Below, piece after piece: positions 1 to 59,643 of a stretch of DNA of 59,643 nucleotides. Within the stretch, counting starts at the first letter, position 1, and every line of letters begins with the position of its first letter. The stretch spans positions 1 through 59,643 of the IMG/VR virus record IMGVR_UViG_3300025445_000001, one strand, 5' to 3'. The stretch is from a virus. Lineage: Duplodnaviria; Caudoviricetes. Made by a program: the position numbers and the translations under genes. The notes beneath the pieces were generated by a model that was given only the letters and a program-made list of their open reading frames with translations, searched no databases and was not told where the DNA came from.

Positions 1-127
1 ATTGTAGGAGGCGCGGCCCTTGGCATTTAGGCCACCTGCGGGATTCTTCCCTTCCTTGCGCTGCCATGCCGGGGACTTAGCCATAGGTATTCTCCAAGCT
101 GCGGGTGCTGATGAACTCCCAGCCATC
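1..127. repeat. Terminal 127-bp direct repeat, left copy (circular assembly overlap)
   Basis: Identical to 59517-59643; ORFs read across the junction. Confidence 0.95.
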
Positions 128-823
128 CTGGGGAAATCCCCCCGACACACCCTTGAGTAGTGTAACCCCGGAGGTCCACATGGCCTGGGCAGGCCCAGCA
201 TACCCTTCTTTTTGCTGCGGGTCAAGGTAGCACCCGGCCACCAGACCCATCATCTTGTGCTTGCCCTTGCGCACCGCCACGTCCCAGATATGAGAGTGGC
301 CCATGATGCATGAGCGGTACTGCTTCTTGAGGAGGGTTGCGGCGGGGTACTCCCCACCCACGCTCTTCCCCATCACGCCCGTGACGAAGTAGTGGGAGGC
401 CGCCATCCCCTTCACCTCGTACTCCTCAAGGAAGGGCACCACCTCCCACCCATGGAGGAAGAGGTTGGAGGTGCTTAGGGTACCCTGCAACTCGGGGACG
501 TTGTCCAGCGCCCTGTCAATGCGGGCCTCGTGGTTCCCCATGAGGAAGACCTTCTTGCCCTTCCACTCCCCCAGGATGCGCAGCGCCACGTTGGCAGCCT
601 CGATGTCGGCAGCTACCGTCCTGCCATCAAAGGAGGCCTTGCGCTTCCCACTCCCCGTGAGGCTACTGCCATCATAGCTGCTGAGGGAGGGCATGTCCGC
701 CAGATCCCCAAGGCAGAGGAGTATGTCGGGGGAGGTGTCCTGCAGGTACTTGAGGAGCCAGCGGAAGCGGCGGGGGTTGACCCCCGGGCGGGCGTGGCTA
801 TCCGGCAGGACGAGGATGTTCAC
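77..823 (-). CDS. Calcineurin-like metallophosphoesterase
   Basis: Motifs DSH, GDLAD, GNHE, SH and GHSH in canonical order; GTG start overlaps the upstream TGA. Confidence 0.85.
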   Translation of the reverse strand: MNILVLPDSHARPGVNPRRFRWLLKYLQDTSPDILLCLGDLADMPSLSSYDGSSLTGSGKRKASFDGRTVAADIEAANVALRILGEWKGKKVFLMGNHEARIDRALDNVPELQGTLSTSNLFLHGWEVVPFLEEYEVKGMAASHYFVTGVMGKSVGGEYPAATLLKKQYRSCIMGHSHIWDVAVRKGKHKMMGLVAGCYLDPQQKEGYAGPAQAMWTSGVTLLKGVSGGFPQDGWEFISTRSLENTYG

Positions 824-2988
824 TTGAAGACCTCCTTGAGACTGGGCAGGTCCTGCTTCTTGTCCCCCAGGATGAGTTTCCAGATGGTGGGACCGATGCC
901 CTCACCGTAGCACCACACGCGGAAGCCCATCTGCTTGGAGTTCTCGAAGAAGTACTGGGCATCCTGCGAGGCGGCAATGAGTTCCCCCGTGCTCCAGAAC
1001 TTCTTGCCGGTCTGCCCGATGGTGATCTCCATGTACTTGGGGCGGCCCTGCTCGTCCTTGGCCTTCTTGTCGATCTGCCCCTCGGGGTAGCAGAAGTCAA
1101 AGCCAAAGAGGTGGAACTCGCTATACCCCAAGGACTGCGCGAGGGAGAGGGCCCTCCACGCAGCACACGTCCCCCCGTTGATGAGGAGGGACCCTTCGGG
1201 AAAGACCTCGCTCTTGATGAGGGCCTGCGTCATCGCATGCCAGCCCCACACGTTCTTGGTCTTTGACATGACGTGCCGGGTGACGCTGGGATCGGACATC
1301 GAGGCCACCAGCACCTTGGTGCTTGGGGGGATATCCTCCATGAGATCCTTGCGTTTGATCCCGTGGGTAGAGATACCGGCAACGTCGCGGGGATCCAGCA
1401 GCACCAGATACTCGGGGTCCACGCCCCAGCTCACCACCGTGGGAAGGGAGTGCTTCACCACCGCGATGTCGGCACCCTCGCGCCACATCTTGATGATCTT
1501 GTCCCTGCGCTTGTGGATGTCGGGGCCCGCCGACACGATGACCAGCTTGCGGTCATGGGGCTTCGCCTTGGTCACCCACCGCGTCAACAGGCCAAGGTTC
1601 TCCTTGACGTTGTTGATGATGTGGTCCTTGGGCATGCAGTCCTGGGCCGTAACCTTGAGGGGCATGGCGCCCATCCCGGCAGCAGGGAGATCCGGGAGAC
1701 CGTCACCCACCGCCGCGATGTTGACGATGCCCCCTCCCTGCACCGCATCCTTGGACTTGTAGACCTTCTTGTCGCGGAGGATGGTGGTGAAGACAGCCTC
1801 CACTCCACGGAACTCGGCAGCGGGGATGCCGCCGTTGTTGTCCGGGGTGTAGTAGTCGTCGAAGACCACGACCGGGACCCGCTTGCATTGCGCCCAATCG
1901 TGTGCGATGGTCGCCGCCGAGTGGCCGCCGTCGAGCCACGCGAAGTCCACGCCCAGCATCTCGCGCAGCGTATCCTTCGTGTCCCCTCGATGGAGATGGA
2001 ACTCGAAGTGCTTGCCCTTCTCCTTCATGGCGGCGGCGAACTCGTTGAGCTTTGCCGTCACCTCGTCGAGGGAGTAGTGCTTCTTGACGTTGTGCTCCTT
2101 GGCGTCGGTATCCGCTGACGCCTCCTCGAAGAGGTCATAGCCGTGATAGACAACGTGATCCCATTTCGCAAACGCGACCTGCGCCATCTGCATAGCACGG
2201 TCACCGTTCCAGGTTCCGGTTTCGAGGATGACTCGTGGCATGTAGTGCTGGACGAGCGCGAGGAGCTGGTCATAGCGGGTCTTGAGGCCCTGGACAACCT
2301 TGGTCTTTCGGTTACCCTTGAGATGTACGAACACGTCGTTGATCGAGCTATGTTCGAAAGCGTCGAGTCCGACATACTCGGGATCGACAAGGTTGTGGGC
2401 TTCAAGCCCGTGAAGCTTGTGAAGCTGGAGGACACGCTCGAAGATGAAGGCGTCGGTCCATTCGCTGTAATTGAAGATCTCCCCGGTCATGTACAGGTCG
2501 TACATGTCGGCGATGAGGGTGCGCCCCTCGTTACCGGCGAAGTAGATGAAGCCGGTCTCGCTGTAGTTGATGCCCTTGCGCCCGAGGTGGGTGATGTGTC
2601 CCTTGCAGATATTGCGCAGCCACTCCAGGGTGAGGGGCTTGCGAGTCACCACGTCCCCGTCGAGCCAGAGGAAGGGGCTCTCGTCCATGGCGGCATCGTG
2701 GAGGGCGAAGACCTTGGCGCAGAACTTCAGTGCATCCAGACGGTAGTTGTATCCCTCAGGGGTTTCCCCATTCTTGTCCGGGTGCAGGGAGCGGAAGGCA
2801 GTGAATCCTTCCACCTCCTCAAGCCTCTTGACGGTGATGGCCCTATGGTCGCATGAGACTTCCGATGGATCCATCCCGTCCACGTAGATGGTGAGGGAGA
2901 TGTTGGAGTCCCACAGGCGCGTGGAATCGAGGAAGTTCTTGCCGTAAAGGTCCCAGCCCTTCGGCCCCCAGGAAGTAACGATTCTCAT
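820..2988 (-). CDS. Three-domain fusion: GT-A glycosyltransferase, class I SAM methyltransferase, Maf/MptE-like (DUF115-type) domain
   Basis: WLDGD DxD motif; ILETGTWNG...GDT...LDGGHS...FDDY; VIVSAGPD...LDP...GGT...LGYSEFHLFGFDFCY. Start moved to 2988 because of the ATGA overlap with the upstream stop. Confidence 0.75.
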   Translation of the reverse strand: MRIVTSWGPKGWDLYGKNFLDSTRLWDSNISLTIYVDGMDPSEVSCDHRAITVKRLEEVEGFTAFRSLHPDKNGETPEGYNYRLDALKFCAKVFALHDAAMDESPFLWLDGDVVTRKPLTLEWLRNICKGHITHLGRKGINYSETGFIYFAGNEGRTLIADMYDLYMTGEIFNYSEWTDAFIFERVLQLHKLHGLEAHNLVDPEYVGLDAFEHSSINDVFVHLKGNRKTKVVQGLKTRYDQLLALVQHYMPRVILETGTWNGDRAMQMAQVAFAKWDHVVYHGYDLFEEASADTDAKEHNVKKHYSLDEVTAKLNEFAAAMKEKGKHFEFHLHRGDTKDTLREMLGVDFAWLDGGHSAATIAHDWAQCKRVPVVVFDDYYTPDNNGGIPAAEFRGVEAVFTTILRDKKVYKSKDAVQGGGIVNIAAVGDGLPDLPAAGMGAMPLKVTAQDCMPKDHIINNVKENLGLLTRWVTKAKPHDRKLVIVSAGPDIHKRRDKIIKMWREGADIAVVKHSLPTVVSWGVDPEYLVLLDPRDVAGISTHGIKRKDLMEDIPPSTKVLVASMSDPSVTRHVMSKTKNVWGWHAMTQALIKSEVFPEGSLLINGGTCAAWRALSLAQSLGYSEFHLFGFDFCYPEGQIDKKAKDEQGRPKYMEITIGQTGKKFWSTGELIAASQDAQYFFENSKQMGFRVWCYGEGIGPTIWKLILGDKKQDLPSLKEVFK

Positions 2989-3746
2989 TTGTAGAGGTCC
3001 ACCACATGTTTCCAGTTGAAGAACTCGTGTTCGACAAGACGGCGCTCTGCCTGCCAAGCGGCAGCGTAGGGGACATCCTTGTAGTTGGCGAACCACGGGC
3101 CCCCGTCAGTGAAATGCACAGCCTTCGGGCTCTCGTAAGAGTAGCGCGTGGTGGGACTGTGGTATGGAAGCCAGTTCCACGTCTCGTCGATTTCCCCTAT
3201 GGAGTCCGTCCACTCGAAACCGTGCAGCCACGACCCCTTCTGTGTGTTGACTGCTTCGAGGTCCAGCTTCCGGCAGTGGGGGTGCAGCGGATTCAGAACC
3301 ATGAGGGAGGACCACAGTTTACGCTGGTACTGCGTCTGCGCCACCCCGTCCATCTTGACGGTTTCTTTGGGAACAAACTTGTGCTTCACCACCGAGACTG
3401 CCACATCGGGGTCGCAGAACTGGAGCATCTTCTTGATGTCATCGAAGAAGAGGAAGTCGCAGTCCACGAAGACCACCAGGTCCTCTATTCCATGCCGCTG
3501 GGCGATGTGAGGCACAAGGAAGCGCGAGAAGGAGAACTCCGTAGAGAACGGCTTCCCGTCCCCCACGTCGATCATCTGGTTGCCTTCCCGATAAGATGTG
3601 CGCCAGTACTTCCCTGCAGCCTTGAGGGAATCCAGCTTGAGGGGGGTGACAATGCAGGGGACGCTACAATGCCGCTTGATGCTATGCGCGGCTACCTTGT
3701 AGGCGATGTCCTCCCGAGAGTCATAGCCAATGAAGATGTGCAGCAT
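2985..3746 (-). CDS. GT8-like (CDI-type) nucleotide-sugar glycosyltransferase
   Basis: IFIGYDSRE, STEFSFSRFLVP, FVDCDFL (DxD), KLWSSLM, HFTDGGPWF. Confidence 0.85.
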   Translation of the reverse strand: MLHIFIGYDSREDIAYKVAAHSIKRHCSVPCIVTPLKLDSLKAAGKYWRTSYREGNQMIDVGDGKPFSTEFSFSRFLVPHIAQRHGIEDLVVFVDCDFLFFDDIKKMLQFCDPDVAVSVVKHKFVPKETVKMDGVAQTQYQRKLWSSLMVLNPLHPHCRKLDLEAVNTQKGSWLHGFEWTDSIGEIDETWNWLPYHSPTTRYSYESPKAVHFTDGGPWFANYKDVPYAAAWQAERRLVEHEFFNWKHVVDLYK

Positions 3747-3752
3747 CTCTGA

Positions 3753-3781
3753 ATACTAGGAGGCCGCACACTGCAAGTCAA
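3753..3781 (-). promoter_or_regulatory. Sigma-70-type promoter, probably leaderless, for the glycosyltransferase operon
   Basis: TTGACT-N17-TAGTAT-N6-ATG(3746); no Shine-Dalgarno. Confidence 0.7.
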
Positions 3782-3927
3782 GACTTTTTGTTGAAGAGGT
3801 CGAAGAGGGTCTTGATCTTCTCTTCTACCACGGCCAACCTGTTGTCCATCTTGGCAAGGAGAATGACGAGGGTGACGAACCCCAGGCCCAAGGGCCAGAG
3901 GCGCGATACGATCTCGATGAAGTCCAT
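3778..3927 (-). CDS. Small single-TM protein (49 aa), not in the ORF track
   Basis: MDFIEIVSRLWPLALGFVTLVILLAKMDNRLAVVEEKIKTLFDLFNKKS; GAGGA RBS and TAATG overlap with the upstream stop. Confidence 0.7.
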   Translation of the reverse strand: MDFIEIVSRLWPLGLGFVTLVILLAKMDNRLAVVEEKIKTLFDLFNKKS

Positions 3928-6812
3928 TATTCCTCCCGTAGCCTGCGAGCGTACTCGGGGCGCACGGACTTCGGCACGTCCTCAAGGTTCTGCGGACGAC
4001 GGTACTCCTGCACCTTCTTGGCGATGCTCTTCTGGAAGGAGTCGGGATCCTGGACGATGCGGTCCCTGAGGGGCCTGCCCTTGTCGTATTGGGCAACCTC
4101 TCGCCGCAGGCGCTGGGCCTCCTGCCTGTAGGAGGGATCCCCGGTCTCCAGGGCACGAGCCTGTGCGGTGGCGATGCTATCCGCATAGGACTTGCGTATG
4201 CGGTCCATGCGCTGGCCCAGATCCTTGGTCTCTTCCTTGGCTTCGCGGGCCTTGGCCACCTCGGTGGGGGTGAAGCCCACGGCCACCTTGCCGAAGTCCC
4301 GGACGCCCTGCAGCTCCTTGGCGGGGAGAACGGGCTCCATCTTGCCAGGGGTAACGTAGCCAAGTTCCTGCATGGTGACGGCGCGGGCCACGTTGCGGAA
4401 GGCCACGGGCAGCAGGGAGGCAAGCGCCATGAGGGGCATGCCCTTCTGCTGGTACTTGTAGGCTTCCTCGGCACCACCCACCACCGCGCCCATGAGGGGA
4501 CCCATGTTCATGAGGTCCATGGTGAGCATGTTGTTGAGGTTGAGGTCGAGGGCCGTCCTCTTGGATATGTCAACACCAAGGGCACGGAAGGGCCCGTTGA
4601 GCACGTAGTCGGCCAGCTCCGCCGGGGTACCCATGAAGCTGAGGGAGGGCACCTCCTTGAAGAACTGCTGCATGGTTTCCCGGAGCTGGGACTTCAAGGC
4701 CGTGGGGCTCATGCCAAGGTAGGGGCCCACCATGTTGGTGAGCTTGTCGATGAGGTCCCCGGCAGGTCCAGCGAAGGGCAGGCCCCACAGCCCCGCCGTG
4801 GCAAACACCCCCAGGAGCATGAGGCCAAGGACCTTCTTGCCCTCGTCGGTGGACATGATGCCCTTGCCACCGTAGTACTCGGCGGCTCGGCGCATGAAGC
4901 CCAGCATCTTGAAGGGGAAGGTGGCGAACTGGAAGACGAGGCCCGGGACAAGGCCGTGCATGTACTGGGCACGGAAGGGTTTCGACATGGAGAACTGGGT
5001 TTCCTCCACGGCGAACTTGGCCGCATCCACCCGGTCATTGACCTCCTGCCCCACGTTCCTGGCGAACTTCTGGATGCGCTGGAAGGCAGCCTCGTTCTTC
5101 GCCATGCGGTATGCAGCAAGGGCGGTGCTGAGACGGTTGATCTGCTCGGCCATGGAGAAGGGCAGCGAGAAGGCTTCGAGGACCTTGCCCGCCTTCTGGC
5201 CCAGCCCGTAGACGGATTCGATCTGGGACTGCGCGAGGAGGGAGCCAGCCTGGTCACGAGTGAGGAGGGCTTCCGCGTAGCCGCTGCGGAAAAGCTCCTT
5301 GATCATTTCCTTCTCGTCCTGCGTGACACCCGACATCTTGTCCACGTCGAGGATCTTGTCGGGATCCAGGGAGAACTTGATGTTGCGCATGATGGTGGTG
5401 GTGGCGATGCTGAGTTCCTTCACCGCATTGCCCGTGCCGCCCACGCCCCCGAGGAAGGGCACCGTGGTGTGCAGGAGCTGGGTGAGGTTGACCAGCGCGG
5501 AGGACAGGTTACCGCCAAGGGTATAGAGGAAAGCCACGCTCTTGAGCTTGGCCACGAGGGCCTCGTTGCTGTGGAGGTACTGCTCCTGCTTCTCCGCGAT
5601 GATGCGCAGCTTGGGATCCTGGATCTTGGAGATAGCAGCCCGGCGGGTTCCCTCCGTGGCCTTGTTGGCAATCCAGTCCGTCATCTGGTAGGAGAAGGGC
5701 GCGAAGGTACTGCGGAAGTAGGTATCGTAGTTGTCCTCGCGCAGCCATCCGGGGATGTTGTACCTCTTGCGCAGGCGCGGCTGCTTGCGCTTCTCGGCCT
5801 CCACCTTCATGCGCTTGAGGATGTCCGCCACCTGCTTCTGCGGATCATTCTTGTTGGGCGTCATGATGGCCTGGAAGAGAACGTCGATGCGGTCCATCTC
5901 GTTGCTGGAGGGCAGGTACAGGTCGTAGAGTTCCTGCTCGGCCTGCAGGTCCCTGAGCTTGATGGTCTGTACGCCTTCCTTCTTGAGCTGGGCCATGCGC
6001 GCCTCGGCCTTGGCGCGGGAACTCTTGAGGGCGGGGAACCTGTCGAGGGCGGGAAGTCCGTCAGCCAGCACCGAGTCATACGCCTCGATGTGCTTCTGGT
6101 CCCCGATGTAGTACTCCACCGCCCATGCACCACGGCGCACCTGCGGGAAGTAGCCCTTGCGTCTGGCGTTCTCGATGCTGCGCAGCACGGAGGCGGCAGC
6201 CATGTTGTCGTCCTTGAGCTTCTGGGTCTCCTCCTCGTTGCGTCCCTGCACGGGGAGGTTCTCGATGTCGCTGATGGACATCGCAGGGTCGAAGCCGAGG
6301 GAGGCCTTGACGGAGGATATGACGTTGTCGTAGATGTCGTCAAGGATGACTCGCACCTCGCGCCGCAGTGCGTTGAGTTCTTTTGGCAGAGTGACGATGT
6401 CCCCCGTCTTCGATCCCACGTGGTCCTCGGTGGCGACGATGGAGGCGCTGCCATCGGGGTTCTCCGTGGCCAGGGTCTCCTCGGCGTTCTCGATCTCCAG
6501 CATGCGCATCATGTCGCGGGACTGCTTGGAGGAGAGCGCCGCCACCTTGCGCATCACGGGCTGGTACCTGTGCCCCATGCGCGCGCGCAGTTCTTCGCCC
6601 AGCTTGAGGGCCTTGACATAGGGACGCAAGGCCGGGAAGCGCGTGGCCAGGTTGTCGATGCTGATGAAGCCGCTGAGGTAACGCTGCGCGTTGCTCATGA
6701 GCTTCAGCAGGGAGGGCTGCAGGTGGCCAGCTTCGATGAGGGAGCGAAGCTCCACCACCTTGGCGAGGGTATTGTCGATGACCCCAGAGCGGGCCGGATT
6801 GCATACCGTCAT
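3927..6812 (-). CDS. Large internal virion/ejection-type protein (961 aa)
   Basis: Helical protein with a hydrophobic segment (LMLLGVFATAGLWGLPF); last gene of the internal-protein block. Confidence 0.65.
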   Translation of the reverse strand: MTVCNPARSGVIDNTLAKVVELRSLIEAGHLQPSLLKLMSNAQRYLSGFISIDNLATRFPALRPYVKALKLGEELRARMGHRYQPVMRKVAALSSKQSRDMMRMLEIENAEETLATENPDGSASIVATEDHVGSKTGDIVTLPKELNALRREVRVILDDIYDNVISSVKASLGFDPAMSISDIENLPVQGRNEEETQKLKDDNMAAASVLRSIENARRKGYFPQVRRGAWAVEYYIGDQKHIEAYDSVLADGLPALDRFPALKSSRAKAEARMAQLKKEGVQTIKLRDLQAEQELYDLYLPSSNEMDRIDVLFQAIMTPNKNDPQKQVADILKRMKVEAEKRKQPRLRKRYNIPGWLREDNYDTYFRSTFAPFSYQMTDWIANKATEGTRRAAISKIQDPKLRIIAEKQEQYLHSNEALVAKLKSVAFLYTLGGNLSSALVNLTQLLHTTVPFLGGVGGTGNAVKELSIATTTIMRNIKFSLDPDKILDVDKMSGVTQDEKEMIKELFRSGYAEALLTRDQAGSLLAQSQIESVYGLGQKAGKVLEAFSLPFSMAEQINRLSTALAAYRMAKNEAAFQRIQKFARNVGQEVNDRVDAAKFAVEETQFSMSKPFRAQYMHGLVPGLVFQFATFPFKMLGFMRRAAEYYGGKGIMSTDEGKKVLGLMLLGVFATAGLWGLPFAGPAGDLIDKLTNMVGPYLGMSPTALKSQLRETMQQFFKEVPSLSFMGTPAELADYVLNGPFRALGVDISKRTALDLNLNNMLTMDLMNMGPLMGAVVGGAEEAYKYQQKGMPLMALASLLPVAFRNVARAVTMQELGYVTPGKMEPVLPAKELQGVRDFGKVAVGFTPTEVAKAREAKEETKDLGQRMDRIRKSYADSIATAQARALETGDPSYRQEAQRLRREVAQYDKGRPLRDRIVQDPDSFQKSIAKKVQEYRRPQNLEDVPKSVRPEYARRLREE

Positions 6813-6815
6813 GTC

Positions 6816-9800
6816 TTACCCACAGGAGATATCTTCGGCAAAGGCTTCACCCCCACGCATCTGCTTGTCGAAGCGTTGCTGCATGGTATCCACGATCTTG
6901 CGGCTGTCCTCAGGGAAATCCTCGGGCAGGATGAGACCGGGGACTTCCCCCTTCTCCTGGTCCCGCATGAAGTCAACGAGGCTGCCGGGTGCTATCCGTC
7001 GAGTTTCGGCAGCGGGAGCTTCCTCTTGCGCCTCTCCTGCAGTGCGGCCTGGAAGTCCCTCTGGGCGTCCTGCTTCTCCCGAGAGGGAGGAAGGGTCTTC
7101 AGTTCCCGCCAGAATTCGCTCAAGACCTCCGGGGGACCCAAGGGATTGGGCATATCGATAGTATACGCCCCTGTAATCTTTTCCTGCATCGAATGCTTTC
7201 CTTAGTTTGGATTCCTCTTGGGGGTAATTGTCAAAATGCTTTTCAAGCCAGGTCTCGGCTTCAGCGGCAAAGTCATCCAGTATCTTGTCTACGTTCAAGT
7301 TGTACTTGCGGTAGAACTTTTCCAAGTCGGAGAAGCTCCCGCCGGGAGTATCCTCCAACGCTTCAGTGTAGTGGATCATGCCGGTGCGGGCAAGCATCAA
7401 GTTGGCTAGGCGAGTTGCAAACTCCCAGCGCCTTCCGTCATCAGCAACTCCATCTGCCAAGTCAGGAGTGATCTTTATTGAGGTATCATAAGCCATCATG
7501 CTCAGCGTACCCATGGGAATGTAGTAGTCAACGCCCATGAGTTCGTTGGGCTTGATTGCAAAATACGTGTTGCCATCAATGCTTCTGACTGCATTGACCC
7601 TTTGATATCTCCTGCCATCACCGGAAAAATTACGAAGGTCGCCCTTTGAAAAGGATGTGTTGTCAGGATGAGAGTGTACGTACATGGCCTTGTTGGTGGG
7701 ATCCAGCAATTGCCTTGCAATCTTGTCGCCCGAGTACACCGAAGAGGTGTTGCCGTCCGTGACAACGTCGATCAGTCCTCCGTTCACGTCAACTGCAAAA
7801 GCATGTTCCTTGCCTGTGCGCCGAGTTTCCGAAGAAAGATACGCAAGCATGTTCTTCGCATTGGTATCAAACGGAAGGTTCTTGCGGTACACGTACAGAG
7901 CTGCTTCATTGCGCAGCTTGCTGCCGAACAGGACATTCTTTCTACCGAGAGGAAGCTCGCCCGGCCAACCTGCCCAAGTATCTGACGCGATGGTAGGTTT
8001 CTCGCTTGGAATGCGATCCACCACAAGCGTATTGTTTCTGGCAAGTAGGAGTTCAATCTCCTTCAAGTACGAAGCGTACTTGTCAAGATTGAGTTCCGGA
8101 ATAGCTTTGAGGATCTGGTCTTTGCCTACAACCTTTACGTCAAATACTTTGCTGTTGTCGTCAAGAATGCGTGCAACATCTTTGGGAATTATCTTGATGG
8201 GCTTGCCTTCAGTGATGGCTCCCAGGATGCCTTGCTTTCTAAAGTACTCCCTAATTGCGAAACGTTGTCCAATGTTGGCGATATCGTCTATCTCGGCCAA
8301 GGAGACGATCTTTTCCCCAAAAATCTTTTCGTTGAGCGCGACGTTATCTTTGAGTTCCTGTGGGACAGGATCCTCTACGACCGCTGCTCCCAGGGATCGC
8401 AGGTACGCGGCAATTGTTTCGACATCCCCATCCTGCCTGAGGGAAGGGGGCACCTTCTCAAGTCTTTGCTTGATCTGATCGTAGGTGGCAAACTTTTCCC
8501 TGTTGACTATAGCCACGAGACGTTGAATATTGTAGTCTTCAAGTAGCGGGTTTGCCGGTTTGATTGCAGGAACTTCCTGTGCCGGTGGAACTTCGGGTGC
8601 AGCAGGCTTAGGTGGTGGAGTCTCTGCCGCAGGGGTTGAAGGCTCCGGCGTTGGAGGCGTATCCACGATAGCGATGCCTGCCGAACTCAGCTCCTGCAGA
8701 AACGCTTCAATCGTTTCGACAGATACCTTTTCGAGATTCGGGACAGAAGCATTGATCTCGTCAAAAGTTATATAGCCGCGCTGCTTTCCGAGATCATAGA
8801 GGGTCTTCAAGCCTGGATCGTCCAGCGGGGAAGCCACGGGTGTCGGGGCAGGCGGCTCGACTTGCACCGGAGCGGGTGTCGGGGCAACAGCCGTGGGTGC
8901 CGGGGTAACCTGAGTCGGGGGTTCCGGGGCTACGGGCTGCGCTGCAGGCTGGGTGGCGGGGATGTTCCCCGTGCCTGGCCAGGTGTTGTTGGAGATGATG
9001 TCGTAGGCTTCCTTGCCCGACATGGTCTCGATGTCGGAGGGCTCGTAGCCCATCGCGAAGAGACGCTGGCGCATCTTGCGATCCACCTGCATCGGCTCCA
9101 CGCGCTGCCAGTAGGGGCCCTTCTGTACGACGAGGCCTTCCCGCTCAAGCATCTTGAAGAGCTTGGGCACGGAGGTGGGATCCTGGATCTCCCGGCCCAG
9201 TGCCTTTTCAAGCCACCGCTTCTGCAGCTTGGTGTCGGGCTTCTCCGCGTTGAGGGCCTCGGCCAGCTTGGGATCGCGGCGAACGTCGAAGGCTTCCTTC
9301 TCGGCATCAGTGGTGAAGCGGAAGAAGGCACCCTTCTGCACCACCTCGCCCTCTGCCACGAGGCGCGCAAGGACTTCCTTGTTCTGCTCCGGAGTGGTTT
9401 GCAGGCCAAGCTCTGCAAGGAACCCGGGAGTGAACATCTGGTTGGCATCCCGAGTACCCTTGTTGGTAGTGGGGATGTTCTCAAGTACGGTGCTGTAGAT
9501 CTCGGAGATGGCATCAGGAGCGGGACCCTTGGGCACGGGAGGCGGGGTCTCGTTCATGAACTCGTAGGCGCCGATCTCCGGGATGTCCTTGATGATCTCG
9601 GGATCTTCGTCCAGGGAGAGCTTGATGTAACGCTCGAACTCCTGGGGGCTCATGTTGACAAGGGCGCCTTCCTCATCGGTGCTGAGGTTCTGGCGCATGG
9701 CCAGCTTGCGCTTGATCTTGTCCGTGATGGGAGCCTCGGGACCCAGCAGCTTGGCGGGGTCGTACTCCCGCGCAGCGGCATAGGCCTCGGGGAGCTGCAC

Positions 9801-10937
9801 CGCACTGAGGTAGGCGGCGCGCTGGCTCTCGATCTTCTTGGTCTCGGCGGCCCGCTGCTGCGCCGTGATGGCTTCCTGCTCGGCCTTCTGCTCCTCGGCC
9901 TGGCGCTGCTGCTCCTCCTCGGCACGGGCGGCACGACGAGCACCATAGGCCCCGGCAGCACCACCTATGGGCGCGGCACCGATGCCACCCTTGAGGGCGG
10001 AGTCCACCACTTCCTTCCAGTTGAAACTCTTGTCCGCGAGGACGTTGACTGCAGCCTGGTCGAGAAGTTCCTGTGCGCCCTCGGTCAAGCCCTCGGTGGC
10101 AGCAGTCTCAAGGGCACCGGCAAGGGCACCGCTCCATCCGGGCCTGCCCTTCAGCAGCTTGGAGGAGATGAGGTTGGTGAGCCTGTCGCCCATCTCCACG
10201 CCCTGCGTCTTGCGCAGCAGCATCACGGGAGCGATGGAGTCGAGGGCACTCTTGAGCGAGCCTACCGCGAAGGCCACGCCGGGACGCAACTGCTGCGTCT
10301 CATCGTAGATGTTGGCAAAGGACTCGGGGATGTTCTGCAGGCCAGAGCCCACCATGGCACCAGCGGCGGCGCCGATCTGCTGGCTCACCTGCTGCATCGC
10401 AGCGGCGTAGGCAGCCTCCTTGGTGACGGTCTGGCCCGCAGCCTGCGCGGCACTCTCGATGGCAGCGGCCCGCGAGGCAACGAGTCCGGTGGCGGCCCTT
10501 CCCGCAGCGAAGCGAGTACCCAGGGCACCCACGCCCACGCCCGGGATGAGTGCCGTGGCGATGGAGGGAAGTGCCTGTCCGAAGGCCTCCGCACCGTAGT
10601 CGTAGAGGGTACCTAGGCTGTTGACATCCTCGTAGGACATCTTGGCCTGGAGACCAGCCTTGTCAAGGCGGTCCATGCGCTCCTTGTACGCCTGCAGGTT
10701 TGCCCTTGCAGCATCGTCGTAGCCAAGGGCAGACTGCGCCATGGCCGGGAGAGCCTCGCTGAGGAGACCCTTGGTCTGCTCCCACCCCGTGGCAAGGCCC
10801 CTCGTGAAGGCACCGGGCCCCTCGGGGTTCTTGCTGGGCACCCAGTCCATGCCATCCCACTCGATGACATAGGCACCCGGAGTGTTCTTGAACGGGACGT
10901 ACTTGCTACCATCCCATTCATACTTGGTGTCGGCCAT
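6816..10937 (-). CDS. Large multidomain internal virion protein (1373 aa) with sigma-70 R1.1-like repeats and a JAB domain
   Basis: Ala/Gly-rich ejection-type N-terminus, Pro-rich linkers, LKTLYDLGKQRGYITFDEIN, E...HSHP...S..D. Confidence 0.75.
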   Translation of the reverse strand: MADTKYEWDGSKYVPFKNTPGAYVIEWDGMDWVPSKNPEGPGAFTRGLATGWEQTKGLLSEALPAMAQSALGYDDAARANLQAYKERMDRLDKAGLQAKMSYEDVNSLGTLYDYGAEAFGQALPSIATALIPGVGVGALGTRFAAGRAATGLVASRAAAIESAAQAAGQTVTKEAAYAAAMQQVSQQIGAAAGAMVGSGLQNIPESFANIYDETQQLRPGVAFAVGSLKSALDSIAPVMLLRKTQGVEMGDRLTNLISSKLLKGRPGWSGALAGALETAATEGLTEGAQELLDQAAVNVLADKSFNWKEVVDSALKGGIGAAPIGGAAGAYGARRAARAEEEQQRQAEEQKAEQEAITAQQRAAETKKIESQRAAYLSAVQLPEAYAAAREYDPAKLLGPEAPITDKIKRKLAMRQNLSTDEEGALVNMSPQEFERYIKLSLDEDPEIIKDIPEIGAYEFMNETPPPVPKGPAPDAISEIYSTVLENIPTTNKGTRDANQMFTPGFLAELGLQTTPEQNKEVLARLVAEGEVVQKGAFFRFTTDAEKEAFDVRRDPKLAEALNAEKPDTKLQKRWLEKALGREIQDPTSVPKLFKMLEREGLVVQKGPYWQRVEPMQVDRKMRQRLFAMGYEPSDIETMSGKEAYDIISNNTWPGTGNIPATQPAAQPVAPEPPTQVTPAPTAVAPTPAPVQVEPPAPTPVASPLDDPGLKTLYDLGKQRGYITFDEINASVPNLEKVSVETIEAFLQELSSAGIAIVDTPPTPEPSTPAAETPPPKPAAPEVPPAQEVPAIKPANPLLEDYNIQRLVAIVNREKFATYDQIKQRLEKVPPSLRQDGDVETIAAYLRSLGAAVVEDPVPQELKDNVALNEKIFGEKIVSLAEIDDIANIGQRFAIREYFRKQGILGAITEGKPIKIIPKDVARILDDNSKVFDVKVVGKDQILKAIPELNLDKYASYLKEIELLLARNNTLVVDRIPSEKPTIASDTWAGWPGELPLGRKNVLFGSKLRNEAALYVYRKNLPFDTNAKNMLAYLSSETRRTGKEHAFAVDVNGGLIDVVTDGNTSSVYSGDKIARQLLDPTNKAMYVHSHPDNTSFSKGDLRNFSGDGRRYQRVNAVRSIDGNTYFAIKPNELMGVDYYIPMGTLSMMAYDTSIKITPDLADGVADDGRRWEFATRLANLMLARTGMIHYTEALEDTPGGSFSDLEKFYRKYNLNVDKILDDFAAEAETWLEKHFDNYPQEESKLRKAFDAGKDYRGVYYRYAQSLGSPGGLERILAGTEDPSSLSGEAGRPEGLPGRTAGEAQEEAPAAETRRIAPGSLVDFMRDQEKGEVPGLILPEDFPEDSRKIVDTMQQRFDKQMRGGEAFAEDISCG

Positions 10938-10939
10938 GG

Positions 10940-12298
10940 TTACCTGGACGGAGGACGTATGAGAGTTTGAGGCGCTTCGGGAGCCTCCGTGGAGAGGCCC
11001 ATCGACTGCATCATGAACTGCATGGCGCGCGCCTGTAGCTTACGAGCTTCCTCATCATTCCCCTGCGCGGCTGCAGCTTGAGCCTGCTTCATGAGGGCAG
11101 CAGCGTTGTTAGCGGCAACTCGATCCTGTGCCGTGTCACTGCGCAGCAGGCCCGCGTAGTTGCCGGTCTTGAGACCGATCTCCAGGGTGGCTCGCGCCAA
11201 CTCGGCACTCTCCTGCGGAGTGAGGCGCGCACCGGATTCGCGCTTGCCCTGCAGCTCCGACACCGTGGCGATGACACCACTGGACTCAAGGTCACGGAAG
11301 ATCTGGGAGGGCTGACGCGCAAGGTTGGCCTTGAGCGTATCCCTTGCGATGTCCACGTGGGCGCTCTGCACGAGGACCCCGGCCATGGCAACCTTCTGGC
11401 TCTGGGCCGACAGGGCTTCGCTGGACATGTTGTGGCGCTGCATCTCACGCAGCTTGTCTGTTTCGAGGTTGTAGGTCTTGATGGCCTTGTCGCGCTCGAA
11501 AACAGAGTTCTCGATGTCGCGCTTGATCCCGGCCATGCGCAGCTTGTCCTCGCGGGACTCCTTGGCCTCTTCCTTCTCGCTGAGGCGCTGCTTCTCGCGC
11601 TCGCCACGGTACTCCCTGACGCCCTCGGCAACGGGACCGGCGATCTGGCCAAGGGCACCCTGCCCCAGCTTGGGCTGCCCAGCCAAGATCTTGAGGCCGG
11701 TCTCAAGGAGAGCCATGCCCTGGTCAGCCTTGTACGTGGGCTGTGCCTTGCGCTCCTCGGGAAGCTCCGCCATCACGCGCTGCTTGTACGCCTCCGGGTC
11801 CTCGAACTTGCCCTGCTGCACGGTAAAGGCACGACCTCCCCCACCAGCACCGGGCTGACCAAGGAAGCGCCGCATGGCATCCACCGTGCTCTCCGGAGGC
11901 TGCTCCTGGGCAGGTGCCGGAGGTGCCGGGGGAGGCGGAGGAGGTGGTTCGGCAACTGGCGGGGATGGGAGGAAAGACCTGAGAGCCCTGCCTGCAATGG
12001 CTTCGGCAGTGAGGTCTTCCGCAGAGGGCCTGTACTGCGGGGTTTCGGCACGTTCCGCCCCTCGCCTCTCAAGGTACTGCTCTCGAAAGGCTGGAGTCGG
12101 AAAACCTCCGGCCTCGGGAGGACGCTCGATTACGGCCTGCGGAATACCTCCCGGCATGGTACGCTCAAGCCGACGCATCCGCTCCAGATTGGTAATGTAC
12201 TCCCTGCGAGAAGCCGGAAGCCTAAGATACTCGGGAGTGCTCTTGAACCTCCTGAGTTCATCCGGTCCCATTTCCTCGATACGAGAGATGTCAGGCAT
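10940..12298 (-). CDS. Putative internal virion/ejection protein
   Basis: Pro-rich then coiled-coil Ala/Gln/Glu-rich; start placed at the ATG just after the SLT gene stop. Confidence 0.55.
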   Translation of the reverse strand: MPDISRIEEMGPDELRRFKSTPEYLRLPASRREYITNLERMRRLERTMPGGIPQAVIERPPEAGGFPTPAFREQYLERRGAERAETPQYRPSAEDLTAEAIAGRALRSFLPSPPVAEPPPPPPPAPPAPAQEQPPESTVDAMRRFLGQPGAGGGGRAFTVQQGKFEDPEAYKQRVMAELPEERKAQPTYKADQGMALLETGLKILAGQPKLGQGALGQIAGPVAEGVREYRGEREKQRLSEKEEAKESREDKLRMAGIKRDIENSVFERDKAIKTYNLETDKLREMQRHNMSSEALSAQSQKVAMAGVLVQSAHVDIARDTLKANLARQPSQIFRDLESSGVIATVSELQGKRESGARLTPQESAELARATLEIGLKTGNYAGLLRSDTAQDRVAANNAAALMKQAQAAAAQGNDEEARKLQARAMQFMMQSMGLSTEAPEAPQTLIRPPSR

Positions 12299-12299
12299 G

Positions 12300-12827
12300 T
12301 CAGTAGGTCCTGGGTCGGGGGGAAGGCGGGAAGTCCGAGAGGCCCTGGATGAACTCCTCGTGCGGCGGACGGGAACCAAGTTCCTCCATCTCGCGCATGC
12401 CCGTGGGGATGGAGTTCTCGAACTTGGGATTCATGCTGTGGACGTAAAGGATATAGCGACGAACAGGTTCCGGGAGCTTGCCAAGCCAGTCATCCCCGTG
12501 CTTGGCGATGTGGCGGCGCAGGCGAGTGGGTCCCCAGTTGTAGGCGGCGATGCCCTTCAGCTCGTCGTTGAACATATCCTGCAGCTTCTTGGCGTAGCCC
12601 AGGCCCCCGGTGATGTTCTGGTACGGGTCATTGCGATCAATGCCCATGACCTTCTCGACCTCAGGGCCAAGCTGCATGGGACCTACGTAGCGGGTGCCCC
12701 TGCCTGCGGTGGCCTTGTTCTTCTCGTTGCCCGTCTCGCGATAGTAGATGCCGAAGAGCGACGAGGGGAACTGCCCACTCGCCATCAACTTCTCATAGAA
12801 CTTGTCGAGTTCTTCGTTCGTGGGCAT
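12300..12827 (-). CDS. Lytic transglycosylase (SLT) domain protein, probably virion-associated
   Basis: ET catalytic motif, GPMQL, N..GG..Y, AAYNWGP. Confidence 0.85.
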   Translation of the reverse strand: MPTNEELDKFYEKLMASGQFPSSLFGIYYRETGNEKNKATAGRGTRYVGPMQLGPEVEKVMGIDRNDPYQNITGGLGYAKKLQDMFNDELKGIAAYNWGPTRLRRHIAKHGDDWLGKLPEPVRRYILYVHSMNPKFENSIPTGMREMEELGSRPPHEEFIQGLSDFPPSPRPRTY

Positions 12828-12828
12828 T

Positions 12829-13803
12829 TTATCCCCACGGAGATAGAGACTTGAGGTATTCCCATCCACCGCTGAGAGCATTCTTGATGGGATTGTAGTA
12901 AGTCTCGCCTGCCTTGGTGGTAGACCCAGCAAGGTTGTAGATACCAGCACCAGTAAGAAGAGTGCCAGCCGCCGTGGTGAGAGGAGAAGCCTGCGGAGTG
13001 ATAACTTGGCCCGTGGTAGTGGTGGTAGCCTGCGGAGCTACACCACGGAAGATTTGGCTGAGGCGCTCGATCTGCCCGAGATCGTAGCCCTCCTTGCGCA
13101 TCTGCTCCTGGAAGGCGAGGTCCCGCTGCTGCTGCTCAAGCTGGCGCGGAAGGGCCTGTGCCCCGAGGACGGACTGGAGGCCCTGCAGAGCCATGCCCTG
13201 CTCCGCTGCTCCAAGCTGGCGGAAAAGGTCGGCACCCAGAAGCTGGCGCTTGGCCTCCTCGCCGAAGAGATCCGTGGCAGCCTTGTATGCCCTCTCCTGC
13301 CCGGTAGACTGGATGTCCGCCAGGCGCTGGCCAAGGTTGCGCTCGGCCTCCGACTCCACGACGCCCTGGCGCGCACCACCAAAAGCACCCACGCGAGAAG
13401 CCTGGAAGCCGATCTGCGGGCGCATCTTCTCGTAGTCCCTGATGGCCTCGCGCTTGGCGATATCGGTGACCTGCTGCGTGTAGGGATTCATGTACTGCGC
13501 GAGGTCGATGTCCTGCACACCCCTTGTGCCTTGCAGGGCAGAAGCCATCCCAGCAGCCAGTCCCGGCTGATAGGCGAAAGCGGCAGTAGGAGTAGCGGCA
13601 ATCGCCTGCTGCTCAATGTCACTGAGAGGTGCGATGCGCCGCGCCGGGTCATAGTACTGGTACTCCGGCATGGCCTTGGCGGCAGACTCCAGGATGTTGC
13701 GCTGGATGTTGGCCGCCCAGTCGGGAAGCTCCGCCGCCGTCACCGTGGTGGTAGGCGTCGAAGTCGTGGAGCCTTTGGTGAGTTGGTCCCAAAGTGAAGC
13801 CAT
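12829..13803 (-). CDS. Putative DNA transfer/pilot protein
   Basis: Gln/Ala-rich; YMNPYTQQV and GAFGGARQG motifs typical of podovirus ejection proteins. Confidence 0.6.
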   Translation of the reverse strand: MASLWDQLTKGSTTSTPTTTVTAAELPDWAANIQRNILESAAKAMPEYQYYDPARRIAPLSDIEQQAIAATPTAAFAYQPGLAAGMASALQGTRGVQDIDLAQYMNPYTQQVTDIAKREAIRDYEKMRPQIGFQASRVGAFGGARQGVVESEAERNLGQRLADIQSTGQERAYKAATDLFGEEAKRQLLGADLFRQLGAAEQGMALQGLQSVLGAQALPRQLEQQQRDLAFQEQMRKEGYDLGQIERLSQIFRGVAPQATTTTTGQVITPQASPLTTAAGTLLTGAGIYNLAGSTTKAGETYYNPIKNALSGGWEYLKSLSPWG

Positions 13804-13829
13804 GGCCAGTATCCTATCCCGGGTAGTGC

Positions 13830-13858
13830 ATTATATCATGGTGAGGGCTCATGTGCAA
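13830..13858 (-). promoter_or_regulatory. Sigma-70-type promoter with extended -10 for the ejection-protein block
   Basis: TTGCAC-N17-TATAAT with TG one base upstream of the -10. Confidence 0.75.
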
Positions 13859-14752
13859 CTACGTCCGTGCCATGAGGGTTGCGATGTCGTAGTTCTTGGG
13901 AGGCTGCCTCTCGTGCCCGTAGGCCTTCTTGCGAATTGCCTTGCGGATCTCTTCGAGCTTCTTGGCTCCCGCCGCGTTGTTGCCGTCCCCCAAAGCAGCC
14001 ACGGTGGCGGCATCGAAGACGAACTCCCCGGAGGAGAGACGGGCAGGCTGCTTGCCGTCGATGATGGCGGGCACGTCGTCATCCATGCCGCCGCTCTTGC
14101 CCGGGACGTAGCCCCCGCGCGCAAGGTAGGTTGCCGCCACGTTGGGAATTACCCCAAGGAAGGGATTGCTCTGGAGAGCCTGCACCACGGCAGAGACCCC
14201 TGGCCTGTTGGCGTAGGGAGAGAGACCAGCATACTGGGAGATGGGAGACTGGTAGATTCCCTGCGGCATCTGGGCCATGAGATTGTCACGGCTGTCGCGC
14301 GTACCGTAGGCATCCACGGAGGGGTCGTCACTGGGAGCCAACTCGGAAGGGGCACTGCCCTTGAGGCCCACGGCTTCCGCAAGGGAGCCAAGCCCCGAGG
14401 CCACGCCACGAGCCAACCCCGATACAGCATTGAATCCCGGAGCGAAGGTACCAACGCTGCGGGCCACGTTGGCGGGATTGCCAAAGAACGCATCAATGGT
14501 ATCCATGAAGGTACCGGCAGGACCCACGGAGATGTTACCCGGCTGGCTGAACTGCGCGGGACCAAAATTCTCAGGCCCTAGGGCATACCCTCTCGGGCCA
14601 GATTCAGTTTCAACGGTACCAGTGTAACTTGTGCTGCCGGGGATTCCCCTCTGGGCAGCAGGCTGCGCAACCTCGTAGGCCATGCTCCATCCCCCGTAGT
14701 CCGAGGGAGAGGTGTCCGACATCGAGGTGCCTTGGCCTTCGTATCCACTCAT
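13859..14752 (-). CDS. Virion-associated hypothetical protein
   Basis: C-terminal conserved phage motif ARGGYVPG...DDVPA...LSSGEFVF. Confidence 0.6.
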   Translation of the reverse strand: MSGYEGQGTSMSDTSPSDYGGWSMAYEVAQPAAQRGIPGSTSYTGTVETESGPRGYALGPENFGPAQFSQPGNISVGPAGTFMDTIDAFFGNPANVARSVGTFAPGFNAVSGLARGVASGLGSLAEAVGLKGSAPSELAPSDDPSVDAYGTRDSRDNLMAQMPQGIYQSPISQYAGLSPYANRPGVSAVVQALQSNPFLGVIPNVAATYLARGGYVPGKSGGMDDDVPAIIDGKQPARLSSGEFVFDAATVAALGDGNNAAGAKKLEEIRKAIRKKAYGHERQPPKNYDIATLMART

Positions 14753-15012
14753 GTCTTGTCCACCTTTACGAGTCCCTTATCCTGCAGGTCGCTGAGGAGC
14801 TTCACTACTGTATAGGCCACCGCAGTAACATTGATGCTACCAAGATCTATGGTAGCACTGGTGGGTATTGTACCAGAAACCGCGTAGCCTGTCACTGCGG
14901 GTCCCGTCACCACCTGCCCGTGGTAGAGGTTGAGGACGCGCACCAGCTCGCCCCAACTGCGCTGGGCGTCGGGCTGCAGGGATGCGGGAGGAAGGGGAAG
15001 CAGGGGCTTCAT
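14749..15012 (-). CDS. Hypothetical protein (87 aa)
   Basis: ATGA overlaps at both ends. Confidence 0.6.
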   Translation of the reverse strand: MKPLLPLPPASLQPDAQRSWGELVRVLNLYHGQVVTGPAVTGYAVSGTIPTSATIDLGSINVTAVAYTVVKLLSDLQDKGLVKVDKT

Positions 15013-16862
15013 CGCTGGCCATCCTGCGCGATGCGGAAGCGCATGGCACCCAGGCGCCAAGAAGTGTTGACTCCGTCACCCTCGATGCGGTAATATGCAT
15101 GGCGGCCCCGTATGCGCATATCAATCTTCTGGGTCTGCGCCGACACCGTGAAGGGCCCCTTGGTGATCTCCTGCGCAACCGGCGTGTTGGGATACTTGAG
15201 GGTGTGCAGGGTGATCTCGATGTTGCCCGGCAGCGTCTCCCCGTTGCGATCCGAGAAGTCGGGGATGATGCGATCCATGAAGATGAGTTCCTGACCCGCA
15301 TCGAGGTCGAAGAGGTTGCTCTCGATGTAGGAGGCCAGGGCCTGCCCATCGGCATCGTTGCCATACTCGTGGTAGTACAATTTGGTGGCGCTGGCATCGT
15401 ACCCGGCGGCGATGGGGTAGGTGGCAATCCCCTGGTCGATCCACGCCGTGCGCACCATCGTGCCGATGCTCCACGTCGCCTCCATGTAGTTGTAGATGAC
15501 GTAGCTATCGACTTCCCCTGAGGTGGTGGGATAGAACCAGATGACCTCGTTGTAGGAGGTGTTGCTCCCACAGGTGATCTTGTCAAGCTGGGTGCGATCC
15601 AGAGCCTCGAAGACGTAGCGCAGCACGTCGCACTTGATGGGCTGGGCGGCGGCGCCATCGTAGACCATGAAGCGTTCATCGGCCATCCAGAAGGTGCGGC
15701 CCGCAACCTCCACCATGGCATGCTGCCCGAGGGTGCCGCAGTTGGTACCAATAAGTTGGAACCCGAAGGTGTAGGGCGGGCCAACCTGCTGCATGCTGTA
15801 GAGGTTCTCGTCGGTCCAGATGAGTATCTGGCCACGGGTGCGGCGCGCCGCCACGATCTTGGAGGCACCGCTGAGGACCTTGTCGCCCGCCGTGTTGGTG
15901 GCCGAAGCGGTCCAGTCGTTGATGTTTTCCTGGCTGCACCACCTGATGTAGAGGGGGTTCACCACCGAGGTGAGGGCATCGGGGCACCCGAAGGTGATGA
16001 GGTGGCGGTCCTCTGGGGAGACGAGGATCTGGGTATTCTGGGTGGGCGAGGCGGTAACCTCATAAGCTCGGTTTGCCACACCGCCACTGCTATCCCAGTA
16101 GTAGATGCCTCCGCTGCGAGGGCATGCCGCCAGGTCCTCGCCCCAATTGTCCATGCTCCAGTAGCGCAGCGGGGCCACGAAGGCGGAGGAAGCGGGAGTT
16201 CCCCAACCCTGGCCGCCACTCCATACGCCTGCGCCCCACCCGAAGCTGGGAGCGTTGCTGGCGAAACCGGAGGGGTGGAGGAAGAAGCCGGTTGCGAGGC
16301 CCCCGCCCGAAGCCGAGGTGGCCGCAGCCGTGACGCCCGTGTCGATGGTGAAGGAGTTGGCGTCCACCACCGTGATGGGGAATCCCCCCAGGGGAGCCGA
16401 GACGGGGTAGACGTTGCCGCCCACCGTGGTTGCCACGGAGGTAAAGTAGAAGTAGTCGCCGGTGCTATGGCCGTGGGCGGAGACGGAAACGGTGATGTTG
16501 GTGGAGCCCGCCGATGTGCTGATGATGTTGGAGGCGGACACGGAGGTATCCACGGGGGTGATGTCGTAGTACTTGCCCCCGTCCCACACCATGAGGTGGG
16601 AGTTGGTGCCCACCGCCAGGTAGGTGGTGCCCGCCAGGTTGACCCACGTGAAGAGGGAGCGGCCCACGCCCGGGACGGTAACGCTATCCCCCACGCCATT
16701 GATGTTCTGCCAACCCCCAATCTTCTCGGGCTGGCCGAAGCGGAAGCGCACCTTGTCGCCATCGTACCAGCCACCCTCGCCCGCATACTTGGTGAGTTCG
16801 CGGTTGATGCCAGCCTTGGCACCTACGGAGATGAGGCGGGGAGATGCGATGCCGTCAGCCAC
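15009..16862 (-). CDS. Tail nozzle / packaged-DNA stabilisation protein (tail tubular B or P22 gp10-like)
   Basis: 617 aa, beta-rich propeller-like, with an inserted Ser/Thr-rich HG...GD...F(T/S)I domain; position in tail module. Confidence 0.65.
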   Translation of the reverse strand: MADGIASPRLISVGAKAGINRELTKYAGEGGWYDGDKVRFRFGQPEKIGGWQNINGVGDSVTVPGVGRSLFTWVNLAGTTYLAVGTNSHLMVWDGGKYYDITPVDTSVSASNIISTSAGSTNITVSVSAHGHSTGDYFYFTSVATTVGGNVYPVSAPLGGFPITVVDANSFTIDTGVTAAATSASGGGLATGFFLHPSGFASNAPSFGWGAGVWSGGQGWGTPASSAFVAPLRYWSMDNWGEDLAACPRSGGIYYWDSSGGVANRAYEVTASPTQNTQILVSPEDRHLITFGCPDALTSVVNPLYIRWCSQENINDWTASATNTAGDKVLSGASKIVAARRTRGQILIWTDENLYSMQQVGPPYTFGFQLIGTNCGTLGQHAMVEVAGRTFWMADERFMVYDGAAAQPIKCDVLRYVFEALDRTQLDKITCGSNTSYNEVIWFYPTTSGEVDSYVIYNYMEATWSIGTMVRTAWIDQGIATYPIAAGYDASATKLYYHEYGNDADGQALASYIESNLFDLDAGQELIFMDRIIPDFSDRNGETLPGNIEITLHTLKYPNTPVAQEITKGPFTVSAQTQKIDMRIRGRHAYYRIEGDGVNTSWRLGAMRFRIAQDGQR

Positions 16863-17028
16863 CTTTGCGCCTCTTGAGGAAGTCCTGCACCGTCTTGGAC
16901 TCGTAGATGCGGATGGCGGTCCACACGATGGTGAAGATGGCGGCGATGGCGGGAAGGATTCCGGCGAGGGTGCCTACCACCGTGGCGACGCTGGCGGTAT
17001 CCACGAGGGTCTTGGTATGCTCATCCAT
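16855..17028 (-). CDS. Small membrane protein, holin-like
   Basis: Hydrophobic core ILPAIAAIFTIVWTAI with a basic C-terminus. Confidence 0.55.
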   Translation of the reverse strand: MDEHTKTLVDTASVATVVGTLAGILPAIAAIFTIVWTAIRIYESKTVQDFLKRRKGG

Positions 17029-17287
17029 TGCCGCCCCCAAAGACGTTCAGCACGATGGTGTTGTCTTCCAAGGCGACGATCTCATGGAAGCGGGAAGCCC
17101 TAAAAAGGATGGGCGGATCCGAAGGAGTGCGCTCGACTTCGCGGGTATCGGTGGCAGCCTTTATCCTGCCCGCCGCCACGATGGTCAGGTGGTCCACGTC
17201 GTGGATGTGCTTGGGCAGCCCCTCTCCCGCAGCAAAGACATACCTGACGTAGGTCTGGCCCATGGCGGAGAAGGAGTGCTGCTGCAT
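17021..17287 (-). CDS. Cupin-domain protein
   Basis: HxH...H...G and FHEIVALED cupin motifs. Confidence 0.75.
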   Translation of the reverse strand: MQQHSFSAMGQTYVRYVFAAGEGLPKHIHDVDHLTIVAAGRIKAATDTREVERTPSDPPILFRASRFHEIVALEDNTIVLNVFGGGNG

Positions 17288-17288
17288 C

Positions 17289-17549
17289 TCACATTTCCTC
17301 GACGCCCGTGGCAGGCTGCCCTTGAGGCACCACGGGGGCTGGCGTCACGGCTTCCCACGCCTGCACGAAGGGAGCTACCACCTCAAAGTCCTCGACCAGA
17401 AAGGGTGCCCCAACCTTGACCTCCACGTCCCCGTAGGTGTCGTACCACTGGATGGCCCGCCAATTGGGATCGTAGGAAGGAAGCGCCACGTGCCGATGGA
17501 CGCCATCCACGTACACAGCGTTGTCGGGAAAGATGACCGTGACGCGCAT
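17289..17549 (-). CDS. Tail-fibre-associated small protein
   Basis: MRVTVIFPDNAVYVDG...AIQWYD...GDVE; directly follows the fibre gene; GAGG RBS. Confidence 0.55.
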   Translation of the reverse strand: MRVTVIFPDNAVYVDGVHRHVALPSYDPNWRAIQWYDTYGDVEVKVGAPFLVEDFEVVAPFVQAWEAVTPAPVVPQGQPATGVEEM

Positions 17550-17556
17550 GTCAGCC

Positions 17557-18789
17557 TCAAGTCTTGATGATCTTGTTGAGTATGAGAGTGGGCTGGGTAT
17601 TCTGGTGAGCACCACCGCCGCCGGTAGATCCCGTATTGACGTTTCCACCGGAGCCACACGCACCTTGCGCGACAAACGATCCCGCGCCCAGAGCGCCAGT
17701 ATGGGTGTGAGCAGGCATTTCGGTGGTGGTGAGGGTGTGCGTTTGCGTACCACCGGAGGCACCCAGAGTGGTGCCCGTGATGCCGCTTCCCCCCGAGGTG
17801 ATGCGGTTGGCGGCGCTGCCACCCATGTCGTCCTTACCAGCGGCGACACGACCACGCAGGTCAGGGAGGTTGAAGGTGGTGCTGCCGTCACCGGAGCCGA
17901 AGGTGGTGCCGATGGCCGTGAAGAGATCTGAGTAGGTGGTGCGGCTTACCGCCTGACCAAAGCACAGCAGGTAGCCGCTGGGGGCCGCAGTACCCGCGTA
18001 GTCGAAGACGGAGCCTGCGGGGATGCCCGAAGCACTTGTGGCGGCAGTGCTCTGCAGGGTGCCATCCGGGAACTTGACGCCCCCGAGGGTGGACTCTACG
18101 GTGGCGGCCACCACGAGGGACTTGGAGATGTTGACCGTGGACGTGAAGACGGCGGCCCCAGTCACCGAGAGAGGGGCGTTGATGGCCACCGCAGAGGTGA
18201 AGGTGGCGGCCCCCGTGAATGCCGCAGATCCCGTCACGGAGAGGGTGGCGCGGATATCGACGGGGCGAGTGAAGGCGGCGCTGGCGCTGACGGAGACTGG
18301 GCCAGTGATGTCCACCGAGGAGGTGAAGGTGTTGGCGCCCGTAAAGACCTGCGAGGCACTGAGTCGAGCATAGCCCGAGAGGGACGTTGGCGTAGTGTTG
18401 ACCGCCGAGGCCCCATCCGAGATGGCAAAGACCCACTCGTTGGAGGGGAGGGTGAAGCCGGTACCCGAGGAGGTGCGGAAGGTGAGGGCGCTACCCGTGG
18501 CGCTATTCTTTACCCAGTAGCCCTTGGCCACGTCGGGCACCACCACGCTGATGGCGGAGGCCACGGTGCCCACGAACTTGATGAAGGCGTTGCGCCCATT
18601 GGAGGCGGAGGCGTCGGCGATGTCGAGGGTGTAGGTAGCGGAGGCCGACGTGAGGGTAATCTTGACGTACCCGGCGATGGCCTGCTGCAGGAGGTTGAGG
18701 TTGTTGTTGGTCTTGACGCCCCACGTGTTGGCGTTTTCGCCAGTGGCCTGCAATTCGAGGCGCAGGGAGGAGGAATACGTAGAGGGCAT
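17557..18789 (-). CDS. Short tail fibre with C-terminal collar domain
   Basis: Ser/Thr/Ala beta repeats; collar PSGYLLCFGQAVSRTTYSDLF...TTFNLPDLRGR; ends NKIIKT. Confidence 0.85.
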   Translation of the reverse strand: MPSTYSSSLRLELQATGENANTWGVKTNNNLNLLQQAIAGYVKITLTSASATYTLDIADASASNGRNAFIKFVGTVASAISVVVPDVAKGYWVKNSATGSALTFRTSSGTGFTLPSNEWVFAISDGASAVNTTPTSLSGYARLSASQVFTGANTFTSSVDITGPVSVSASAAFTRPVDIRATLSVTGSAAFTGAATFTSAVAINAPLSVTGAAVFTSTVNISKSLVVAATVESTLGGVKFPDGTLQSTAATSASGIPAGSVFDYAGTAAPSGYLLCFGQAVSRTTYSDLFTAIGTTFGSGDGSTTFNLPDLRGRVAAGKDDMGGSAANRITSGGSGITGTTLGASGGTQTHTLTTTEMPAHTHTGALGAGSFVAQGACGSGGNVNTGSTGGGGAHQNTQPTLILNKIIKT

Positions 18790-19442
18790 TACACGCCTCC
18801 CATCAGGGTGTTGTCGCCACCAGCGGGCGAATCATTCTTGAGGTTGTCGTCCTGACGGGTCCGGCGGGCCTCGTTGCGCAGCTTCGCCACGGCGTCCTGA
18901 TACTTGCCTTCCCACATGGCGGCGGCCTGATAGTTCTTCATGAACATGCAGGCCTCGTGCATGCACCCGTAGAAGAGGGCCTCGGGGGCATACTCGGTGA
19001 GCCAGTTGGTGGAGGTGCCCACGCTGCCGATGGAGGTGGGGATCTGGACGTAGGAGATTTCCACGGAGGCCTGCGAGGAGGGCGCCGGGGCGATGAGGAT
19101 CTGGTTGAAGCCCCAGCGGGCAAAGTACTTGGGTTCCCCCGTGGAGGTGCGCTGCGGCCAATACTCTCGGAGGAACTCGTCGGTACGCATGATGAGCTGG
19201 TTGTACCTTCCCGCCGACACGTAGTTCACAGCCTTCAACACCAGCGCGTCGGAGGGGACCGAGACCAGGTAGGTGGAGACCGTTGCGGTAGTGTATACTA
19301 CGAAGCCGTAGGTGTCAATGTCGCGGGAGAGGCGCATCCGCGTCTGATCAATGAAGGTGGGGATGGCGTCGGCAAACTCCGAGTCATCGTTCTCCGAGGC
19401 CGACTTGATGTAGTTGTAGAGCTGGGTGTAGGAGGTGGACAC
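18789..19442 (-). CDS. Head-tail adaptor (tail tubular A-like)
   Basis: 217 aa; G.PKYF and I..AP.P motifs; position. Confidence 0.6.
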   Translation of the reverse strand: MSTSYTQLYNYIKSASENDDSEFADAIPTFIDQTRMRLSRDIDTYGFVVYTTATVSTYLVSVPSDALVLKAVNYVSAGRYNQLIMRTDEFLREYWPQRTSTGEPKYFARWGFNQILIAPAPSSQASVEISYVQIPTSIGSVGTSTNWLTEYAPEALFYGCMHEACMFMKNYQAAAMWEGKYQDAVAKLRNEARRTRQDDNLKNDSPAGGDNTLMGGV

Positions 19443-19456
19443 TGTCTACTCCCCCG

Positions 19457-22400
19457 TCAGGTCTTGATGATCTTGTTGACGATGGCAGAAGGCTGCGTGT
19501 TCTGGTGTGCACCGCCTCCGCCGGTAGACCCAGAGGTGGTAGAGCCTCCAGAAAGCACATAAGACCCTCCGCTACACGAGAAAGGATTCTGACTTGCTTG
19601 GAGTGGGACGGTATGAGTGTGCGCGGGCATCTCGGTGGTGGTCAACGTCACGGTCTGCGAGCCGCCAGCGTCGCCGAGGTTGACGCCGGAGATGCCGCTA
19701 CCAGCCGTGGTGATACGGGAGGCTGCGGTGCCGCCCATGTTGTCACGACCCACATTCGAGCGGCCCCTGAGATCGGGGACGTTGAAGGTGGTGCTGTTGT
19801 CTCCCCATCCCCACGGAGCATAGATGGCTGTGTGAGTGCCGCTCTGGGTACCGCTGGTGTTGATGGCGGTGCCACCTCGCGACGTGGCGAGAGAGAAGGT
19901 GTTGGCTGCCGCGCTTACCACGTAGTAGGTGGTATTGGCGGTGAGGCCCGTGGGGAGAGCCCCCGTAGTCTGCAACCTGATGGGGTCACCATTTTGCAGC
20001 GGGTGAGAAGTCCACGTCACCACGCCCGGAGAGGCAATGGTGATGGTGACCGTGCTGTTGGCGTTGAGGGTAGCCCACAGGGTGGCGTAGGTGGTGCGGG
20101 AAACCGCCGACCCATCACAGAACAAGTAGCCTGAGGGAGCGGTAATGCCGCCGTAGTCCAAGATGGTGCCAGTCAGCACTCCACCCGAAGCCGCCGTAGA
20201 CTGCGTCGTGCCGTCGGGGAACTTGAAGCCGCCCGAGGTGGACTCGACGGTGCCTGCGACTGTGAGCTTCTGGCCGGGCGAGGCCGTGCCAATGCCGACA
20301 TTGCCGCTGCTGGCTAGCCGCATTTTTTCCGTGCCACTAAACCCAAAGATAATGTTTGTAGCTTCCGACCTAATTCGAAGATCGTCAGTCGAGCCGCCGC
20401 CGAAAATGCCTGCGGTGCCAATATAGGCTTTTGTAGTGCCAGAGCTATTTTTAAGGCTAAATTGCGCGTCTCCAGTGCTTTGAACTGTTAACGGATAATC
20501 TGGCGAACTCGTCCCAATGCCGACTAGGCCGCTGCTGGTGATCCGCATGCGCTCGGCTGGAGTGTCGCGATTTCCGCCATTGATTGTGATAGCCCCAGTC
20601 GAGCGATCGTATCGAATAGAAGATGCGCCATCCGTCGCGCCACTATATCCGCCCAAACCAAGAATGCTTATTGCACCAGACGAATACAACCACCCGCCAT
20701 CGGTGCCACTATTAGCTGCGACAAACTTGAAGGTTGGAGAACTTGTCCCGATGCCAACATTTCCCGCGTTGTCGATCCGCATGCGCTCGGCGCGATCCAC
20801 CCCATAATTGTTCGTTGTGAATGCAATGTAGGAATTGGACGACGCGCCGCCCGCTACGGTGCCGATTGTGATAGCCGCGCGCCCGTTGTCAGAGGGGTCG
20901 TCAGATGTCCAAACACCTACCTGGTTGGAAGTGGCTTGGTTCCTAGTTGGCGCGGCGATGGCGATGTTGCCGTTATTTGTGAGAAGTGCGTTGCTGTTAG
21001 GCGAATTCGTGCCGATGCCGACTAGACCGGCACTGGTAATCCGCATGCGCTCGACGGCGCTGGTAGCCACGGCAATCGTATCGGCGGCGGGGAAGTAGAT
21101 GCCGGTGTTGGTGTCGCCGGTGGTGCTGTAGGAGGGGGCGCCAACGGCCCCAGCACCCACCACCATCACGCCGGAGACGCTGACGAGGCCCGCGAATGTG
21201 GCGTTGCCCGTGGTGATGAGGGTGCCGCCCACCGAGGTGTTGCCCCTCAGGTTTACCGCCGAGAGGAGGTTGGCCACGCCCGAGACCGTGAAGGTACCCG
21301 ACACGCTGACGTTGCTGTTGAAGGTAGCGTTGCCGTTGACCAGCAACGTGCCGCCCACCGAGGTAGTACTCCTCAGGTTTGCCGCCCCGAAAAGGGTAGT
21401 CACGCCCAAAACGGTGAAGGTACCAGAACCACTTATGTTGCTGTTGAAGGTAGCGTTACCGTTGACAAGGAGGGTGGACGCCAAGGAGGTTGCGCCCTTG
21501 ATATCGACGGCAGAGGCTAGTGTCGTGACGCCGGAAACGAGGAACGACCCCGACACACTCACGTTGCTGTTGAAAGTGGCGATGCCATTTGTCACCAGAG
21601 TAGATGCCAGAGAGGTGGCACCCTTGATGTCCACGGCAGAGGCGAGGGTGGTAACTCCCGACACGAAAGCGTTGCCGGTAACACTGAGGTTGCTCTGGAC
21701 GTGGACAACCGAGGTGAAGGTGTTGTTCCCCGTGAAGGTATTGGTTCCAGCCAGCGCCGCATACGTGGAGGGGTTGATGAGTCCGGCGTAATACCCAGCC
21801 AAGGATGCAGCATTGTTGGCGCTGACAGCGGCGATGCTGGCATTGTTGGCCGCCACGTTGGCAATGGAGGCCGCATTGTTTGCACTCACGGCGGCAACGG
21901 AGGCCGTGTGGGCATACACGCCCGCAATGCTGGCTGCGTTGTTGGCACTCACTGCGGCGATGCTTGCCGTGTTGGCGTAGGCACCGGCGATGCTGGCGGC
22001 ATTGTTGGCAGAGACTGCCGCGACTCCGGCGATGCTTGCCTGATTGGCCGCGTCTGTAGCGTAGGCGCTGGCGGAAACCTTGTAGATCTGCGCCACGGAG
22101 GCATAGCCCCCAGCTTCGGTGGCGTAGGCGGAGGCGGAGGTCTTGTAGATCTGGGCGAGGGAGGCGGCCACCAGCGCAATGGAGGCTTCGGTGGCAACCG
22201 AGGAAACCTGTGCGGCGAGGGAGGCGGCCTGCGCTGCGGCACTGGCGGCATTGACGTAGGATACGGAAGCGGCGGCGGCGTAGGTGCCCGCAAGGGATGC
22301 CTCGGCAGCGGCGGAGACCCTGTAGATGTTGGCGTTGACGGCAGCCACCGAAGCAAGCTGGGCATAGGTGTTGGCGTCGTTGGCATACCCGGCGGCTACG

Positions 22401-22735
22401 CCCACGTTGGAGGCGATGGTGTCAATCTGAGTGCCGGGGTAGACTACGGCGCACTGCTTCGTGCCCGCCGTGAAGTCCACCAGGAGGTTGCCGTTGGAGG
22501 AGTTGTAGACGACATTGCGCGAGAGGTAGGGGATGCCCGCCGAGAGGGTGAAGGTGCCGAGACCCACTTCCCACTCGTTCTTCGACTGGTGGGTGATGGC
22601 GTAGTAGCACTGGTTGCCGTTGCCCACGCCGGAGAGGAAGGTCTGGTAGTTGGTGACGGCCCCGAGGAGGGCGAGGGCCCCCGTGCCATTCCCCGTGGTG
22701 TTCTCCCGGACGCGGTTTGCATTGACAATAGCCAT
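19457..22735 (-). CDS. Long tail fibre (1092 aa)
   Basis: N-terminal RVRE.T...GTG anchor, Ala-rich repeats, four E(R/K)MR...VGIGT.SP units, collar domain. Confidence 0.85.
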   Translation of the reverse strand: MAIVNANRVRENTTGNGTGALALLGAVTNYQTFLSGVGNGNQCYYAITHQSKNEWEVGLGTFTLSAGIPYLSRNVVYNSSNGNLLVDFTAGTKQCAVVYPGTQIDTIASNVGVAAGYANDANTYAQLASVAAVNANIYRVSAAAEASLAGTYAAAASVSYVNAASAAAQAASLAAQVSSVATEASIALVAASLAQIYKTSASAYATEAGGYASVAQIYKVSASAYATDAANQASIAGVAAVSANNAASIAGAYANTASIAAVSANNAASIAGVYAHTASVAAVSANNAASIANVAANNASIAAVSANNAASLAGYYAGLINPSTYAALAGTNTFTGNNTFTSVVHVQSNLSVTGNAFVSGVTTLASAVDIKGATSLASTLVTNGIATFNSNVSVSGSFLVSGVTTLASAVDIKGATSLASTLLVNGNATFNSNISGSGTFTVLGVTTLFGAANLRSTTSVGGTLLVNGNATFNSNVSVSGTFTVSGVANLLSAVNLRGNTSVGGTLITTGNATFAGLVSVSGVMVVGAGAVGAPSYSTTGDTNTGIYFPAADTIAVATSAVERMRITSAGLVGIGTNSPNSNALLTNNGNIAIAAPTRNQATSNQVGVWTSDDPSDNGRAAITIGTVAGGASSNSYIAFTTNNYGVDRAERMRIDNAGNVGIGTSSPTFKFVAANSGTDGGWLYSSGAISILGLGGYSGATDGASSIRYDRSTGAITINGGNRDTPAERMRITSSGLVGIGTSSPDYPLTVQSTGDAQFSLKNSSGTTKAYIGTAGIFGGGSTDDLRIRSEATNIIFGFSGTEKMRLASSGNVGIGTASPGQKLTVAGTVESTSGGFKFPDGTTQSTAASGGVLTGTILDYGGITAPSGYLFCDGSAVSRTTYATLWATLNANSTVTITIASPGVVTWTSHPLQNGDPIRLQTTGALPTGLTANTTYYVVSAAANTFSLATSRGGTAINTSGTQSGTHTAIYAPWGWGDNSTTFNVPDLRGRSNVGRDNMGGTAASRITTAGSGISGVNLGDAGGSQTVTLTTTEMPAHTHTVPLQASQNPFSCSGGSYVLSGGSTTSGSTGGGGAHQNTQPSAIVNKIIKT

Positions 22736-23025
22736 CAGGATCCTCCGGGTCCGCCGTCATCCAGCGGAAGCTGTTGGTCGTCAGTCTCGGTATAGTTGAT
22801 GGCCAGAGGCACATCGGGACGGGGGTAGCGCAGCGCCTGCGGATCCGGGTAGACCGGCGGCGGCCTGTTCTGCGGGTGGGTCATCAGGTTGAATTCGCCG
22901 TCGTTGCAGGTGCTGCAGACGCGCCACCTGGTGCCCGGCTCATTCTGGATCTGAAGGTAGCGGTAGCGGAAACCGCACCGATCACAGAGACTCCAACTGT
23001 GCTTGCCTGAGGCGAACTGGCCCAT
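22735..23025 (-). CDS. Conserved small Cys-motif virion-module protein
   Basis: CDRCGF...CSTC, HPQ, DPQAL..PRPD. Confidence 0.65.
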   Translation of the reverse strand: MGQFASGKHSWSLCDRCGFRYRYLQIQNEPGTRWRVCSTCNDGEFNLMTHPQNRPPPVYPDPQALRYPRPDVPLAINYTETDDQQLPLDDGGPGGS

Positions 23026-23028
23026 GCG

Positions 23029-23697
23029 TCACCTGTAGCGAGGGACGATGCGAAGGGTGGCCCGCTCGCGGTCCTCGTAGGTGGCATGCTCCAGTTGCTC
23101 CTCGTATTCGGCCTTGAGCATGCCCAGCCTGTCGAAGGGAAACTGCATCCCCCGGTTGAGGGCGAGGTAGTAGGCGAGACCGGCGACGAGGGCAGGCCAG
23201 AAGCGGCGAGGCATGTCGGGGTCGTTGCTGAGCTTCCCGGCATCCTGCACGAAGCGCATCTTCCAGTAGACGAGGATGTCCGTGGAGTTCTGCGGGGCGG
23301 GCCACAGGTAAATGAGGGGGTACTCGCGCTGCCTGTTGACGAAGTAGTGGGTGGGCCGACCCTGCTGTTCCTTGCGGGGAATATCGAGGTATTCGCCGTA
23401 TCCTATGCGGGTCATGATGAGATCAGTGCCATTGCGCCGAACCACCGCATCAAGGAGATCCAGAGTGTCGGTGCTGCAGGAGATGGTGGCCACCGCCGAG
23501 GTAAGGGTAACCAGTACCTGCTCCAGGGTGTGGAGGAGGATGCCGCGATTCTGCAGGTCGGTGAAGAGGAGGTCCAAAGCCCGCCGGGACACCCGGGCTT
23601 CAGTCCCCAGTGTGGGCTCCCCACCCACCCGAAGAGATGCCTGTTCAAGCAGCTCGTCGAGGGGTAGGGAGAAGTTGGTGGTCCCGGAGGTGGCCAT
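23029..23697 (-). CDS. Head-tail connector/adaptor
   Basis: MATSGT..F; GRPTHYF, LWPAP, LVAGLAYYLA. Confidence 0.65.
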   Translation of the reverse strand: MATSGTTNFSLPLDELLEQASLRVGGEPTLGTEARVSRRALDLLFTDLQNRGILLHTLEQVLVTLTSAVATISCSTDTLDLLDAVVRRNGTDLIMTRIGYGEYLDIPRKEQQGRPTHYFVNRQREYPLIYLWPAPQNSTDILVYWKMRFVQDAGKLSNDPDMPRRFWPALVAGLAYYLALNRGMQFPFDRLGMLKAEYEEQLEHATYEDRERATLRIVPRYR

Positions 23698-23705
23698 GCG
23701 CTACA

Positions 23706-24644
23706 TCACTTGATAGTGTACTTACCGCCGCGCGTCGCCGCACCCATGCCCCGGCACGAGCCGCCACCAGCCTTCTTCACGCCGCCGCCCTTGGCGTAGC
23801 CCATGGTTCGACGGTACCGATACCCGAAGGAATCGGGATCCACTTCCGCAGGCCCATAGAGTCGCATGGCCTCGCGGCGCTGACCCGGAGTCATGGCCCT
23901 GAGGCGACGCTCACGCTCCGCCGGAGAAAGAGACCGGAACTCCGAGGCGCGTGGATTGATGGGCGGAGTCTCACGCCCGGCGGCAGCGCGAGAAGCCTCC
24001 ATGACATCGAGGTCGGAAACTTCGGTCTCACGCAGGGGACGACGACCCTCCCGCATCACCGGACCCTGAGGACGAAAGCCGGGGCTCTCGGTCTCCGGGG
24101 TCTCGTCGGAACGAGGACGTGCACTTCCGCCCGGAGGCTGCGATACATCCGGATAGATGGGGCGAGCACTTCCACCAGGAGGCTGAGCGGCATCCACGGC
24201 CATCTGCATGGCCCGCCGTTGGGCAGGACTGCGACGCATGGCATCTCGGCGCTGAGGGGCGCTGGGAGGCGGTGCCGGAGGCTCGACACCCTGCATACGG
24301 CTCACGCCGCCAGTCCGCTCTGCTTCGGGGGACATGGCTTTGGCACGCTGAGGCTCAAGATCCCGATCCTTGGCCTTGGGCTCTTCACTCTTGCCCGTGA
24401 AGAACTTCTTGATGTCGGAGAAGGAGTACTGCGGGACATCCCACTCAGGCATGGACTCGGTGCCACCATACTCCTTGCGCGTGGCGCCGCCCTCGGCGTA
24501 CTTCTTCACGCCACCGCCCTTGGCGTAGATCTGGTAGTCGAAGCCCTTCTTGGCCGCCCCAGCACCACGGGAAGTGCCACCCTTCTTGAAGGTGGCCATG
24601 TCACGAGGCTTTCCGCCCCTCATGCCGCTCTTCATGGAACTCAC
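23706..24644 (-). CDS. Disordered basic protein with repeated xxGG motifs
   Basis: FKKGG, YAKGG (twice), YAEGG; internal repeat QPPGGSARP twice; start may be the ATG at 24635. Confidence 0.65.
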   Translation of the reverse strand: MSSMKSGMRGGKPRDMATFKKGGTSRGAGAAKKGFDYQIYAKGGGVKKYAEGGATRKEYGGTESMPEWDVPQYSFSDIKKFFTGKSEEPKAKDRDLEPQRAKAMSPEAERTGGVSRMQGVEPPAPPPSAPQRRDAMRRSPAQRRAMQMAVDAAQPPGGSARPIYPDVSQPPGGSARPRSDETPETESPGFRPQGPVMREGRRPLRETEVSDLDVMEASRAAAGRETPPINPRASEFRSLSPAERERRLRAMTPGQRREAMRLYGPAEVDPDSFGYRYRRTMGYAKGGGVKKAGGGSCRGMGAATRGGKYTIK

Positions 24645-24841
24645 CGGATCACGTAGTCGCCGCCCTTGGAGGTGCAGCCCATGCCTCGGGCCACGCTGCC
24701 ACCCTTGGCGTAGCGGGGGGCACCCTTCGGGGGAAGCTCCTTCTTGCGCACCACCGGCATCGTGTACACATCCGGCTGCGGGAACTCATTCTGGTAGTTG
24801 GTACCCTTGATGGCAGCACCGCCGCCCTTCATCTTGGCCAT
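24641..24841 (-). CDS. Small basic protein with YAKGG motif
   Basis: GAGGA RBS before ATG 24841. Confidence 0.6.
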   Translation of the reverse strand: MAKMKGGGAAIKGTNYQNEFPQPDVYTMPVVRKKELPPKGAPRYAKGGSVARGMGCTSKGGDYVIR

Positions 24842-24848
24842 GGTGTCC

Positions 24849-25160
24849 TCAATCGTAGAAAAGGGTGATGCCACAATCGGCGGCCCCGGAGACCTTCACG
24901 AACATCGCCTGCTGGAATCGAATTCCGGCGTCGGGGATGTAGACGGTGACGGTGTCGGGGTTACCGGCAGCAGCCCGGTGGGGCATCTCCATGCGAAGAA
25001 GGAGGGGGCCCGTGGTGCTGACAGCCGCGCTGGCATCGTAGAAGTAGAGGGAACCCGAAGCCGCACTGTGAAGGTATAGACTTCGCAGGCGGCAGGGGTT
25101 GTCCACCTGTACTGCAGATACCACGCTGCAGTAGGCGGACTTGATATTAGTCCAAGACAT
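24849..25160 (-). CDS. Putative structural protein (103 aa)
   Basis: Beta-rich; IPDAGIRF motif; downstream of the capsid gene. Confidence 0.6.
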   Translation of the reverse strand: MSWTNIKSAYCSVVSAVQVDNPCRLRSLYLHSAASGSLYFYDASAAVSTTGPLLLRMEMPHRAAAGNPDTVTVYIPDAGIRFQQAMFVKVSGAADCGITLFYD

Positions 25161-25168
25161 GCGGCACC

Positions 25169-25390
25169 TTACGCGATGGTCGTGTAGACGGGGATGTAGT
25201 AGGTGGCGCCGTTGTTGTCCTTCACCGTGAGGTAGGCCGGGGCCGTGGAGGTGGCCATGCCCGTCATCGCGGCGGAGGTGATCTGGTTGAGGATGAGGTT
25301 GCCCGAGGTGTCGATACCCCAGTCAGCCGTGGACGTGCCAACAGAGGCGACAACGACGACCGGGTAGGCTTCGCGAGTGAAACGGGACAT
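25169..25390 (-). CDS. Putative structural protein (73 aa)
   Basis: GGAG RBS; C-terminal YYIPVY. Confidence 0.6.
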   Translation of the reverse strand: MSRFTREAYPVVVVASVGTSTADWGIDTSGNLILNQITSAAMTGMATSTAPAYLTVKDNNGATYYIPVYTTIA

Positions 25391-25453
25391 GGGATTACTC
25401 CGTAATCAGATAGGGAATTTATGTCCCCGATTCTGATGCCGGGGTGGTATGCA

Positions 25454-25482
25454 AGTGTAGCATAGCCATACCCAAAAAGCAA
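25454..25482 (-). promoter_or_regulatory. Sigma-70-type promoter overlapping the capsid terminator
   Basis: TTGCTT-N17-TACACT with extended TG. Confidence 0.55.
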
Positions 25483-25508
25483 GAGGGCCAGGGTTTCCCC
25501 CAGCCCTC
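25474..25508 (-). terminator. Intrinsic terminator after the major capsid gene
   Basis: GAGGGCTGGG/CCCTGGCCCTC stem followed by TTGCTTTTT. Confidence 0.75.
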
Positions 25509-25530
25509 CCACTTACCCAGAGGCTACTTA

Positions 25531-26439
25531 TCAGGTAGCGCCCGAGGAGCCGTACCAGCCGCGCCAGTCCGACCAGCCGAACGCATAACGCTCGCGGGCC
25601 TTGAAGCGCAGGTTGCCCGTGTCGAAGTCCGGCTCCATCTTCGTCTGGAGCGGAACGCGAACGAACATCTTCGTGCCGTTGGGGGCGTCCGTCTTGATAA
25701 ACCAGGCGTTCGTATCCGTGAAACGCTGGTTGACATGGTAGCCACCCGGGAGCATGCCCATGCCCTTGATGGCGTTGATGTCGTTGTCCGTCGTGCCAAC
25801 GCGGCCCGGGGACTTGAGCAGACGCTCCGCAACGAACTGGAGCTGCGGCGGGATGTGCAGGCTGACGCCCTTCGACCCGATGAGAATGTTGCGATCATCC
25901 TTGAAGAGGCTGATGGCAATCAGGGCATTCTCAAGAGCCGTCTCCGAGAGGTCAACCGCAGCCGTGTTGCTGAAGTTGCCCGCACCGATGGTGGGGTGCG
26001 ACGCCGAGAACAGCGGCACGTTGTCACCACCCGGGAAGGCGGTGTTGAAGCCGTTGTTGTAGACGTTCGCCGCCTTCACCTGCTTCGTGTTGGCCATCGC
26101 ACGGGCGAGGGCCTTGGCACGCACGCGAGCGAAGGTGTCATAGAGGTTGTCCTCCATGGCCTCCTCGGTGATCGAGAACGCAAGGGCGATGGTCTCCATG
26201 GTGTAGCGAGAGGTCCACGCTTCCTGCGCGTTGTCGTACTCGACGGCGGCACCCTCATCCTTCGTCGGCGCAGTGCCGAAGCCGGTGAAGAGAACCTCCT
26301 CCTCGAACGCACGCTCAGAGTTCTCGATCTCGAACAGCGGAAGGTGCTGGTCGTCGACCGAGCCGTACTCCACCCCGAACACGGCATTGAGGCCGGGGAG
26401 AAGCTGCTTGGCAATATTTGCCCTAGTGATAGCTGCCAT
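25531..26439 (-). CDS. Major capsid protein
   Basis: MAAITRANIAKQLLPGLNAVFG...DFDTGNLRFKARERYAFGWSDWRG, a widespread aquatic-phage MCP type; AAGGAG RBS, biased codons, downstream terminator. Confidence 0.92.
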   Translation of the reverse strand: MAAITRANIAKQLLPGLNAVFGVEYGSVDDQHLPLFEIENSERAFEEEVLFTGFGTAPTKDEGAAVEYDNAQEAWTSRYTMETIALAFSITEEAMEDNLYDTFARVRAKALARAMANTKQVKAANVYNNGFNTAFPGGDNVPLFSASHPTIGAGNFSNTAAVDLSETALENALIAISLFKDDRNILIGSKGVSLHIPPQLQFVAERLLKSPGRVGTTDNDINAIKGMGMLPGGYHVNQRFTDTNAWFIKTDAPNGTKMFVRVPLQTKMEPDFDTGNLRFKARERYAFGWSDWRGWYGSSGAT

Positions 26440-26452
26440 GTGTCTTTACTCC

Positions 26453-27031
26453 TTAGAAGGCCGAAGCCTGGCTGTCCCGGGTCTGCACCAGGCGGACCTC
26501 AAGGATGGGGAACGCATCGTTCCACCCGTTATCCGGCGTATCGTAGATACCGATGACGCGGACCATCTTCGACGCCGTCGAGCGCGTGGAGGCCTTGAGC
26601 ACAGCCTGCGACTGACCAAACGTCGTGTTGACCGAAGCCACCGCCGACAGGTCGAAGTTGAGACCCGCGTCGCCCGCCGTCACCGAGGCATCCGCCTGGA
26701 CGATGAAGGTGGCACGGTCGTCATCCACGACGTAGGCGTAGATCTTCGAGTCCGCCGAGGACGTGCCAGCCGGAAGGTACGGCGACCACGTCGGACGCTT
26801 CGTCACCGGATCCACCCACTTGAAGCCCTTGGCAACGCCGAGGACGTAGTCCGTGGTGGCCGTGGCAGGCTGAAGCTGGCCGCCCGGGATCTGCTTCACG
26901 GGGTCGCCGTTGCCGATGTCCGAGGGACCCGCCGACGCGCCGACGAGGTACGTGTTGAGTGCGCCCGAGTTGGGGCTACCGCCCCGGATGCGCACCGGCT
27001 GGAGGCCGAAAGGCCGCTTGGTAGAAGCCAT
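26453..27031 (-). CDS. Capsid-associated (decoration-type) protein
   Basis: PFGL.P...GD.V...YV.DD...F.VQAD; immediately upstream of MCP. Confidence 0.65.
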   Translation of the reverse strand: MASTKRPFGLQPVRIRGGSPNSGALNTYLVGASAGPSDIGNGDPVKQIPGGQLQPATATTDYVLGVAKGFKWVDPVTKRPTWSPYLPAGTSSADSKIYAYVVDDDRATFIVQADASVTAGDAGLNFDLSAVASVNTTFGQSQAVLKASTRSTASKMVRVIGIYDTPDNGWNDAFPILEVRLVQTRDSQASAF

Positions 27032-27062
27032 GCTGTGTTACTCCTATCAGGCGGCCCTTGGT

Positions 27063-27539
27063 TCAGTCCAGAGTAGGGGTGCGGCCGCCAGAAAACACCT
27101 TGCTACTACTACCTCGATTTGAGATAGGCATCGCCCTGTTGAGCTGCCTATTCTCGTTGAGCTGCCGGTCGATGGCATCAGCCAGGGCCCGGGTCCTCTC
27201 CTGCATCTGCCGGGTGCGAGACCGGGAAATGTCGAGAGGCAGCTTTGCCAGTGCGAGATCACCGATGACGATGATGTTGCCGTGATCCCCGTACTCGATG
27301 CTGGGAGCACCCAGCCACTCGGGGGCCTCGTCCTTGCGGACGAACTCGTAGCCCTCGCGCATGCGGGTCATCACGTTCACCGGGTCGGGCTTCCCCTCCA
27401 GCATGATGCGGACCCACCGAGTACCGAAACCCTCGCTCTGCAGGCGCCGGGTCAGGGACTCCGGCACATCCAGCTCGTTGGGCTCCTTCCACTCACGACT
27501 CCGGGACTCATCCTCCCGGCTCATGTGCATAGTCATCAA
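27063..27539 (-). CDS. Conserved head-module protein
   Basis: W..P..L, RWVR, REGYEFV motifs. Confidence 0.65.
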   Translation of the reverse strand: MMTMHMSREDESRSREWKEPNELDVPESLTRRLQSEGFGTRWVRIMLEGKPDPVNVMTRMREGYEFVRKDEAPEWLGAPSIEYGDHGNIIVIGDLALAKLPLDISRSRTRQMQERTRALADAIDRQLNENRQLNRAMPISNRGSSSKVFSGGRTPTLD

Positions 27540-28405
27540 CGCCTCCCGCGCTTGATATCGATGTTGACGTAACCGTCGCCCGCTTCCTGGATCTTCTCCA
27601 TGTAGCGGGCCGTATCCTCCATGCTGGCACCGAGACGTTGCGACGCCTTCACGGTACCCTCATCGAGGCGGATACGCCTGCCGGGATTGCGCGACTGCCC
27701 GGCAACTACCGGCTTGGGGGTTTCCGGTTCCCGACCACCCAGCTTGGTGGCCATGCGAGGGATCTCCTTGACGAGACGCGCCTCGATCTCCTCGAAGTAC
27801 TCCTGGCTATTGGCATCGTAGCCTTCGCGCAGAAGATCCTCCGAGATGGCAGCAGCGGCCATGGTAGCCACCTTGTCCTTGCCGTCACCCTGGCCGAACC
27901 ACGTGTTGCGGCTCATCCATTCGGCGGCAGTAGGGTGGACACCCGGCTTCGGGGGCGGGGGAGGAGGTGCTGCCTCCTGATCCTTCTGGTTGCGCTCCCA
28001 CGCATCAAGGGCCCGGATCTCGACCTTCGCCTCGATGAGTTCGTGCTGCGCCTTCAGAAGCTCGTCCCTGTCAGCAGCATCGTAGGCTGCCTGGTACCGC
28101 TTCTCGGCAGTCTTGATCCGCTCCTCTTGCGACTTGCGGTAGACTCCGTAGGCCGACGACTCGGCACCCTGTGCCTTCTTGCGGGCTTCGGCCAGTTCCG
28201 CCTCCAGGCGGGCAATGACCTCTTCCCTTTCCTTCACGTTCCCGACAAGCTGGTGAATCCGCTTCTGGGCCCGTTTCCCGAAGTTGCTTTCCTCGGGCTC
28301 CTTCTTCACTTCCTCCTGCGGCTCTACGATGGGGGCGGCATCGACCTTCGGAGGTTCAGAAGTGGCAGCAACATCCACCTCTACCCACTCTTCTTTGTTT
28401 TCCAC
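27536..28405 (-). CDS. Capsid scaffolding protein
   Basis: Acidic N-terminus, KRI..L coiled coil, W...N.WFG; lies between portal and MCP. Confidence 0.7.
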   Translation of the reverse strand: MENKEEWVEVDVAATSEPPKVDAAPIVEPQEEVKKEPEESNFGKRAQKRIHQLVGNVKEREEVIARLEAELAEARKKAQGAESSAYGVYRKSQEERIKTAEKRYQAAYDAADRDELLKAQHELIEAKVEIRALDAWERNQKDQEAAPPPPPPKPGVHPTAAEWMSRNTWFGQGDGKDKVATMAAAAISEDLLREGYDANSQEYFEEIEARLVKEIPRMATKLGGREPETPKPVVAGQSRNPGRRIRLDEGTVKASQRLGASMEDTARYMEKIQEAGDGYVNIDIKRGRR

Positions 28406-28432
28406 AGTTGCGATCCTGCGTTACGCTTACCC

Positions 28433-28461
28433 AAGATACTTCAAAAACGTAGGGCTGTCAA
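28433..28461 (-). promoter_or_regulatory. Sigma-70-type promoter for the scaffold/capsid operon
   Basis: TTGACA-N17-TATCTT. Confidence 0.7.
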
Positions 28462-28465
28462 TACC

Positions 28466-28858
28466 CTACTCGTTTATGCGGGCGGGATCCTGGATAACCG
28501 CCAGCACTTCATCGTCGTTGAGGAGGAGGAACTTGACGCCGCCGTAGGAGAACTTGGCCCCGGAGTAGCGCGGATAGAGGATGTAATCCCCAACGGCGCA
28601 CCAGGGAGTTTCCCCCATGTCTTTGCGGCTGTAGGCCATCGGACCCACCGACTTCACCTGACCCACGCTGCGGATCAGATCCATCGTCTCGATGGTGGCA
28701 TCCGGAATGATGATGCCGCCCTTTGTCTTGGGGGCATTGGGGATTGGACGGACCAGAATCCTCCATCCCCTCACAATAGGAAGATCTGCGGGATCCGGGA
28801 TAGTAGGGTCGGTCCACCAAGTGGTGTTACCCGCGCTCTTCGCGGTCGGCATCTGCAT
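28466..28858 (-). CDS. groES: GroES-like co-chaperonin
   Basis: RILV.P...KTKGGIIIP...VG...VGD....YSG...LLNDDEVLAV. Confidence 0.9.
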   Translation of the reverse strand: MQMPTAKSAGNTTWWTDPTIPDPADLPIVRGWRILVRPIPNAPKTKGGIIIPDATIETMDLIRSVGQVKSVGPMAYSRKDMGETPWCAVGDYILYPRYSGAKFSYGGVKFLLLNDDEVLAVIQDPARINE

Positions 28859-29015
28859 CGACTATCTCCTTGAGTAGTTGGAGTGCCGCCAACATACCAG
28901 AGGAAAAGCCAACGTGCCACAAATATCTGTCGTAGGACTCGGCAGAGCCATCAAGGAGATCGAGACCTATCTGCCGTCTCTTCTCCTCGATGGCCCTCTC
29001 AAAGTGCTTCAGCAC
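28827..29015 (-). CDS. Hypothetical protein (62 aa)
   Basis: Small helical ORF coupled to both neighbours. Confidence 0.6.
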   Translation of the reverse strand: MLKHFERAIEEKRRQIGLDLLDGSAESYDRYLWHVGFSSGMLAALQLLKEIVDADADREERG

Positions 29016-29167
29016 TTGCCGCCCTTCTTCATCTTCGTCATGCCACCCTTCTTGTAGGTGCCCATGTCGTCCCCACGGAGGGTGGCCCTCTTCGCGCGGG
29101 CAGAGAACTTCTCGGTGGGCAGGCTGGCAGGATCGCCCATCTTGCCGCCCTTGGCCTTCTTCATCAT
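29009..29167 (-). CDS. Small Lys-rich protein (52 aa), not in the ORF track
   Basis: MMKKAKGGKM...YKKGGMTKMKKGGKC; AGGAG RBS. Confidence 0.65.
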   Translation of the reverse strand: MMKKAKGGKMGDPASLPTEKFSARAKRATLRGDDMGTYKKGGMTKMKKGGKC

Positions 29168-29176
29168 GCTAGTCTC

Positions 29177-29749
29177 CTAGAAGTTGAGTTTGTACCGGAG
29201 GAATGCAGACAGTGCCTGCGGATCCCTCATTGCCAGCAACTCCAGAACCCCCAGATCCAGGGGCGTGGAGTACCCGACACTCTGCTGCTGCTTGGACGCC
29301 TCGAAGTCCAACCTGCCGGGATCGACATCAATCCCACCAGCTATGGCATTCGTAGGCTTCCCCCTCGCAGGCGTAGACCTCGTAAAGCTCAAGGGCCCCA
29401 AGTTGATGCCCTTCGTGGTATAGCGACCACCCGGAGTATCCATGTCCGTCAGGACAACTCCCAGAGGGTCAATGCCCGCAGAGAGAAGTCGTCCCGTGCT
29501 GGGGCCATAGGAAGATTCCCTTCGCATGACCCCTGGAGTTACATGATACCCTTCATCCCCCATGCGATACCCAGCCTGCACAATCTGGGAATCATCTGGG
29601 GCATACTCAGGATAAAGGCTCTCGATGCGATACCCTCCGATGGCGATAGGTGACTCCTCGGGCATGTCCACGCTGTAGGAGGACGCAGTGCGCCCTGACC
29701 CCGGCCTGACCCCAAGGAGCCACTTCTCGTATTCGGAGAGTTCCGCCAT
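29177..29749 (-). CDS. Hypothetical protein with beta-strand-rich C-terminus
   Basis: Coupled ORF; ends LRYKLNF. Confidence 0.55.
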   Translation of the reverse strand: MAELSEYEKWLLGVRPGSGRTASSYSVDMPEESPIAIGGYRIESLYPEYAPDDSQIVQAGYRMGDEGYHVTPGVMRRESSYGPSTGRLLSAGIDPLGVVLTDMDTPGGRYTTKGINLGPLSFTRSTPARGKPTNAIAGGIDVDPGRLDFEASKQQQSVGYSTPLDLGVLELLAMRDPQALSAFLRYKLNF

Positions 29750-30219
29750 CAGTAGTACTTGGCGGGACGGGTGCCCCGCTTCTCGGCGCCCTTGCCCTTC
29801 ACGCCGCCGCCCTTGGCATACGGCTTGGTGATGGTAGCGGCATCGGGATTGTTGCGGTCACTACGCGCGGGAGGAGCCTTGCGGCGATTCTCCTCGATCT
29901 TCTTCATCATGGCGTCCATCTTGGCCTTGTTGTTTCGGGCCTCGAACTGAAGCTTGTCGGCAAGGTAGTTGCCGCTGCGGCGGTACTCCGCCTCGTCCTC
30001 GGCAGACACCTGGCTGCCCTCTGCGTACTTCTTCACCTTGCCACCCTCCTTGTAGGCGGGACCCTTTGCCCGCATGGCGCTGCTGAGAAAGCCGCTCTTG
30101 TCGTCGGCTTTGTTAAATTCCTTTGCTAACTTGGGAGAAACTCCCACCTTCTTAGCAAAGACCGGATCGTGCGCGGCACCCGCCATCATGCGAGCCTGCG
30201 CGAAAGACTTACTGGGCAC
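29749..30219 (-). CDS. Basic protein with xxGG motifs
   Basis: MPSKS..Q...M..AAH.P.FAKKVG; YKEGG, YAKGG. Confidence 0.65.
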   Translation of the reverse strand: MPSKSFAQARMMAGAAHDPVFAKKVGVSPKLAKEFNKADDKSGFLSSAMRAKGPAYKEGGKVKKYAEGSQVSAEDEAEYRRSGNYLADKLQFEARNNKAKMDAMMKKIEENRRKAPPARSDRNNPDAATITKPYAKGGGVKGKGAEKRGTRPAKYY

Positions 30220-32491
30220 CTGTGCGACTCCCCATTGCCTTCACGGCAGCAAGGGCAGACTTCCTCGTGGAGTCGGCATCCTTCTGCTGCATCTTGAGAC
30301 CTTCCACAAAACCCTTCTGGTCCTGTGCCTGCTGCCTGAGGTCGAGTTCCCTGTTGCGCACCGCAAGCTGCGCGGCGTTGTTGAGCATCTTGTCCTGATG
30401 CTCCTTCTGCCGGAGCTGCAGCTCCGCCATGCCAAGCTGCAGGGTGGGATCCTGCTGACCCTGTGCCTGCGCTTGCGCCTTCTGCAGGTTCATGGTAGCC
30501 ACCTGCTGCACGGCTGCAGCCTCAGCCTGGGGACCCTGTGCCCCCATGGCCATGGCAGCCTCGGCGTACTGGAGAAGCACGTGTTCCTGCAGATTGGCCT
30601 CGACGAGGGGAGCGAGTTTCTGGAAGATGGGACCCGCACCCGGATCCTGCAGGAATGCCATCTTGGCCTGGATGTGGGCCTGGTGGTCCTGCCCCGGAAA
30701 TGCCTTGATGGGCTTGCCCTGCACCAGAGCCATGAGATCCTCAAGGGGGCTCATAGGCATGGGGTTCTGCGGCGGAGGAAGGATCTTGTCCACGTTGTCC
30801 ACTTCCATGGCAGCGTAGACGCGGCGGTAGATCTCCCGCATGTCGTGCATCTGCGGGTTATTCGACGCCATCTGCAGGAGGGTGGTGGCCCTCGTGAGAC
30901 GGTGCGCGTTGCTGGGCGTGTTGGGATCCGAGGAGGGGATGATATCCACTTCGGCGTTCACGTCCAGAACGAAGATCTGACGCGGGGCACCCTGGATATC
31001 GTAGGGGTAGCTGCGCAGGTAGTCCTTGTCGATGCGCCGCAGGATCTTGAACTCCTGCTTCTGGGCGGCATGGATGCGCTTGTGCGTGGCGCTGAAGAAC
31101 TTGGTGGAGGCCTCCAGGAGTGCCAGCGTGGTGCCCACGGGGCCGTAATTGGTCGAATCCGCAATCACCTGCTCCGTGGTGTCGGCGAACTTCTGGCCCG
31201 CACCCACCACCTCCCTGTGCAACGTCAGGAGGGTCTGCGACGGCTCCTTGTACGGGAGGGGGTAGATAGCCTTGGAGATGTCCTGGATGGTGGCATCCAC
31301 GTCGCGCCACTCGCCCGCACCGATGGGGTCGTTGCCACCCACGACGCGCATGCTCTTGAGCTTGAAGCCGCCCTGCAGGTTGGCGAACATGCCCGCGTCC
31401 ACCAGCGCCCGCATGGTGAGGGTGGCAGTCTTCGAGAGGGACCCGATGAGGTGGATGAGGCCCAGACCGTAGAAGCCCATGGTGGGCACGTAGCGATAGT
31501 GGACGAACCACTCCAGCTTGCGCTTCTGGGGGTCATTGGGATCCCAGTTGCGCCTGATGCTGAGGACCCTCTTGGAGGACGAGTCCACCGTGACGATGTA
31601 GGGCAGCGGCCCATCCTCCGTCTCCGGCAGGTCGAACTGGAAGTACCCATGGTACTCGTAGAGCACGTAGGCCTTGAAGTTCTCCGGGGCCGCGACGCCC
31701 TGCAGCTCATCGACCTTCTGGGCAATGGGATTGAGGTCCACCATGCCCGGGGCCCCAAGGGGCACGTTCCTGTAGAGGCCGCTGGCGATATCGCCCTGCA
31801 TGTCCTCTTCGTTGCGGTAGATTACGTGAGCGTACCGCTCTGCCCGGCGGAGGTCGGGGGCGTTGTAGCTGACGACGAACTGGTCAACAGGGACATACTC
31901 TGCCACGGGTCTGTTGACGCCAGAGTCAAAATAAAGCTTTCGGAAGCAAGATCCCACAAGGGGAAGGGCGAAGAGGAGACGCTCGGTTTCGTCAAAGTAC
32001 TCCACCATCTCTTCGAGGATCTGGTAGTTCATGAACTCCTTGAGCCGGGAGGCAGCAGCCTCCTTCTCGGGAGTCGAATTACCCCACACCCGGGTGCGCA
32101 CCGGACCCGCAGCCGGGAAGAGTTCCTGCACCGCCTTGCTCTGGAACTTCACCACGTTTTCGAGGAGGAGGGGATGGTTGGCCCGGCAGGCCCCCTCGAA
32201 GGGCTCGGCGGCGTCGTCGATCTTCAGCCCCAGCTCGTCCATGCCCTTGACGATGAGGTTCTCCCACTCACTGCGCGAGTCCAGGTCATCCCGGACATTC
32301 TCGCAGATCTTGTAGCCTATGGCCCCCAGATCAGACTCCGAGAGATGCTCGGCCAGGTTGACATGGTGCTCGGAGATATCGGGACCCTGCTCCTCCTCGG
32401 GCTCCAGGTCCACGTCCATGCCACCATCGTCCAGCTCCACCACGAGAGGAGACACGACGATTTCTTCGGGATTGGGATTCTGGACCGGCAT
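30209..32491 (-). CDS. Portal protein (P22-like, Gln-rich C-terminal barrel)
   Basis: PFEGAC...HPLL.E..VKFQ, GFYGLGLIHLIG, LPYKEPS; follows TerL. Confidence 0.9.
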   Translation of the reverse strand: MPVQNPNPEEIVVSPLVVELDDGGMDVDLEPEEEQGPDISEHHVNLAEHLSESDLGAIGYKICENVRDDLDSRSEWENLIVKGMDELGLKIDDAAEPFEGACRANHPLLLENVVKFQSKAVQELFPAAGPVRTRVWGNSTPEKEAAASRLKEFMNYQILEEMVEYFDETERLLFALPLVGSCFRKLYFDSGVNRPVAEYVPVDQFVVSYNAPDLRRAERYAHVIYRNEEDMQGDIASGLYRNVPLGAPGMVDLNPIAQKVDELQGVAAPENFKAYVLYEYHGYFQFDLPETEDGPLPYIVTVDSSSKRVLSIRRNWDPNDPQKRKLEWFVHYRYVPTMGFYGLGLIHLIGSLSKTATLTMRALVDAGMFANLQGGFKLKSMRVVGGNDPIGAGEWRDVDATIQDISKAIYPLPYKEPSQTLLTLHREVVGAGQKFADTTEQVIADSTNYGPVGTTLALLEASTKFFSATHKRIHAAQKQEFKILRRIDKDYLRSYPYDIQGAPRQIFVLDVNAEVDIIPSSDPNTPSNAHRLTRATTLLQMASNNPQMHDMREIYRRVYAAMEVDNVDKILPPPQNPMPMSPLEDLMALVQGKPIKAFPGQDHQAHIQAKMAFLQDPGAGPIFQKLAPLVEANLQEHVLLQYAEAAMAMGAQGPQAEAAAVQQVATMNLQKAQAQAQGQQDPTLQLGMAELQLRQKEHQDKMLNNAAQLAVRNRELDLRQQAQDQKGFVEGLKMQQKDADSTRKSALAAVKAMGSRTGAQ

Positions 32492-32497
32492 TGGGCT

Positions 32498-32526
32498 AGT
32501 CTACCACCAATCCCCCAAACAATCAA
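32498..32526 (-). promoter_or_regulatory. Sigma-70-type promoter, probably leaderless, for the portal gene
   Basis: TTGATT-N17-TAGACT-N6-ATG(32491). Confidence 0.65.
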
Positions 32527-34001
32527 GTGCTCCAGTAGGTCTTCCTCTTGCGGACAGAGGGCTCGTCGTGAACCTGGTCGTCCTGGTTGTAGAGACTATA
32601 GCTGTCCCTCAGGTACAGGAGGGCCATGGTCATGGCGTCGACCTGGTCATCATTCTTCCCCTTGGGAAACGCCAGGGCCTCTTCAGTAAGGCTGTAGGCG
32701 AAATCCTGCTCCTCCGGGAACCATACCCGCCCCGACACGAAGAAGCGCATAACGGCATGAACCCTCGCCATCTTGTCCTGACCCTTGCCCGGCACGTAGG
32801 GTATCACCGGCAACCCAGCCCTCTGGAGGTCGGGGTACAATACCTCGCCCGAGGCCTTCTTCTCCACGATGATGCGGTCCGGGTTGTACTTCTTGCTGAG
32901 CTGCCGTGCCTGCTCCAGCAGCTCGGGATACTCCCACTTGCCCCTCCTGTTGGCCAAGAGGAACGCATTGGGCACGTTGAACTCCTTGCCCCTGCTGTCC
33001 TCATAGCCCGTGGTGAAGATGCCCCACACCTGCAGGACACTATAGTCGCTGGTCTCTTTCTTGCCGAAGGCCGTGTCGGCACTCATGATGATGCTGTCGC
33101 AGACGGGGAGGGGCTTGTCCTTGGGCCACCACTGCAGGTTCTCGTACTTGATGAGGTTGCCTTCCTCCCCGGTGGGCTCCTGCATGTAGAGGGCATTCCA
33201 CTGCGAGCGGGGCATCGTGGGATCGTCGCGCAGCTTCTGCAGGTACTCCGCAGGCCACCTCTCCGGCCAGTACGAATCCTCCCCCTCCGTAAGTGCGGGA
33301 ATACTGAGGACTCGCCACTGCTCCGCCCTCTCGTCCCTCTCCGCATTGCTCAGGAGCCACCCTGCCAGGTCATCCTCGTGCCACCTCGTGGTGACGATGA
33401 GGATGCGGCCATCGGGCTGCAGTCGAGAGCGAAGACCTCCGGGCCACCAGTTCTTCACGAACTCGCGGGCCGACTTGCTCATCGCATCCTGTTCGCTCAG
33501 GGGGTCATCGATGATAGCAAGATTAGCGCCGCGACCTGCAATACCAGCAGTAATACCGGCAGCGACATACCTACCTCCCTGTTCCGTATCCCACCTGTTG
33601 GTTGCCCTACTGTCGCTCTTGACCCTCGTATCGAAGAGGCTTTGGTAGTCCTCGCTCTGGATGATGTTGCGGGTATCCCTTCCAAAGGCGTTGGCCAGTT
33701 CCTGCCCGTAGCTCACGCCCATCACCTGCCACGAGGGATGCCTCCCCAGCACCCACGTAGGGTAGAGCACCGATGCGTTGACGCTCTTCATGCTACGCGG
33801 GGGCATGAAGATCATCGCCCTTGCGCGGGGGGTCTCCTCTACCCACTGCAGCAGCTCCGCGATCTCCTCAAGGTGCCTGCCATTCACGAACCCCTCGGGG
33901 AGAATCCACGGTGCAGCGTACTGCATGTATGCGTAGTAGGACTCCCTCGCCTTGGCCTCGGCAAGGGCAGTAAGCTCCCGCAGGAGGACATCCTCACTCA
34001 A
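32523..34001 (-). CDS. terL: Terminase large subunit
   Basis: MPPRSMKS Walker A, IIDDP Walker B, TRWHEDD, DTA and DDQVDA nuclease motifs. Confidence 0.95.
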   Translation of the reverse strand: MSEDVLLRELTALAEAKARESYYAYMQYAAPWILPEGFVNGRHLEEIAELLQWVEETPRARAMIFMPPRSMKSVNASVLYPTWVLGRHPSWQVMGVSYGQELANAFGRDTRNIIQSEDYQSLFDTRVKSDSRATNRWDTEQGGRYVAAGITAGIAGRGANLAIIDDPLSEQDAMSKSAREFVKNWWPGGLRSRLQPDGRILIVTTRWHEDDLAGWLLSNAERDERAEQWRVLSIPALTEGEDSYWPERWPAEYLQKLRDDPTMPRSQWNALYMQEPTGEEGNLIKYENLQWWPKDKPLPVCDSIIMSADTAFGKKETSDYSVLQVWGIFTTGYEDSRGKEFNVPNAFLLANRRGKWEYPELLEQARQLSKKYNPDRIIVEKKASGEVLYPDLQRAGLPVIPYVPGKGQDKMARVHAVMRFFVSGRVWFPEEQDFAYSLTEEALAFPKGKNDDQVDAMTMALLYLRDSYSLYNQDDQVHDEPSVRKRKTYWST

Positions 34002-34491
34002 ACTTCACCCCCGCAATTCTGGCAAGGCGCTGGATCTCAGCCACCTTCGCACTCTTGTCGCCCTCCATCCGAGAGGTCACGTTTAGGATGGCCTTCTGCT
34101 CCACGAAGTAGCCCATGGACTTGCCCAGCAACTCCGCCGCCCTGTTGGCCCCGCTATAGTCCCCATCGGCCATGGCCCTGTCATATGTCTCCATGAGCAT
34201 CTGATGGTACTTGTCCCTCGTCACGTCGGCGCGGATCTCGTCCCTCTTCTGCATCTGCTGCAGGCGCTCCTTCACCTTGGGCTTCCCCAGCCACCTCCGG
34301 GCCGTGACGTTGGGGTGCCTGCCCGCATACCCCGCAGCCGTGATGGCCTTCTTCAAGTCCATGGTGGCCAGGTACTCCCGGCAGAAGATCTCCTCCTCCG
34401 GGGTAATGCCATCCTCCCTATGGATGCGCCTCAGCTCCTTCACGGGGAGCTGCTGCACCTGCAACGCTACTGCATCTATCACCTTGCTCAT
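33994..34491 (-). CDS. terS: Terminase small subunit
   Basis: FCREY......AI.AGY N-terminal HTH; A.ELLGK..G.F; directly upstream of TerL. Confidence 0.85.
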   Translation of the reverse strand: MSKVIDAVALQVQQLPVKELRRIHREDGITPEEEIFCREYLATMDLKKAITAAGYAGRHPNVTARRWLGKPKVKERLQQMQKRDEIRADVTRDKYHQMLMETYDRAMADGDYSGANRAAELLGKSMGYFVEQKAILNVTSRMEGDKSAKVAEIQRLARIAGVKFE

Positions 34492-35960
34492 GCCACACTC
34501 GTCAGTACATGGTCAGTCACGAACGTCTTGAGGCGATGCACCTCCACGATGCTGCGCCCCGTCTTGCTCTCCCTACCATTGTTGCGCCACTCCAGGCCGC
34601 ACTTGCGCAGGTCCTCCGACACGCGGGTCATCCTGTTACGCAACTGCAGCGACGTGGTGGGCCAGAACTTGGATGCCTGCACCCTCGAAGTCAGCTCCAC
34701 GAGAAGCTCGCTCCACGTCCCGCTCCAGAACTCCTTGTCCCTCATGAGGGAAATGAGTGCCTGGGCCACCTCGTTGAACTCCACGAAGTGCGCGCTGGAC
34801 TCCATCTTGTTGCGCGAGTACGCCTCAAGGAACCTGCTCCCGGCCTCGCTCCCAAGTCCCGCATATGCCCACCTCGCGAAGTTGGCCATCCTGGGGGCCT
34901 CGTTGAGCCTCACCCCCGCGAAGCCCTTCTGTGCCCGCGCCACGCAGTCGAAGATGGCCCCCATGAGAAGAGGCAGGTCCGCCTCGAACCCGGCCCAGAA
35001 CGTATCGTCGTCCATCCTCTCCGAAGCCGGGATGGCAGGAAGCTCCACATTGATGCTCCTGCTGCTAAGATCCTCCCGCTCCACGAAGGCGGGAATCCCG
35101 TTGAGCACTATGGGCCTGCAAGCCGTGAATGCTGCCTCATCGCTGTCGGTGTACAACGCCCTGCCGCCCAGGGCCCCCGTACCAGTGGCTATGCGACAGA
35201 GGGAGTCACTCAGATTATTCTGCAACGACGACACGTTGTCAATGGCCAACACATAGGAATTCTTCACGGCAGCCACAAGGTCCCTTCCAGAGCCGGGAGG
35301 CTCCCTCATGTCCCTCGCGTGGGGATCCACCAACCTCCTCAGGAGTCGCGTCGTGGTACTCTTGCTACTGCCCTGCTCACCATTGATGATGAGCACGGGG
35401 TAAGGCCCGCCCACCTTGAAGGCACCCACCAGCCACGCCGCCAACAGGTACACGTCATCTGGCTGGCACCTCACGTGCTTCCTCAGCAACTCCACGAGGT
35501 CCCCACCCTCGCGCGGCCTCACCTGCGCCAGCATCCCCGAAGGCCTGTAGAACCTTGGCGTCTCCCCCGTGGTACGCACCACCTGCCACGTACCACCCTG
35601 CCACTTTACCATCTCGCGGCTGTCGTCCCCAAAGTCATACCAGAGACTACCGGCCTCCCCTCCCAAGCGCACGAAGGCACTCATGATGCGCTGCGACGCC
35701 AGGGCCGTACCCACGCACCACGCCTTGATCTCGTCGATGGCCTTCCCACTCGGCAGCTTGCCGGGGGCCCCCTGCATCGCCACCATGTACACTATGCCCG
35801 TAAAGGCCTCGCTCTTCACGGGTACCGTGTGCCGGACTGCGTCCATCCATACGTCTACGAACACGTCCCCGTTGGGAGTCCTCCACGGCTTGAGGCGCTC
35901 CGCCACCATGCGAAAGAGCCCGGCGGGCCCCAGGATGGTGGAATCTTTCTGCTCTTCCAT
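34488..35960 (-). CDS. Helicase-like P-loop ATPase of the type usually fused to primases; no primase domain seen
   Basis: GEQGSSKS Walker A, LAIDN Walker B, RALYTD, LNGI, DLSSR arginine-finger-like motif; AAGGAG RBS. Confidence 0.7.
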   Translation of the reverse strand: MEEQKDSTILGPAGLFRMVAERLKPWRTPNGDVFVDVWMDAVRHTVPVKSEAFTGIVYMVAMQGAPGKLPSGKAIDEIKAWCVGTALASQRIMSAFVRLGGEAGSLWYDFGDDSREMVKWQGGTWQVVRTTGETPRFYRPSGMLAQVRPREGGDLVELLRKHVRCQPDDVYLLAAWLVGAFKVGGPYPVLIINGEQGSSKSTTTRLLRRLVDPHARDMREPPGSGRDLVAAVKNSYVLAIDNVSSLQNNLSDSLCRIATGTGALGGRALYTDSDEAAFTACRPIVLNGIPAFVEREDLSSRSINVELPAIPASERMDDDTFWAGFEADLPLLMGAIFDCVARAQKGFAGVRLNEAPRMANFARWAYAGLGSEAGSRFLEAYSRNKMESSAHFVEFNEVAQALISLMRDKEFWSGTWSELLVELTSRVQASKFWPTTSLQLRNRMTRVSEDLRKCGLEWRNNGRESKTGRSIVEVHRLKTFVTDHVLTSVA

Positions 35961-36100
35961 GCTTGTCTCCTTGCACTAGGCACGAGCACCATAGCCGCGT
36001 CCCTGCGGGAGATCCAGCAAAATGAATAGTTGACTTGCCCCACGAATCATGTCATCATGCGTGAGACCCGCGTTGCACCCCCCTACCCTCCAAGCCGCAG

Positions 36101-36277
36101 GGGTGAAGAGGGTGAAGGTTGTGAGGGTCACTTTGCAACATTTCCCCCACTCCACTCTCTTTCTCTCTCCACTTTAGAGAAAGTACCCTCACAACCTTCA
36201 CAACCCTCACCCTGCCTTGCAAATCAACAACTTAGCTCTGAAGAGCCTCCCGGCCCTACCTTCACAACCCTCACCCC
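36101..36277. repeat. Iteron-like array 1: 9-bp AACC(C/T)TCAC units in inverted blocks
   Basis: Three units in reverse orientation at 36101-36128, three forward at 36185-36211, two more at about 36258-36275. Confidence 0.85.
36222..36234 (+). promoter_or_regulatory. IHF consensus site
   Basis: AATCAACAACTTA matches WATCAANNNNTTR. Confidence 0.65.
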
Positions 36278-36416
36278 GTTGCAACAATCCGTAACAATAT
36301 GTGACTTGCGCCCACGCGCCAACAGCGTATCTTGGCCCCGTTCCATCCCGGAACATGCCTGTGACCCTGCGGGGCCGGGCACCCACCACGTTTTGTCAGC
36401 TTGTCCTGTTTACCTT

Positions 36417-36470
36417 GCCCCCGCCCAGAAACCCCACATCTCGTAGGGTCTTTGCGGCGGGGGTCTTTTT
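36417..36470 (+). terminator. Intrinsic terminator, plus orientation
   Basis: GCCCCCGCC...GGCGGGGGT stem with an inner stem, then CTTTTT. Confidence 0.6.
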
Positions 36471-36492
36471 GTGGCGCCAGCTTAGCGCATGG

Positions 36493-37440
36493 CTACCGTC
36501 TGCCGTAACAGTCCCAGTCCACCATCTTGGCCACGAGCTGCCGTAAGCTCACCTCCGGCTCCCAACCCAAGGTTGCGATCTTGGCGGGGTTGCCCTCCAG
36601 CCAGTTGACCTCGGCGGGCCGGTAGTACTTGGGATCCCTTACGACATAGTCTTCCCAGCGCAGCCCCACGCGGTCAAAGGCGTGGAAGAGGAAGTCCCCG
36701 ATGCTGTGGGACTCTCCCGTGGCCACCACGTAGTCCCCCGGCTGGGGTGCCTGCAGCATCATCCACATGGCCCGGACGTAGTCTCCGGCGAAACCCCAGT
36801 CCCTCCGGGCTTCAAGGTTGCCGAGGGCGATGTGCTTTGCGCGTCCCGCCAGGATCTCGGAGAGTCCCAGCGTGATCTTCCTCGTGACGAACTGGGGTCC
36901 CCGCAGAGGGCTCTCGTGGTTGAAGAGGATGCCGCTGCAGGCGAAGAGCCCGTGGGATTCGCGATAATTCTTGGTGATGTGGTGCCCGTAGAGCTTCGCC
37001 ACGCCGTAGGGGCTGCGGGGCATGAAGGGGGTGTCCTCGTCCTGCGGGGCAGGGGAGTTCCCGAACATCTCCGAGGTGCTGGCCTGATAGAACTTGGTGC
37101 GCGGGGAGACCTGCCGCAGGGCTTCGAGGATGTGGAGGGGCCCCAGGGCGTTGGTGTGGGTGGTGCTGGTGGCGGTGTCCCACGAGGAACCCACGAAACT
37201 CTGCGCTGCGAGGTTGTAGATCTCGTCAAAGCCCATCTCGACGATGCGGCGCATGTCCCCCGGGGAGGATACATCGCCCACGTGGAGGGTAATGTGGGGC
37301 CGCAACTGGAAGAAGTCAAGGTTCACGAGGTTGGGCGTGTGCGAACGCACCACTCCGTGGACCTCGTAGCCCTTGCGAGTGAGGAAGTTGGCGAGGTAGG
37401 AGCCGTCCTGGCCCCCGATTCCGGTAATTAGGGCGCGCAT
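36493..37440 (-). CDS. gmd: GDP-mannose 4,6-dehydratase
   Basis: ALITGIGGQDGSYLA, YNLAAQSFV, YQASTSEMFG, SPYGVAK, GILFNHESP, GNL.ARRDWG. Confidence 0.97.
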   Translation of the reverse strand: MRALITGIGGQDGSYLANFLTRKGYEVHGVVRSHTPNLVNLDFFQLRPHITLHVGDVSSPGDMRRIVEMGFDEIYNLAAQSFVGSSWDTATSTTHTNALGPLHILEALRQVSPRTKFYQASTSEMFGNSPAPQDEDTPFMPRSPYGVAKLYGHHITKNYRESHGLFACSGILFNHESPLRGPQFVTRKITLGLSEILAGRAKHIALGNLEARRDWGFAGDYVRAMWMMLQAPQPGDYVVATGESHSIGDFLFHAFDRVGLRWEDYVVRDPKYYRPAEVNWLEGNPAKIATLGWEPEVSLRQLVAKMVDWDCYGRR

Positions 37441-37446
37441 GCCCAA

Positions 37447-37475
37447 ATTCTAGGGCACTTGGGGCCCTCGTGCAA
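37447..37475 (-). promoter_or_regulatory. Sigma-70-type promoter, probably leaderless, for gmd
   Basis: TTGCAC-N17-TAGAAT-N6-ATG(37440). Confidence 0.75.
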
Positions 37476-37482
37476 GCGAAAA

Positions 37483-37914
37483 TTACGCTGCGAGGTGGGA
37501 TTTCAGCATCCAGGCGGCCTTCTGGTGCTGCATCTGGCGCTCAGCGAGGAGGTTGGAGGTGGCCGGGTCGCTCTCCGCGAGGAGGGAAGAGGTGCGCGCG
37601 GCAAAGAGGGCCAGCTTTTCGTGGTCCAGCGCCAGGATTTCCAGCATCTTTGTGTATTTTGGGGGCTTGGCGGGGATGGGATCCACGGCTTCCGCGTCGG
37701 CGTTGGAGTTGTGGGCGTGGGGAAAGGCATCCAGGGCACGGATGCGCTCTGCGAGGGTGTCGGCAGCCTCCTGGAGTTCGGAGTATTGCTTGCCGAAGAG
37801 CTTGTGGAGGGGTCCAAAGGTGGGTCCGGTGACGCACCAGTGGAAGTGCTGGGTCTTCAAGGAGAGGGCCAGCGTGCTGTGGAGAAGGGTATCTAGGATT
37901 TTCTCGCAGGACAT
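37483..37914 (-). CDS. dps: Dps family mini-ferritin
   Basis: KTQHFHWCVTGPTF.PLHKLF..QY......D.LAERI; C-terminal K.AWML.S. Confidence 0.92.
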   Translation of the reverse strand: MSCEKILDTLLHSTLALSLKTQHFHWCVTGPTFGPLHKLFGKQYSELQEAADTLAERIRALDAFPHAHNSNADAEAVDPIPAKPPKYTKMLEILALDHEKLALFAARTSSLLAESDPATSNLLAERQMQHQKAAWMLKSHLAA

Positions 37915-37920
37915 GTGCCA

Positions 37921-37949
37921 AGTATAGCGCATGTGGGTCCCGGGTGCAA
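37921..37949 (-). promoter_or_regulatory. Sigma-70-type promoter, probably leaderless, for dps
   Basis: TTGCAC-N17-TATACT-N6-ATG(37914). Confidence 0.75.
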
Positions 37950-38158
37950 CCCAAAATTTGAAAATTTCCGTGGGAGGGGTCCCCCAAATCCCCCAAGCAC
38001 ATACGGCATGTTTTTCCCCGGGGGGTAGCAACGCGCACGCCAGATCGAATCGGCCCCGTTGCGAATTAGAATCATTCCAAGTCCTGGAGCCGGGCATGGC
38101 AAAGCCCCCGGGAGCTACTGCCCCCGGAGGCCCTTGCCGATCTAGCGGTGCAACGCGT

Positions 38159-38389
38159 CTACCAGTGCAGCCCGGCACGCACGATCTTGCGTGCTACTCG
38201 CAGCGGCGGCGCGTCGCTCTGATACGCGTTCCAGATGGCCCGCGCATCCACGTCGCAGTCATCTAGGGTCAGCCCCCATGAACGCAGATGGGCATCCACG
38301 CGCCCAAGCCATGCGTCATACGTTTCCGGCTGAGGAACGGTGCGCATAAGCGCGCCGCCCCCGGCGATCCTCTTCCAGCCCTTCATCAC
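38159..38389 (-). CDS. Hypothetical protein
   Basis: Overlaps the upstream stop. Confidence 0.5.
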   Translation of the reverse strand: MMKGWKRIAGGGALMRTVPQPETYDAWLGRVDAHLRSWGLTLDDCDVDARAIWNAYQSDAPPLRVARKIVRAGLHW

Positions 38390-38739
38390 CCGATGCTCCC
38401 GTCTGCCAGCTTGCCGGGCGCCGGGCCATCTTCCTTCGCGGCGGCCTTGGCCTTTTCCACCGCATCCATGTTCGCGCGCGCCCGGGCCTTGGCCTTGTCG
38501 TTCAGTAGCTTGGCCGGGACAAACACCGATCCGCGAAACTGGATACCGTTGCCAAGCGCGATAACCAAAGGCTGATAAGCCTTTTCCGCGCCAGCCTTTA
38601 GGCGCATCTTGCCGGGCTCCGAGTCGCTCCCGGGATCAAGCTTGATATTCGCGGTAAACTCCAACACCGGGCGGCTCTCCGGAGCCCTGATCATCTTCCC
38701 GTCACTGTTGGCGAGGCCGGGCTTGTGCGTCGTCTTCAT
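38386..38739 (-). CDS. Hypothetical protein (117 aa)
   Basis: AGGAGAG RBS before ATG 38739. Confidence 0.6.
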   Translation of the reverse strand: MKTTHKPGLANSDGKMIRAPESRPVLEFTANIKLDPGSDSEPGKMRLKAGAEKAYQPLVIALGNGIQFRGSVFVPAKLLNDKAKARARANMDAVEKAKAAAKEDGPAPGKLADGSIG

Positions 38740-39175
38740 GCTCTCTCTCCTATCTGGCCCATCGGGCCGTTGCGCCGCAGGAACGCGGCATCGCCATTTG
38801 CTCACGTTTCGCGCCGCGTGTGAAGAGGCTTGCGCCAGGTTTTAGTCCGTTTTGACGTGGTTTTATCGCCCCGTTGCGGCGCATTTTGCATTTGACATTT
38901 CCGCCGCTCCGCTCCAGGCGCCGCTAAGGTTACGTTATAACATTGCATCGTCGCGGCTGCCACAAATCCGGGTCCCGTGTCAAAGGAAATCGTCATGCTC
39001 CAGGCGCATAGGTGCCATGCAGAAAATGCACTTGCGTTGCCCGGGTGATCCGTTGCAGCCCAGCGCCACGTTATCGAAAACGCCTCCAGCCCTCCAGAGG
39101 CCCTCCGGGGTGAAGGTACTCCGCGCCACTGCACACCCCTGCAAGGCCTCCAGGCCCTCCAAGTCCCTCATATCA

Positions 39176-39372
39176 CTAGCAATTTCCCAAGCACACTAGC
39201 AACTCTAGCAACCCTCACCCGCAACCCCTTGAAACTACTAGCAATTCCACCGGGGTGAAGGTTGTGAAGGTTCCCTTGCCGCATCTCCCCTTACTCTCTT
39301 CCTTTCCTGAGAAAGAAAAACAACCTTCACAACCCTCACAACCCTCACCCTCCCTTTGAAATCAACCACTTA
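39176..39372. repeat. Iteron-like array 2 with CTAGCAA repeats and an IHF site
   Basis: GGGGTGAAGGTTGTGAAGGTT at 39252-39272; three AACC(C/T)TCAC units at 39322-39348; AATCAACCACTTA at 39360-39372; four CTAGCAA at 39176-39244. Confidence 0.85.
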
Positions 39373-39406
39373 CGGGTGAGCACCTGCTCCCCATCCCCCT
39401 CACCCA

Positions 39407-39422
39407 TGCAATCTTCGTGCCA
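39407..39422 (-). promoter_or_regulatory. Sigma-54 (-24/-12) consensus
   Basis: TGGCACG-AAGA-TTGCA on the minus strand. Confidence 0.55.
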
Positions 39423-39437
39423 GCCCGCCCCGCGCCC

Positions 39438-39491
39438 GGCGCATGGCCGCCATGCAATTTTGGCGCTGGCGCCCGGCCCGGCCGCGTGCCA
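39438..39491 (+). promoter_or_regulatory. Palindromic operator plus putative early promoter, copy A
   Basis: GCATGGCcGCCATGC, with CGTGCCA starting 30 nt after its last base; same layout at 41552-41605. Confidence 0.55.
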
Positions 39492-39547
39492 CCCTCCCGA
39501 CCCTACCAACCGCCTCCGTTCCTGGAGGCCCTTCACAGGAGCTAGCA

Positions 39548-39781
39548 ATGAGGCCACTCTGCGATATCGCTGAGGAAATCCAGCGCGACTGGAAATCCCC
39601 ATACTTCGGTGCGGTGCCCTACCTCAGGGCCATGCACTCCCTCATCGACCACACCTCGCGCTACGGCTACGACGATGCCTCCAGCATCATCCGCTACTTC
39701 CTCTCCAATGCAGCCTCCTGGAAGGGCGATACCGCCAAGAGGTGCAAGGCTGAACTCCGTACCTTCCTCAAGGGAGCCTGA
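39548..39781 (+). CDS. Early hypothetical protein (77 aa)
   Basis: AGGAG RBS; YFGAVPYL.AM...YFLSNA..W.G. Confidence 0.75.
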   Translation: MRPLCDIAEEIQRDWKSPYFGAVPYLRAMHSLIDHTSRYGYDDASSIIRYFLSNAASWKGDTAKRCKAELRTFLKGA

Positions 39782-39782
39782 C

Positions 39783-40094
39783 ATGGACAAGCTCATCCGT
39801 GACGGCAAGGTGGCCGTCCTCATCAGCCCCGGTTTCGGTGCCGGGTGGTACACCGCAAACCCGGAGTACCCCAGCATCCTCTGGGATCCCACCATCGTCA
39901 AGATGTTGGAAGAGGGTCGGCACTTCACCGACCTGACGAAGTACGTAGAAACCCGGTACCCCGGGGTCTACCGGGGAGGCCTCATCAACCTGATGGTCTG
40001 GTGGGTCCCCGAGGGAACCCGGTTCCGGGTCGCCGAGTACGACGGCAGCGAGAGCGTCGTGCTCTACGACGAGGAAAACTGGCACGTTGCCTAG
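39783..40094 (+). CDS. Conserved phage hypothetical protein
   Basis: KVAVLISPGFGAGW...FRVAEYDGSE; GGAG RBS. Confidence 0.75.
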   Translation: MDKLIRDGKVAVLISPGFGAGWYTANPEYPSILWDPTIVKMLEEGRHFTDLTKYVETRYPGVYRGGLINLMVWWVPEGTRFRVAEYDGSESVVLYDEENWHVA

Positions 40095-40164
40095 GGTAGC
40101 TGCGGTTTCACCTCTGAAGTGTACGCCCCATCCGCAACGTCTCCCAAGCAGTGAGGAGCCTGAC

Positions 40165-40560
40165 ATGACCCCTCGTGAACTCCGCCAAGCCGTCATTGAC
40201 CACGTTGTGCCGCGCATGCTGGCACAGGGAAAGCCCTCCATGGAGGGTTCCGTGTGCCTCTATCGCAGCGGCACCCACAACCAGCCCCTCTGCTGCGCCG
40301 TGGGCTTCCTCATCGACGAGGACAACTACAGCAGAGAGATGGAGAACAACAGCCCTAAGATCGTGGGCCAGATGGTGCCCACCTCCAATCCCACGTGGCA
40401 GGCGGCCTTCCGTGAGGAATCCGACTTCCTCAAGGAACTCCAGGACTGCCACGACAACGCAGCCGTGGATAGTAGGTTTGAAGGAACCTCGTTCAACGAC
40501 GAGTTCCGCAAGCGCGTCCAGCGCCTCGCCCATTCCTACACCCTCTCGTGGAGCTACTGA
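40165..40560 (+). CDS. Early protein, CxYR/CAVG/HD family, paralog 1
   Basis: CLYR...CAVGFLI...LQDCHD; GAGGAG RBS. Confidence 0.75.
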   Translation: MTPRELRQAVIDHVVPRMLAQGKPSMEGSVCLYRSGTHNQPLCCAVGFLIDEDNYSREMENNSPKIVGQMVPTSNPTWQAAFREESDFLKELQDCHDNAAVDSRFEGTSFNDEFRKRVQRLAHSYTLSWSY

Positions 40561-40561
40561 C

Positions 40562-40951
40562 ATGCGCCAATCCGTCTTCAACCACGTAGTCAAGGGCTTG
40601 CTCTCTCAAGCCCACCCATCCGCCGAGATGCGCCACGGACGCCTCGGGTGCCTCTACCGTGGCGGAGCGGAAATCCGCTGCGCCGTGGGCTGGATGATCC
40701 CCGATTCCCTCTACTCCCGAGGCATGGAAGACCTTGGGAGCAACGAACTCTTGGAAAACTACCCGGCCCTCCGGGAGTCTCCCATGATCTCCCAGTTCAC
40801 TCCCCAAGAACTGGAACTCCTCCAGCAGTACCACGACGATGCTGCCCACAAGTTCAGCCGGGAGGGCAACCTCGCCAGCGACTGGCAACGCTTCATTCGG
40901 GAAGCCCTCGCCAACTTCGCCAACGACGCCAACCTCATCATGGAGGTCTGA
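40562..40951 (+). CDS. Early protein, CxYR/CAVG/HD family, paralog 2
   Basis: CLYRG...CAVGWMIPD...LQQYHD. Confidence 0.75.
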   Translation: MRQSVFNHVVKGLLSQAHPSAEMRHGRLGCLYRGGAEIRCAVGWMIPDSLYSRGMEDLGSNELLENYPALRESPMISQFTPQELELLQQYHDDAAHKFSREGNLASDWQRFIREALANFANDANLIMEV

Positions 40952-40952
40952 C

Positions 40953-41339
40953 ATGACCCTTCAAGAGTCCTTCACCTTCCTCTGCCGCCACCTCATCGCG
41001 GCATCCCATCCCTCCATGCACCTACTGGAGGGATCCTCCCCCCTCTGCCAGTACCGTGGAAAGGATGGCGTCAAGTGCGCCGTGGGATGGCTCATCCCCG
41101 ATGACCTCTATGACTCCGGCATGGAGGCCAAGGTAGTGACGCGCCTCGTCAAGCTCTACCCCGACCTCCTCGACATCCCCTCTCTGCGTCCTTGGTCCCT
41201 CGACATGCTCGAACTCCTCCAGAACTACCACGATGATGCTGCCCTTTCGTGGGATCCGGAAGAACGCTCGTGGGGAGAGGAGGCTCGCCTCTTCCTCACG
41301 GACTTCGCAGATTTCAGCGGCCTCATCATGGAGGTCTGA
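40953..41339 (+). CDS. Early protein, CxYR/CAVG/HD family, paralog 3
   Basis: CQYRG...CAVGWLIPD...LQNYHD. Confidence 0.75.
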   Translation: MTLQESFTFLCRHLIAASHPSMHLLEGSSPLCQYRGKDGVKCAVGWLIPDDLYDSGMEAKVVTRLVKLYPDLLDIPSLRPWSLDMLELLQNYHDDAALSWDPEERSWGEEARLFLTDFADFSGLIMEV

Positions 41340-41340
41340 G

Positions 41341-41550
41341 ATGTTCACCATCGAAACCCGCTCCCTCAGCGGCTGGGAACCCTTGGAGGGCAGCTACGAC
41401 CTGCTCTCCCAGGCCCTCGACGAACTCTGGGAGATCCTCATCGAGGAACGCCTGGCATACAAGGACGGCTACAAATCCGACTACACCACCTGGGAGGACT
41501 ACCGCATCATGCAGGGTGATGAACCCATCATCTCCTTCGAACCCAAGTGA
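41341..41550 (+). CDS. Small acidic hypothetical protein
   Basis: GGAGG RBS; codon bias like neighbours. Confidence 0.65.
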   Translation: MFTIETRSLSGWEPLEGSYDLLSQALDELWEILIEERLAYKDGYKSDYTTWEDYRIMQGDEPIISFEPK

Positions 41551-41551
41551 C

Positions 41552-41605
41552 GGCGCATGGCTGCCATGCAAACTTTGCATGACTCGCCGCGCCCCGTCCG
41601 TGCCA
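41552..41605 (+). promoter_or_regulatory. Palindromic operator plus putative early promoter, copy B
   Basis: GCATGGCtGCCATGC-N7-GCAT, with CGTGCCA at the same spacing as copy A. Confidence 0.55.
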
Positions 41606-41644
41606 TGCTCCGCCCCGTTCTTCCCTCCATTCCGGAGATAACCC

Positions 41645-42364
41645 ATGCAGAACCGTATCTACTCTATAGACAACGCCAAGGCCTCCAAGGCCCAGGCCCA
41701 CGGGTGGCTTAACGCCATCCACTACATGGCACCCCACACCCTAGGTGGTGCGGGCAACCTCTGCCCATACAGCACCCCGGCCTGCCGGGAAGTGTGCCTC
41801 GGCTGGTACTCCGGCCACGCCGCCATGGTGAAGGGGGACGGCCTCAATAGCGTCCGCCAGTCCCGCATCGACAAGGCCCGTCGCTTCATGCAGGACCGCC
41901 CGGCCTACCTCCGGGACATGGTCAAGGCCACCGAGTCCCTCCTCTGCAAGGCTCTCTCCCTCCAGCTCCAGCCCTGTGCCCGTCCCGATGGCAGCACCGA
42001 CATCGGCTGGGAGCGTATCCCCGTGGTGCGCAACGGCATCACCTATCCCAACATCATGAGTGCCTTTCCCGAGATCCAGTTCACCGACTACACCAAGAAC
42101 CCCCACCGCATGCAGCGTACCCTTCCCCCGAACTACCACCTCACCTTCAGCGCATCCGAGTCCAACCTGGCGCAGTGCCGCCAGTTCCTCCGTGCTGGCA
42201 AGAACGTGGCCATGGTCTTCCACTCCATGCCCACCACGTGGGAGGGTTTCCCCGTCATCGACGGTGACCTCCACGATCTCCGGCACCTTGATCCCAAGGG
42301 AGTGGTCGTTGGCCTCACTCCCAAGGGCCGCAAGGCCAAGGCCAACAACACCTTCGTCCGCTAA
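41645..42364 (+). CDS. Gp88-like protein (putative Fe-S, radical-SAM-like)
   Basis: LCP.....C...CL Cys triad; DI.WE, F.DYTK, NYHLTFS.SE, DGD.HDLR.LD. Confidence 0.7.
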   Translation: MQNRIYSIDNAKASKAQAHGWLNAIHYMAPHTLGGAGNLCPYSTPACREVCLGWYSGHAAMVKGDGLNSVRQSRIDKARRFMQDRPAYLRDMVKATESLLCKALSLQLQPCARPDGSTDIGWERIPVVRNGITYPNIMSAFPEIQFTDYTKNPHRMQRTLPPNYHLTFSASESNLAQCRQFLRAGKNVAMVFHSMPTTWEGFPVIDGDLHDLRHLDPKGVVVGLTPKGRKAKANNTFVR

Positions 42365-42375
42365 GGAGTTCCCCC

Positions 42376-42594
42376 ATGTTCAAGCTAACGTCCAACGTCC
42401 CTGTCCCCGCCATTGCCAAGGGTCGTCCCTGCAAGTATCCCTTCAACACCATGAAGGTGGGGCAATCCTTCCTGGTTCGCCTGTCCTTGAAGCCCACCAT
42501 GAGGGCCCTCGTCTCCTACCACAAGCGCCGAGGCAGGGGCGAGTTCACCTATCGCACCACCCCGGAAGGCATCCGCGTCTGGAGGATCGCATGA
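42376..42594 (+). CDS. Small putative DNA-binding protein (YPF..M.VG.SF...GIRVWRI family)
   Basis: Paralog of 49989-50231; AAGGAG RBS. Confidence 0.7.
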   Translation: MFKLTSNVPVPAIAKGRPCKYPFNTMKVGQSFLVRLSLKPTMRALVSYHKRRGRGEFTYRTTPEGIRVWRIA

Positions 42595-42803
42595 GCCTCT
42601 CACTCCAGCTCTACCACCCCGAGGTGCGTCTCCACGAACACCGCCAACCCTACGGTTCCCTTACCGTCTCCGGCTACGGCAAGACACCCGAGGCAGCCCG
42701 TGAGGCGTGGCAGGTGGAGTGTGCCCTCCTCTCAGTGGAGGGTCCCCTCTATCAGCGAACCGAGGAAGAACGTGCAGCTCTCGACCATAGGGGACGCCCA
42801 TGA
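42591..42803 (+). CDS. Hypothetical protein (70 aa)
   Basis: ATGA overlaps at both ends. Confidence 0.6.
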   Translation: MSLSLQLYHPEVRLHEHRQPYGSLTVSGYGKTPEAAREAWQVECALLSVEGPLYQRTEEERAALDHRGRP

Positions 42804-43087
42804 TCTACATCGTCAACACGCCCAGCAACACGGTGCGCCCGGCCCTCGTCCTCTCCCAGCGCCTGGCTCTGCCCATCTACGACGAACCGTGGGGCACCAG
42901 CATTCCCATCACCAACCTGGAACCCACGGGCCTCGACCGTCAGAGCTTCATCGTCTTGTCCCAGACGTGGCACACCTTCCGCAAGAAGCGCCACATCGGA
43001 ACCCTCGACGTGGAGGATCGACACCGACTGCGTCGTGCAGTGAACACCTACAAGCCTGCCCTGCGGAGCGAGATGGACACCCTGTGA
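42800..43087 (+). CDS. Hypothetical protein (95 aa)
   Basis: Coupled ORF with genome-typical codons. Confidence 0.6.
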   Translation: MIYIVNTPSNTVRPALVLSQRLALPIYDEPWGTSIPITNLEPTGLDRQSFIVLSQTWHTFRKKRHIGTLDVEDRHRLRRAVNTYKPALRSEMDTL

Positions 43088-43144
43088 ACGTCCTCGCCGT
43101 TGCAGTTCTCGTCATCCTGTTCTTTCTCATTATGAGGTAACCCA

Positions 43145-44953
43145 ATGCAGATCAACATCTCCCAGATCCACGAGTCCGCTGGCCTCACCAAGGTCTGCGA
43201 CTTCACCATCGAGAGCAACGCGGTGATGATCCGCGCCCTCACCTCTCGCCTCTACTCCAACCCCGTTGCCAGCATCCTTCGCGAGCTGGCATCCAACGCA
43301 CTCGACGCCTGCAGCACCAAGCCCATGGTACTGCACATGCCGAGTCCCCTCGCTGCCAAGTTCGTGATCCGTGACTACGGTCCCGGCCTCTCCCCCTCCG
43401 ACATGGTCAACATCTTCACCCGCTTCGGCAACTCCACCAAGCGCAACACCAACTCCCAGATCGGTGGCTTCGGCCTCGGTGCCAAGTCCCCCTTCGCCGT
43501 CTCCAACAGCTTCACCATCCGCAGTTTCCACAACGGTGTATGCAGCACCTACATCGCCAGCATCGGCAGCGATGGCATGCCCGGCCTCCATCTCACGGAC
43601 AGCAAGCCCTCCGACGAGACCGGACTCGAGATCTCCGTGCCCAGCACCAACTACAACGCCTGGCAGGAAGCCCTCTCCCAGATCCAGTTCTTCGAGCCCC
43701 GCCCCATCGTCGTGGGTGGCGAACTCCCCACTCCCAAGATCGTCTTCGACCATCCCGACTTCATCCTCTTCGAGCAAGGCAAGCCCTTCATCCTCGTGGG
43801 TCCCGTGGCCTACCCCCTCGACCACAACAAGATCTCCAACCTCTACAGCTACAGCCCCATCGCACTCAAGTTCCCCATCGGTACCATCGAGGTCACCGCA
43901 TCCCGCGAGGAAGTCGTCTACACCCCGCAGCTCATCCAGCAGATCGTCTACCGCACGACGCAGGCTCGCACCACATACGAGTCCCACCTCAAGGAAATCC
44001 TTCCCACCCTCACCTCGGCAGCCTCTGTCTTCCAGCGCGTCCAAGGCATCTGGTTCGACCTCACCGTCAACTTCCGTGGGCACAACGTCAACAACGCACA
44101 TGGCGTGGCCCTCGAACCAGGCACAGACAGCAACAACCGAGGCAAGAGCGAGTACTGGATCTTCGACTCCCGCGAACGTCGCCGCGTCAAGTGGAGGCGT
44201 GATCATGGCCACGAGTACTACGCCTACTGGAAGCCCAACGACGAGGTCTACCTCATCGACAGCGACGACTGGCTGCGTCGTGTCCAGCACCACCACTCCA
44301 AGGCAGGCACCCACAAGGTCATCTGTGCCACGGAGCACAAGCCTTTGGACCTCCTCGGCATTCCCTACATTCGCACCTCCAGCATCGACATCCCCAAGAA
44401 GCGCAGGCAGCGCATCCTCTACACCTACGTGGGGAACCGTCGTGTACCCACCACCGATCGGTTCTCGCACTACCTCGTGGTGGAGGACGGCAAGATCACC
44501 ATCGGGGACAAGACTTTCGACATGTGCGCCGACCTCTACAATCAGATCAAGGACCTGTTCGATTGCGGCTTCTTTGTGATCTCCCCCACCGCCGTAGCCT
44601 TTGCCGAGAGCAAGGGTGCCACCAATCTCCTCCCCGATATTGAGTTCTATGTCCGCAGGTGGATCGCCCGCAACGAGACCCGTGTCGTGGGGTACGAATC
44701 CTACCAACGCTATGTCCGGTACGAGGTAGGCGACCAGTGCAGGGCAGCCCTGCACAAGTTGCAATTGCTCCCGCCCGCCCCCTCTGGCATGACTGTCCCC
44801 GACGTTGTCGCCGCTTTCCCCAAGTTGTGGTCCGCCTCTCCCGTGAACTGGAACAAGACCATGGACGACCTCTTCCGCAAGTACCCCATGCTGAAGTGCA
44901 TCCTGCACTCCAGGCATGACTGCACCGCAATCATCAACCTCATCACCAAGTGA
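43145..44953 (+). CDS. rIIA: RIIA-like protein (GHKL ATPase)
   Basis: LYSN....LREL.SNA.DA, IRDYGPG, STKR.TN.QIGGFGLGAKSPF; followed by rIIB. Confidence 0.85.
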   Translation: MQINISQIHESAGLTKVCDFTIESNAVMIRALTSRLYSNPVASILRELASNALDACSTKPMVLHMPSPLAAKFVIRDYGPGLSPSDMVNIFTRFGNSTKRNTNSQIGGFGLGAKSPFAVSNSFTIRSFHNGVCSTYIASIGSDGMPGLHLTDSKPSDETGLEISVPSTNYNAWQEALSQIQFFEPRPIVVGGELPTPKIVFDHPDFILFEQGKPFILVGPVAYPLDHNKISNLYSYSPIALKFPIGTIEVTASREEVVYTPQLIQQIVYRTTQARTTYESHLKEILPTLTSAASVFQRVQGIWFDLTVNFRGHNVNNAHGVALEPGTDSNNRGKSEYWIFDSRERRRVKWRRDHGHEYYAYWKPNDEVYLIDSDDWLRRVQHHHSKAGTHKVICATEHKPLDLLGIPYIRTSSIDIPKKRRQRILYTYVGNRRVPTTDRFSHYLVVEDGKITIGDKTFDMCADLYNQIKDLFDCGFFVISPTAVAFAESKGATNLLPDIEFYVRRWIARNETRVVGYESYQRYVRYEVGDQCRAALHKLQLLPPAPSGMTVPDVVAAFPKLWSASPVNWNKTMDDLFRKYPMLKCILHSRHDCTAIINLITK

Positions 44954-44964
44954 AAGGAGCTACC

Positions 44965-45699
44965 ATGTACCCTCATCTCATCACCACCAACACCGTCACC
45001 ATCATCCGCGACGGTGACACCCACACCCTCGACTCCTCCTCTCCCTCCTTCACCAAGGTCCTCGACCTGGTGCGGCAGGGTCTGTGGGACGAGGCCATCG
45101 ATGCCATGTCCCCCGCCGTCGCCATCTCCACCTACGCTGGCACCTCTCTCGTGCTGCAGGGCAACGTCATCCTGCGCAACGGCGTGGCGGTGGACCACTC
45201 CCTCGTCCCCCATATCCTCACCATGAGGGACAAGGGCTTCGACATCCAGCCCCTCATGCACTTCCTCGACAAGGTGCTGCAGAACCCCTCGATGCGCAGC
45301 CGCAACCAGCTCTGGCGTTTCGTCAGCACCAACAACATCGCCATCACCCCCGATGGCAACCTCCTCTTCTTCAAGAAGGTGAAGGACAACTACTACGACG
45401 TGCACACCGGCAGGTCCAACCAGTACACGGTGGGCTCCACCCACACGATGCCTCGTGACATGGTGGACGATGACCCCGAGCGCACCTGCAGCCAAGGCCT
45501 CCATGTCTGCAGCTACGAGTACCTCCGCAACTTCGGTGGTGCACGTACCCTCATGTGCGAGGTGAGCCCTGCCGACGTGGTCTCCGTGCCCATCGACTAC
45601 CACAACACCAAGGTGCGGGTCTCTTCCCTCCGTGTCCTCCGCGAGGTGGAGAACCCCGAGCCCCTCGACACTGGCGTCTACGACGAGTGCCCCTTCTGA
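44965..45699 (+). CDS. rIIB: RIIB-like protein
   Basis: ITPDG.L..FKKV..NY.D.HTG, CS.GLHV, V.PADVVSVP.DY...K.RV. Confidence 0.88.
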   Translation: MYPHLITTNTVTIIRDGDTHTLDSSSPSFTKVLDLVRQGLWDEAIDAMSPAVAISTYAGTSLVLQGNVILRNGVAVDHSLVPHILTMRDKGFDIQPLMHFLDKVLQNPSMRSRNQLWRFVSTNNIAITPDGNLLFFKKVKDNYYDVHTGRSNQYTVGSTHTMPRDMVDDDPERTCSQGLHVCSYEYLRNFGGARTLMCEVSPADVVSVPIDYHNTKVRVSSLRVLREVENPEPLDTGVYDECPF

Positions 45700-45749
45700 C
45701 AACCTGGTCCCCCTGCCCCGGGTGGGGGGACCTCCCTTTCAAGGAGAAC

Positions 45750-45986
45750 ATGATGGAAGATATCGAAGCCCTCGGCGTACACGTCATCCGCAACCTCCAC
45801 GAACTGTCCCGCACCATGTCCGGTGTCGATGCATTCAATTTCCGCATGGAGTTCTACACCAAGCTCATCGCATCCGACCTCGTGCTATGCGTGAAGACGG
45901 ACAAGATCGAGGATGCACTCGACCTTCTCCAGCACCGCATCACCGAGATCTACCTCGCCCTCCAGGACAAGGACACCAAGCATTGA
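45750..45986 (+). CDS. Hypothetical protein (78 aa)
   Basis: AAGGAG RBS; preceded by a GC hairpin at 45706-45732. Confidence 0.65.
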   Translation: MMEDIEALGVHVIRNLHELSRTMSGVDAFNFRMEFYTKLIASDLVLCVKTDKIEDALDLLQHRITEIYLALQDKDTKH

Positions 45987-46103
45987 GACCCTCCGAAATC
46001 TTCCGCAAGCTCGACAACATCGACACCGTCACCGACGAGGATGTCGAAGCCATCATCACCAACCTCAGGGACCTCGTGTCCAAGATCAGAAAGGCAAGAG
46101 GCG

Positions 46104-46280
46104 ATGAACCCAACCCCGTACAAGATACCGACGACGCTGGAAAAGCATCGTGAGTTCCACGAACTCGCCAACGATGCCGACTGGGCTGGCGACTTCCATA
46201 CCGCCAACCTCTTCCGCCGCATAGCCAGCGACTACCTCACCCGCCACATGAGTGGCGACCTCTTCGATCCCCCGTTCTGA
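46104..46280 (+). CDS. Hypothetical protein (58 aa)
   Basis: GAGG before ATG; codon bias. Confidence 0.5.
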   Translation: MNPTPYKIPTTLEKHREFHELANDADWAGDFHTANLFRRIASDYLTRHMSGDLFDPPF

Positions 46281-46290
46281 GGAGAACACC

Positions 46291-47172
46291 ATGCACTACA
46301 CCAACAGGAACAACATCCCCGAACCAGTGGCCTCCGCCCTCATCCCCAGCTACGACAACGGGGGTGCGGACATCTCCGTCACCTCCTTGTGGAAGCCACC
46401 GCAGATGGTCTCCCTCGTGAAGAAGCACGACGACGAGATCTACATGGACATCGACGACAACGTGGCATCCTTCATCGGCACCGCAGTGCACGAGAAGATC
46501 AAGCGGCACGATCCCTCCAACCTCAAGGAGATGCGCCTCTTCGCCAACATCGAGGGCCTCACCCTCTCCGGTGAGTTCGACCGCTACACCATGGAAGCCT
46601 CCACCATCCTCGACTACAAGGTCACCTCGGCCAAGGCATTCATGAATGCCACCCATCGTGAGGACTGGGAGAACCAGCTCAACACCTACGCCTGGCTGAT
46701 GCGGCAGCACGGCGAGGAACCCAAGGCGCTCATGGCCATCGTCTTCATCAAGGACTTCTCCAGGTTGGAGGCCAAGCGCAACCTCACCTACCCGCAGCAG
46801 CAGATCCACATGGTACCCCTCACCCTCTGGGACCATGCCACCGCAACGCAGCGCATCACCCAGCGTGTCCTCCTGCATCGCAGCAACACGGAACCCTGCA
46901 CTCCCGACGAGATGTGGATGCGTCCCGGAAAGTGGGCAGTGCGCAAGGATGGACGCAAGACTGCAATCAAGCTCTGCTCCTCCCTCAGTGAGGCCGAGTC
47001 CTTCATCTCCACCCAGTCTGACAAGGGGAAACTCTATGTCGAAGAACGTCCCGCCCTCTACCTCCGATGCGACGAATACTGCAGCGCAGCGCCTTTCTGC
47101 CCTCAGAAGGCAGCACGCCAAGCGCCAGCGGGAAATGCAGTGGTCGAAGAAGATCTACCAACAGATCTCTGA
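46291..47172 (+). CDS. PD-(D/E)xK exonuclease (RecB/Cas4-like recombination nuclease)
   Basis: GTAVH, SGEFD, LDYK, QLN.Y, C-terminal RC..YC....FC.Q. Confidence 0.8.
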   Translation: MHYTNRNNIPEPVASALIPSYDNGGADISVTSLWKPPQMVSLVKKHDDEIYMDIDDNVASFIGTAVHEKIKRHDPSNLKEMRLFANIEGLTLSGEFDRYTMEASTILDYKVTSAKAFMNATHREDWENQLNTYAWLMRQHGEEPKALMAIVFIKDFSRLEAKRNLTYPQQQIHMVPLTLWDHATATQRITQRVLLHRSNTEPCTPDEMWMRPGKWAVRKDGRKTAIKLCSSLSEAESFISTQSDKGKLYVEERPALYLRCDEYCSAAPFCPQKAARQAPAGNAVVEEDLPTDL

Positions 47173-47422
47173 GCAGCTAGGATGGTTCACCCCGGAAGAT
47201 ATCTCAGCTCTTGCCGGGGTCCCCATCCACGCCGCCAATTCTCGCTTGAACCTCATGCTTCGCCAGCGCATAGTGCTGCGCGAAGAGGGACGTTTCCGTC
47301 TCGCGTTGCAGCCCGAACCGCCCAGCGACAGGGAGCGCCATCTCTCCATGCTGATGGGCAACCTCCGGTACCAGGACTTCATCCCAAGGAGAATGCAGAA
47401 TGCGAATCCTCGTAGCCTGTGA
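47135..47422 (+). CDS. Putative winged-helix DNA-binding protein
   Basis: FT..DIS...GV....A..RL..M.....V......F.L pattern. Confidence 0.5.
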   Translation: MQWSKKIYQQISEQLGWFTPEDISALAGVPIHAANSRLNLMLRQRIVLREEGRFRLALQPEPPSDRERHLSMLMGNLRYQDFIPRRMQNANPRSL

Positions 47423-47972
47423 GTACAGCGGTCGTGTCCGTGATGCCTTCATCGCACGGGGTCACGACGCAATCTCCTGTGATCTCCTCCCTTCCGAAAC
47501 TCCCGGCCCCCACGTGCAGGGTGACGTGGTTCCCCTCCTCTCCCAACCTTGGGACATGATCGTAGCCTTTCCTCCTTGCACCTACCTCAGCTCCTCCGGT
47601 ATCCACTGGAACTCTCGCATCCCCGGGAGGGACAGTCTCACGCAGGAAGCCAGCGAGTTCTTCATGCTCTTCGCCAACTCTCAGTGCCCCCGCATCGCAA
47701 TCGAGAACCCCGTGGGTGTCATGTCCTCCAGGTGGCGCAAGCCTGACCAGATCATACAGCCGTGGATGTTTGGCGAGGATGCATCCAAGCGCACCTGCCT
47801 GTGGCTCAAGGGTCTTCCCGCCTTGCAGCCTACCAACATCCTGACGCGCCAACGATACGCCAACCAGACACCGACAGGACAGAACAACTTGGGTCCTTCG
47901 CCCCAACGTGCCAAGCTGCGCAGCCTCACCTATCAGGGCATCGCTGATGCGATGGCTGCCCAATGGGGATGA
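47400..47972 (+). CDS. Compact phage DNA cytosine methyltransferase-like protein
   Basis: LVACEYSG, SCDL, FPPCTYL (PC), ENPVG, QPW.FG, K.TCLWL, RS.T..GIA.AMA.QWG. Confidence 0.8.
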   Translation: MRILVACEYSGRVRDAFIARGHDAISCDLLPSETPGPHVQGDVVPLLSQPWDMIVAFPPCTYLSSSGIHWNSRIPGRDSLTQEASEFFMLFANSQCPRIAIENPVGVMSSRWRKPDQIIQPWMFGEDASKRTCLWLKGLPALQPTNILTRQRYANQTPTGQNNLGPSPQRAKLRSLTYQGIADAMAAQWG

Positions 47973-48291
47973 AGTACAAGAACATCGACGGCAGCATCTT
48001 CCGTGGAGACAAGCAACTCCTCGTTGTCGTGTCCGTGGAATGCACCCCTGCCCTCCGCAATCGCATCTGCGATACCCTCATCGCCATTCTCAACAAGGAG
48101 AAACCCAGTGACAGAAAGCCCCCCGGAAATCGTGCTTCGCATCGCATCCGCTCTCGCTCTGGTCCAGTTCCCACATAAGGACTGGAACCTCTACAACGAC
48201 GAGGTGAAGGGCTTCTACATCAAGGACGCCAAAGAAATCCTGGATGCCCTGCACCATGCGGGCTACACCCTTACGCGAAAGGAACAGTGAC

Positions 48292-48588
48292 ATGCGTATC
48301 CTCAGCCCCGAGCAAGCCTACTTCGCCCAGGAAGACGCCACCGAGGAGCAGCAGCGCGCCCAGGAATCCCTCCGCAACGTGGAGAAATACCAAGCCGCCA
48401 TCCTCAAGGCCATCACCGTCTTCCTCCGTGACCTCCGCAACGTCATCGATGCCGAGAGCTGCGACGGTGGCAACGGCACCATCATCACCGACGAGGACTT
48501 CAAGGGTATCCTCGACATGGCCCACGACATGGTCCACGAGCTGGGCTACGATCAGGTCCATGCCCTGCGAGAGAGGGGTGGCATATGA
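48292..48588 (+). CDS. Hypothetical protein (98 aa)
   Basis: AAGGA RBS; codon bias. Confidence 0.6.
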   Translation: MRILSPEQAYFAQEDATEEQQRAQESLRNVEKYQAAILKAITVFLRDLRNVIDAESCDGGNGTIITDEDFKGILDMAHDMVHELGYDQVHALRERGGI

Positions 48589-48664
48589 CCCGCCCCCATC
48601 TCATCACCATCACCCTCGCCGCCTACCTAATCATGTGGGCCTGCGCCCTTTGGGAGTCCCTGCC

Positions 48665-49156
48665 ATGAGCGACCTAATCACATCTCTGCGCGCACTAGCT
48701 GCCGCGCGCCACGACGATCTGTCTATCGCTGTTGATGCGGTGATCGAGATCGAGCGGCAACGCGCGGAGATCGAACGTCTACATCGGGCGCATCAAACCG
48801 CATGTGAGGGCGGGGATCTGCTGCGCGCGGAGAACGAGCGGCTGCGCGCGGATCTCGCCACCCAACAGGGATGTTGCGATGGTGCCGCAGCGCAGGATGC
48901 TCACGTCAGGCAAGAGCGCGAGGAGCATAAGGCCGAGGTCGAGAAGCTGCGCGAAAACAACAAGCGGATGCGCGAGTTGCTGAGCGCAATTCAGATCGAC
49001 ACAAATGCCGATGGCTCCGTCTGGTTGACGTTGTCACCGTCAGCCTATCCCGGGTTCATTGCAGTTGTCTATCTCGGCAGCGAAAGACTTATGGCTGGAA
49101 CAGCCGCGTTGCTATTTGATGAGTTGCGCCGCAAGGCGCTGGAGGGCAACCCATGA
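48665..49156 (+). CDS. Coiled-coil hypothetical protein, cassette 1
   Basis: MSDLI start; EIERL repeats; ends LEGNP. Confidence 0.6.
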   Translation: MSDLITSLRALAAARHDDLSIAVDAVIEIERQRAEIERLHRAHQTACEGGDLLRAENERLRADLATQQGCCDGAAAQDAHVRQEREEHKAEVEKLRENNKRMRELLSAIQIDTNADGSVWLTLSPSAYPGFIAVVYLGSERLMAGTAALLFDELRRKALEGNP

Positions 49157-49524
49157 GTGACCTAATCGCACTAGCGCGACGCCATACGCACGTCGCACCA
49201 ACGCACTACGAAGGATGCGAGGCCGACCACATCGGCTGCCTCGTCAACAAGCTGGCCGACGAGATCGAGGGGCTACGCGCGCAGCTAGAGGACCGTTACG
49301 TTGCGATGCGTGTCCGACAGTTGGAGGGGGCGCTAGACGCTGAGCGACAGACCGTGAGACGGCTGCGCGAGGCGCTGCGCTGGTACGCCGATCCGCGCAA
49401 CCATTTCCCTGTCGAGCGTCGCAACCCCGGCGATCCTGACCCCGCTGCGATCTTCATCTGGGAGCCTCCGATCATGAGCGATGGCGGACACCGAGCGCGC
49501 GAGGCGCTGGAGGGCAAGCCATGA
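49153..49524 (+). CDS. Hypothetical protein, cassette 2
   Basis: MSDLI start; LREALRWYAD...DGG.RAR.AL; ends LEGKP. Confidence 0.65.
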   Translation: MSDLIALARRHTHVAPTHYEGCEADHIGCLVNKLADEIEGLRAQLEDRYVAMRVRQLEGALDAERQTVRRLREALRWYADPRNHFPVERRNPGDPDPAAIFIWEPPIMSDGGHRAREALEGKP

Positions 49525-49712
49525 CCCGCCTCTTTGCGGCAGCAGCCACCCTTTTCGTCGCGGCAGCCCTGATCGCTCAGCGAGACGTGATCGTGAAGCT
49601 GCGCGCGGAGAACGAGAAGATGCACACGGCTCTGTATCGGATCGCACTACAGGGGCCATTTGCTGACGACCCGTGGACGATTGCGCGCAATGCACTGGAG
49701 GGCAAGCCATGA
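49521..49712 (+). CDS. Hypothetical protein, cassette 3
   Basis: Ends IARNALEGKP; ATGA overlap. Confidence 0.55.
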   Translation: MTRLFAAAATLFVAAALIAQRDVIVKLRAENEKMHTALYRIALQGPFADDPWTIARNALEGKP

Positions 49713-49719
49713 CCCGCCG

Positions 49720-49992
49720 ATGGAGAAAGAAGAAATGAAGCACCCACACCAGATAGCCTTGGCGCAGCGCCGCTTCAGAGGTCATGCCTCCGGCATCGAG
49801 CCCGTGCTGAAGGAACTACATTCCCTCTTGAAGCAACGGCCAGGCTATGTTACCCAGATCTACCGGCGGGCTGGTGTCGATACCAAGACACCGCGCCGCT
49901 GGTTCCGCAGAGGTTCACCAACCATCGCTTCACTCACTGCCGTCCTAAACACCATGGGCTACAAACTTGCCATTGAAAGGAAATCCAAATGA
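49720..49992 (+). CDS. HTH (XRE-like) protein
   Basis: I.RRAGV......RW.....PTI.SL.AVLN.MGYKL; start uncertain. Confidence 0.6.
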   Translation: MEKEEMKHPHQIALAQRRFRGHASGIEPVLKELHSLLKQRPGYVTQIYRRAGVDTKTPRRWFRRGSPTIASLTAVLNTMGYKLAIERKSK

Positions 49993-50231
49993 TCCCCATC
50001 CAGAAGAACATCCCCGTCCCCCCTGCAGCCGTTGGCCGCAAGCGCATCTACCCCTTCCAGGAAATGGAAGTCGGAGACTCCTTCTTCCAGCAGGGTGACA
50101 ATCCCGAACTCCTTCGCAGTCGCGTTGCCGGTAGCGCCTCCGTCTACGGCAAGTCCTCCGGCAAGAAGTTCATCTCCCGCATCGTGCAGGAGGACTCCGT
50201 CCCCGGCATCCGTGTCTGGAGGATTGCATGA
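49989..50231 (+). CDS. Small putative DNA-binding protein, paralog of 42376-42594
   Basis: YPFQEMEVGDSF...GIRVWRIA. Confidence 0.7.
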   Translation: MIPIQKNIPVPPAAVGRKRIYPFQEMEVGDSFFQQGDNPELLRSRVAGSASVYGKSSGKKFISRIVQEDSVPGIRVWRIA

Positions 50232-50647
50232 GCTGGGACCAACGCTTCCTTGACCTTGCCATCCACGTATCCTCATGGAGCAAGGACCCCTCCACCAAGG
50301 TGGGTGCCGTCCTCGTGGGTACGGACAAGCGACAGGTAGCGTTGGGCTACAACGGTTTCCCCTCAGGCATGGCCGATGACTCCCGCCTCAACACCCGGGA
50401 GTCTCGGCTGCGCTACACCCTACACGCAGAGCGCAACGTCCTTGACAACGCCACCTTCCCCACGGCAGGGTCCACCCTCTACACGACCCATCCCCCGTGC
50501 TGCGCCTGCGCCCTCAGCATCGTCTCGAAAGGAGTCTCCCGTGTGGTATCTCTTCCAATGGATTCGGGCTTCCATGCCCGCTGGGGTAGCGAGGTCTTTG
50601 TCTCGCGCAGCATCCTGGCTGAGTGCGAAGTTGCTTGTAATTTCTGA
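50228..50647 (+). CDS. dCMP deaminase
   Basis: SKDPSTKVGA, GYNGFP, HAE, PC..C. Confidence 0.92.
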   Translation: MSWDQRFLDLAIHVSSWSKDPSTKVGAVLVGTDKRQVALGYNGFPSGMADDSRLNTRESRLRYTLHAERNVLDNATFPTAGSTLYTTHPPCCACALSIVSKGVSRVVSLPMDSGFHARWGSEVFVSRSILAECEVACNF

Positions 50648-50919
50648 CCTCGTCCTCGCCCTCCTCCTTGGCGTTGGCTTCCTCGTCATGATGGCGTGGG
50701 TCCTGGCCTTCTACCTCCTGCCCTTCTTCGGAGTACTGGCCCTATGGCGCATCGTCTTCTGACGCTGGCCGCCACCATCAACGGCTACCCGCCCGGCACC
50801 CCCGTGAAGATCATGCTTGACGAGCGGCACACGGTGGAGCTAGGTACCAGCTACGACATCATCCTCCCTGACGGGACGATGTCGTGGGCTTATCTTGATG
50901 AAATCATGTGGAGTGAACC

Positions 50920-51672
50920 ATGCCAAGTTTCTCTCAGCACCCCAACCAGCGCAGGATGAAACTCCTCCTGCTGGGGGATCCGGGTGCAGGCAAGACCGGC
51001 CTCTTGGCCACCCTTGCCAACAACGACTACAAGGTTCGCATCGTGGACCTTGACAACAACCTCGCCATCCTCAACGCCTACCTCAAGCCGGGGAAGGCGG
51101 AGAACATTTCCTACTTCTCCATCCCGGCCAAGGACCCGGAGTCGTGGAAGAAGTCCGTAAGCATCTCCACCAAGTGGACGCTGCCCGACGAGGACCTCGG
51201 TGAACTCACCACCTGGGACAGCAACACCGTGCTCGTCATCGACAGCGCCTCTTTCTGGAACGACACCTGCATGTCCCAAGTCCTCAAGGAGAACGGCATC
51301 GCTGACGACAAGGCGGGCTTCGACCAGTCCCTCTGGGGCGTCATGAACAAACGCTTCGAGACGCAGGTTGCGCGCCTCACCTCGGATCGCTACAAGTTCC
51401 ACCTGATCCTCATCGCCCACATTCGCATGATCGAGAACAAGAAGACCGGCGGCATCATGCGCGCCTTCCCTTCCTTCCTCGGTCAACAGCTCCCCAACGT
51501 GGTGGCCCGCTACATGAACAACGTCTGGCTCGCTTCGCGCAAGGATGGCAAGCCGGTGTTGCACACGCAGACCACTCGTGATATGAGCTACCTCAAATGC
51601 AGCGCACCCCATCGGGTGAATGCAGAAGCGCCATTCGATCTGGGCGCAATCTTCAAGCAGATCGAACTGTGA
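50920..51672 (+). CDS. AAA/RecA-like ATPase (Sak4-like recombinase)
   Basis: GDPGAGKT, IVDLD, LVIDS, LIAH; adjacent to an SSB-like gene. Confidence 0.75.
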   Translation: MPSFSQHPNQRRMKLLLLGDPGAGKTGLLATLANNDYKVRIVDLDNNLAILNAYLKPGKAENISYFSIPAKDPESWKKSVSISTKWTLPDEDLGELTTWDSNTVLVIDSASFWNDTCMSQVLKENGIADDKAGFDQSLWGVMNKRFETQVARLTSDRYKFHLILIAHIRMIENKKTGGIMRAFPSFLGQQLPNVVARYMNNVWLASRKDGKPVLHTQTTRDMSYLKCSAPHRVNAEAPFDLGAIFKQIEL

Positions 51673-51683
51673 AAGGAAAGAAA

Positions 51684-52088
51684 ATGTCCGAGAACATCTA
51701 CACCCTCGAAGACCTCGAAGGCCGCAAGTTCCTCCCCAAGGGCAAGTACGCTGGCATCATCAGCGGCACCCTCTCCGGCACCACTGCGAAGGGCACCCGC
51801 ACGGTGCGCTTCCTCATCCGTCCGGAGGAGCCGCTCTCGGGCCAGGACATCGAGGGTGTCGAGATGAACGTGGAACTCAAGTCCTCCACCTTCTTCGATA
51901 CCAAGGCCGCCATCAGCATCCTCGCTGACGTGGTGCGTCGCGTGAACCCGTCTGCCATCAAGGCTGGCACGGCGGTGGAAATCGCCAGCGCCATCGTTGG
52001 GGAGCAGGTCAAGTTCGACTTCACCGAGTCGAAGTCGCAGGACGGCACCCGCACCTACTGGGAGTGCGTCAACATCACTGCCGCCTGA
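51684..52088 (+). CDS. Putative single-stranded DNA-binding protein (OB fold)
   Basis: LP.G.Y motif; follows the ATPase; strongly biased codons. Confidence 0.55.
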   Translation: MSENIYTLEDLEGRKFLPKGKYAGIISGTLSGTTAKGTRTVRFLIRPEEPLSGQDIEGVEMNVELKSSTFFDTKAAISILADVVRRVNPSAIKAGTAVEIASAIVGEQVKFDFTESKSQDGTRTYWECVNITAA

Positions 52089-52260
52089 CACGTGGCGTCA
52101 CCTGCCCAGTGGTGAGCGAGGGGGCGGCATCCCCCACCCTATTTCCCCTAGCCGCAGTGTACGTGGAGGGGTGAGCGGCAGCATCCTCAAGGCTGGAGAC
52201 TTGCACTGCGGTCTCCTTCACCAGTCTCCAGCCTCCTGCCGCACTTATACCTGAGGGGCC

Positions 52261-53232
52261 ATGATCTTCCTCCTAGACTATCCCAGCATCCATGAAGTGC
52301 GCAGTGGCTCCGCCCTGGTGGGCTACCCTGCGACCATGCTGGACATAGCCATGCGCTACGCCGGGATGCCCAAGCCTCCCATGGCCATGCTCTTCCGCAG
52401 CATGCCCAAGTTCTCCAGTCCTTCCAGCTACTTCCACCCCAAGAAGGAATACCCTGGTGAAGCCAGAAACAATCCCTACCACTACCAGCATGGATACCTT
52501 AGGTCGGAGTTCCTGCCAGATTACAATCGAGTACGAGACGAGTGCAGGCAACACAAGTTCATTGTCCCTCTGGGTGATCTTGCCCTTTGGTGCCTTACGG
52601 GCGACAAGATGCTGGATCACCGGGGAACAATCCTCTACTGGGAAGACCGTCGTGTCCTCCCAACCCACAATCCCCGGGCTATTGTAAGGGACCACTCCCT
52701 CATGCCCGTCCTTGCCATGGACCTCAAGAAGGCATGGCAGGAATCCCTCAAGACCCGCAGTGTCTTCCCGCGCCGCAGCATCCACATAGTGGAGAGCCCC
52801 CGGGACATGCACCTCTGCATCGATGCCTGCCTCAAGTCAGGCTCCTTTGCCTTCGACGTGGAGACCAAGGACAAGCAGATCACCGTCATCTGCTTCGCCC
52901 CCTCCCCCAAGGAAGTCTACGTCGTACCCTTCTGGAATCCCCACACCATCTTCTCCTTCAAGGATGAGCTGCACCTCTGGGCCCTCATCCAGATCCTCTT
53001 CCTCCTGCCTCTTAGGCGCATGGCACAGAACGCCACCTACGATCTCACCTACCTCCGCGCCCACGGTATCCAGGTACCCGGTGTTGTTGACGACACCATG
53101 CTCATGAGCCATAGTAACGAGATCGAATGGCCCAAGTCCCTTGGCTTCCTCGGCAGCATCTACTGCAACGAGAAGTCATGGAAGCTCTTGCGCCAGGGCA
53201 AGGTGAAGGATAGGAACAAGAAGGATGAATGA
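52261..53232 (+). CDS. DNA polymerase N-part: degenerate family-4 UDG fold plus 3'-5' exonuclease motifs I and II
   Basis: PLGD.AL, RG, PTHNP (UDG-like); FDVET, QNATYD, DDTML..H. Confidence 0.8.
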   Translation: MIFLLDYPSIHEVRSGSALVGYPATMLDIAMRYAGMPKPPMAMLFRSMPKFSSPSSYFHPKKEYPGEARNNPYHYQHGYLRSEFLPDYNRVRDECRQHKFIVPLGDLALWCLTGDKMLDHRGTILYWEDRRVLPTHNPRAIVRDHSLMPVLAMDLKKAWQESLKTRSVFPRRSIHIVESPRDMHLCIDACLKSGSFAFDVETKDKQITVICFAPSPKEVYVVPFWNPHTIFSFKDELHLWALIQILFLLPLRRMAQNATYDLTYLRAHGIQVPGVVDDTMLMSHSNEIEWPKSLGFLGSIYCNEKSWKLLRQGKVKDRNKKDE

Positions 53233-53524
53233 TCTCTTCGTGGCCCAAGGCTGGGACGACATCACCTACTACATGGCCGACGCACTTGAAGGCCGCAGCC
53301 TTGTGCCAGAAGAGAAACTCCTCCTAGCCATCATCATCCAAGCCGTGGACGATGCCACCAACCCCAACACTCCAGAGCACCATCGTCGTGCTGCACGTAG
53401 CGTGATCTTCTCCTCCTCGGCCACGGAACTCAAGGGCATGTGCAACCTCCTCGACCTGGACTACTCGCTGTTCCGCAGCCGTGTCCAGCGCATGATCGAC
53501 AAGGGCGATACCCTGAGGCGATGA
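53225..53524 (+). CDS. Hypothetical protein (99 aa)
   Basis: E..L..AII.QAV.DA...C.LL.L motif. Confidence 0.65.
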   Translation: MNDLFVAQGWDDITYYMADALEGRSLVPEEKLLLAIIIQAVDDATNPNTPEHHRRAARSVIFSSSATELKGMCNLLDLDYSLFRSRVQRMIDKGDTLRR

Positions 53525-53679
53525 ACTACGAGCCCCCCACCCTGGCCTACGCCACGCGCACCAGCGACATCACACTCAACGTCGTGCTGCAGGGAACCCT
53601 GCATCGCATCCCCCTCCCCCGGCGCCAAGCCTACCACCTCATGCTCACCCTCATGCTCGCATTGGAGCAGGACCAGTGA
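53521..53679 (+). CDS. Hypothetical protein (52 aa)
   Basis: ATGA and GTGA overlaps. Confidence 0.55.
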   Translation: MNYEPPTLAYATRTSDITLNVVLQGTLHRIPLPRRQAYHLMLTLMLALEQDQ

Positions 53680-55064
53680 AGACCCTCTACTCGAACAGCC
53701 TTCCTGAGATGGACTTCCCCCTGCAGTACCTCGTGTACAATGGGCTCGATGGCATGCTCACCCAGGAGGTGGCAGCGGCAATACCCAAGTGCCCCACCTA
53801 CGAGTTCGAGCGCAGCCTCCTGCCCATGGTCCTCGACATGATGGAGCGGGGCATCCTCGTGGACATCGCGAAGCGCGACGCCATGGTGGCCGAGCTACGC
53901 GAGCAACACGACCGTGCGTTGCAGATCTTTGATCGCATCTGCAAGGGAGTGTGGGGACGCACCATCAACCCGCGCAGTTCCGTGCAACTCAAGAAGCTCC
54001 TCTACAAGGACCTCTACATCCCCGAGGTCTACGTATCCAAGAAGGGCGAGAAGAAACTCAGCACCGACCGCGATACCTTGGAGCGCCTGAGTCGCGAGCA
54101 CATACGCGCCATCCCCATCTGCCTGTGCCTCCTCACGCTACGTGACCTGGAGAAGACCATTGACACCCTTACCAAGGACCTTTCCCCTCACTCACGATGG
54201 CATGCTAGCTTCAATATTGGCGGCACGGATACCGGGCGCTGGAGCAGTAGTAGCCATCCATTTGGTTGGGGATCTAATCTTCAGAACATCGATGACTACA
54301 TCCGTCGCATATTCGTACCGGATCCTGGCTACGTCTTCGTCAACTGTGATCAACAGGGTGCTGAGGCCCGGGTTGTCGCATACCTGGCCGGAGATGAGAA
54401 TTACATCAGAGCCATCGAATCCGGAGATGTCCATACCATGGTGGCCGCTATGGTCTTCGGCTTTGAACCTAAGCGCGAGCTGGCGGATCGCAAGTACTAT
54501 CGAGAGATGTCCTTTCGCGATATCGCAAAGAGAGCTGCCCATGGTTCTAACTATGGTGGAACAGCTCACACGATATCTCGGGTCCTCAAGGTAGACCTGC
54601 CCGTCATCGAGGAGTTCCAGGCCAAGTACTTCAAGGCCTTCCCCTTCCTGCGCAAGTGGCAGATCTGGGTAGCCCAGCAACTGCAGACCGTGCGCTACCT
54701 CGTCACTCCCTTCGGTCGCCGCCGTACCTTCTGGGGTAATCCCCGGGATGACGCCACCGTGCGCGCCGCCATCGCCTACGTACCCCAGAGCACCGTGGGG
54801 GACATGACATCCCACGGATTGCTCTCCATCTACCAGAACCTTCCCGAAGTGCAGATCCTAAACAACATCCATGATGCTGCCTTCTGCCAGGTTCCCATGC
54901 ACCTCAAGGATAATCTTGTACCGGAGATACTTAAATGCTTGACACGTACCTTGGATGTGACGGATATTTGGGGGAAGACCCGCCCGATGCTCATACCCTG
55001 GGAGTACCAGGTCGGGATGAACTGGGGCAAGAAGAAGAAGGACAACCCCGATGGAATATCCTGA
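53676..55064 (+). CDS. polA: DNA polymerase family A catalytic subunit
   Basis: TGRWSS, NLQN, motif A DQQGAEAR, motif B R..AK...HG.NYG, TPFGRRR, motif C IHD. Confidence 0.93.
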   Translation: MKTLYSNSLPEMDFPLQYLVYNGLDGMLTQEVAAAIPKCPTYEFERSLLPMVLDMMERGILVDIAKRDAMVAELREQHDRALQIFDRICKGVWGRTINPRSSVQLKKLLYKDLYIPEVYVSKKGEKKLSTDRDTLERLSREHIRAIPICLCLLTLRDLEKTIDTLTKDLSPHSRWHASFNIGGTDTGRWSSSSHPFGWGSNLQNIDDYIRRIFVPDPGYVFVNCDQQGAEARVVAYLAGDENYIRAIESGDVHTMVAAMVFGFEPKRELADRKYYREMSFRDIAKRAAHGSNYGGTAHTISRVLKVDLPVIEEFQAKYFKAFPFLRKWQIWVAQQLQTVRYLVTPFGRRRTFWGNPRDDATVRAAIAYVPQSTVGDMTSHGLLSIYQNLPEVQILNNIHDAAFCQVPMHLKDNLVPEILKCLTRTLDVTDIWGKTRPMLIPWEYQVGMNWGKKKKDNPDGIS

Positions 55065-55227
55065 CTACCTAGGCTCCCGCCACTACACTACACTGTTGGC
55101 CAATCGCATCCGCGCCTACTACCGCAAGAAGGACATCGAGGTAGATGTGCGCGTCGAAAAGGAAGGAACCGTCTATGTCGTCCGCAGCAATCTCAGCTTC
55201 TCGTTTCCGCCTCCCCGGGCGCCGTGA
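55051..55227 (+). CDS. Hypothetical protein (58 aa), not in the ORF track
   Basis: DYL...LANRIRAYY...V.V......Y.VRSNL; overlaps the polA end. Confidence 0.55.
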   Translation: MEYPDYLGSRHYTTLLANRIRAYYRKKDIEVDVRVEKEGTVYVVRSNLSFSFPPPRAP

Positions 55228-55501
55228 AAGCACCATCGAGGACCTCTACTTCAACGGGGAACGCTACCACCTCAGCTACTCCACCCTCGGTGGGAAGGTG
55301 TGGGAGGTCTTCATCTCCGGCCCCCGTGCGGGCACCGACCTCTACGCCATCTGCTGCACCGCTGCCACCCTGGTGTCCCTCGCCCTGCAGCACGGTGTGC
55401 CCCTCGAAGTGATGCGTGATGCCGCCCTCCGTGACAAGGAAGGGAACCCGGTGGAAATCGTGGGGGCCGTCCTCGATGTCCTCGCCAACGCTGGGGCATA
55501 G
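55175..55501 (+). CDS. Stand-alone TSCPD-like domain (class II RNR C-terminal domain)
   Basis: R.RLP.RR...EVFI...A.LVSLALQHGVP. Confidence 0.75.
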   Translation: MSSAAISASRFRLPGRRESTIEDLYFNGERYHLSYSTLGGKVWEVFISGPRAGTDLYAICCTAATLVSLALQHGVPLEVMRDAALRDKEGNPVEIVGAVLDVLANAGA

Positions 55502-55904
55502 GCCCACCTACCTCTCGAAGGACAAGCCCACGCGCATCCAGCGCAAGGGTATCCTCTACGAGAAGAAGGTTGTACGTCACCTCGCTGAGACCGGGGACCT
55601 CAGCACCTTCCTCCTGCACGGGCAGTGGATCTACTGGGACAAGGCCGTGTGCCAGCCCGACATCATCGTCATCCCCCTGCAGGGTCCCATCGTGGTGGTG
55701 GAGGTGAAGCTCACCCGCAAGCGCAACGTGGAGAAGAAGCTGCGCGAGGTCTACGGCGAAGCATTGCAGCGCATATTCGCCGGGCGCCCCCTCGCCTTCT
55801 GCCAGATCTACAAGAACCTTGACGGCGGCGAGCCCTTCGCCTATGACCCTTGGGAGCTTCTCACCCTCAAACCCGGAGAGTATGGAGAAATCCTATGGCG
55901 GTAG
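55476..55904 (+). CDS. PD-(D/E)xK nuclease
   Basis: YE...QPDII...VVEVKLT. Confidence 0.65.
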   Translation: MSSPTLGHRPTYLSKDKPTRIQRKGILYEKKVVRHLAETGDLSTFLLHGQWIYWDKAVCQPDIIVIPLQGPIVVVEVKLTRKRNVEKKLREVYGEALQRIFAGRPLAFCQIYKNLDGGEPFAYDPWELLTLKPGEYGEILWR

Positions 55905-56200
55905 AGTTTAACACGACTCCTTTCAAGGTCACTCTTGAGTACATCGACAATGAGATTGCCCTCAAGATCATGCCAAAGGCCAATGCCAAGGAACTCATAA
56001 AGCCGAATGGGCAATATGAGGCAGAGGTCGATCTAGGTGTACTCATTTCGCGAGCCATGGAGGGGGCTTCATGGGAGGATGAGTATGGTCAAGTCTGGTA
56101 CGAACCCAAGCTGGAAGAGTCCATGAAGGACCTGATCAGTTTCGCCTACCAGCAGTTGGAAATCATGCAGGATAACTACAGGACTTTCCCGGAGGATTGA
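55895..56200 (+). CDS. Hypothetical protein (101 aa)
   Basis: GGAG RBS; coupled. Confidence 0.6.
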   Translation: MAVEFNTTPFKVTLEYIDNEIALKIMPKANAKELIKPNGQYEAEVDLGVLISRAMEGASWEDEYGQVWYEPKLEESMKDLISFAYQQLEIMQDNYRTFPED

Positions 56201-56204
56201 TGCC

Positions 56205-56534
56205 ATGAATATCTACTCCAGGAACTTCACGATCCCCCTGCACACCAGCGTGTACCTCATGGGGGATGCCATCGAAGTGATGGTGGACATGGGGGATGGC
56301 GAGGGGACGCGAACCCTTGTCTCCTTCGATTCCCTCCTGCAGGAACACCTGCACATGCATGAGTTCTTCGTGGGCGGAGGGTATGCCCCGGAGGCCCTCA
56401 GCGACCTCCTCCAGCTACGGAAGCTGGTGGACTCCTACATCCTCAAGGTGCGATCCGCCTCCGCCGCCGCGTCACCCGCGAAGAAGGCAAGGGCTCGTAG
56501 CCGTGGAGGCGCCCGTCGCGCTGCAGGTGCTTGA
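56205..56534 (+). CDS. Hypothetical protein, last of the plus arm
   Basis: GGAGG RBS. Confidence 0.6.
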   Translation: MNIYSRNFTIPLHTSVYLMGDAIEVMVDMGDGEGTRTLVSFDSLLQEHLHMHEFFVGGGYAPEALSDLLQLRKLVDSYILKVRSASAAASPAKKARARSRGGARRAAGA

Positions 56535-56710
56535 CCAGGAGGTCGAACTCCCGCACGTCCACGTGCCGTCGCAGCATCGTGCTGAGCCAGTTGCGCCTCA
56601 GCACCTGCACCTTGTGAAGGCAGTTGCATATGCGCATGTACTCATGGGCAGTGTACCCAGGAGGTACGCTATCGATACCCCGGTAGGTGACCTGGTAGTA
56701 GCCCTTGAGC

Positions 56711-56950
56711 TTAGGACGTGAGTAGCTGGAGCTTGACTCTCTCAAGCAGGCCCGCCATTGCGATGGGGTTCATCAGGCCACCAAAGGCACCATAGACCGT
56801 GTCGTTGCGGGTGAAGCCCACCACGAGGATGGACTCGGCATCGTCTTCCACGATCTTGCGCATCTCGTCCAGCACCATGAGGAGTTCCTTGGTGATCTCC
56901 TCGTCGGACACCTTGGCCTTGGTACCGGGGAAGTCGAAGACGTTACCCAC
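56711..56950 (-). CDS. Hypothetical protein (79 aa)
   Basis: NV.DFP start motif; AAGGAG RBS. Confidence 0.65.
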   Translation of the reverse strand: MGNVFDFPGTKAKVSDEEITKELLMVLDEMRKIVEDDAESILVVGFTRNDTVYGAFGGLMNPIAMAGLLERVKLQLLTS

Positions 56951-57074
56951 GCTTGATCTCCTTCAGCATCTTCTTCGCTTGGGCACTGAGGTTCTTGGGC
57001 TTCCCCTGCGCCATCTTCTTCTTCATGGGTGGCTTCGATACCTGCTGCGGGATCTGCGCGCGCGTGATGGTCAT
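56943..57074 (-). CDS. Small Lys-rich protein (43 aa), not in the ORF track
   Basis: MTITRAQIPQQVSKPPMKKK...; ATGA overlap. Confidence 0.55.
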   Translation of the reverse strand: MTITRAQIPQQVSKPPMKKKMAQGKPKNLSAQAKKMLKEIKRG

Positions 57075-57325
57075 CGCAACTTCCTCTTCTTCTGGATGCA
57101 CCCCAAGGGGATCATCATCTCCCCCCAGTAGCTGGGATCGTTGGTGTCATGCAGGTCCATGGTACTCACGATGAGGACACTGGTGTCCGTAACCCTATGC
57201 ACCCAGCCCACCGTCTTGATGTGGGGAGCCTGCAGCGAATCGATCTCGCGCTTCTCCCGCCACTCGTGACCCCCCAAGGTCGCGGCGTCCACCCACTCCA
57301 GGTAGTAGAGGTCGCCCTCCTTCAC
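57071..57325 (-). CDS. Conserved hypothetical protein
   Basis: EWVDA......W...TVGW...IP.GCI motif. Confidence 0.65.
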   Translation of the reverse strand: MKEGDLYYLEWVDAATLGGHEWREKREIDSLQAPHIKTVGWVHRVTDTSVLIVSTMDLHDTNDPSYWGEMMIPLGCIQKKRKLR

Positions 57326-57585
57326 TTGCCCTCCTTGATAACCTCCTCCAGGAGGAGGATGCACTTGTTGAGCTTCCTGCTGTACTGCGGGTAGTTGTTA
57401 TCCGGGATGCACTGCTGCCGCATCTGGGCGGCAAAGAGGGCATCGTTGGCCAGCGTCAGCAACTGCGTGAAGGTGCGATTGGCCATGAGCGTGTTCCACG
57501 CCTCGGGGTTTGGCTGCTGCGGCCCGTACATGTAGCAGCTACCCATCAGCGGGGGCAGGTCCCAGCTCTCGTTAAAGTGTGCCAT
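57322..57585 (-). CDS. Hypothetical protein (87 aa)
   Basis: Coupled ORF. Confidence 0.5.
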   Translation of the reverse strand: MAHFNESWDLPPLMGSCYMYGPQQPNPEAWNTLMANRTFTQLLTLANDALFAAQMRQQCIPDNNYPQYSRKLNKCILLLEEVIKEGK

Positions 57586-57823
57586 GGAACTTCCAAGCCT
57601 TTCCTTCTGTGACGATGCAACCGACATTGCCCTTCACACCTACCAGCGACCAGCTCTTGGACCCCGCGTAGAATGTGTACACAATCTCGTCGGAGGCGAA
57701 GGTAAACTGCGGCTTCTCCCCGAAGTTGTCAAGGAGAAAGCCAGCCACGTTGGCGGCGGGTCCGCAGTTGGCCCACGCGATGCCGGGAAGCAGCACCCCA
57801 AGGAGGGCTAGGACGTAGCGCAC
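57572..57823 (-). CDS. Exported small protein
   Basis: N-terminal signal peptide ending AWA; two Cys; follows the endolysin. Confidence 0.6.
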   Translation of the reverse strand: MRYVLALLGVLLPGIAWANCGPAANVAGFLLDNFGEKPQFTFASDEIVYTFYAGSKSWSLVGVKGNVGCIVTEGKAWKFHGTL

Positions 57824-58326
57824 ATCTTCCTCCCTACCGTCTCCACCTCCTTGACGCGCCTCTCCCAGCCCCCGCCAAAGGTACCCCAGATGGGGAGGGA
57901 CTGCAGGAAGTTCAGCCTACGCTGGCACACCTCACCGAGTAGGGTGGCGGGGTCAGCCATCTTGATTGCCTCAAGGGTCTTGGGACCCAGCGCCCCATCC
58001 GGGTTGACCCGCAGGGTATCCTGCACCGCAACCACCGCCCTCTTGGGCCCAGAGTTCACGGCGTAGTCGAAGAGGCAGAGGTCCACCCCCCGAGGCAGAT
58101 CATCCCCTCGCACCTTGTCCCAGTACCACGCCTTGTAGATCTGGTGCAGATGCTCATTGGGAATGTTGCGCAACTCATCCTTGGTAGCCTGGCGGCCCAG
58201 CCACGTGGAGTAGGTGCCGATGGTGACACCCTTCATGGTGGCCCCGCCCGGATCCTTGGGGTGGTCTGCCCACCCGCCTTCGTGCTTCAGCACCTCGACG
58301 AGGCAGGCCTCGAAGTTGTCCTTCAT
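57808..58326 (-). CDS. Endolysin, glycoside hydrolase family 108
   Basis: HEGGW.DHP.DPGGAT.KGVT, FD.AVNSGP, DG.LGP.T, F..GW.RR. Confidence 0.92.
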   Translation of the reverse strand: MKDNFEACLVEVLKHEGGWADHPKDPGGATMKGVTIGTYSTWLGRQATKDELRNIPNEHLHQIYKAWYWDKVRGDDLPRGVDLCLFDYAVNSGPKRAVVAVQDTLRVNPDGALGPKTLEAIKMADPATLLGEVCQRRLNFLQSLPIWGTFGGGWERRVKEVETVGRKMCATS

Positions 58327-58367
58327 GTTAAGATATCCTCGGTTTCTGTACGTATCCGGGGGACGTG

Positions 58368-58763
58368 TTAAGAGGCTAGACGCTTGTCCAGGCTGCGCAG
58401 TCCGCCCATGCCCAGCATGGCGAAGACCAGCTCCCACAGCATCCCGTCAAGGCCCGGCATCGGAGGCACCTGCATGCCCGCCACCCCAAGGAGCCAAGGC
58501 ATGATGGGCCTCGCGATGAACTGGTAGGCGAGGGCAGCGCCGCAGACCCAGCCGATGAAGGGGCGCCACCCGCCCTTGAAGATGCCGTCGCTGGCAGCCT
58601 CCACCTTGTTGAGTTCGATCTGGGCGAGGTCACCCTGCTGCGCCATCTCAAGGAGGCGCACCTGCATGTCGGCCTTGGCCTTCTCCGCCTGCGCCTTGTC
58701 GGGGATGACCTTGTCGAGGAGACCACCGAGGACGGGCAGCAGGGCGGTGACGAGGGGCAACAT
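58368..58763 (-). CDS. 3TM holin-family protein
   Basis: LDK.IPD...N..EA......GWRP.IGW.C...MLG.GGLRS; upstream of the endolysin. Confidence 0.85.
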   Translation of the reverse strand: MLPLVTALLPVLGGLLDKVIPDKAQAEKAKADMQVRLLEMAQQGDLAQIELNKVEAASDGIFKGGWRPFIGWVCGAALAYQFIARPIMPWLLGVAGMQVPPMPGLDGMLWELVFAMLGMGGLRSLDKRLAS

Positions 58764-58939
58764 TACTTCTTGAACCCCTTGAGGGTCTGGGCGAGGCGCG
58801 CCCTCTGGCCCATCTTGCCCGGGGCCTTCGCTGCCTTTGCCAGCTTGGCAGCGGGGATGGGCTCACCCTTCTTGGCACCCAGGGCAGAGCGCAGCGCACC
58901 CGGCTTTTTGATGGCACCAGCAATCCAGTTCTTCGCCAT
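58763..58939 (-). CDS. Small basic protein (58 aa), not in the ORF track
   Basis: MAKNWIAGAIKKPGAL...RARLAQTL; AAGGAG RBS. Confidence 0.75.
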   Translation of the reverse strand: MAKNWIAGAIKKPGALRSALGAKKGEPIPAAKLAKAAKAPGKMGQRARLAQTLKGFKK

Positions 58940-58949
58940 GGTAGTCTCC

Positions 58950-59177
58950 TTACTTCCTTACCCCGGAGGGGCTAACCGGCCAGCTCTTCCTGGCAGGACC
59001 AGTCTTCTTGCGGGCCATGGTGGCCTTCTGCGCGGGGGACATCTTGGCGGCAGCGGCGGCAGGACGGCAGGCGGGGTAGCCCCTCTTGGACTTCTCTGCG
59101 CCACTCCGGCCACAGGCCTTGCCCGTCTTTACGTCAACCCACTTCTCGCCGAACCACTTGCCCAGTCCGCCCTTCAC
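58950..59177 (-). CDS. Small basic protein (75 aa)
   Basis: GL.KWF.EKWVD....CGR....YP.CRP. Confidence 0.7.
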   Translation of the reverse strand: MKGGLGKWFGEKWVDVKTGKACGRSGAEKSKRGYPACRPAAAAAKMSPAQKATMARKKTGPARKSWPVSPSGVRK

Positions 59178-59344
59178 TTCTTCTTCACGCGGTTGTCCGC
59201 GCCTCCCCAGCTCCCACCCTTCTTCTTGTACTCCTTGGCGGCCCATGCATTTGCATACGCGCTGGGGTACACGTCGAACTTCTGCTTGGCCGCCGCCTTG
59301 GCAGCAGCCCACAGCTTGGGGTTCTTGGGGGTGGACTTCGCCAT
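59174..59344 (-). CDS. Small basic protein (56 aa), not in the ORF track
   Basis: P.NPKLW...K..AK.KF.VYPSAYAN.W....YKK.GG. Confidence 0.7.
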   Translation of the reverse strand: MAKSTPKNPKLWAAAKAAAKQKFDVYPSAYANAWAAKEYKKKGGSWGGADNRVKKK

Positions 59345-59345
59345 G

Positions 59346-59600
59346 TCAGCAGTTCCACGCCCGCAGGGACTTGTTGATGCGGGAGTTGGGATCGTTGGCA
59401 GTCTTGGCGCTGGTGAGCTTCTTCTTCATGCCCTTCATGCGGGCACAGAAGCTATCCCTACGGGGACCACCCTCCGGCTGCGGCGCCTTGAGTCCGGGCT
59501 TGCCCGGGTTGGCCCTATTGTAGGAGGCGCGGCCCTTGGCATTTAGGCCACCTGCGGGATTCTTCCCTTCCTTGCGCTGCCATGCCGGGGACTTAGCCAT
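59346..59600 (-). CDS. Small basic protein (84 aa)
   Basis: AWQRKEGK...GGLN.KG.ASY...SFCARM...SLR.W.C. Confidence 0.75.
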   Translation of the reverse strand: MAKSPAWQRKEGKNPAGGLNAKGRASYNRANPGKPGLKAPQPEGGPRRDSFCARMKGMKKKLTSAKTANDPNSRINKSLRAWNC

Positions 59601-59643
59601 AGGTATTCTCCAAGCTGCGGGTGCTGATGAACTCCCAGCCATC
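59517..59643. repeat. Terminal 127-bp direct repeat, right copy
   Basis: Identical to 1-127. Confidence 0.95.

Follow-up and report, generated by a model that had tools for sequence, protein, structure and literature searches.

Why would a large phage protein contain region 1.1 of the bacterial housekeeping sigma factor, and what could that domain do away from sigma? No part of the housekeeping sigma is, to our knowledge, less well understood than region 1.1, which has so far been described only at the N-terminus, acting in cis. The question arises from the gene of a 1373-aa protein (P0001; 6816..10937, minus strand) in the window, by which we mean the whole 59,643-nucleotide stretch of DNA analysed here, the complete genome (59.6 kb, with terminal repeats) of an uncultured phage from a metagenome record. 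The ORF starts immediately past the stop of its upstream neighbour; the next ORF downstream begins 3 nt past the stop of the gene itself. An earlier note on this DNA had described a protein of this length, with sigma region 1.1-like copies in an AT-richer stretch at about 7130-8830. The ORF and the compositional change are both borne out: GC content is 0.45-0.55 over about 7000-8800, as against 0.60-0.70 in the flanks, and GC3 drops exactly at the first copy, from 0.78-0.86 to 0.55-0.57.

We conclude with considerable confidence that this is a modular, polyvalent-type protein of the ejection block, in which a true region 1.1 and a diverged copy of it are joined to a JAB-like domain, and that region 1.1 persists in its close relatives even where the cargo has been exchanged or is missing, with the copies as the fastest-changing parts. 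All of its features lie on the minus strand. The first 650 or so residues form a conserved N-terminal part, within which the conserved N-terminal domain (aa 1-340; 9918..10937) has Gly/Ala-rich hydrophobic stretches at aa 118-145 and aa 221-241. Two winged-helix-like repeats (aa 500-545 and 566-615) and a short helical motif (aa 616-652) occupy 8982..9440 and are named by pattern alone; the Pfam matches found here in homologues are weak (SelB-wing_2, E 0.079; DUF5817_CT, E 0.077). Two proline-rich linkers, read directly from the translation (aa 653-703, 8829..8981, with 16 Pro in 51 residues; aa 765-797, 8547..8645), flank the acidic copy 1 of region 1.1 (aa 704-764; 8646..8828), which contains the Sigma70_r1_1 core, and copy 2 (aa 798-857; 8367..8546) follows. 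Beyond it lie a helical region of unassigned fold (aa 858-975; 8013..8366) that is kept only in four JAB-type relatives, a JAB/JAMM-like cargo domain (aa 976-1310; 7008..8012) proposed from its motif and model, and a C-terminal tail (aa 1330-1373; 6819..6950) that ends GGEAF..DISCG and is kept across relatives regardless of cargo.

The identity of copy 1 was addressed with profile, sequence and fold searches. In the profile search that had been suggested with the original observation, the whole protein scores 54.3 bits against Pfam Sigma70_r1_1 (PF03979; E 1.3e-14, gathering cut-off 22.5 bits) and copy 1 by itself 47.1 bits, with aa 709-763 aligned to model positions 6-59 of 81; positions 60-81 are missing from the phage module. 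With phmmer against the PDB, copy 1 finds region 1.1 of T. maritima sigmaA (2k6x, E 4.8e-6) and the RpoD chains 7ye1 (E 1.3e-4) and 9gdo (E 5.4e-4), confirming the resemblance to RpoD that the earlier note had placed at about 8661-8825. In the opposite direction, a profile of the phage modules reaches RpoD proteins at a best E of 1.8e-8 (5.8 billion sequences, from a candidate list biased by shared words). The AF2 single-sequence model has a mean pLDDT of 49.6, with 70-87 in copy 1 and 53-67 in copy 2. Its top three Foldseek matches in the PDB are all sigmaA or sigma 1.1 structures (9a58, 2k6x and 5mww; all E>0.02), 5mww superposing with an rmsd of 2.3 A over 50 columns (probability 0.99). The net charge of copy 1 alleles, -5 to -16 per 100 aa, falls inside the range of RpoD region 1.1 (-13.3 +/- 4.3; 31 segments, the first 31 usable of 80 loci) and is mostly less acidic than the RpoD mean; the exceptions to acidity are copy 2, with a net charge of 0, and the slightly basic allele of the relative P0098 (+5 per 100 aa).

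Copy 2 by itself stays under the Pfam cut-off (13.2 bits, E 0.092, model positions 6-55), and phmmer against the PDB returned no sigma match for it. Aligned to copy 1 with hhalign, it gives 94.8% probability (E 5e-8, 51 columns), and an in-frame 26-nt DNA repeat (81% identity, spacing 297 nt) links the same helix of the two copies. The second copy proposed earlier at about 8370-8546 can thus be kept as a duplicate of the first, but not as a Pfam match in its own right. Two more degenerate copies had also been suggested. This four-copy reading is rejected in favour of two, since aa 858-975 match 0 Pfam families at E<=10, give only 0.2-10% probability against copies 1 and 2 with hhalign and find no meaningful match in the PDB; a second model does place at aa 919-972 the helix-strand-helix-helix-strand order seen in copy 1, but at a pLDDT of 32-58 this is no evidence. 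Judged from these comparisons, sigma region 1.1 is present twice in the protein, once as a true copy and once in diverged form. With the region 1.1 of primary (group 1) sigma-70 factors (PF03979; 2k6x, 5mww) the module shares a core that is homologous by Pfam score, the acidity of copy 1 and an identical predicted order of helices and strands; it differs in lying internally between Pro-rich linkers and in tandem, not at the N-terminus of a sigma.

The phage protein is not itself a primary sigma, in which regions 1.2, 2, 3 and 4 come after region 1.1: Pfam matched no other sigma family in the 1373 residues, and Sigma70_r2 and Sigma70_r4 were found nowhere in the phage genome. PHROG comparison of 29 large ORFs gave no RNA polymerase gene, and neither did PF00940, the latter a weak negative since its control was positive in no control genome. 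These results agree with the earlier statement that the phage has no polymerase or sigma of its own, and because neither sigma region 2/4 nor an RNA polymerase was detected in the genome, we infer that it depends on the host polymerase.

The N-terminal domain relates the protein to a much wider family. It finds at least 121 clusters of large proteins at E<=1e-5; PF18858 is carried by 67 of the 78 most distant clusters listed from this search, and distant relatives carry LPD39, ART-PolyVal, LPD23 and LPD38 (family names confirmed on P0135, P0177 and P0188). Several unrelated domains are combined in one giant polypeptide encoded with virion and packaging genes and homologous to proteins with signature Pfam families (LPD, ART-PolyVal); on this homology, the protein is a member of the known polyvalent-protein class, which is described from phages and conjugative elements and whose members are likewise giant, multidomain and encoded with portal, terminase and virion genes (Iyer, Burroughs, Anand, de Souza and Aravind 2017; PMC5512222). 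The earlier note had known of no virion protein of this kind; our literature search found none either, although the polyvalent class itself is known. The main text of PMC5512222 uses the word 'sigma' 0 times and does not have region 1.1 among the domains it discusses, while its supplementary list of 131 domains might name it.

The gene neighbourhood bears on where the protein acts. Its N-terminus gives weak PHROG matches (phrog_6958, phrog_2206) to a virion structural protein (E 3.7e-7) and to the N4 virion RNAP family in its N-terminal part (E 1.2e-4). The downstream neighbour (961 aa; 3927..6812, minus strand) has a PLxRFG ('tail-700') domain (NF032893, 177.6 bits, cut-off 100) and a C-terminal part with likeness to giant phage proteins, among them a DarB-like antirestriction PHROG (E 1.9e-8), and a gene upstream (12829..13803, minus strand) matches the PHROG 'DNA ejection protein' (phrog_4287, E 1.1e-19). 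Because of this gene order among ejection and tail genes, the weak PHROG matches and the polyvalent-type N-terminus, the protein is probably carried in the particle and injected. N4 gp50, the virion RNA polymerase, and T4 Alt are virion-delivered factors: they travel in the head and, once injected, take over transcription (PMC5512222). The protein described here, however, has neither a polymerase nor an ADP-ribosyltransferase domain, and its proposed effector is a sigma fragment.

The cargo of the protein is a putative enzyme. The JAB-like domain presents the catalytic pattern E1044, H1045 ... H1088, H1090 ... S1097, D1100 (7638-7808, minus strand), in which E1044, H1088, H1090, S1097 and D1100 do not vary among the aligned sequences (16 of 16); of the 215 proteins collected, 16 contain the E ... 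HxH ... S-x-x-D motif, with 17 occurrences in all. Six residues separate HxH from S, where the canonical JAB spacer has 7. JAB profiles score under their cut-offs (Prok-JAB, 14.1 bits against 25; Toxin-JAB1, 13.7 bits against 21), the core of the model has a pLDDT of 76-97, and the best Foldseek match is P. furiosus JAMM1 (5lda; probability 0.89, E 0.13), with none at E<=0.001.

Comparison with relatives separates what is kept in the protein from what is exchanged. Close relatives retain the N-terminus and region 1.1; in some, the JAB-like cargo is exchanged for a GHKL ATPase and a zincin, some add FtsK-gamma domains (FtsK_gamma in P0099 and P0100, 54.8 and 113.7 bits), and some are without any enzyme. 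P0011 has the JAB-like cargo alongside ddrB-ParB and a methyltransferase. The homologue survey proposed in the earlier note finds the module in 12 of 12 full-length close relatives, all of which reach the PF03979 cut-off, across two cargo types (P0001, P0002, P0004, P0006, P0099, P0100 and the L002 protein by scanning; P0003, P0005, P0007, P0008 and P0009 from precomputed Pfam). In P0098, which has no enzyme, the N-terminus and the tail are accompanied by a region 1.1-like module that scores 15.0 bits, under the cut-off. Since the module is kept across two cargo types and in the enzyme-less P0098, we read it as payload and not merely as an adaptor. It is missing in 30 of 30 second-tier relatives (44-58% N-terminal identity) and is therefore an accessory. 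Copy number also varies, with two copies in P0001 and P0002 and copy 2 absent from P0003-P0009.

The copies of region 1.1 are the fastest-evolving segments of the protein. Between P0001 and P0002 the flanks are 94-98% identical, copy 1 57.7% and copy 2 65.0%. Between the window and the L004 locus, dN in region 1.1 is 0.29 as against 0.014-0.029 in the flanks, with similar dS (0.44 against 0.09-0.47). The resulting series comprises at least six versions of the module on a nearly constant backbone, and the dN/dS of 0.66 (52 codons) is as compatible with relaxed constraint as with an arms race.

What, then, could an injected region 1.1 do? The reading that we favour, tentatively and short of calling it probable, is that the module acts in trans on the host RNA polymerase. 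Mechanistically, the protein would be packed in the capsid and exit with the DNA, after which the acidic module would act on the polymerase by docking in its positively charged downstream-DNA channel, the site of sigma's own region 1.1 before open-complex formation. Either host initiation would be blocked, or the polymerase would be held beside the entering DNA end, possibly bound by the neighbouring winged-helix-type modules; the adjacent enzyme would thereby be brought close to the polymerase. By changing rapidly, the module would keep pace with variants of the host polymerase or evade recognition by the host. In favour of this reading are the domain identity and the acidity of copy 1, the retention of the module in close relatives and in P0098, the gene context suggesting delivery, the dependence on the host polymerase and the fast change of the copies. 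That acidic phage proteins enter the polymerase channel and that phages exploit region 1.1 is illustrated by T7 Ocr and Gp2 (PMC7064336), and the role and charge of region 1.1 in sigma are described in PMC7641759. T7 Ocr (PMC7064336) and SPO1 Gp44 (PMC8208478) are acidic and fill the DNA channel of the polymerase early, which is the mode proposed here; the phage module, however, is unrelated to them in sequence and fold, and both are free proteins synthesised early, once the DNA has entered, whereas the module is part of a putative virion protein. Whereas T7 Gp2 uses the region 1.1 of the host, the present phage brings its own.

In sigma, a tether to domain 2 keeps region 1.1 inside the channel. 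Several observations speak against the mechanism: the phage module has neither this anchor nor the last Pfam positions, 60-81, copy 2 is neutral and the P0098 allele slightly basic, the dN/dS value also suits relaxed constraint, the module is an accessory missing from all 30 second-tier relatives, the Foldseek E values exceed 0.02 on a model of mean pLDDT 49.6, and the search for a close donor rpoD found none. A more specific version, possible in our view but doubtful, would have the module tethered to the leading genome end through the DNA-binding modules of the same protein and plugging the downstream-DNA channel, above all in the core enzyme and in alternative-sigma holoenzymes, which have no region 1.1 of their own. 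Host transcription would then be frozen, or the polymerase parked for phage promoters, and the alleles would reflect an arms race with the polymerase or with a host sensor. If this tethered plug were true, no virus before this phage would be known to have turned a piece of the host housekeeping sigma into a weapon.

A different and unlikely explanation is that this descendant of region 1.1 is now a mere folded spacer or packaging element between Pro-rich linkers of a threaded protein, with no host target. Such an element could well vary in copy number (two in P0001 and P0002, one in others), accumulate non-synonymous change at a dN/dS of 0.66, lose its charge as in copy 2 and the P0098 allele, and be absent from all 30 second-tier relatives. 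It would not be expected, on the other hand, to reach the Pfam cut-off in 12 of 12 full-length close relatives despite cargo swaps, to persist in P0098, where the enzyme was lost or never present, or to stay acidic, like RpoD region 1.1, in the copy 1 alleles.

We regard it as distinctly unlikely that the module is a general DNA-mimic decoy of the Ocr or ArdA type, aimed not at RNA polymerase but at restriction enzymes or other DNA-binding defences of the host. Ocr is an extended, DNA-like array of charges, from which a 50-residue domain with a net charge of -4 to -7 is far removed. The acidity of copy 1 and the DarB-like match in the neighbour (E 1.9e-8) would nevertheless suit a decoy, as would the interpretation of polyvalent proteins as early counter-defence weapons (PMC5512222) and the example of Ocr, in which a single mimic can strike both kinds of target (PMC7064336). 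The neutral charge of copy 2 also argues against a decoy, as does the fact that RNA polymerase and sigma itself are the only partners known for the fold (PMC7641759).

The interaction of region 1.1 with sigma regions 2 and 4 is intramolecular and weak, and it is very unlikely that the module is an anti-sigma working in trans, which would bind these regions of the host sigma and lock the primary sigma in a state unable to bind DNA. The proposal draws on the contacts that region 1.1 makes with regions 2 and 4 in free sigma, where it inhibits DNA binding (PMC7641759). Improbable, too, is one more small nucleic-acid-binding domain of the array, with phage or host DNA as its ligand, as the arrangement with winged-helix-like repeats, the genuine FtsK_gamma alongside it in P0099 (54.8 bits) and P0100 (113.7 bits) and the lack of acidity in copy 2 and the P0098 allele might suggest: the acidity of the copy 1 alleles falls in the range of the 31 RpoD segments, mostly short of their mean, and region 1.1, which inhibits DNA binding in sigma (PMC7641759), is not known as a DNA binder.

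Should the injected module indeed act in trans on the host RNA polymerase, a region 1.1 delivered naturally in this way and evolving freely would offer a direct handle on the effect of the isolated domain on the enzyme. Injected phage effectors would then include modules of a new kind, taken as fragments from the host's transcription machinery, and the FtsK-gamma domains of the sister proteins would suggest that these phages gather small interaction domains from the essential machines of their hosts. With its six or more versions on a near-constant backbone, the allele series would provide a ready-made specificity experiment.

As for the origin of the module, region 1.1 was found outside the phage family only in sigma factors, and the cellular loci with a similar region 1.1 carry a region 2 motif in the same frame in 77 of 80 cases, the other 3 running off the locus. 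We reject as unsupported the idea that the module was captured recently from a host rpoD: cellular region 1.1 reaches at best 32-54% identity (80 genome loci). Identity to the best full-length RpoDs is about 43%, with no close donor rpoD, and the GC3 of the module (0.55-0.57) lies far under that of the N-terminal part. An N-terminal alignment scan of 185,579 species genomes found no prophage or cellular relatives, and tblastn of the whole protein against GenBank phages returned nothing. Copy 1 alone matched 9 GenBank phage records, all of them rpoD or host DNA: 7 are annotated as sigma/rpoD, H1 reads as a dnaG-rpoD stretch, and H6, unannotated and 1.5 kb long, shows 34.0% identity, the same as enterobacterial rpoD matches. 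The ESM Atlas gave only short clusters bearing region 1.1 and nothing else, and a fold search of BFVD no match (all E>0.5). Scans of IMG/VR yielded 4 loci with the whole protein and 2 with the module. Among the best-scoring named RpoDs, from a list biased by shared words, 8 of 10 rows are alphaproteobacterial by source name (only the order of Bosea was checked); these rows come from Bosea, Methylobacterium, Devosia, Hyphomicrobiaceae, Rhizomicrobium, Xanthobacteraceae and Breoghania, and they are only a hint as to the host.

The target gene (6816-10937, minus strand) encodes a protein of 1373 amino acids, P0001, which matches the Pfam family Sigma70_r1_1 (PF03979) with 54.3 bits (E 1.3e-14) over two stretches, the cut-off being 22.5. 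Copy 1 (aa 704-764, window 8646-8828) by itself reaches 47.1 bits along model positions 6-55, and phmmer aligned it with PDB entry 2k6x, a structure of region 1.1 from T. maritima sigmaA (E 4.8e-6), as well as with the RpoD chains 7ye1 (1.3e-4), 9gdo (5.4e-4) and E. coli (~7e-3). The earlier note's reading of this segment as a sigma region 1.1 is thus upheld, both by the Pfam cut-off and by the solved chains. Its second copy (aa 798-857, window 8367-8546) stands in part: profile-profile comparison relates it to copy 1 (94.8% probability, E 5e-8, 51 columns), but alone it scores 13.2 bits (E 0.092), under the Pfam cut-off, and no sigma chain was found for it in the PDB. A 26-nt in-frame direct repeat (window 8399-8424 and 8696-8721), its units 81% identical at a spacing of 297 nt, links copies 2 and 1 where their last helix begins and, at the nucleotide level, looks like the trace of a tandem duplication; as a two-copy repeat short enough to occur by chance, it counts only as an addition. 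Two more degenerate copies, suspected in aa 858-975, were not recovered, with no Pfam family at E<=10, no meaningful PDB match and an hhalign probability of merely 0.2-10% against copies 1 and 2. Duplication of region 1.1 is not unique to the phage, since tandem pairs also occur in two short, cellular-looking metagenome fragments, P0216 (130 aa) and P0028 (273 aa; PF03979 at 116.8 bits, 2 stretches).

A model of aa 690-985, computed with AlphaFold2 from the single sequence with no alignment, was poor overall (mean pLDDT 49.6), with values of 70-87 in copy 1 and 53-67 in copy 2. Copy 1 was predicted as a helix, a short strand, two helices and a final short strand. The top three Foldseek matches in the PDB were 9a58 (a B. 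subtilis SigA model), 2k6x and 5mww (B. subtilis sigma 1.1), the latter with an rmsd of 2.3 A over 50 columns and a probability of 0.99; a Foldseek search of the viral structure library found no match. Because the model is poor and no Foldseek match reached E<=0.001, the predicted structure agrees with the sequence-based identity and adds no independent weight to it.

Residues 1-340 retrieved 121 clusters at E<=1e-5, with proteins of 755-2403 aa. PF18858 is present in 67 of the 78 most distant relatives listed (our count of the table), and LPD39, ART-PolyVal, LPD23 and LPD38 were verified on three example relatives; these four are Pfam families derived from the polyvalent proteins that Iyer et al. 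described in 2017 (PMC5512222), giant multidomain proteins of phages and conjugative elements. The target protein belongs to this class. Its N-terminal PHROG matches are weak, to a virion structural protein (E 3.7e-7) and to the family of the N4 virion RNA polymerase, in its N-terminal part (E 1.2e-4). The C-terminal cargo (aa 976-1310) carries a JAMM pattern, with E1044, H1088, H1090, S1097 and D1100 unvaried in 16/16 aligned sequences. Its Pfam scores lie under the family cut-offs. The core of its model is predicted with confidence (pLDDT 76-97), and the fold comes closest to P. furiosus JAMM1, with BubCD and CSN5 next, every one at E>0.1. JAB-like cargo was further found in P0010, P0012, P0014, P0089 and P0094, and P0011 has it alongside ddrB-ParB and a methyltransferase. 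The protein P0116 (1542 aa) has the JAB-like motif block twice, at residues 870 and 1217.

The window is the entire IMG/VR record of an uncultured virus and, at 59,643 bp, is bounded by direct terminal repeats. The minus-strand arm encodes, in this sequence, the terminase (32523-34001), the portal (30209-32491) and the major head protein (25531-26439); then come two Collar-domain tail-fibre genes (19457-22735 and 17557-18789), the gene of a virion structural protein (15009-16862) and one whose PHROG match is a 'DNA ejection protein' (12829-13803). The target is the second of three tightly packed minus-strand genes, between a large gene (10940-12379) and one for a 961-aa protein with a PLxRFG 'tail-700' domain (3927-6812; NCBIfam 177.6 bits, cut-off 100). 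The C-terminal 550 aa of this last product align with the end portions of giant PHROG families (1,664-4,647 profile positions), a DarB-like antirestriction family among them. A minus-strand gene (820-3096), whose 758-aa product fuses a methyltransferase domain (Methyltransf_24) to an MptE-like domain, adjoins a metallophosphoesterase gene (77-823). The DNA polymerase gene is on the opposite arm. Neither Sigma70_r2 nor Sigma70_r4 was found across the genome, in line with the earlier claim of a phage without its own sigma gene. The claim that it also lacks an RNA polymerase gene agrees with the lack of a PF00940 match genome-wide, a weak negative as the PF00940 control was silent everywhere. Sigma factor identity was considered for the target protein and, despite its region 1.1, rejected.

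Relatives with at least 81% N-terminal identity have in common the first ~650 residues, a Pro-rich linker and the region 1.1 module, and differ downstream. Two copies are combined with JAB-like cargo in P0001 and P0002, and one copy in P0003 and P0004; P0005-P0009 and the loci L002 and L004 on related contigs join one copy to a GHKL ATPase and a zincin, and P0099 and P0100 carry region 1.1 with one or two genuine FtsK_gamma domains (54.8 bits, aa 685-743; and 113.7 bits in two stretches, best aa 852-909) and GHKL cargo. The GHKL cargo matches HATPase_c_3 (32.7-43 bits) in P0005-P0009, P0099, P0100, L002:6001-11085 and L004:6001-10680, and the HExxH zincin that follows gives weak WLM-like matches (E 0.0015-0.0038). 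A minimal family member, the 903-aa P0098 from a contig of 3.2 kb, has no enzyme and consists of the N-terminus, a slightly basic region 1.1-like module, a Pro-rich linker and the tail. This tail, ...GGEAF..DISCG (target aa 1330-1373, window 6819-6950), is kept across every cargo type and in P0098, and may act as a signal for packaging, docking or processing; more distant relatives end in ...DDYSCG (P0012) and ...SIPFSCRVKK (P0010, P0011). FtsK_gamma is the winged helix of the cell-division DNA translocase, which reads KOPS sites and activates XerD in the host. These phages may gather small interaction domains of essential host machines.

After P0001, the module scores 51.5 bits in P0002, 43.0 in P0100, 42.6 in P0099, 28.4 in P0006, 24.6 in L002, 22.8 in P0004 and, under the cut-off, 15.0 in P0098; precomputed Pfam places PF03979 in P0003, P0005, P0007, P0008 and P0009. 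The module comes in no fewer than six alleles, and which allele a protein has does not depend on its cargo: that of P0001 turns up again in GHKL-type P0005 (96.5% identity), and JAB-type P0002 has a different one. Between P0001 and P0002, of the same architecture, identity is 93.8-98.0% in the N-terminal parts and linker 1 (aa 653-703), 57.7% in copy 1, 84.8% in linker 2 (aa 765-797), 65.0% in copy 2, 77.1% in aa 858-975, 90.1% in the JAB-like domain and 95.2% in the tail. Codon analysis (Nei-Gojobori) of the window against L004 gave dN 0.29, dS 0.44 and dN/dS 0.66 in region 1.1 (52 aligned codons), against dN 0.014-0.029 and dN/dS 0.05-0.16 in four flanking segments. As synonymous divergence is similar in both, the excess lies in amino-acid change, a pattern that fits diversifying selection or relaxed constraint, which 52 codons cannot tell apart.

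The proposed homologue survey gave a divided result: precomputed PF03979 occurs in 10 of the 120 listed aa 1-340 relatives, all 10 with at least 81% N-terminal identity, but a direct scan at E<=0.01 found it in none of 30 next-tier relatives (44-58% identity), one of which (P0115) has FtsK_gamma by precomputed Pfam. P0010 (1200 aa), with a JAB-like domain and a zincin-like HEILHH motif, has a sub-threshold region 1.1 match (17.5 bits) and may represent a second lineage. A profile built from eight phage modules was searched against longer proteins; among the 120 matches listed, 101 have further sigma-70 families, 14 are the target family or P0010, and 5 are pieces of at most 156 aa with PF03979 alone. 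Representative matches that we checked carried Sigma70_r1_1 (10/10) and mostly r1_2 (8/10). Cellular loci holding a module of this kind numbered 80, of which 77 have the motif of sigma region 2 in the same frame and the other three run off the locus end; 50,697 GenBank phage records gave no non-rpoD match. As far as these searches extend, region 1.1 outside a sigma factor is limited to this small phage lineage.

The protein class and the domain family, PF03979, are known; what would be new is a sigma region 1.1 module in a polyvalent-class phage protein. Iyer et al. 2017 (PMC5512222) make no mention of sigma in their main text, hence none of the module, and our literature search found no description of region 1.1 in a phage virion protein or of Sigma70_r1_1 in this setting. 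A 2026 preprint screened 351,065 phage proteomes using ten profiles, PF03979 included, and discusses single-domain sigma-2 and sigma-4 proteins. The earlier statement that no such virion protein had been described therefore holds as far as the search extends, that text included.

What the domain is, the architecture around it, the pattern across the family and the genomic setting are shown; the mechanism is inferred. A phage reliant on the host polymerase carries region 1.1 in a protein of the injected class, and the domain itself would be a payload aimed at host RNA polymerase. There it would block the polymerase, park it at the entering DNA, or guide the adjacent enzyme to it. This is the most economical reading, if a tentative one, because region 1.1 is kept while enzymes come and go, including in enzyme-free P0098. 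In sigma, region 1.1 is acidic and lies, before the open complex forms, in the positively charged downstream-DNA channel of RNA polymerase. T7 Ocr, likewise acidic and phage-borne, binds the same channel according to the text of PMC7064336, an action that is putative for the module. Copy 1 alleles carry -5 to -16 net charges per 100 aa (RpoD segments, -13.3 +/- 4.3 in 31/80 loci). Against a polymerase target stand the isolation of the domain, without sigma's anchor and without the acidic C-terminal end of Pfam's model, the non-acidic copy 2 (neutral) and P0098 allele (+5 per 100 aa), and the dispensability of the module in the wider family. That dispensability would suit a module that has no target and acts as a spacer or in packaging, which we consider unlikely given the retention of region 1.1 across cargoes. 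Rather less likely is a general DNA mimic against defence nucleases, which would suit the acidic copy 1 and not the neutral copy 2. Improbable, finally, are an anti-sigma directed at regions 2 and 4, which the acidic region 1.1 touches in free sigma according to the text of PMC7641759, and a plain DNA-binding module, for which the P0098 allele would speak and the acidic copy 1 alleles would not.

The AT-richer stretch seen earlier around the module is real, with a sharp break by codon position: GC3 in the target gene is 0.78-0.86 up to aa 652, falls to 0.57 and 0.55 in copies 1 and 2, stays at 0.56 across the remaining cargo and is 0.70 in the tail. The drop recurs in two related contigs bearing the GHKL cargo, where the cargo half is lower in GC as well. 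Most of the RpoDs of named source with top scores against the module profile are alphaproteobacterial, no more than a hint at the host.

Follow-up and report, generated by a model that had tools for sequence, protein, structure and literature searches.

Several described systems offer points of comparison for the locus analyzed here. Phage polyvalent proteins are long, virion-associated, multi-domain proteins with exchangeable effector modules, as presented in the available text of PMC5512222, a paper in which immunity proteins and overlapping genes have 0 occurrences. MuF polymorphic toxins carry their toxin domain in a C-terminal "toxin slot," with a small ORF right after it (PMC5576092); the term "JAB" occurs 0 times in that publication. 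Divergent JAB domains have been described as delivered effectors that are paired with a cognate immunity-type protein (Tox-JAB; PMC3482391, available text), and RadC is delivered with invading DNA in polyvalent proteins, being listed in the available text of PMC5512222 only for those of conjugative elements. Lastly, minimal prokaryotic JAMM/MPN+ peptidases and Cap3 have in common with the phage domain described below their fold class.

The window, i.e. the whole stretch of DNA that was analyzed (59,643 nucleotides), holds a complete podovirus-like genome, and its gene at 6816..10937 on the minus strand encodes P0001, a protein of 1373 aa. This gene sits within the late structural/ejection block, where its same-strand neighbors are DNA ejection protein, tail fibre, adaptor, and capsid genes, a setting consistent with the virion role that the preliminary description had given to its large product. 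The N-terminal ~340 aa of P0001 resemble virion structural proteins and include hydrophobic Gly/Ala-rich stretches; profile matches are to phrog_6958 ("virion structural protein"; residues 37-159, E 3.7e-7) and phrog_2206 ("virion RNA polymerase"; residues 102-373, E 1.2e-4). The middle part is made of exchangeable modules with Pro-rich linkers between them, and the protein closes with a conserved tail of ~95 aa whose last residues are SCG. One module, upstream of the cassette discussed below, resembles sigma-70 region 1.1 (residues 709-763; 8649..8813, minus strand), with a score of 54.3 bits against PF03979 (cut-off 22.5; E 1.3e-14) and a match to the structure of RpoD region 1.1 (2k6x; E 4.5e-5). 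With its length, its region 1.1-like module, its JAB domain, its Pro-rich linkers, and its ejection-gene surroundings, P0001 appears from sequence to be a phage polyvalent protein, i.e. a large, multi-domain product of a virion gene block with effector-type domains. Pfam and PHROG profile searches found no MuF domain in P0001, and a tblastn search of P0001 against 50,697 phage records returned nothing at 1e-5.

The whole JAB module spans about 7880 to 7104 (residues about 1020-1278) and is composed of a JAB/MPN core (residues 1020-1200; 7338..7880, minus strand), supported by AlphaFold models, structural matches, and sub-threshold Prok-JAB/Toxin-JAB1 matches, and a helical extension (residues 1201-1278; 7104..7337, minus strand) seen in model 2. 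The two AlphaFold models of the domain reach a pLDDT of 75.9 with a pTM of 0.76, and a pLDDT of 86.8 with a pTM of 0.84. In model 2, a strand (residues 65-71) ends in the HxH motif and a helix (residues 79-85) begins with S..D. The extension is modelled as helices at residues 183-191, 197-218, 220-248, and 252-258 (pLDDT 87-98), and residues 263-289 form a disordered linker after it (pLDDT <50). At its end lies the conserved stretch S-L-G-S-P-G-G-L-E-R-I-L, modelled as a helix-turn-helix cap; in 10/10 long-type proteins with the domain, this motif follows HxHP at a distance of 161-183 aa.

Structural searches of 48,161 chains with VIA-align returned JAMM/MPN proteins, or complexes containing them, in rows 1-18 for model 1 and rows 1-22 for model 2, one unnamed structural-genomics entry excepted. 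Top matches for the two models have an rmsd of 3.5-3.8 over 113-115 residues, and include Cap3 (9ild; Z 7.0, rmsd 3.5, 115 aligned) and PfJAMM1 (5ld9; Z 6.9-7.1). The bacterial Ubl-deubiquitinase 8tyy (Z 6.0-6.3), BubCD (Z 5.1-5.2), and RadC (Z 4.8) score lower, with deaminases next at Z about 4; all Z values are <8, a range that, according to the tool, can reflect a common arrangement. The top Foldseek matches are also all JAMM proteins (best E 7.2e-3), with no PDB match at E <= 1e-3 for either model, and 8 of 17 BFVD matches at E <= 1e-3 are named "Minor capsid protein." AlphaFold, Foldseek, and VIA-align agree on an MPN-like fold, as had been proposed, and residues about 1020-1278 are predicted to form a divergent JAB/JAMM (MPN+) domain with middling structural scores.

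The JAMM pattern noted in the preliminary description is present in P0001, with the quoted peptides encoded on the minus strand of the ORF 6816-10937. The first residues of TGKEHAF, HSHPDN, and SKGD are 1041, 1088, and 1097, with first codon bases 7817, 7676, and 7649, respectively, and the motif reads E1044 ... H1088-S-H1090-P-x5-S1097-x2-D1100. The span 7540-7860 first given for the domain does hold all five motif residues, but it covers only residues about 1027-1133, i.e. the N-terminal two thirds. The putative catalytic Glu (E1044 codon; 7806..7808, minus strand) is invariant in alignments A1, A2, and A3. The putative metal ligands at the end of a beta-strand (H1088-S-H1090; 7668..7676, minus strand), and S1097 and D1100 at the start of the next helix (S1097-K-G-D1100; 7638..7649, minus strand), are invariant in A1 and A2. 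Specifically, E, HxH(P), S, and D are retained in all sequences of A1 (10/10) and A2 (23/23) at 20-30% identity (about 25%), and E, H, H, S, and D in 24/24 sequences of a further alignment. The D of S-x-x-D is found in 19/19 viral loci as well; because HxHP...S was already in the scan pattern for these loci, E, G, and D alone count as independent evidence there. Shuffling the residues of P0001 20,000 times yields the pattern H.H.{5,8}S..D in 5 cases; a six-frame translation of the window (119,282 residues) contains it 4 times, and only the P0001 occurrence lies in a gene with relatives. Conservation is a stronger argument for the motif than these chance statistics. Fold and conservation agree on a JAB/MPN-superfamily domain with intact E/HxH/S/D. 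Given its full E/HxH/S..D set, it is probably a Zn-dependent hydrolase, which would bind metal and be catalytically active.

No family in Pfam, NCBIfam, or PADLOC scores above threshold for this domain. Prok-JAB (PF14464) reaches 12.3-15.4 bits (cut-off 25) over only a 24-residue stretch, and Toxin-JAB1 (PF15659) 14.4-15.6 bits (cut-off 21) over profile positions 6-77 of 87, each in 2/23 members. RadC (PF04002) is found in 7/23 relatives (best E 8.9e-4; listed scores 14.3-17.4 bits, cut-off 22.1), with no match to the window's own domain. Families that recur among the 23 members all belong to the JAB clan. RadC also provides the best PDB sequence match (2qlc; E 0.006), with H1088-S-H1090 aligned to its HNH. 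Relatives of the domain amount to 9 real ones among 1.84 billion cluster representatives, plus 19 viral loci. With the domain of one of these loci (L005) as query, Ruegeria phage 45A6 is the only match among phage records; with P0002 as query, no homologous proteins were found at near lengths, nor any in the metagenome scan.

Relative to the JAMM peptidases and Cap3 (5ld9; AfJAMM, 1r5x; 9ild; Bil, 8tyy), the phage domain shares the fold class (Z 5.6-7.1) and has the same E/HxH/S..D set at the same secondary-structure positions. However, identity is about 10-14%, and the phage domain has a roughly 60-residue two-helix insert in addition to the 80-residue helical extension. In JAMM proteins, the textbook spacing from HxH to S is 7; in every member of the phage group, it is 6 residues. 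The phage domain also lies inside a phage structural protein rather than in a Ubl, E1/E2, or CBASS operon, and has a dedicated small partner. Specifically, the gene is part of the late structural block and there is no PADLOC match indicating a CBASS operon with Cap2 and CD-NTase. Sequence likeness to RadC is best around the HNHP motif, and the phage domain, like RadC, would be delivered with invading DNA in polyvalent proteins, but every member of the phage group falls below the Pfam cut-off, the structural match is weaker (Z 4.8), and the phage domain occurs with the phage-only InPase and ddrB-ParB. Toxin-JAB1 scores 15.6 bits versus 21 and differs in its carrier, which here is a virion protein rather than an RHS or secreted toxin; the phage partner is also an unrelated protein (~55 aa, starting with ID-P-P-x-P-F). 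As in MuF toxins, the domain fills the C-terminal slot in 9/10 mid-size carriers and a small ORF comes directly after it (16/19 viral loci and the window), whereas the window's carrier is without a MuF domain and its small gene is embedded out of frame.

The domain is carried by proteins of several kinds, i.e. at the C-terminus of MuF head proteins, in giant polyvalent proteins, and in the podovirus ejection-module protein of the window. It is the sole cargo on a head protein of 470-680 aa in 12/19 viral loci, and 9/10 mid-size carriers scanned have head-morphogenesis or minor-head N-termini; the protein P0011 has an SPP1 gp7 domain. At the other extreme, the carriers of L014 and L018 match, going by the available text of PMC5512222, textbook examples of polyvalent proteins. 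For example, L014 (>3839 aa) combines InPase, PBECR1, methylase, SNF2, the JAB domain, and LPD39, and the carrier of L002 contains ddrB-ParB.

Within P0001, the domain belongs to an accessory cassette of 480 codons (residues about 800-1281; 7095..8541, minus strand) that is bounded by TGAAGAC direct repeats (8535-8541 and 7095-7101). In addition to the JAB module, this cassette contains a second region 1.1-like repeat, an unassigned domain, and the embedded gene described below, the latter only with its 5' half. The cassette is absent from P0016 (903 aa), which shares 84% of 800 aligned positions with P0001, and 95% of the last 94, with the junction NPLLED|PSSL. GC content is 0.52-0.54 at 7001-9000 versus about 0.62 around it, and along the gene it is 0.45-0.55 for residues about 700-1250 and 0.58-0.73 elsewhere; the AT-richer segment reported earlier is thus real, and it is exchangeable. 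On this basis the JAB domain would be an exchangeable cargo module, outside the virion machinery and delivered with the DNA, a view that we put at even chances jointly with the effector and inhibitor reading below.

Directly behind the domain, a second, putative gene encodes P0017 (65 aa; 6992..7189, minus strand) in the +1 frame relative to P0001, overlying codons about 1250-1315. Its ATG, which straddles an Asp codon of the main frame, is preceded, 8 nt upstream, by a Shine-Dalgarno-like AAGGAA (7198..7203, minus strand). A conserved ORF of 52-69 aa is found at this position in 16/19 viral loci, the window, and Ruegeria phage 45A6, where it is unannotated, and no partner ORF was found in the remaining 3/19 loci (L015, L017, and L020). 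In long carriers, including the window, the partner lies inside the main ORF and out of frame, with the same +1 shift in L002, L003, L014, L018, and the window, and with AAGGA-type sites ahead of the embedded ORFs in L002, L014, and L018. By contrast, the partner is a separate ORF in MuF-type loci, with an exact 4-nt overlap with the stop codon of the enzyme in 9/14 of them, and in L009 it is fused in frame to the enzyme. An HMM of the MuF-type downstream ORFs matches P0017 (E 2.4e-4), and so does an independent HMM built from four other embedded ORFs (E 3.7e-9), for which P0017 is the sole match in 1040 window fragments; in controls, there was no off-target match among 5810 fragments and 0 on reversed sequences. 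Intact 65-aa relatives of P0017 exist at 97% and 85% identity. Synonymous differences between L014 and L018 are significantly reduced inside the embedded ORF (7/51 versus 1345/3003 for the whole ORF, P = 2.7e-6), in a test that covers this one locus pair. Translation of 6992-7189 is thus suggested by the start codon, the Shine-Dalgarno-like site, homology, and intact relatives. The partner starts with ID-P-P-x-P-F and has one invariant residue, Asp12; the ID-x-P-x-P of the embedded gene is overlain by S-[LIF]-[GR]-x-P-G-G of the main frame. Pfam has no family for 9 of the small ORFs, and the ESM Atlas search found nothing for the small protein.

The predicted complex of the domain and P0017 reaches an ipSAE of 0.88 (median of 3 runs), versus 0.46 for the best of 3 controls; that mark is reached by 58/80 solved complexes and 2/110 mismatched pairs. 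The runs, built from custom alignments, share at least 95% of contacts, and the partner has a pLDDT of at least 86. In the model, the N-terminal stretch of the partner is extended in the substrate groove, and Asp12 touches domain residues 25, 71, 78, and 81, i.e. E1044, H1090, S1097, and D1100. These four residues thus cluster around a single partner residue, in a model built without metal, and residue 69 (H1088) is within the predicted interface. The predicted pose may partly be memory, since solved JAMM-Ubl-tail complexes exist.

With a small ORF behind the domain, which the preliminary description had missed, the picture becomes one of an effector and its cognate inhibitor. Specifically, we favor a delivered JAB hydrolase effector and an embedded or downstream small protein that acts as its active-site inhibitor, and consider this to have about a one-in-two chance of being correct. 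It draws on the motif, its conservation, the fold likeness, the two-gene linkage, the dual-coding signature of one locus pair, and the supported complex model; metal binding, catalysis, inhibition, delivery, and the class of substrate are what we infer from them. The module would be attached to proteins that are packaged in the head and leave it together with the DNA, i.e. minor head proteins of the MuF/SPP1-gp7 type, giant polyvalent proteins, and, in the window, a podovirus ejection-module protein. In the producing cell, the late mRNA would yield both proteins, and the small one would hold the hydrolase shut by placing its Asp12 on E1044, H1090, S1097, and D1100. The carrier would then be packaged and expelled without its partner, or stripped of it, and the free enzyme would attack a peptide-like substrate in the newly infected cell. 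The small protein could alternatively be a chaperone, a cofactor, or a substrate. Two points fit an inhibitor less well: it is hard to see why a phage would have to keep the enzyme silent where it is produced, and the in-frame fusion of L009 is less fitting for a simple inhibitor in trans. A more specific version, which we consider possible but on the doubtful side, sees here a mobile effector-immunity cassette that is pasted in frame into injected proteins, with its immunity gene overprinted in +1 on the disordered linker and invisible to annotation pipelines. The immunity protein would be a pseudo-substrate with its invariant Asp on the zinc, and, during the first seconds of an infection, the freed peptide-directed hydrolase would disable a host protein, perhaps one of a Ubl-type defence.

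Other explanations account for parts of these data. The JAB domain could be a self-processing protease with a safety catch, which frees neighboring modules such as the region 1.1-like repeats after ejection, while the small protein blocks early cutting before packaging. Built-in peptidases are proposed to split polyvalent proteins into units (PMC5512222, available text), L014 has the JAB domain yet no zincin peptidase at E <= 0.01, Pro-rich linkers stand on both sides of the modules, and a co-made inhibitor would suit the need for an uncut chain. However, where the domain is the sole cargo (12/19 viral loci), there is nothing to release, and the near-identical P0016 presumably works without the cassette. 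The S-[LIF]-[GR]-x-P-G-G stretch was considered as a cleavage site for the JAB domain and rejected: it is predicted to be folded as helix-turn-helix (pLDDT about 87-90 in model 2) rather than exposed, and it overlies the motif of the embedded gene, which explains its conservation at least in part. We therefore regard self-processing as unlikely. The activity may also be directed at nucleic acids, in the manner of a RadC/Tox-JAB-like toxin that is neutralized by an immunity protein. RadC (7/23; 2qlc, E 0.006) and Toxin-JAB1 are the nearest sequence families, and those who described RadC and Tox-JAB proposed nuclease rather than peptidase activity (PMC3482391, PMC5512222, available text). Toxin JABs are paired with immunity proteins, e.g. 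Imm65 and Imm-NTF2-2 (PMC3482391, available text), and more than half of MuF toxins are nucleases (PMC5576092). Against this, RadC is structurally the weaker match (Z 4.8 versus 6-7 for the peptidases), and the inhibitor is modelled as an extended peptide in the groove, suggesting a cleft that binds peptides. To our knowledge, no JAB domain has been shown to be a nuclease, and we think such a toxin improbable.

An injected deconjugase, another function raised in the preliminary description, would strip Ubl or CD-NTase conjugates of Bil, Bub, or CBASS Cap2 systems as the DNA enters. Every biochemically characterized structural match is an (iso)peptidase of Ubl tails (Cap3, 9ild; 8tyy; BubCD), and the extended segment of the partner is modelled in the groove much like a Ubl tail. 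Cap3 (Z 7.0) is nevertheless tied with the archaeal PfJAMM1, so the fold singles out no defence enzyme, nothing besides the likeness to Cap3 points to Ubl conjugates or CBASS, and there is no JAB-related PADLOC match. If all the enzyme did was strip host defence tags, the need for a cognate inhibitor would not be obvious, and the literature, as far as listings go, has no report of a phage-encoded enzyme of this kind; we hold this function to be quite unlikely. In a further alternative, the domain would be an ordinary or decayed MPN module that has no partner in this phage, 6992-7189 would be untranslated, and its likeness to partner genes would be left over from a cassette that had been inserted in frame. 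Inactive MPN domains are common, ORFs of 65 codons in alternative frames are common at 61% GC, and translation of 6992-7189 in the window is read from sequence features. Yet all five catalytic residues are intact, the embedded ORF retains its ATG and the AAGGAA 8 nt upstream, it is intact at 65 aa in the 97% and 85% relatives and matches the independent profile (E 3.7e-9), and the same arrangement in L014/L018 has suppressed synonymous change, making this a very improbable account.

If the effector and inhibitor reading is true, a JAB clade outside all current family models would become part of the phage cargo that enters the host with the DNA. Effector domains in giant phage proteins could then bear a hidden antidote gene in another frame, which would explain how harmful enzymes are safely produced as parts of structural proteins, and gene callers would systematically overlook such partners. 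The modelled pose, with an Asp in the active site, would provide a scaffold of natural origin for peptide-like inhibitors of JAMM enzymes.

Some similarities concern other families. A PIG-L/LmbE (MshB) reading of H-x-H-P-D, suggested by a match of A1 (E 0.003 over 40 residues) that disappeared when the larger A2 was used, was put aside; the best 50 rows of either VIA-align search contain no PIG-L structure, and the motif lies ~70 residues into the domain, behind a conserved Glu, whereas the HPDD-type motif of PIG-L is at the start of a Rossmann-like fold. Two proteins from the exhaustive search (P0004 and P0010) are Calx-beta-type repeat proteins whose 13 and 10 matching stretches fall on query residues 147-223, with the catalytic motif not covered, and were left out of the alignment. 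Searches of the ESM Atlas with the domain gave only leads <0.9, to clusters of Prok-JAB, Phage_min_cap2, DUF4329, and Toxin-JAB1. Finally, the Ct_MAD domain is probably different from the JAB domain, because it is linked to the C-terminus of COG2369 (PMC5576092), and the C-terminus of Mu F is termed a PBECR domain (PMC5512222, available text).

The window is a complete viral genome of 59,643 bp with direct terminal repeats, and its large terminase has Pelagibacter phage HTVC027P as its best cultured-phage match, with at most 41% identity to any cultured phage. The gene of P0001, the 1373-aa carrier protein studied here (6816-10937, minus strand), is flanked by one coding for a DNA-ejection protein and one for a 961-aa product resembling giant phage protein C-termini; upstream, the same strand encodes tail fibre, adaptor, and capsid. 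From these surroundings, and from N-terminal matches to the PHROGs "virion structural protein" and "virion RNA polymerase", we infer that P0001 is probably present in the virion. The 961-aa gene (3927-6812, minus strand) matches only C-terminal parts of giant phage proteins, with E = 6e-40 for positions 2878-3422 of the 3431 in phrog_11358 and E = 1.9e-8 for a DarB-like antirestriction family, giving the impression of a polyvalent protein divided among several genes in this genome. The late block closes with the gene (820-3096, minus strand) of a 758-aa protein whose domains are MptE-like (PF01973, E = 5.7e-17) and methyltransferase (PF13578).

The preliminary description placed a JAB/MPN metalloprotease domain at 7540-7860, within a lower-GC segment; the peptides it quoted are present in P0001 on the minus strand, and the lower GC is correct. 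The motif residues are E1044, H1088-S-H1090-P, S1097, and D1100; shuffling P0001 20,000 times reproduces the core pattern in 5 cases, and the window translated in six frames contains it only 4 times. Family profiles score the domain below threshold, at 12.3-15.4 bits for Prok-JAB (cut-off 25) and 14.4-15.6 for Toxin-JAB1 (cut-off 21), and PADLOC and NCBIfam return nothing relevant for it. Searching 1.84 billion cluster representatives exhaustively with phmmer yields 11 proteins at E <= 1e-3, two of which were dropped as Calx-beta repeat proteins, and a pattern scan of viral contigs adds a further 19 loci. The columns E, G, H, H, P, S, and D are invariant in alignments of 10 and of 23 sequences at 20-30% identity, with E, G, and D lying outside the pattern used to collect the viral loci. 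The only recurring Pfam families among the 23 members belong to the JAB clan, i.e. RadC (7 members), Toxin-JAB1 (2), and Prok-JAB (2), all under their cut-offs. The best PDB sequence match is RadC (2qlc), whose HNHP aligns with that of the family. Reading H-x-H-P-D as a PIG-L/MshB motif was set aside, as this similarity is lost with a larger profile and no PIG-L structure appears among the matches listed by the VIA-align fold searches.

AlphaFold models of residues 975-1260 (pLDDT 75.9, pTM 0.76) and 1020-1310 (pLDDT 86.8, pTM 0.84) both show a beta-strand ending in HxH, followed by a helix that starts with S..D. Foldseek against the PDB places JAMM proteins on top, weakly (best E = 7.2e-3). 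Among the 48,161 chains searched with VIA-align, where these models reach only moderate Z values according to the caveat issued with the tool, Cap3 (9ild; Z 7.0) and PfJAMM1 (5ld9; Z 6.9-7.1) are followed by Sst2, a bacterial Ubl-deubiquitinase, Rpn11, CSN5, BRCC36, and BubCD (Z 5-6.3) and by RadC (Z 4.8), with cytidine-deaminase-fold proteins appearing only from about Z 4.3 down. Because the list of structure matches is so uniform and the motif is invariant, the proposed assignment is borne out, and we consider it secure at the superfamily level with little doubt.

The domain occurs in three settings. In proteins of 470-730 aa it is C-terminal, and the N-termini of 9 of the 10 such carriers scanned are of the head-morphogenesis or minor-head (MuF/SPP1 gp7) type; "Minor capsid protein" is also the name of 8 of 17 significant BFVD structure matches. 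The second setting comprises giant polyvalent proteins, including two of >3839 aa each (loci L014 and L018) that carry InPase, PBECR1, methylase, SNF2 helicase, JAB, and LPD39 domains, and a CDS of about 3900 aa annotated as "hypothetical protein" in Ruegeria phage 45A6 (L021, KT820175.1), the only cultured phage found with the domain. In the third, podovirus-type proteins like P0001 (P0003, P0005-P0008, and those of L002 and L003), it adjoins ddrB-ParB or sigma r1.1-like modules. P0016, a close relative near-identical to P0001 in residues 1-663 and 95% identical in the final 94, lacks P0001 residues ~800-1281, and direct TGAAGAC repeats (7095-7101 and 8535-8541, minus strand) exactly border the missing 480 codons. 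This marks the JAB cassette as accessory cargo, outside the ejection machinery. These border positions, together with a small embedded gene whose 3' half falls past the border, where P0016 retains the protein sequence, suggest that P0016 arose by deletion.

A search for immunity-like ORFs downstream of MuF-type genes reveals a conserved ORF of 52-69 aa that begins [IL]-I-D-P-P-x-P-F, continues as a helix, and has its start exactly 4 nt ahead of the carrier stop codon in 9 of 14 loci. An HMM built from eight of these ORFs, run on the window and loci as 5810 stop-to-stop fragments in all, matches only directly behind the JAB domain: in the window, in Ruegeria phage 45A6, and in 16 of the 19 viral loci; L015, L017, and L020 give no match, and neither do reversed sequences (0 matches). 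In L009 (6969-8774) an in-frame fusion joins the small-protein sequence to the carrier C-terminus, in place of a separate or overlapping ORF. In the long carriers (window, L002, L003, L014, L018, and L021) the small ORF is embedded in the +1 frame of the big gene. That of the window (P0017, 65 aa; 6992-7189, minus strand) has an ATG with AAGGAA 8 nt upstream; AAGGA-type sites also precede it in L002, L014, and L018, and that of Ruegeria phage 45A6 (locus 6692-6865) is absent from the record annotation. An independent HMM from four other embedded ORFs finds the window ORF as its sole match among 1040 window fragments (E = 3.7e-9), and also recovers the MuF-type small ORFs. Between L014 and L018, codons for identical amino acids differ at 7 of 51 positions inside the embedded ORF versus 1345 of 3003 in the whole gene (Fisher P = 2.7e-6), and at 36-60% in every other 204-nt window examined; this suppression of synonymous change is the signature expected of dual coding. 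The embedded gene overlies the main-frame S-L-G-S-P-G-G-L-E-R-I-L, first noticed as a conserved motif, whose conservation is partly due to the second reading frame. All 65 residues are kept in database relatives 97% and 85% identical to P0017; the 12 relative clusters found are all unnamed "hypothetical" proteins, two of them from Alphaproteobacteria (Kaistia and Zavarzinia), and no Pfam family matches the small proteins.

Modeling the JAB module (262 aa, 24-row alignment) with P0017 (16-row alignment) from our own alignments supports binding between the two, with a median ipSAE of 0.88 over three runs against 0.46 for the best of three controls; the benchmark ipSAE mark is reached by 58 of 80 solved complexes versus 2 of 110 mismatched pairs. 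At least 95% of contacts recur across the runs, with a partner pLDDT of at least 86. In the predicted pose, which may reflect solved JAMM-tail complexes remembered by the model, P0017 residues 4-18 run along domain residues 44-52, and residue 12, the one position invariant throughout the alignment of small proteins, contacts domain residues 25, 71, 78, and 81 (E1044, H1090, S1097, and D1100), with H1088 also part of the interface.

The arrangement fits the MuF polymorphic toxin-immunity layout, with a catalytic domain in the "toxin" or cargo slot of proteins packaged in the head, a tightly coupled small ORF in the "immunity" slot, and an invariant acidic residue of the small protein predicted to lie on the catalytic centre; PMC3482391 already describes toxin-type JAB domains with immunity proteins. 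This fit leads us to favor, at roughly even odds, a delivered hydrolase that the cognate small protein would keep inactive in the producing cell and that would become active after ejection. The extended-peptide pose of the putative inhibitor tilts the likely substrate towards a peptide or isopeptide, and the domain may instead act on nucleic acid, as in the RadC/Tox-JAB type. The anti-Ubl deconjugase proposed in the preliminary description would be one special case of a delivered hydrolase, without specific support; its other proposal, a protease processing its own carrier, is weakened by the many carriers that hold no other cargo.

The kinds of element involved (JAB superfamily, effector-immunity pairs, and polyvalent proteins) are known, and the surprising one is the overprinted partner gene. 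Excerpts of PMC5512222 nowhere mention immunity proteins or overlapping genes, those of PMC5576092, on MuF polymorphic toxins, nowhere mention JAB, and the arrangement is undescribed in abstracts on phage JAMM ejection proteins, phage deubiquitinase/RadC anti-defence, Ct_MAD, and embedded immunity genes.

P0001 has several further features. A sigma-70 region 1.1-like module (8649-8813, minus strand; residues 709-763; PF03979, E = 1.3e-14) also matches RpoD region 1.1 structures and recurs in P0003 and P0006, with a divergent version in P0016; a second look-alike, at residues ~797-855, was recognized by eye only. The stretch W-x-x-[LMW]-P-[ALVG]-G (~7940-7990, minus strand; residues ~985-1000) is found in all long-type relatives, ~45-60 residues ahead of the catalytic Glu and directly behind Pro-rich linkers, and is predicted to be disordered (pLDDT ~30). 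The C-terminal ~95 residues (6816-7100, minus strand) form a conserved tail that could be a packaging or anchoring signal; it ends in D-I-S-C-G, the SCG being common to P0003, P0007, P0008, and P0014-P0016, and P0005, P0006, and the L002 ORF end in P-F-S-C-R-V-[RK]-[RK]. Lastly, residues ~500-612 (~9100-9440, minus strand) hold a look-alike pair ending G-E-V-V-Q-K-G-A-F-F-R-F and G-L-V-V-Q-K-G-P-Y-W-Q-R-V; similar stretches occur in P0007 and P0008, a faint SelB-wing match is seen in P0003 only, and these may be winged-helix-like repeats.
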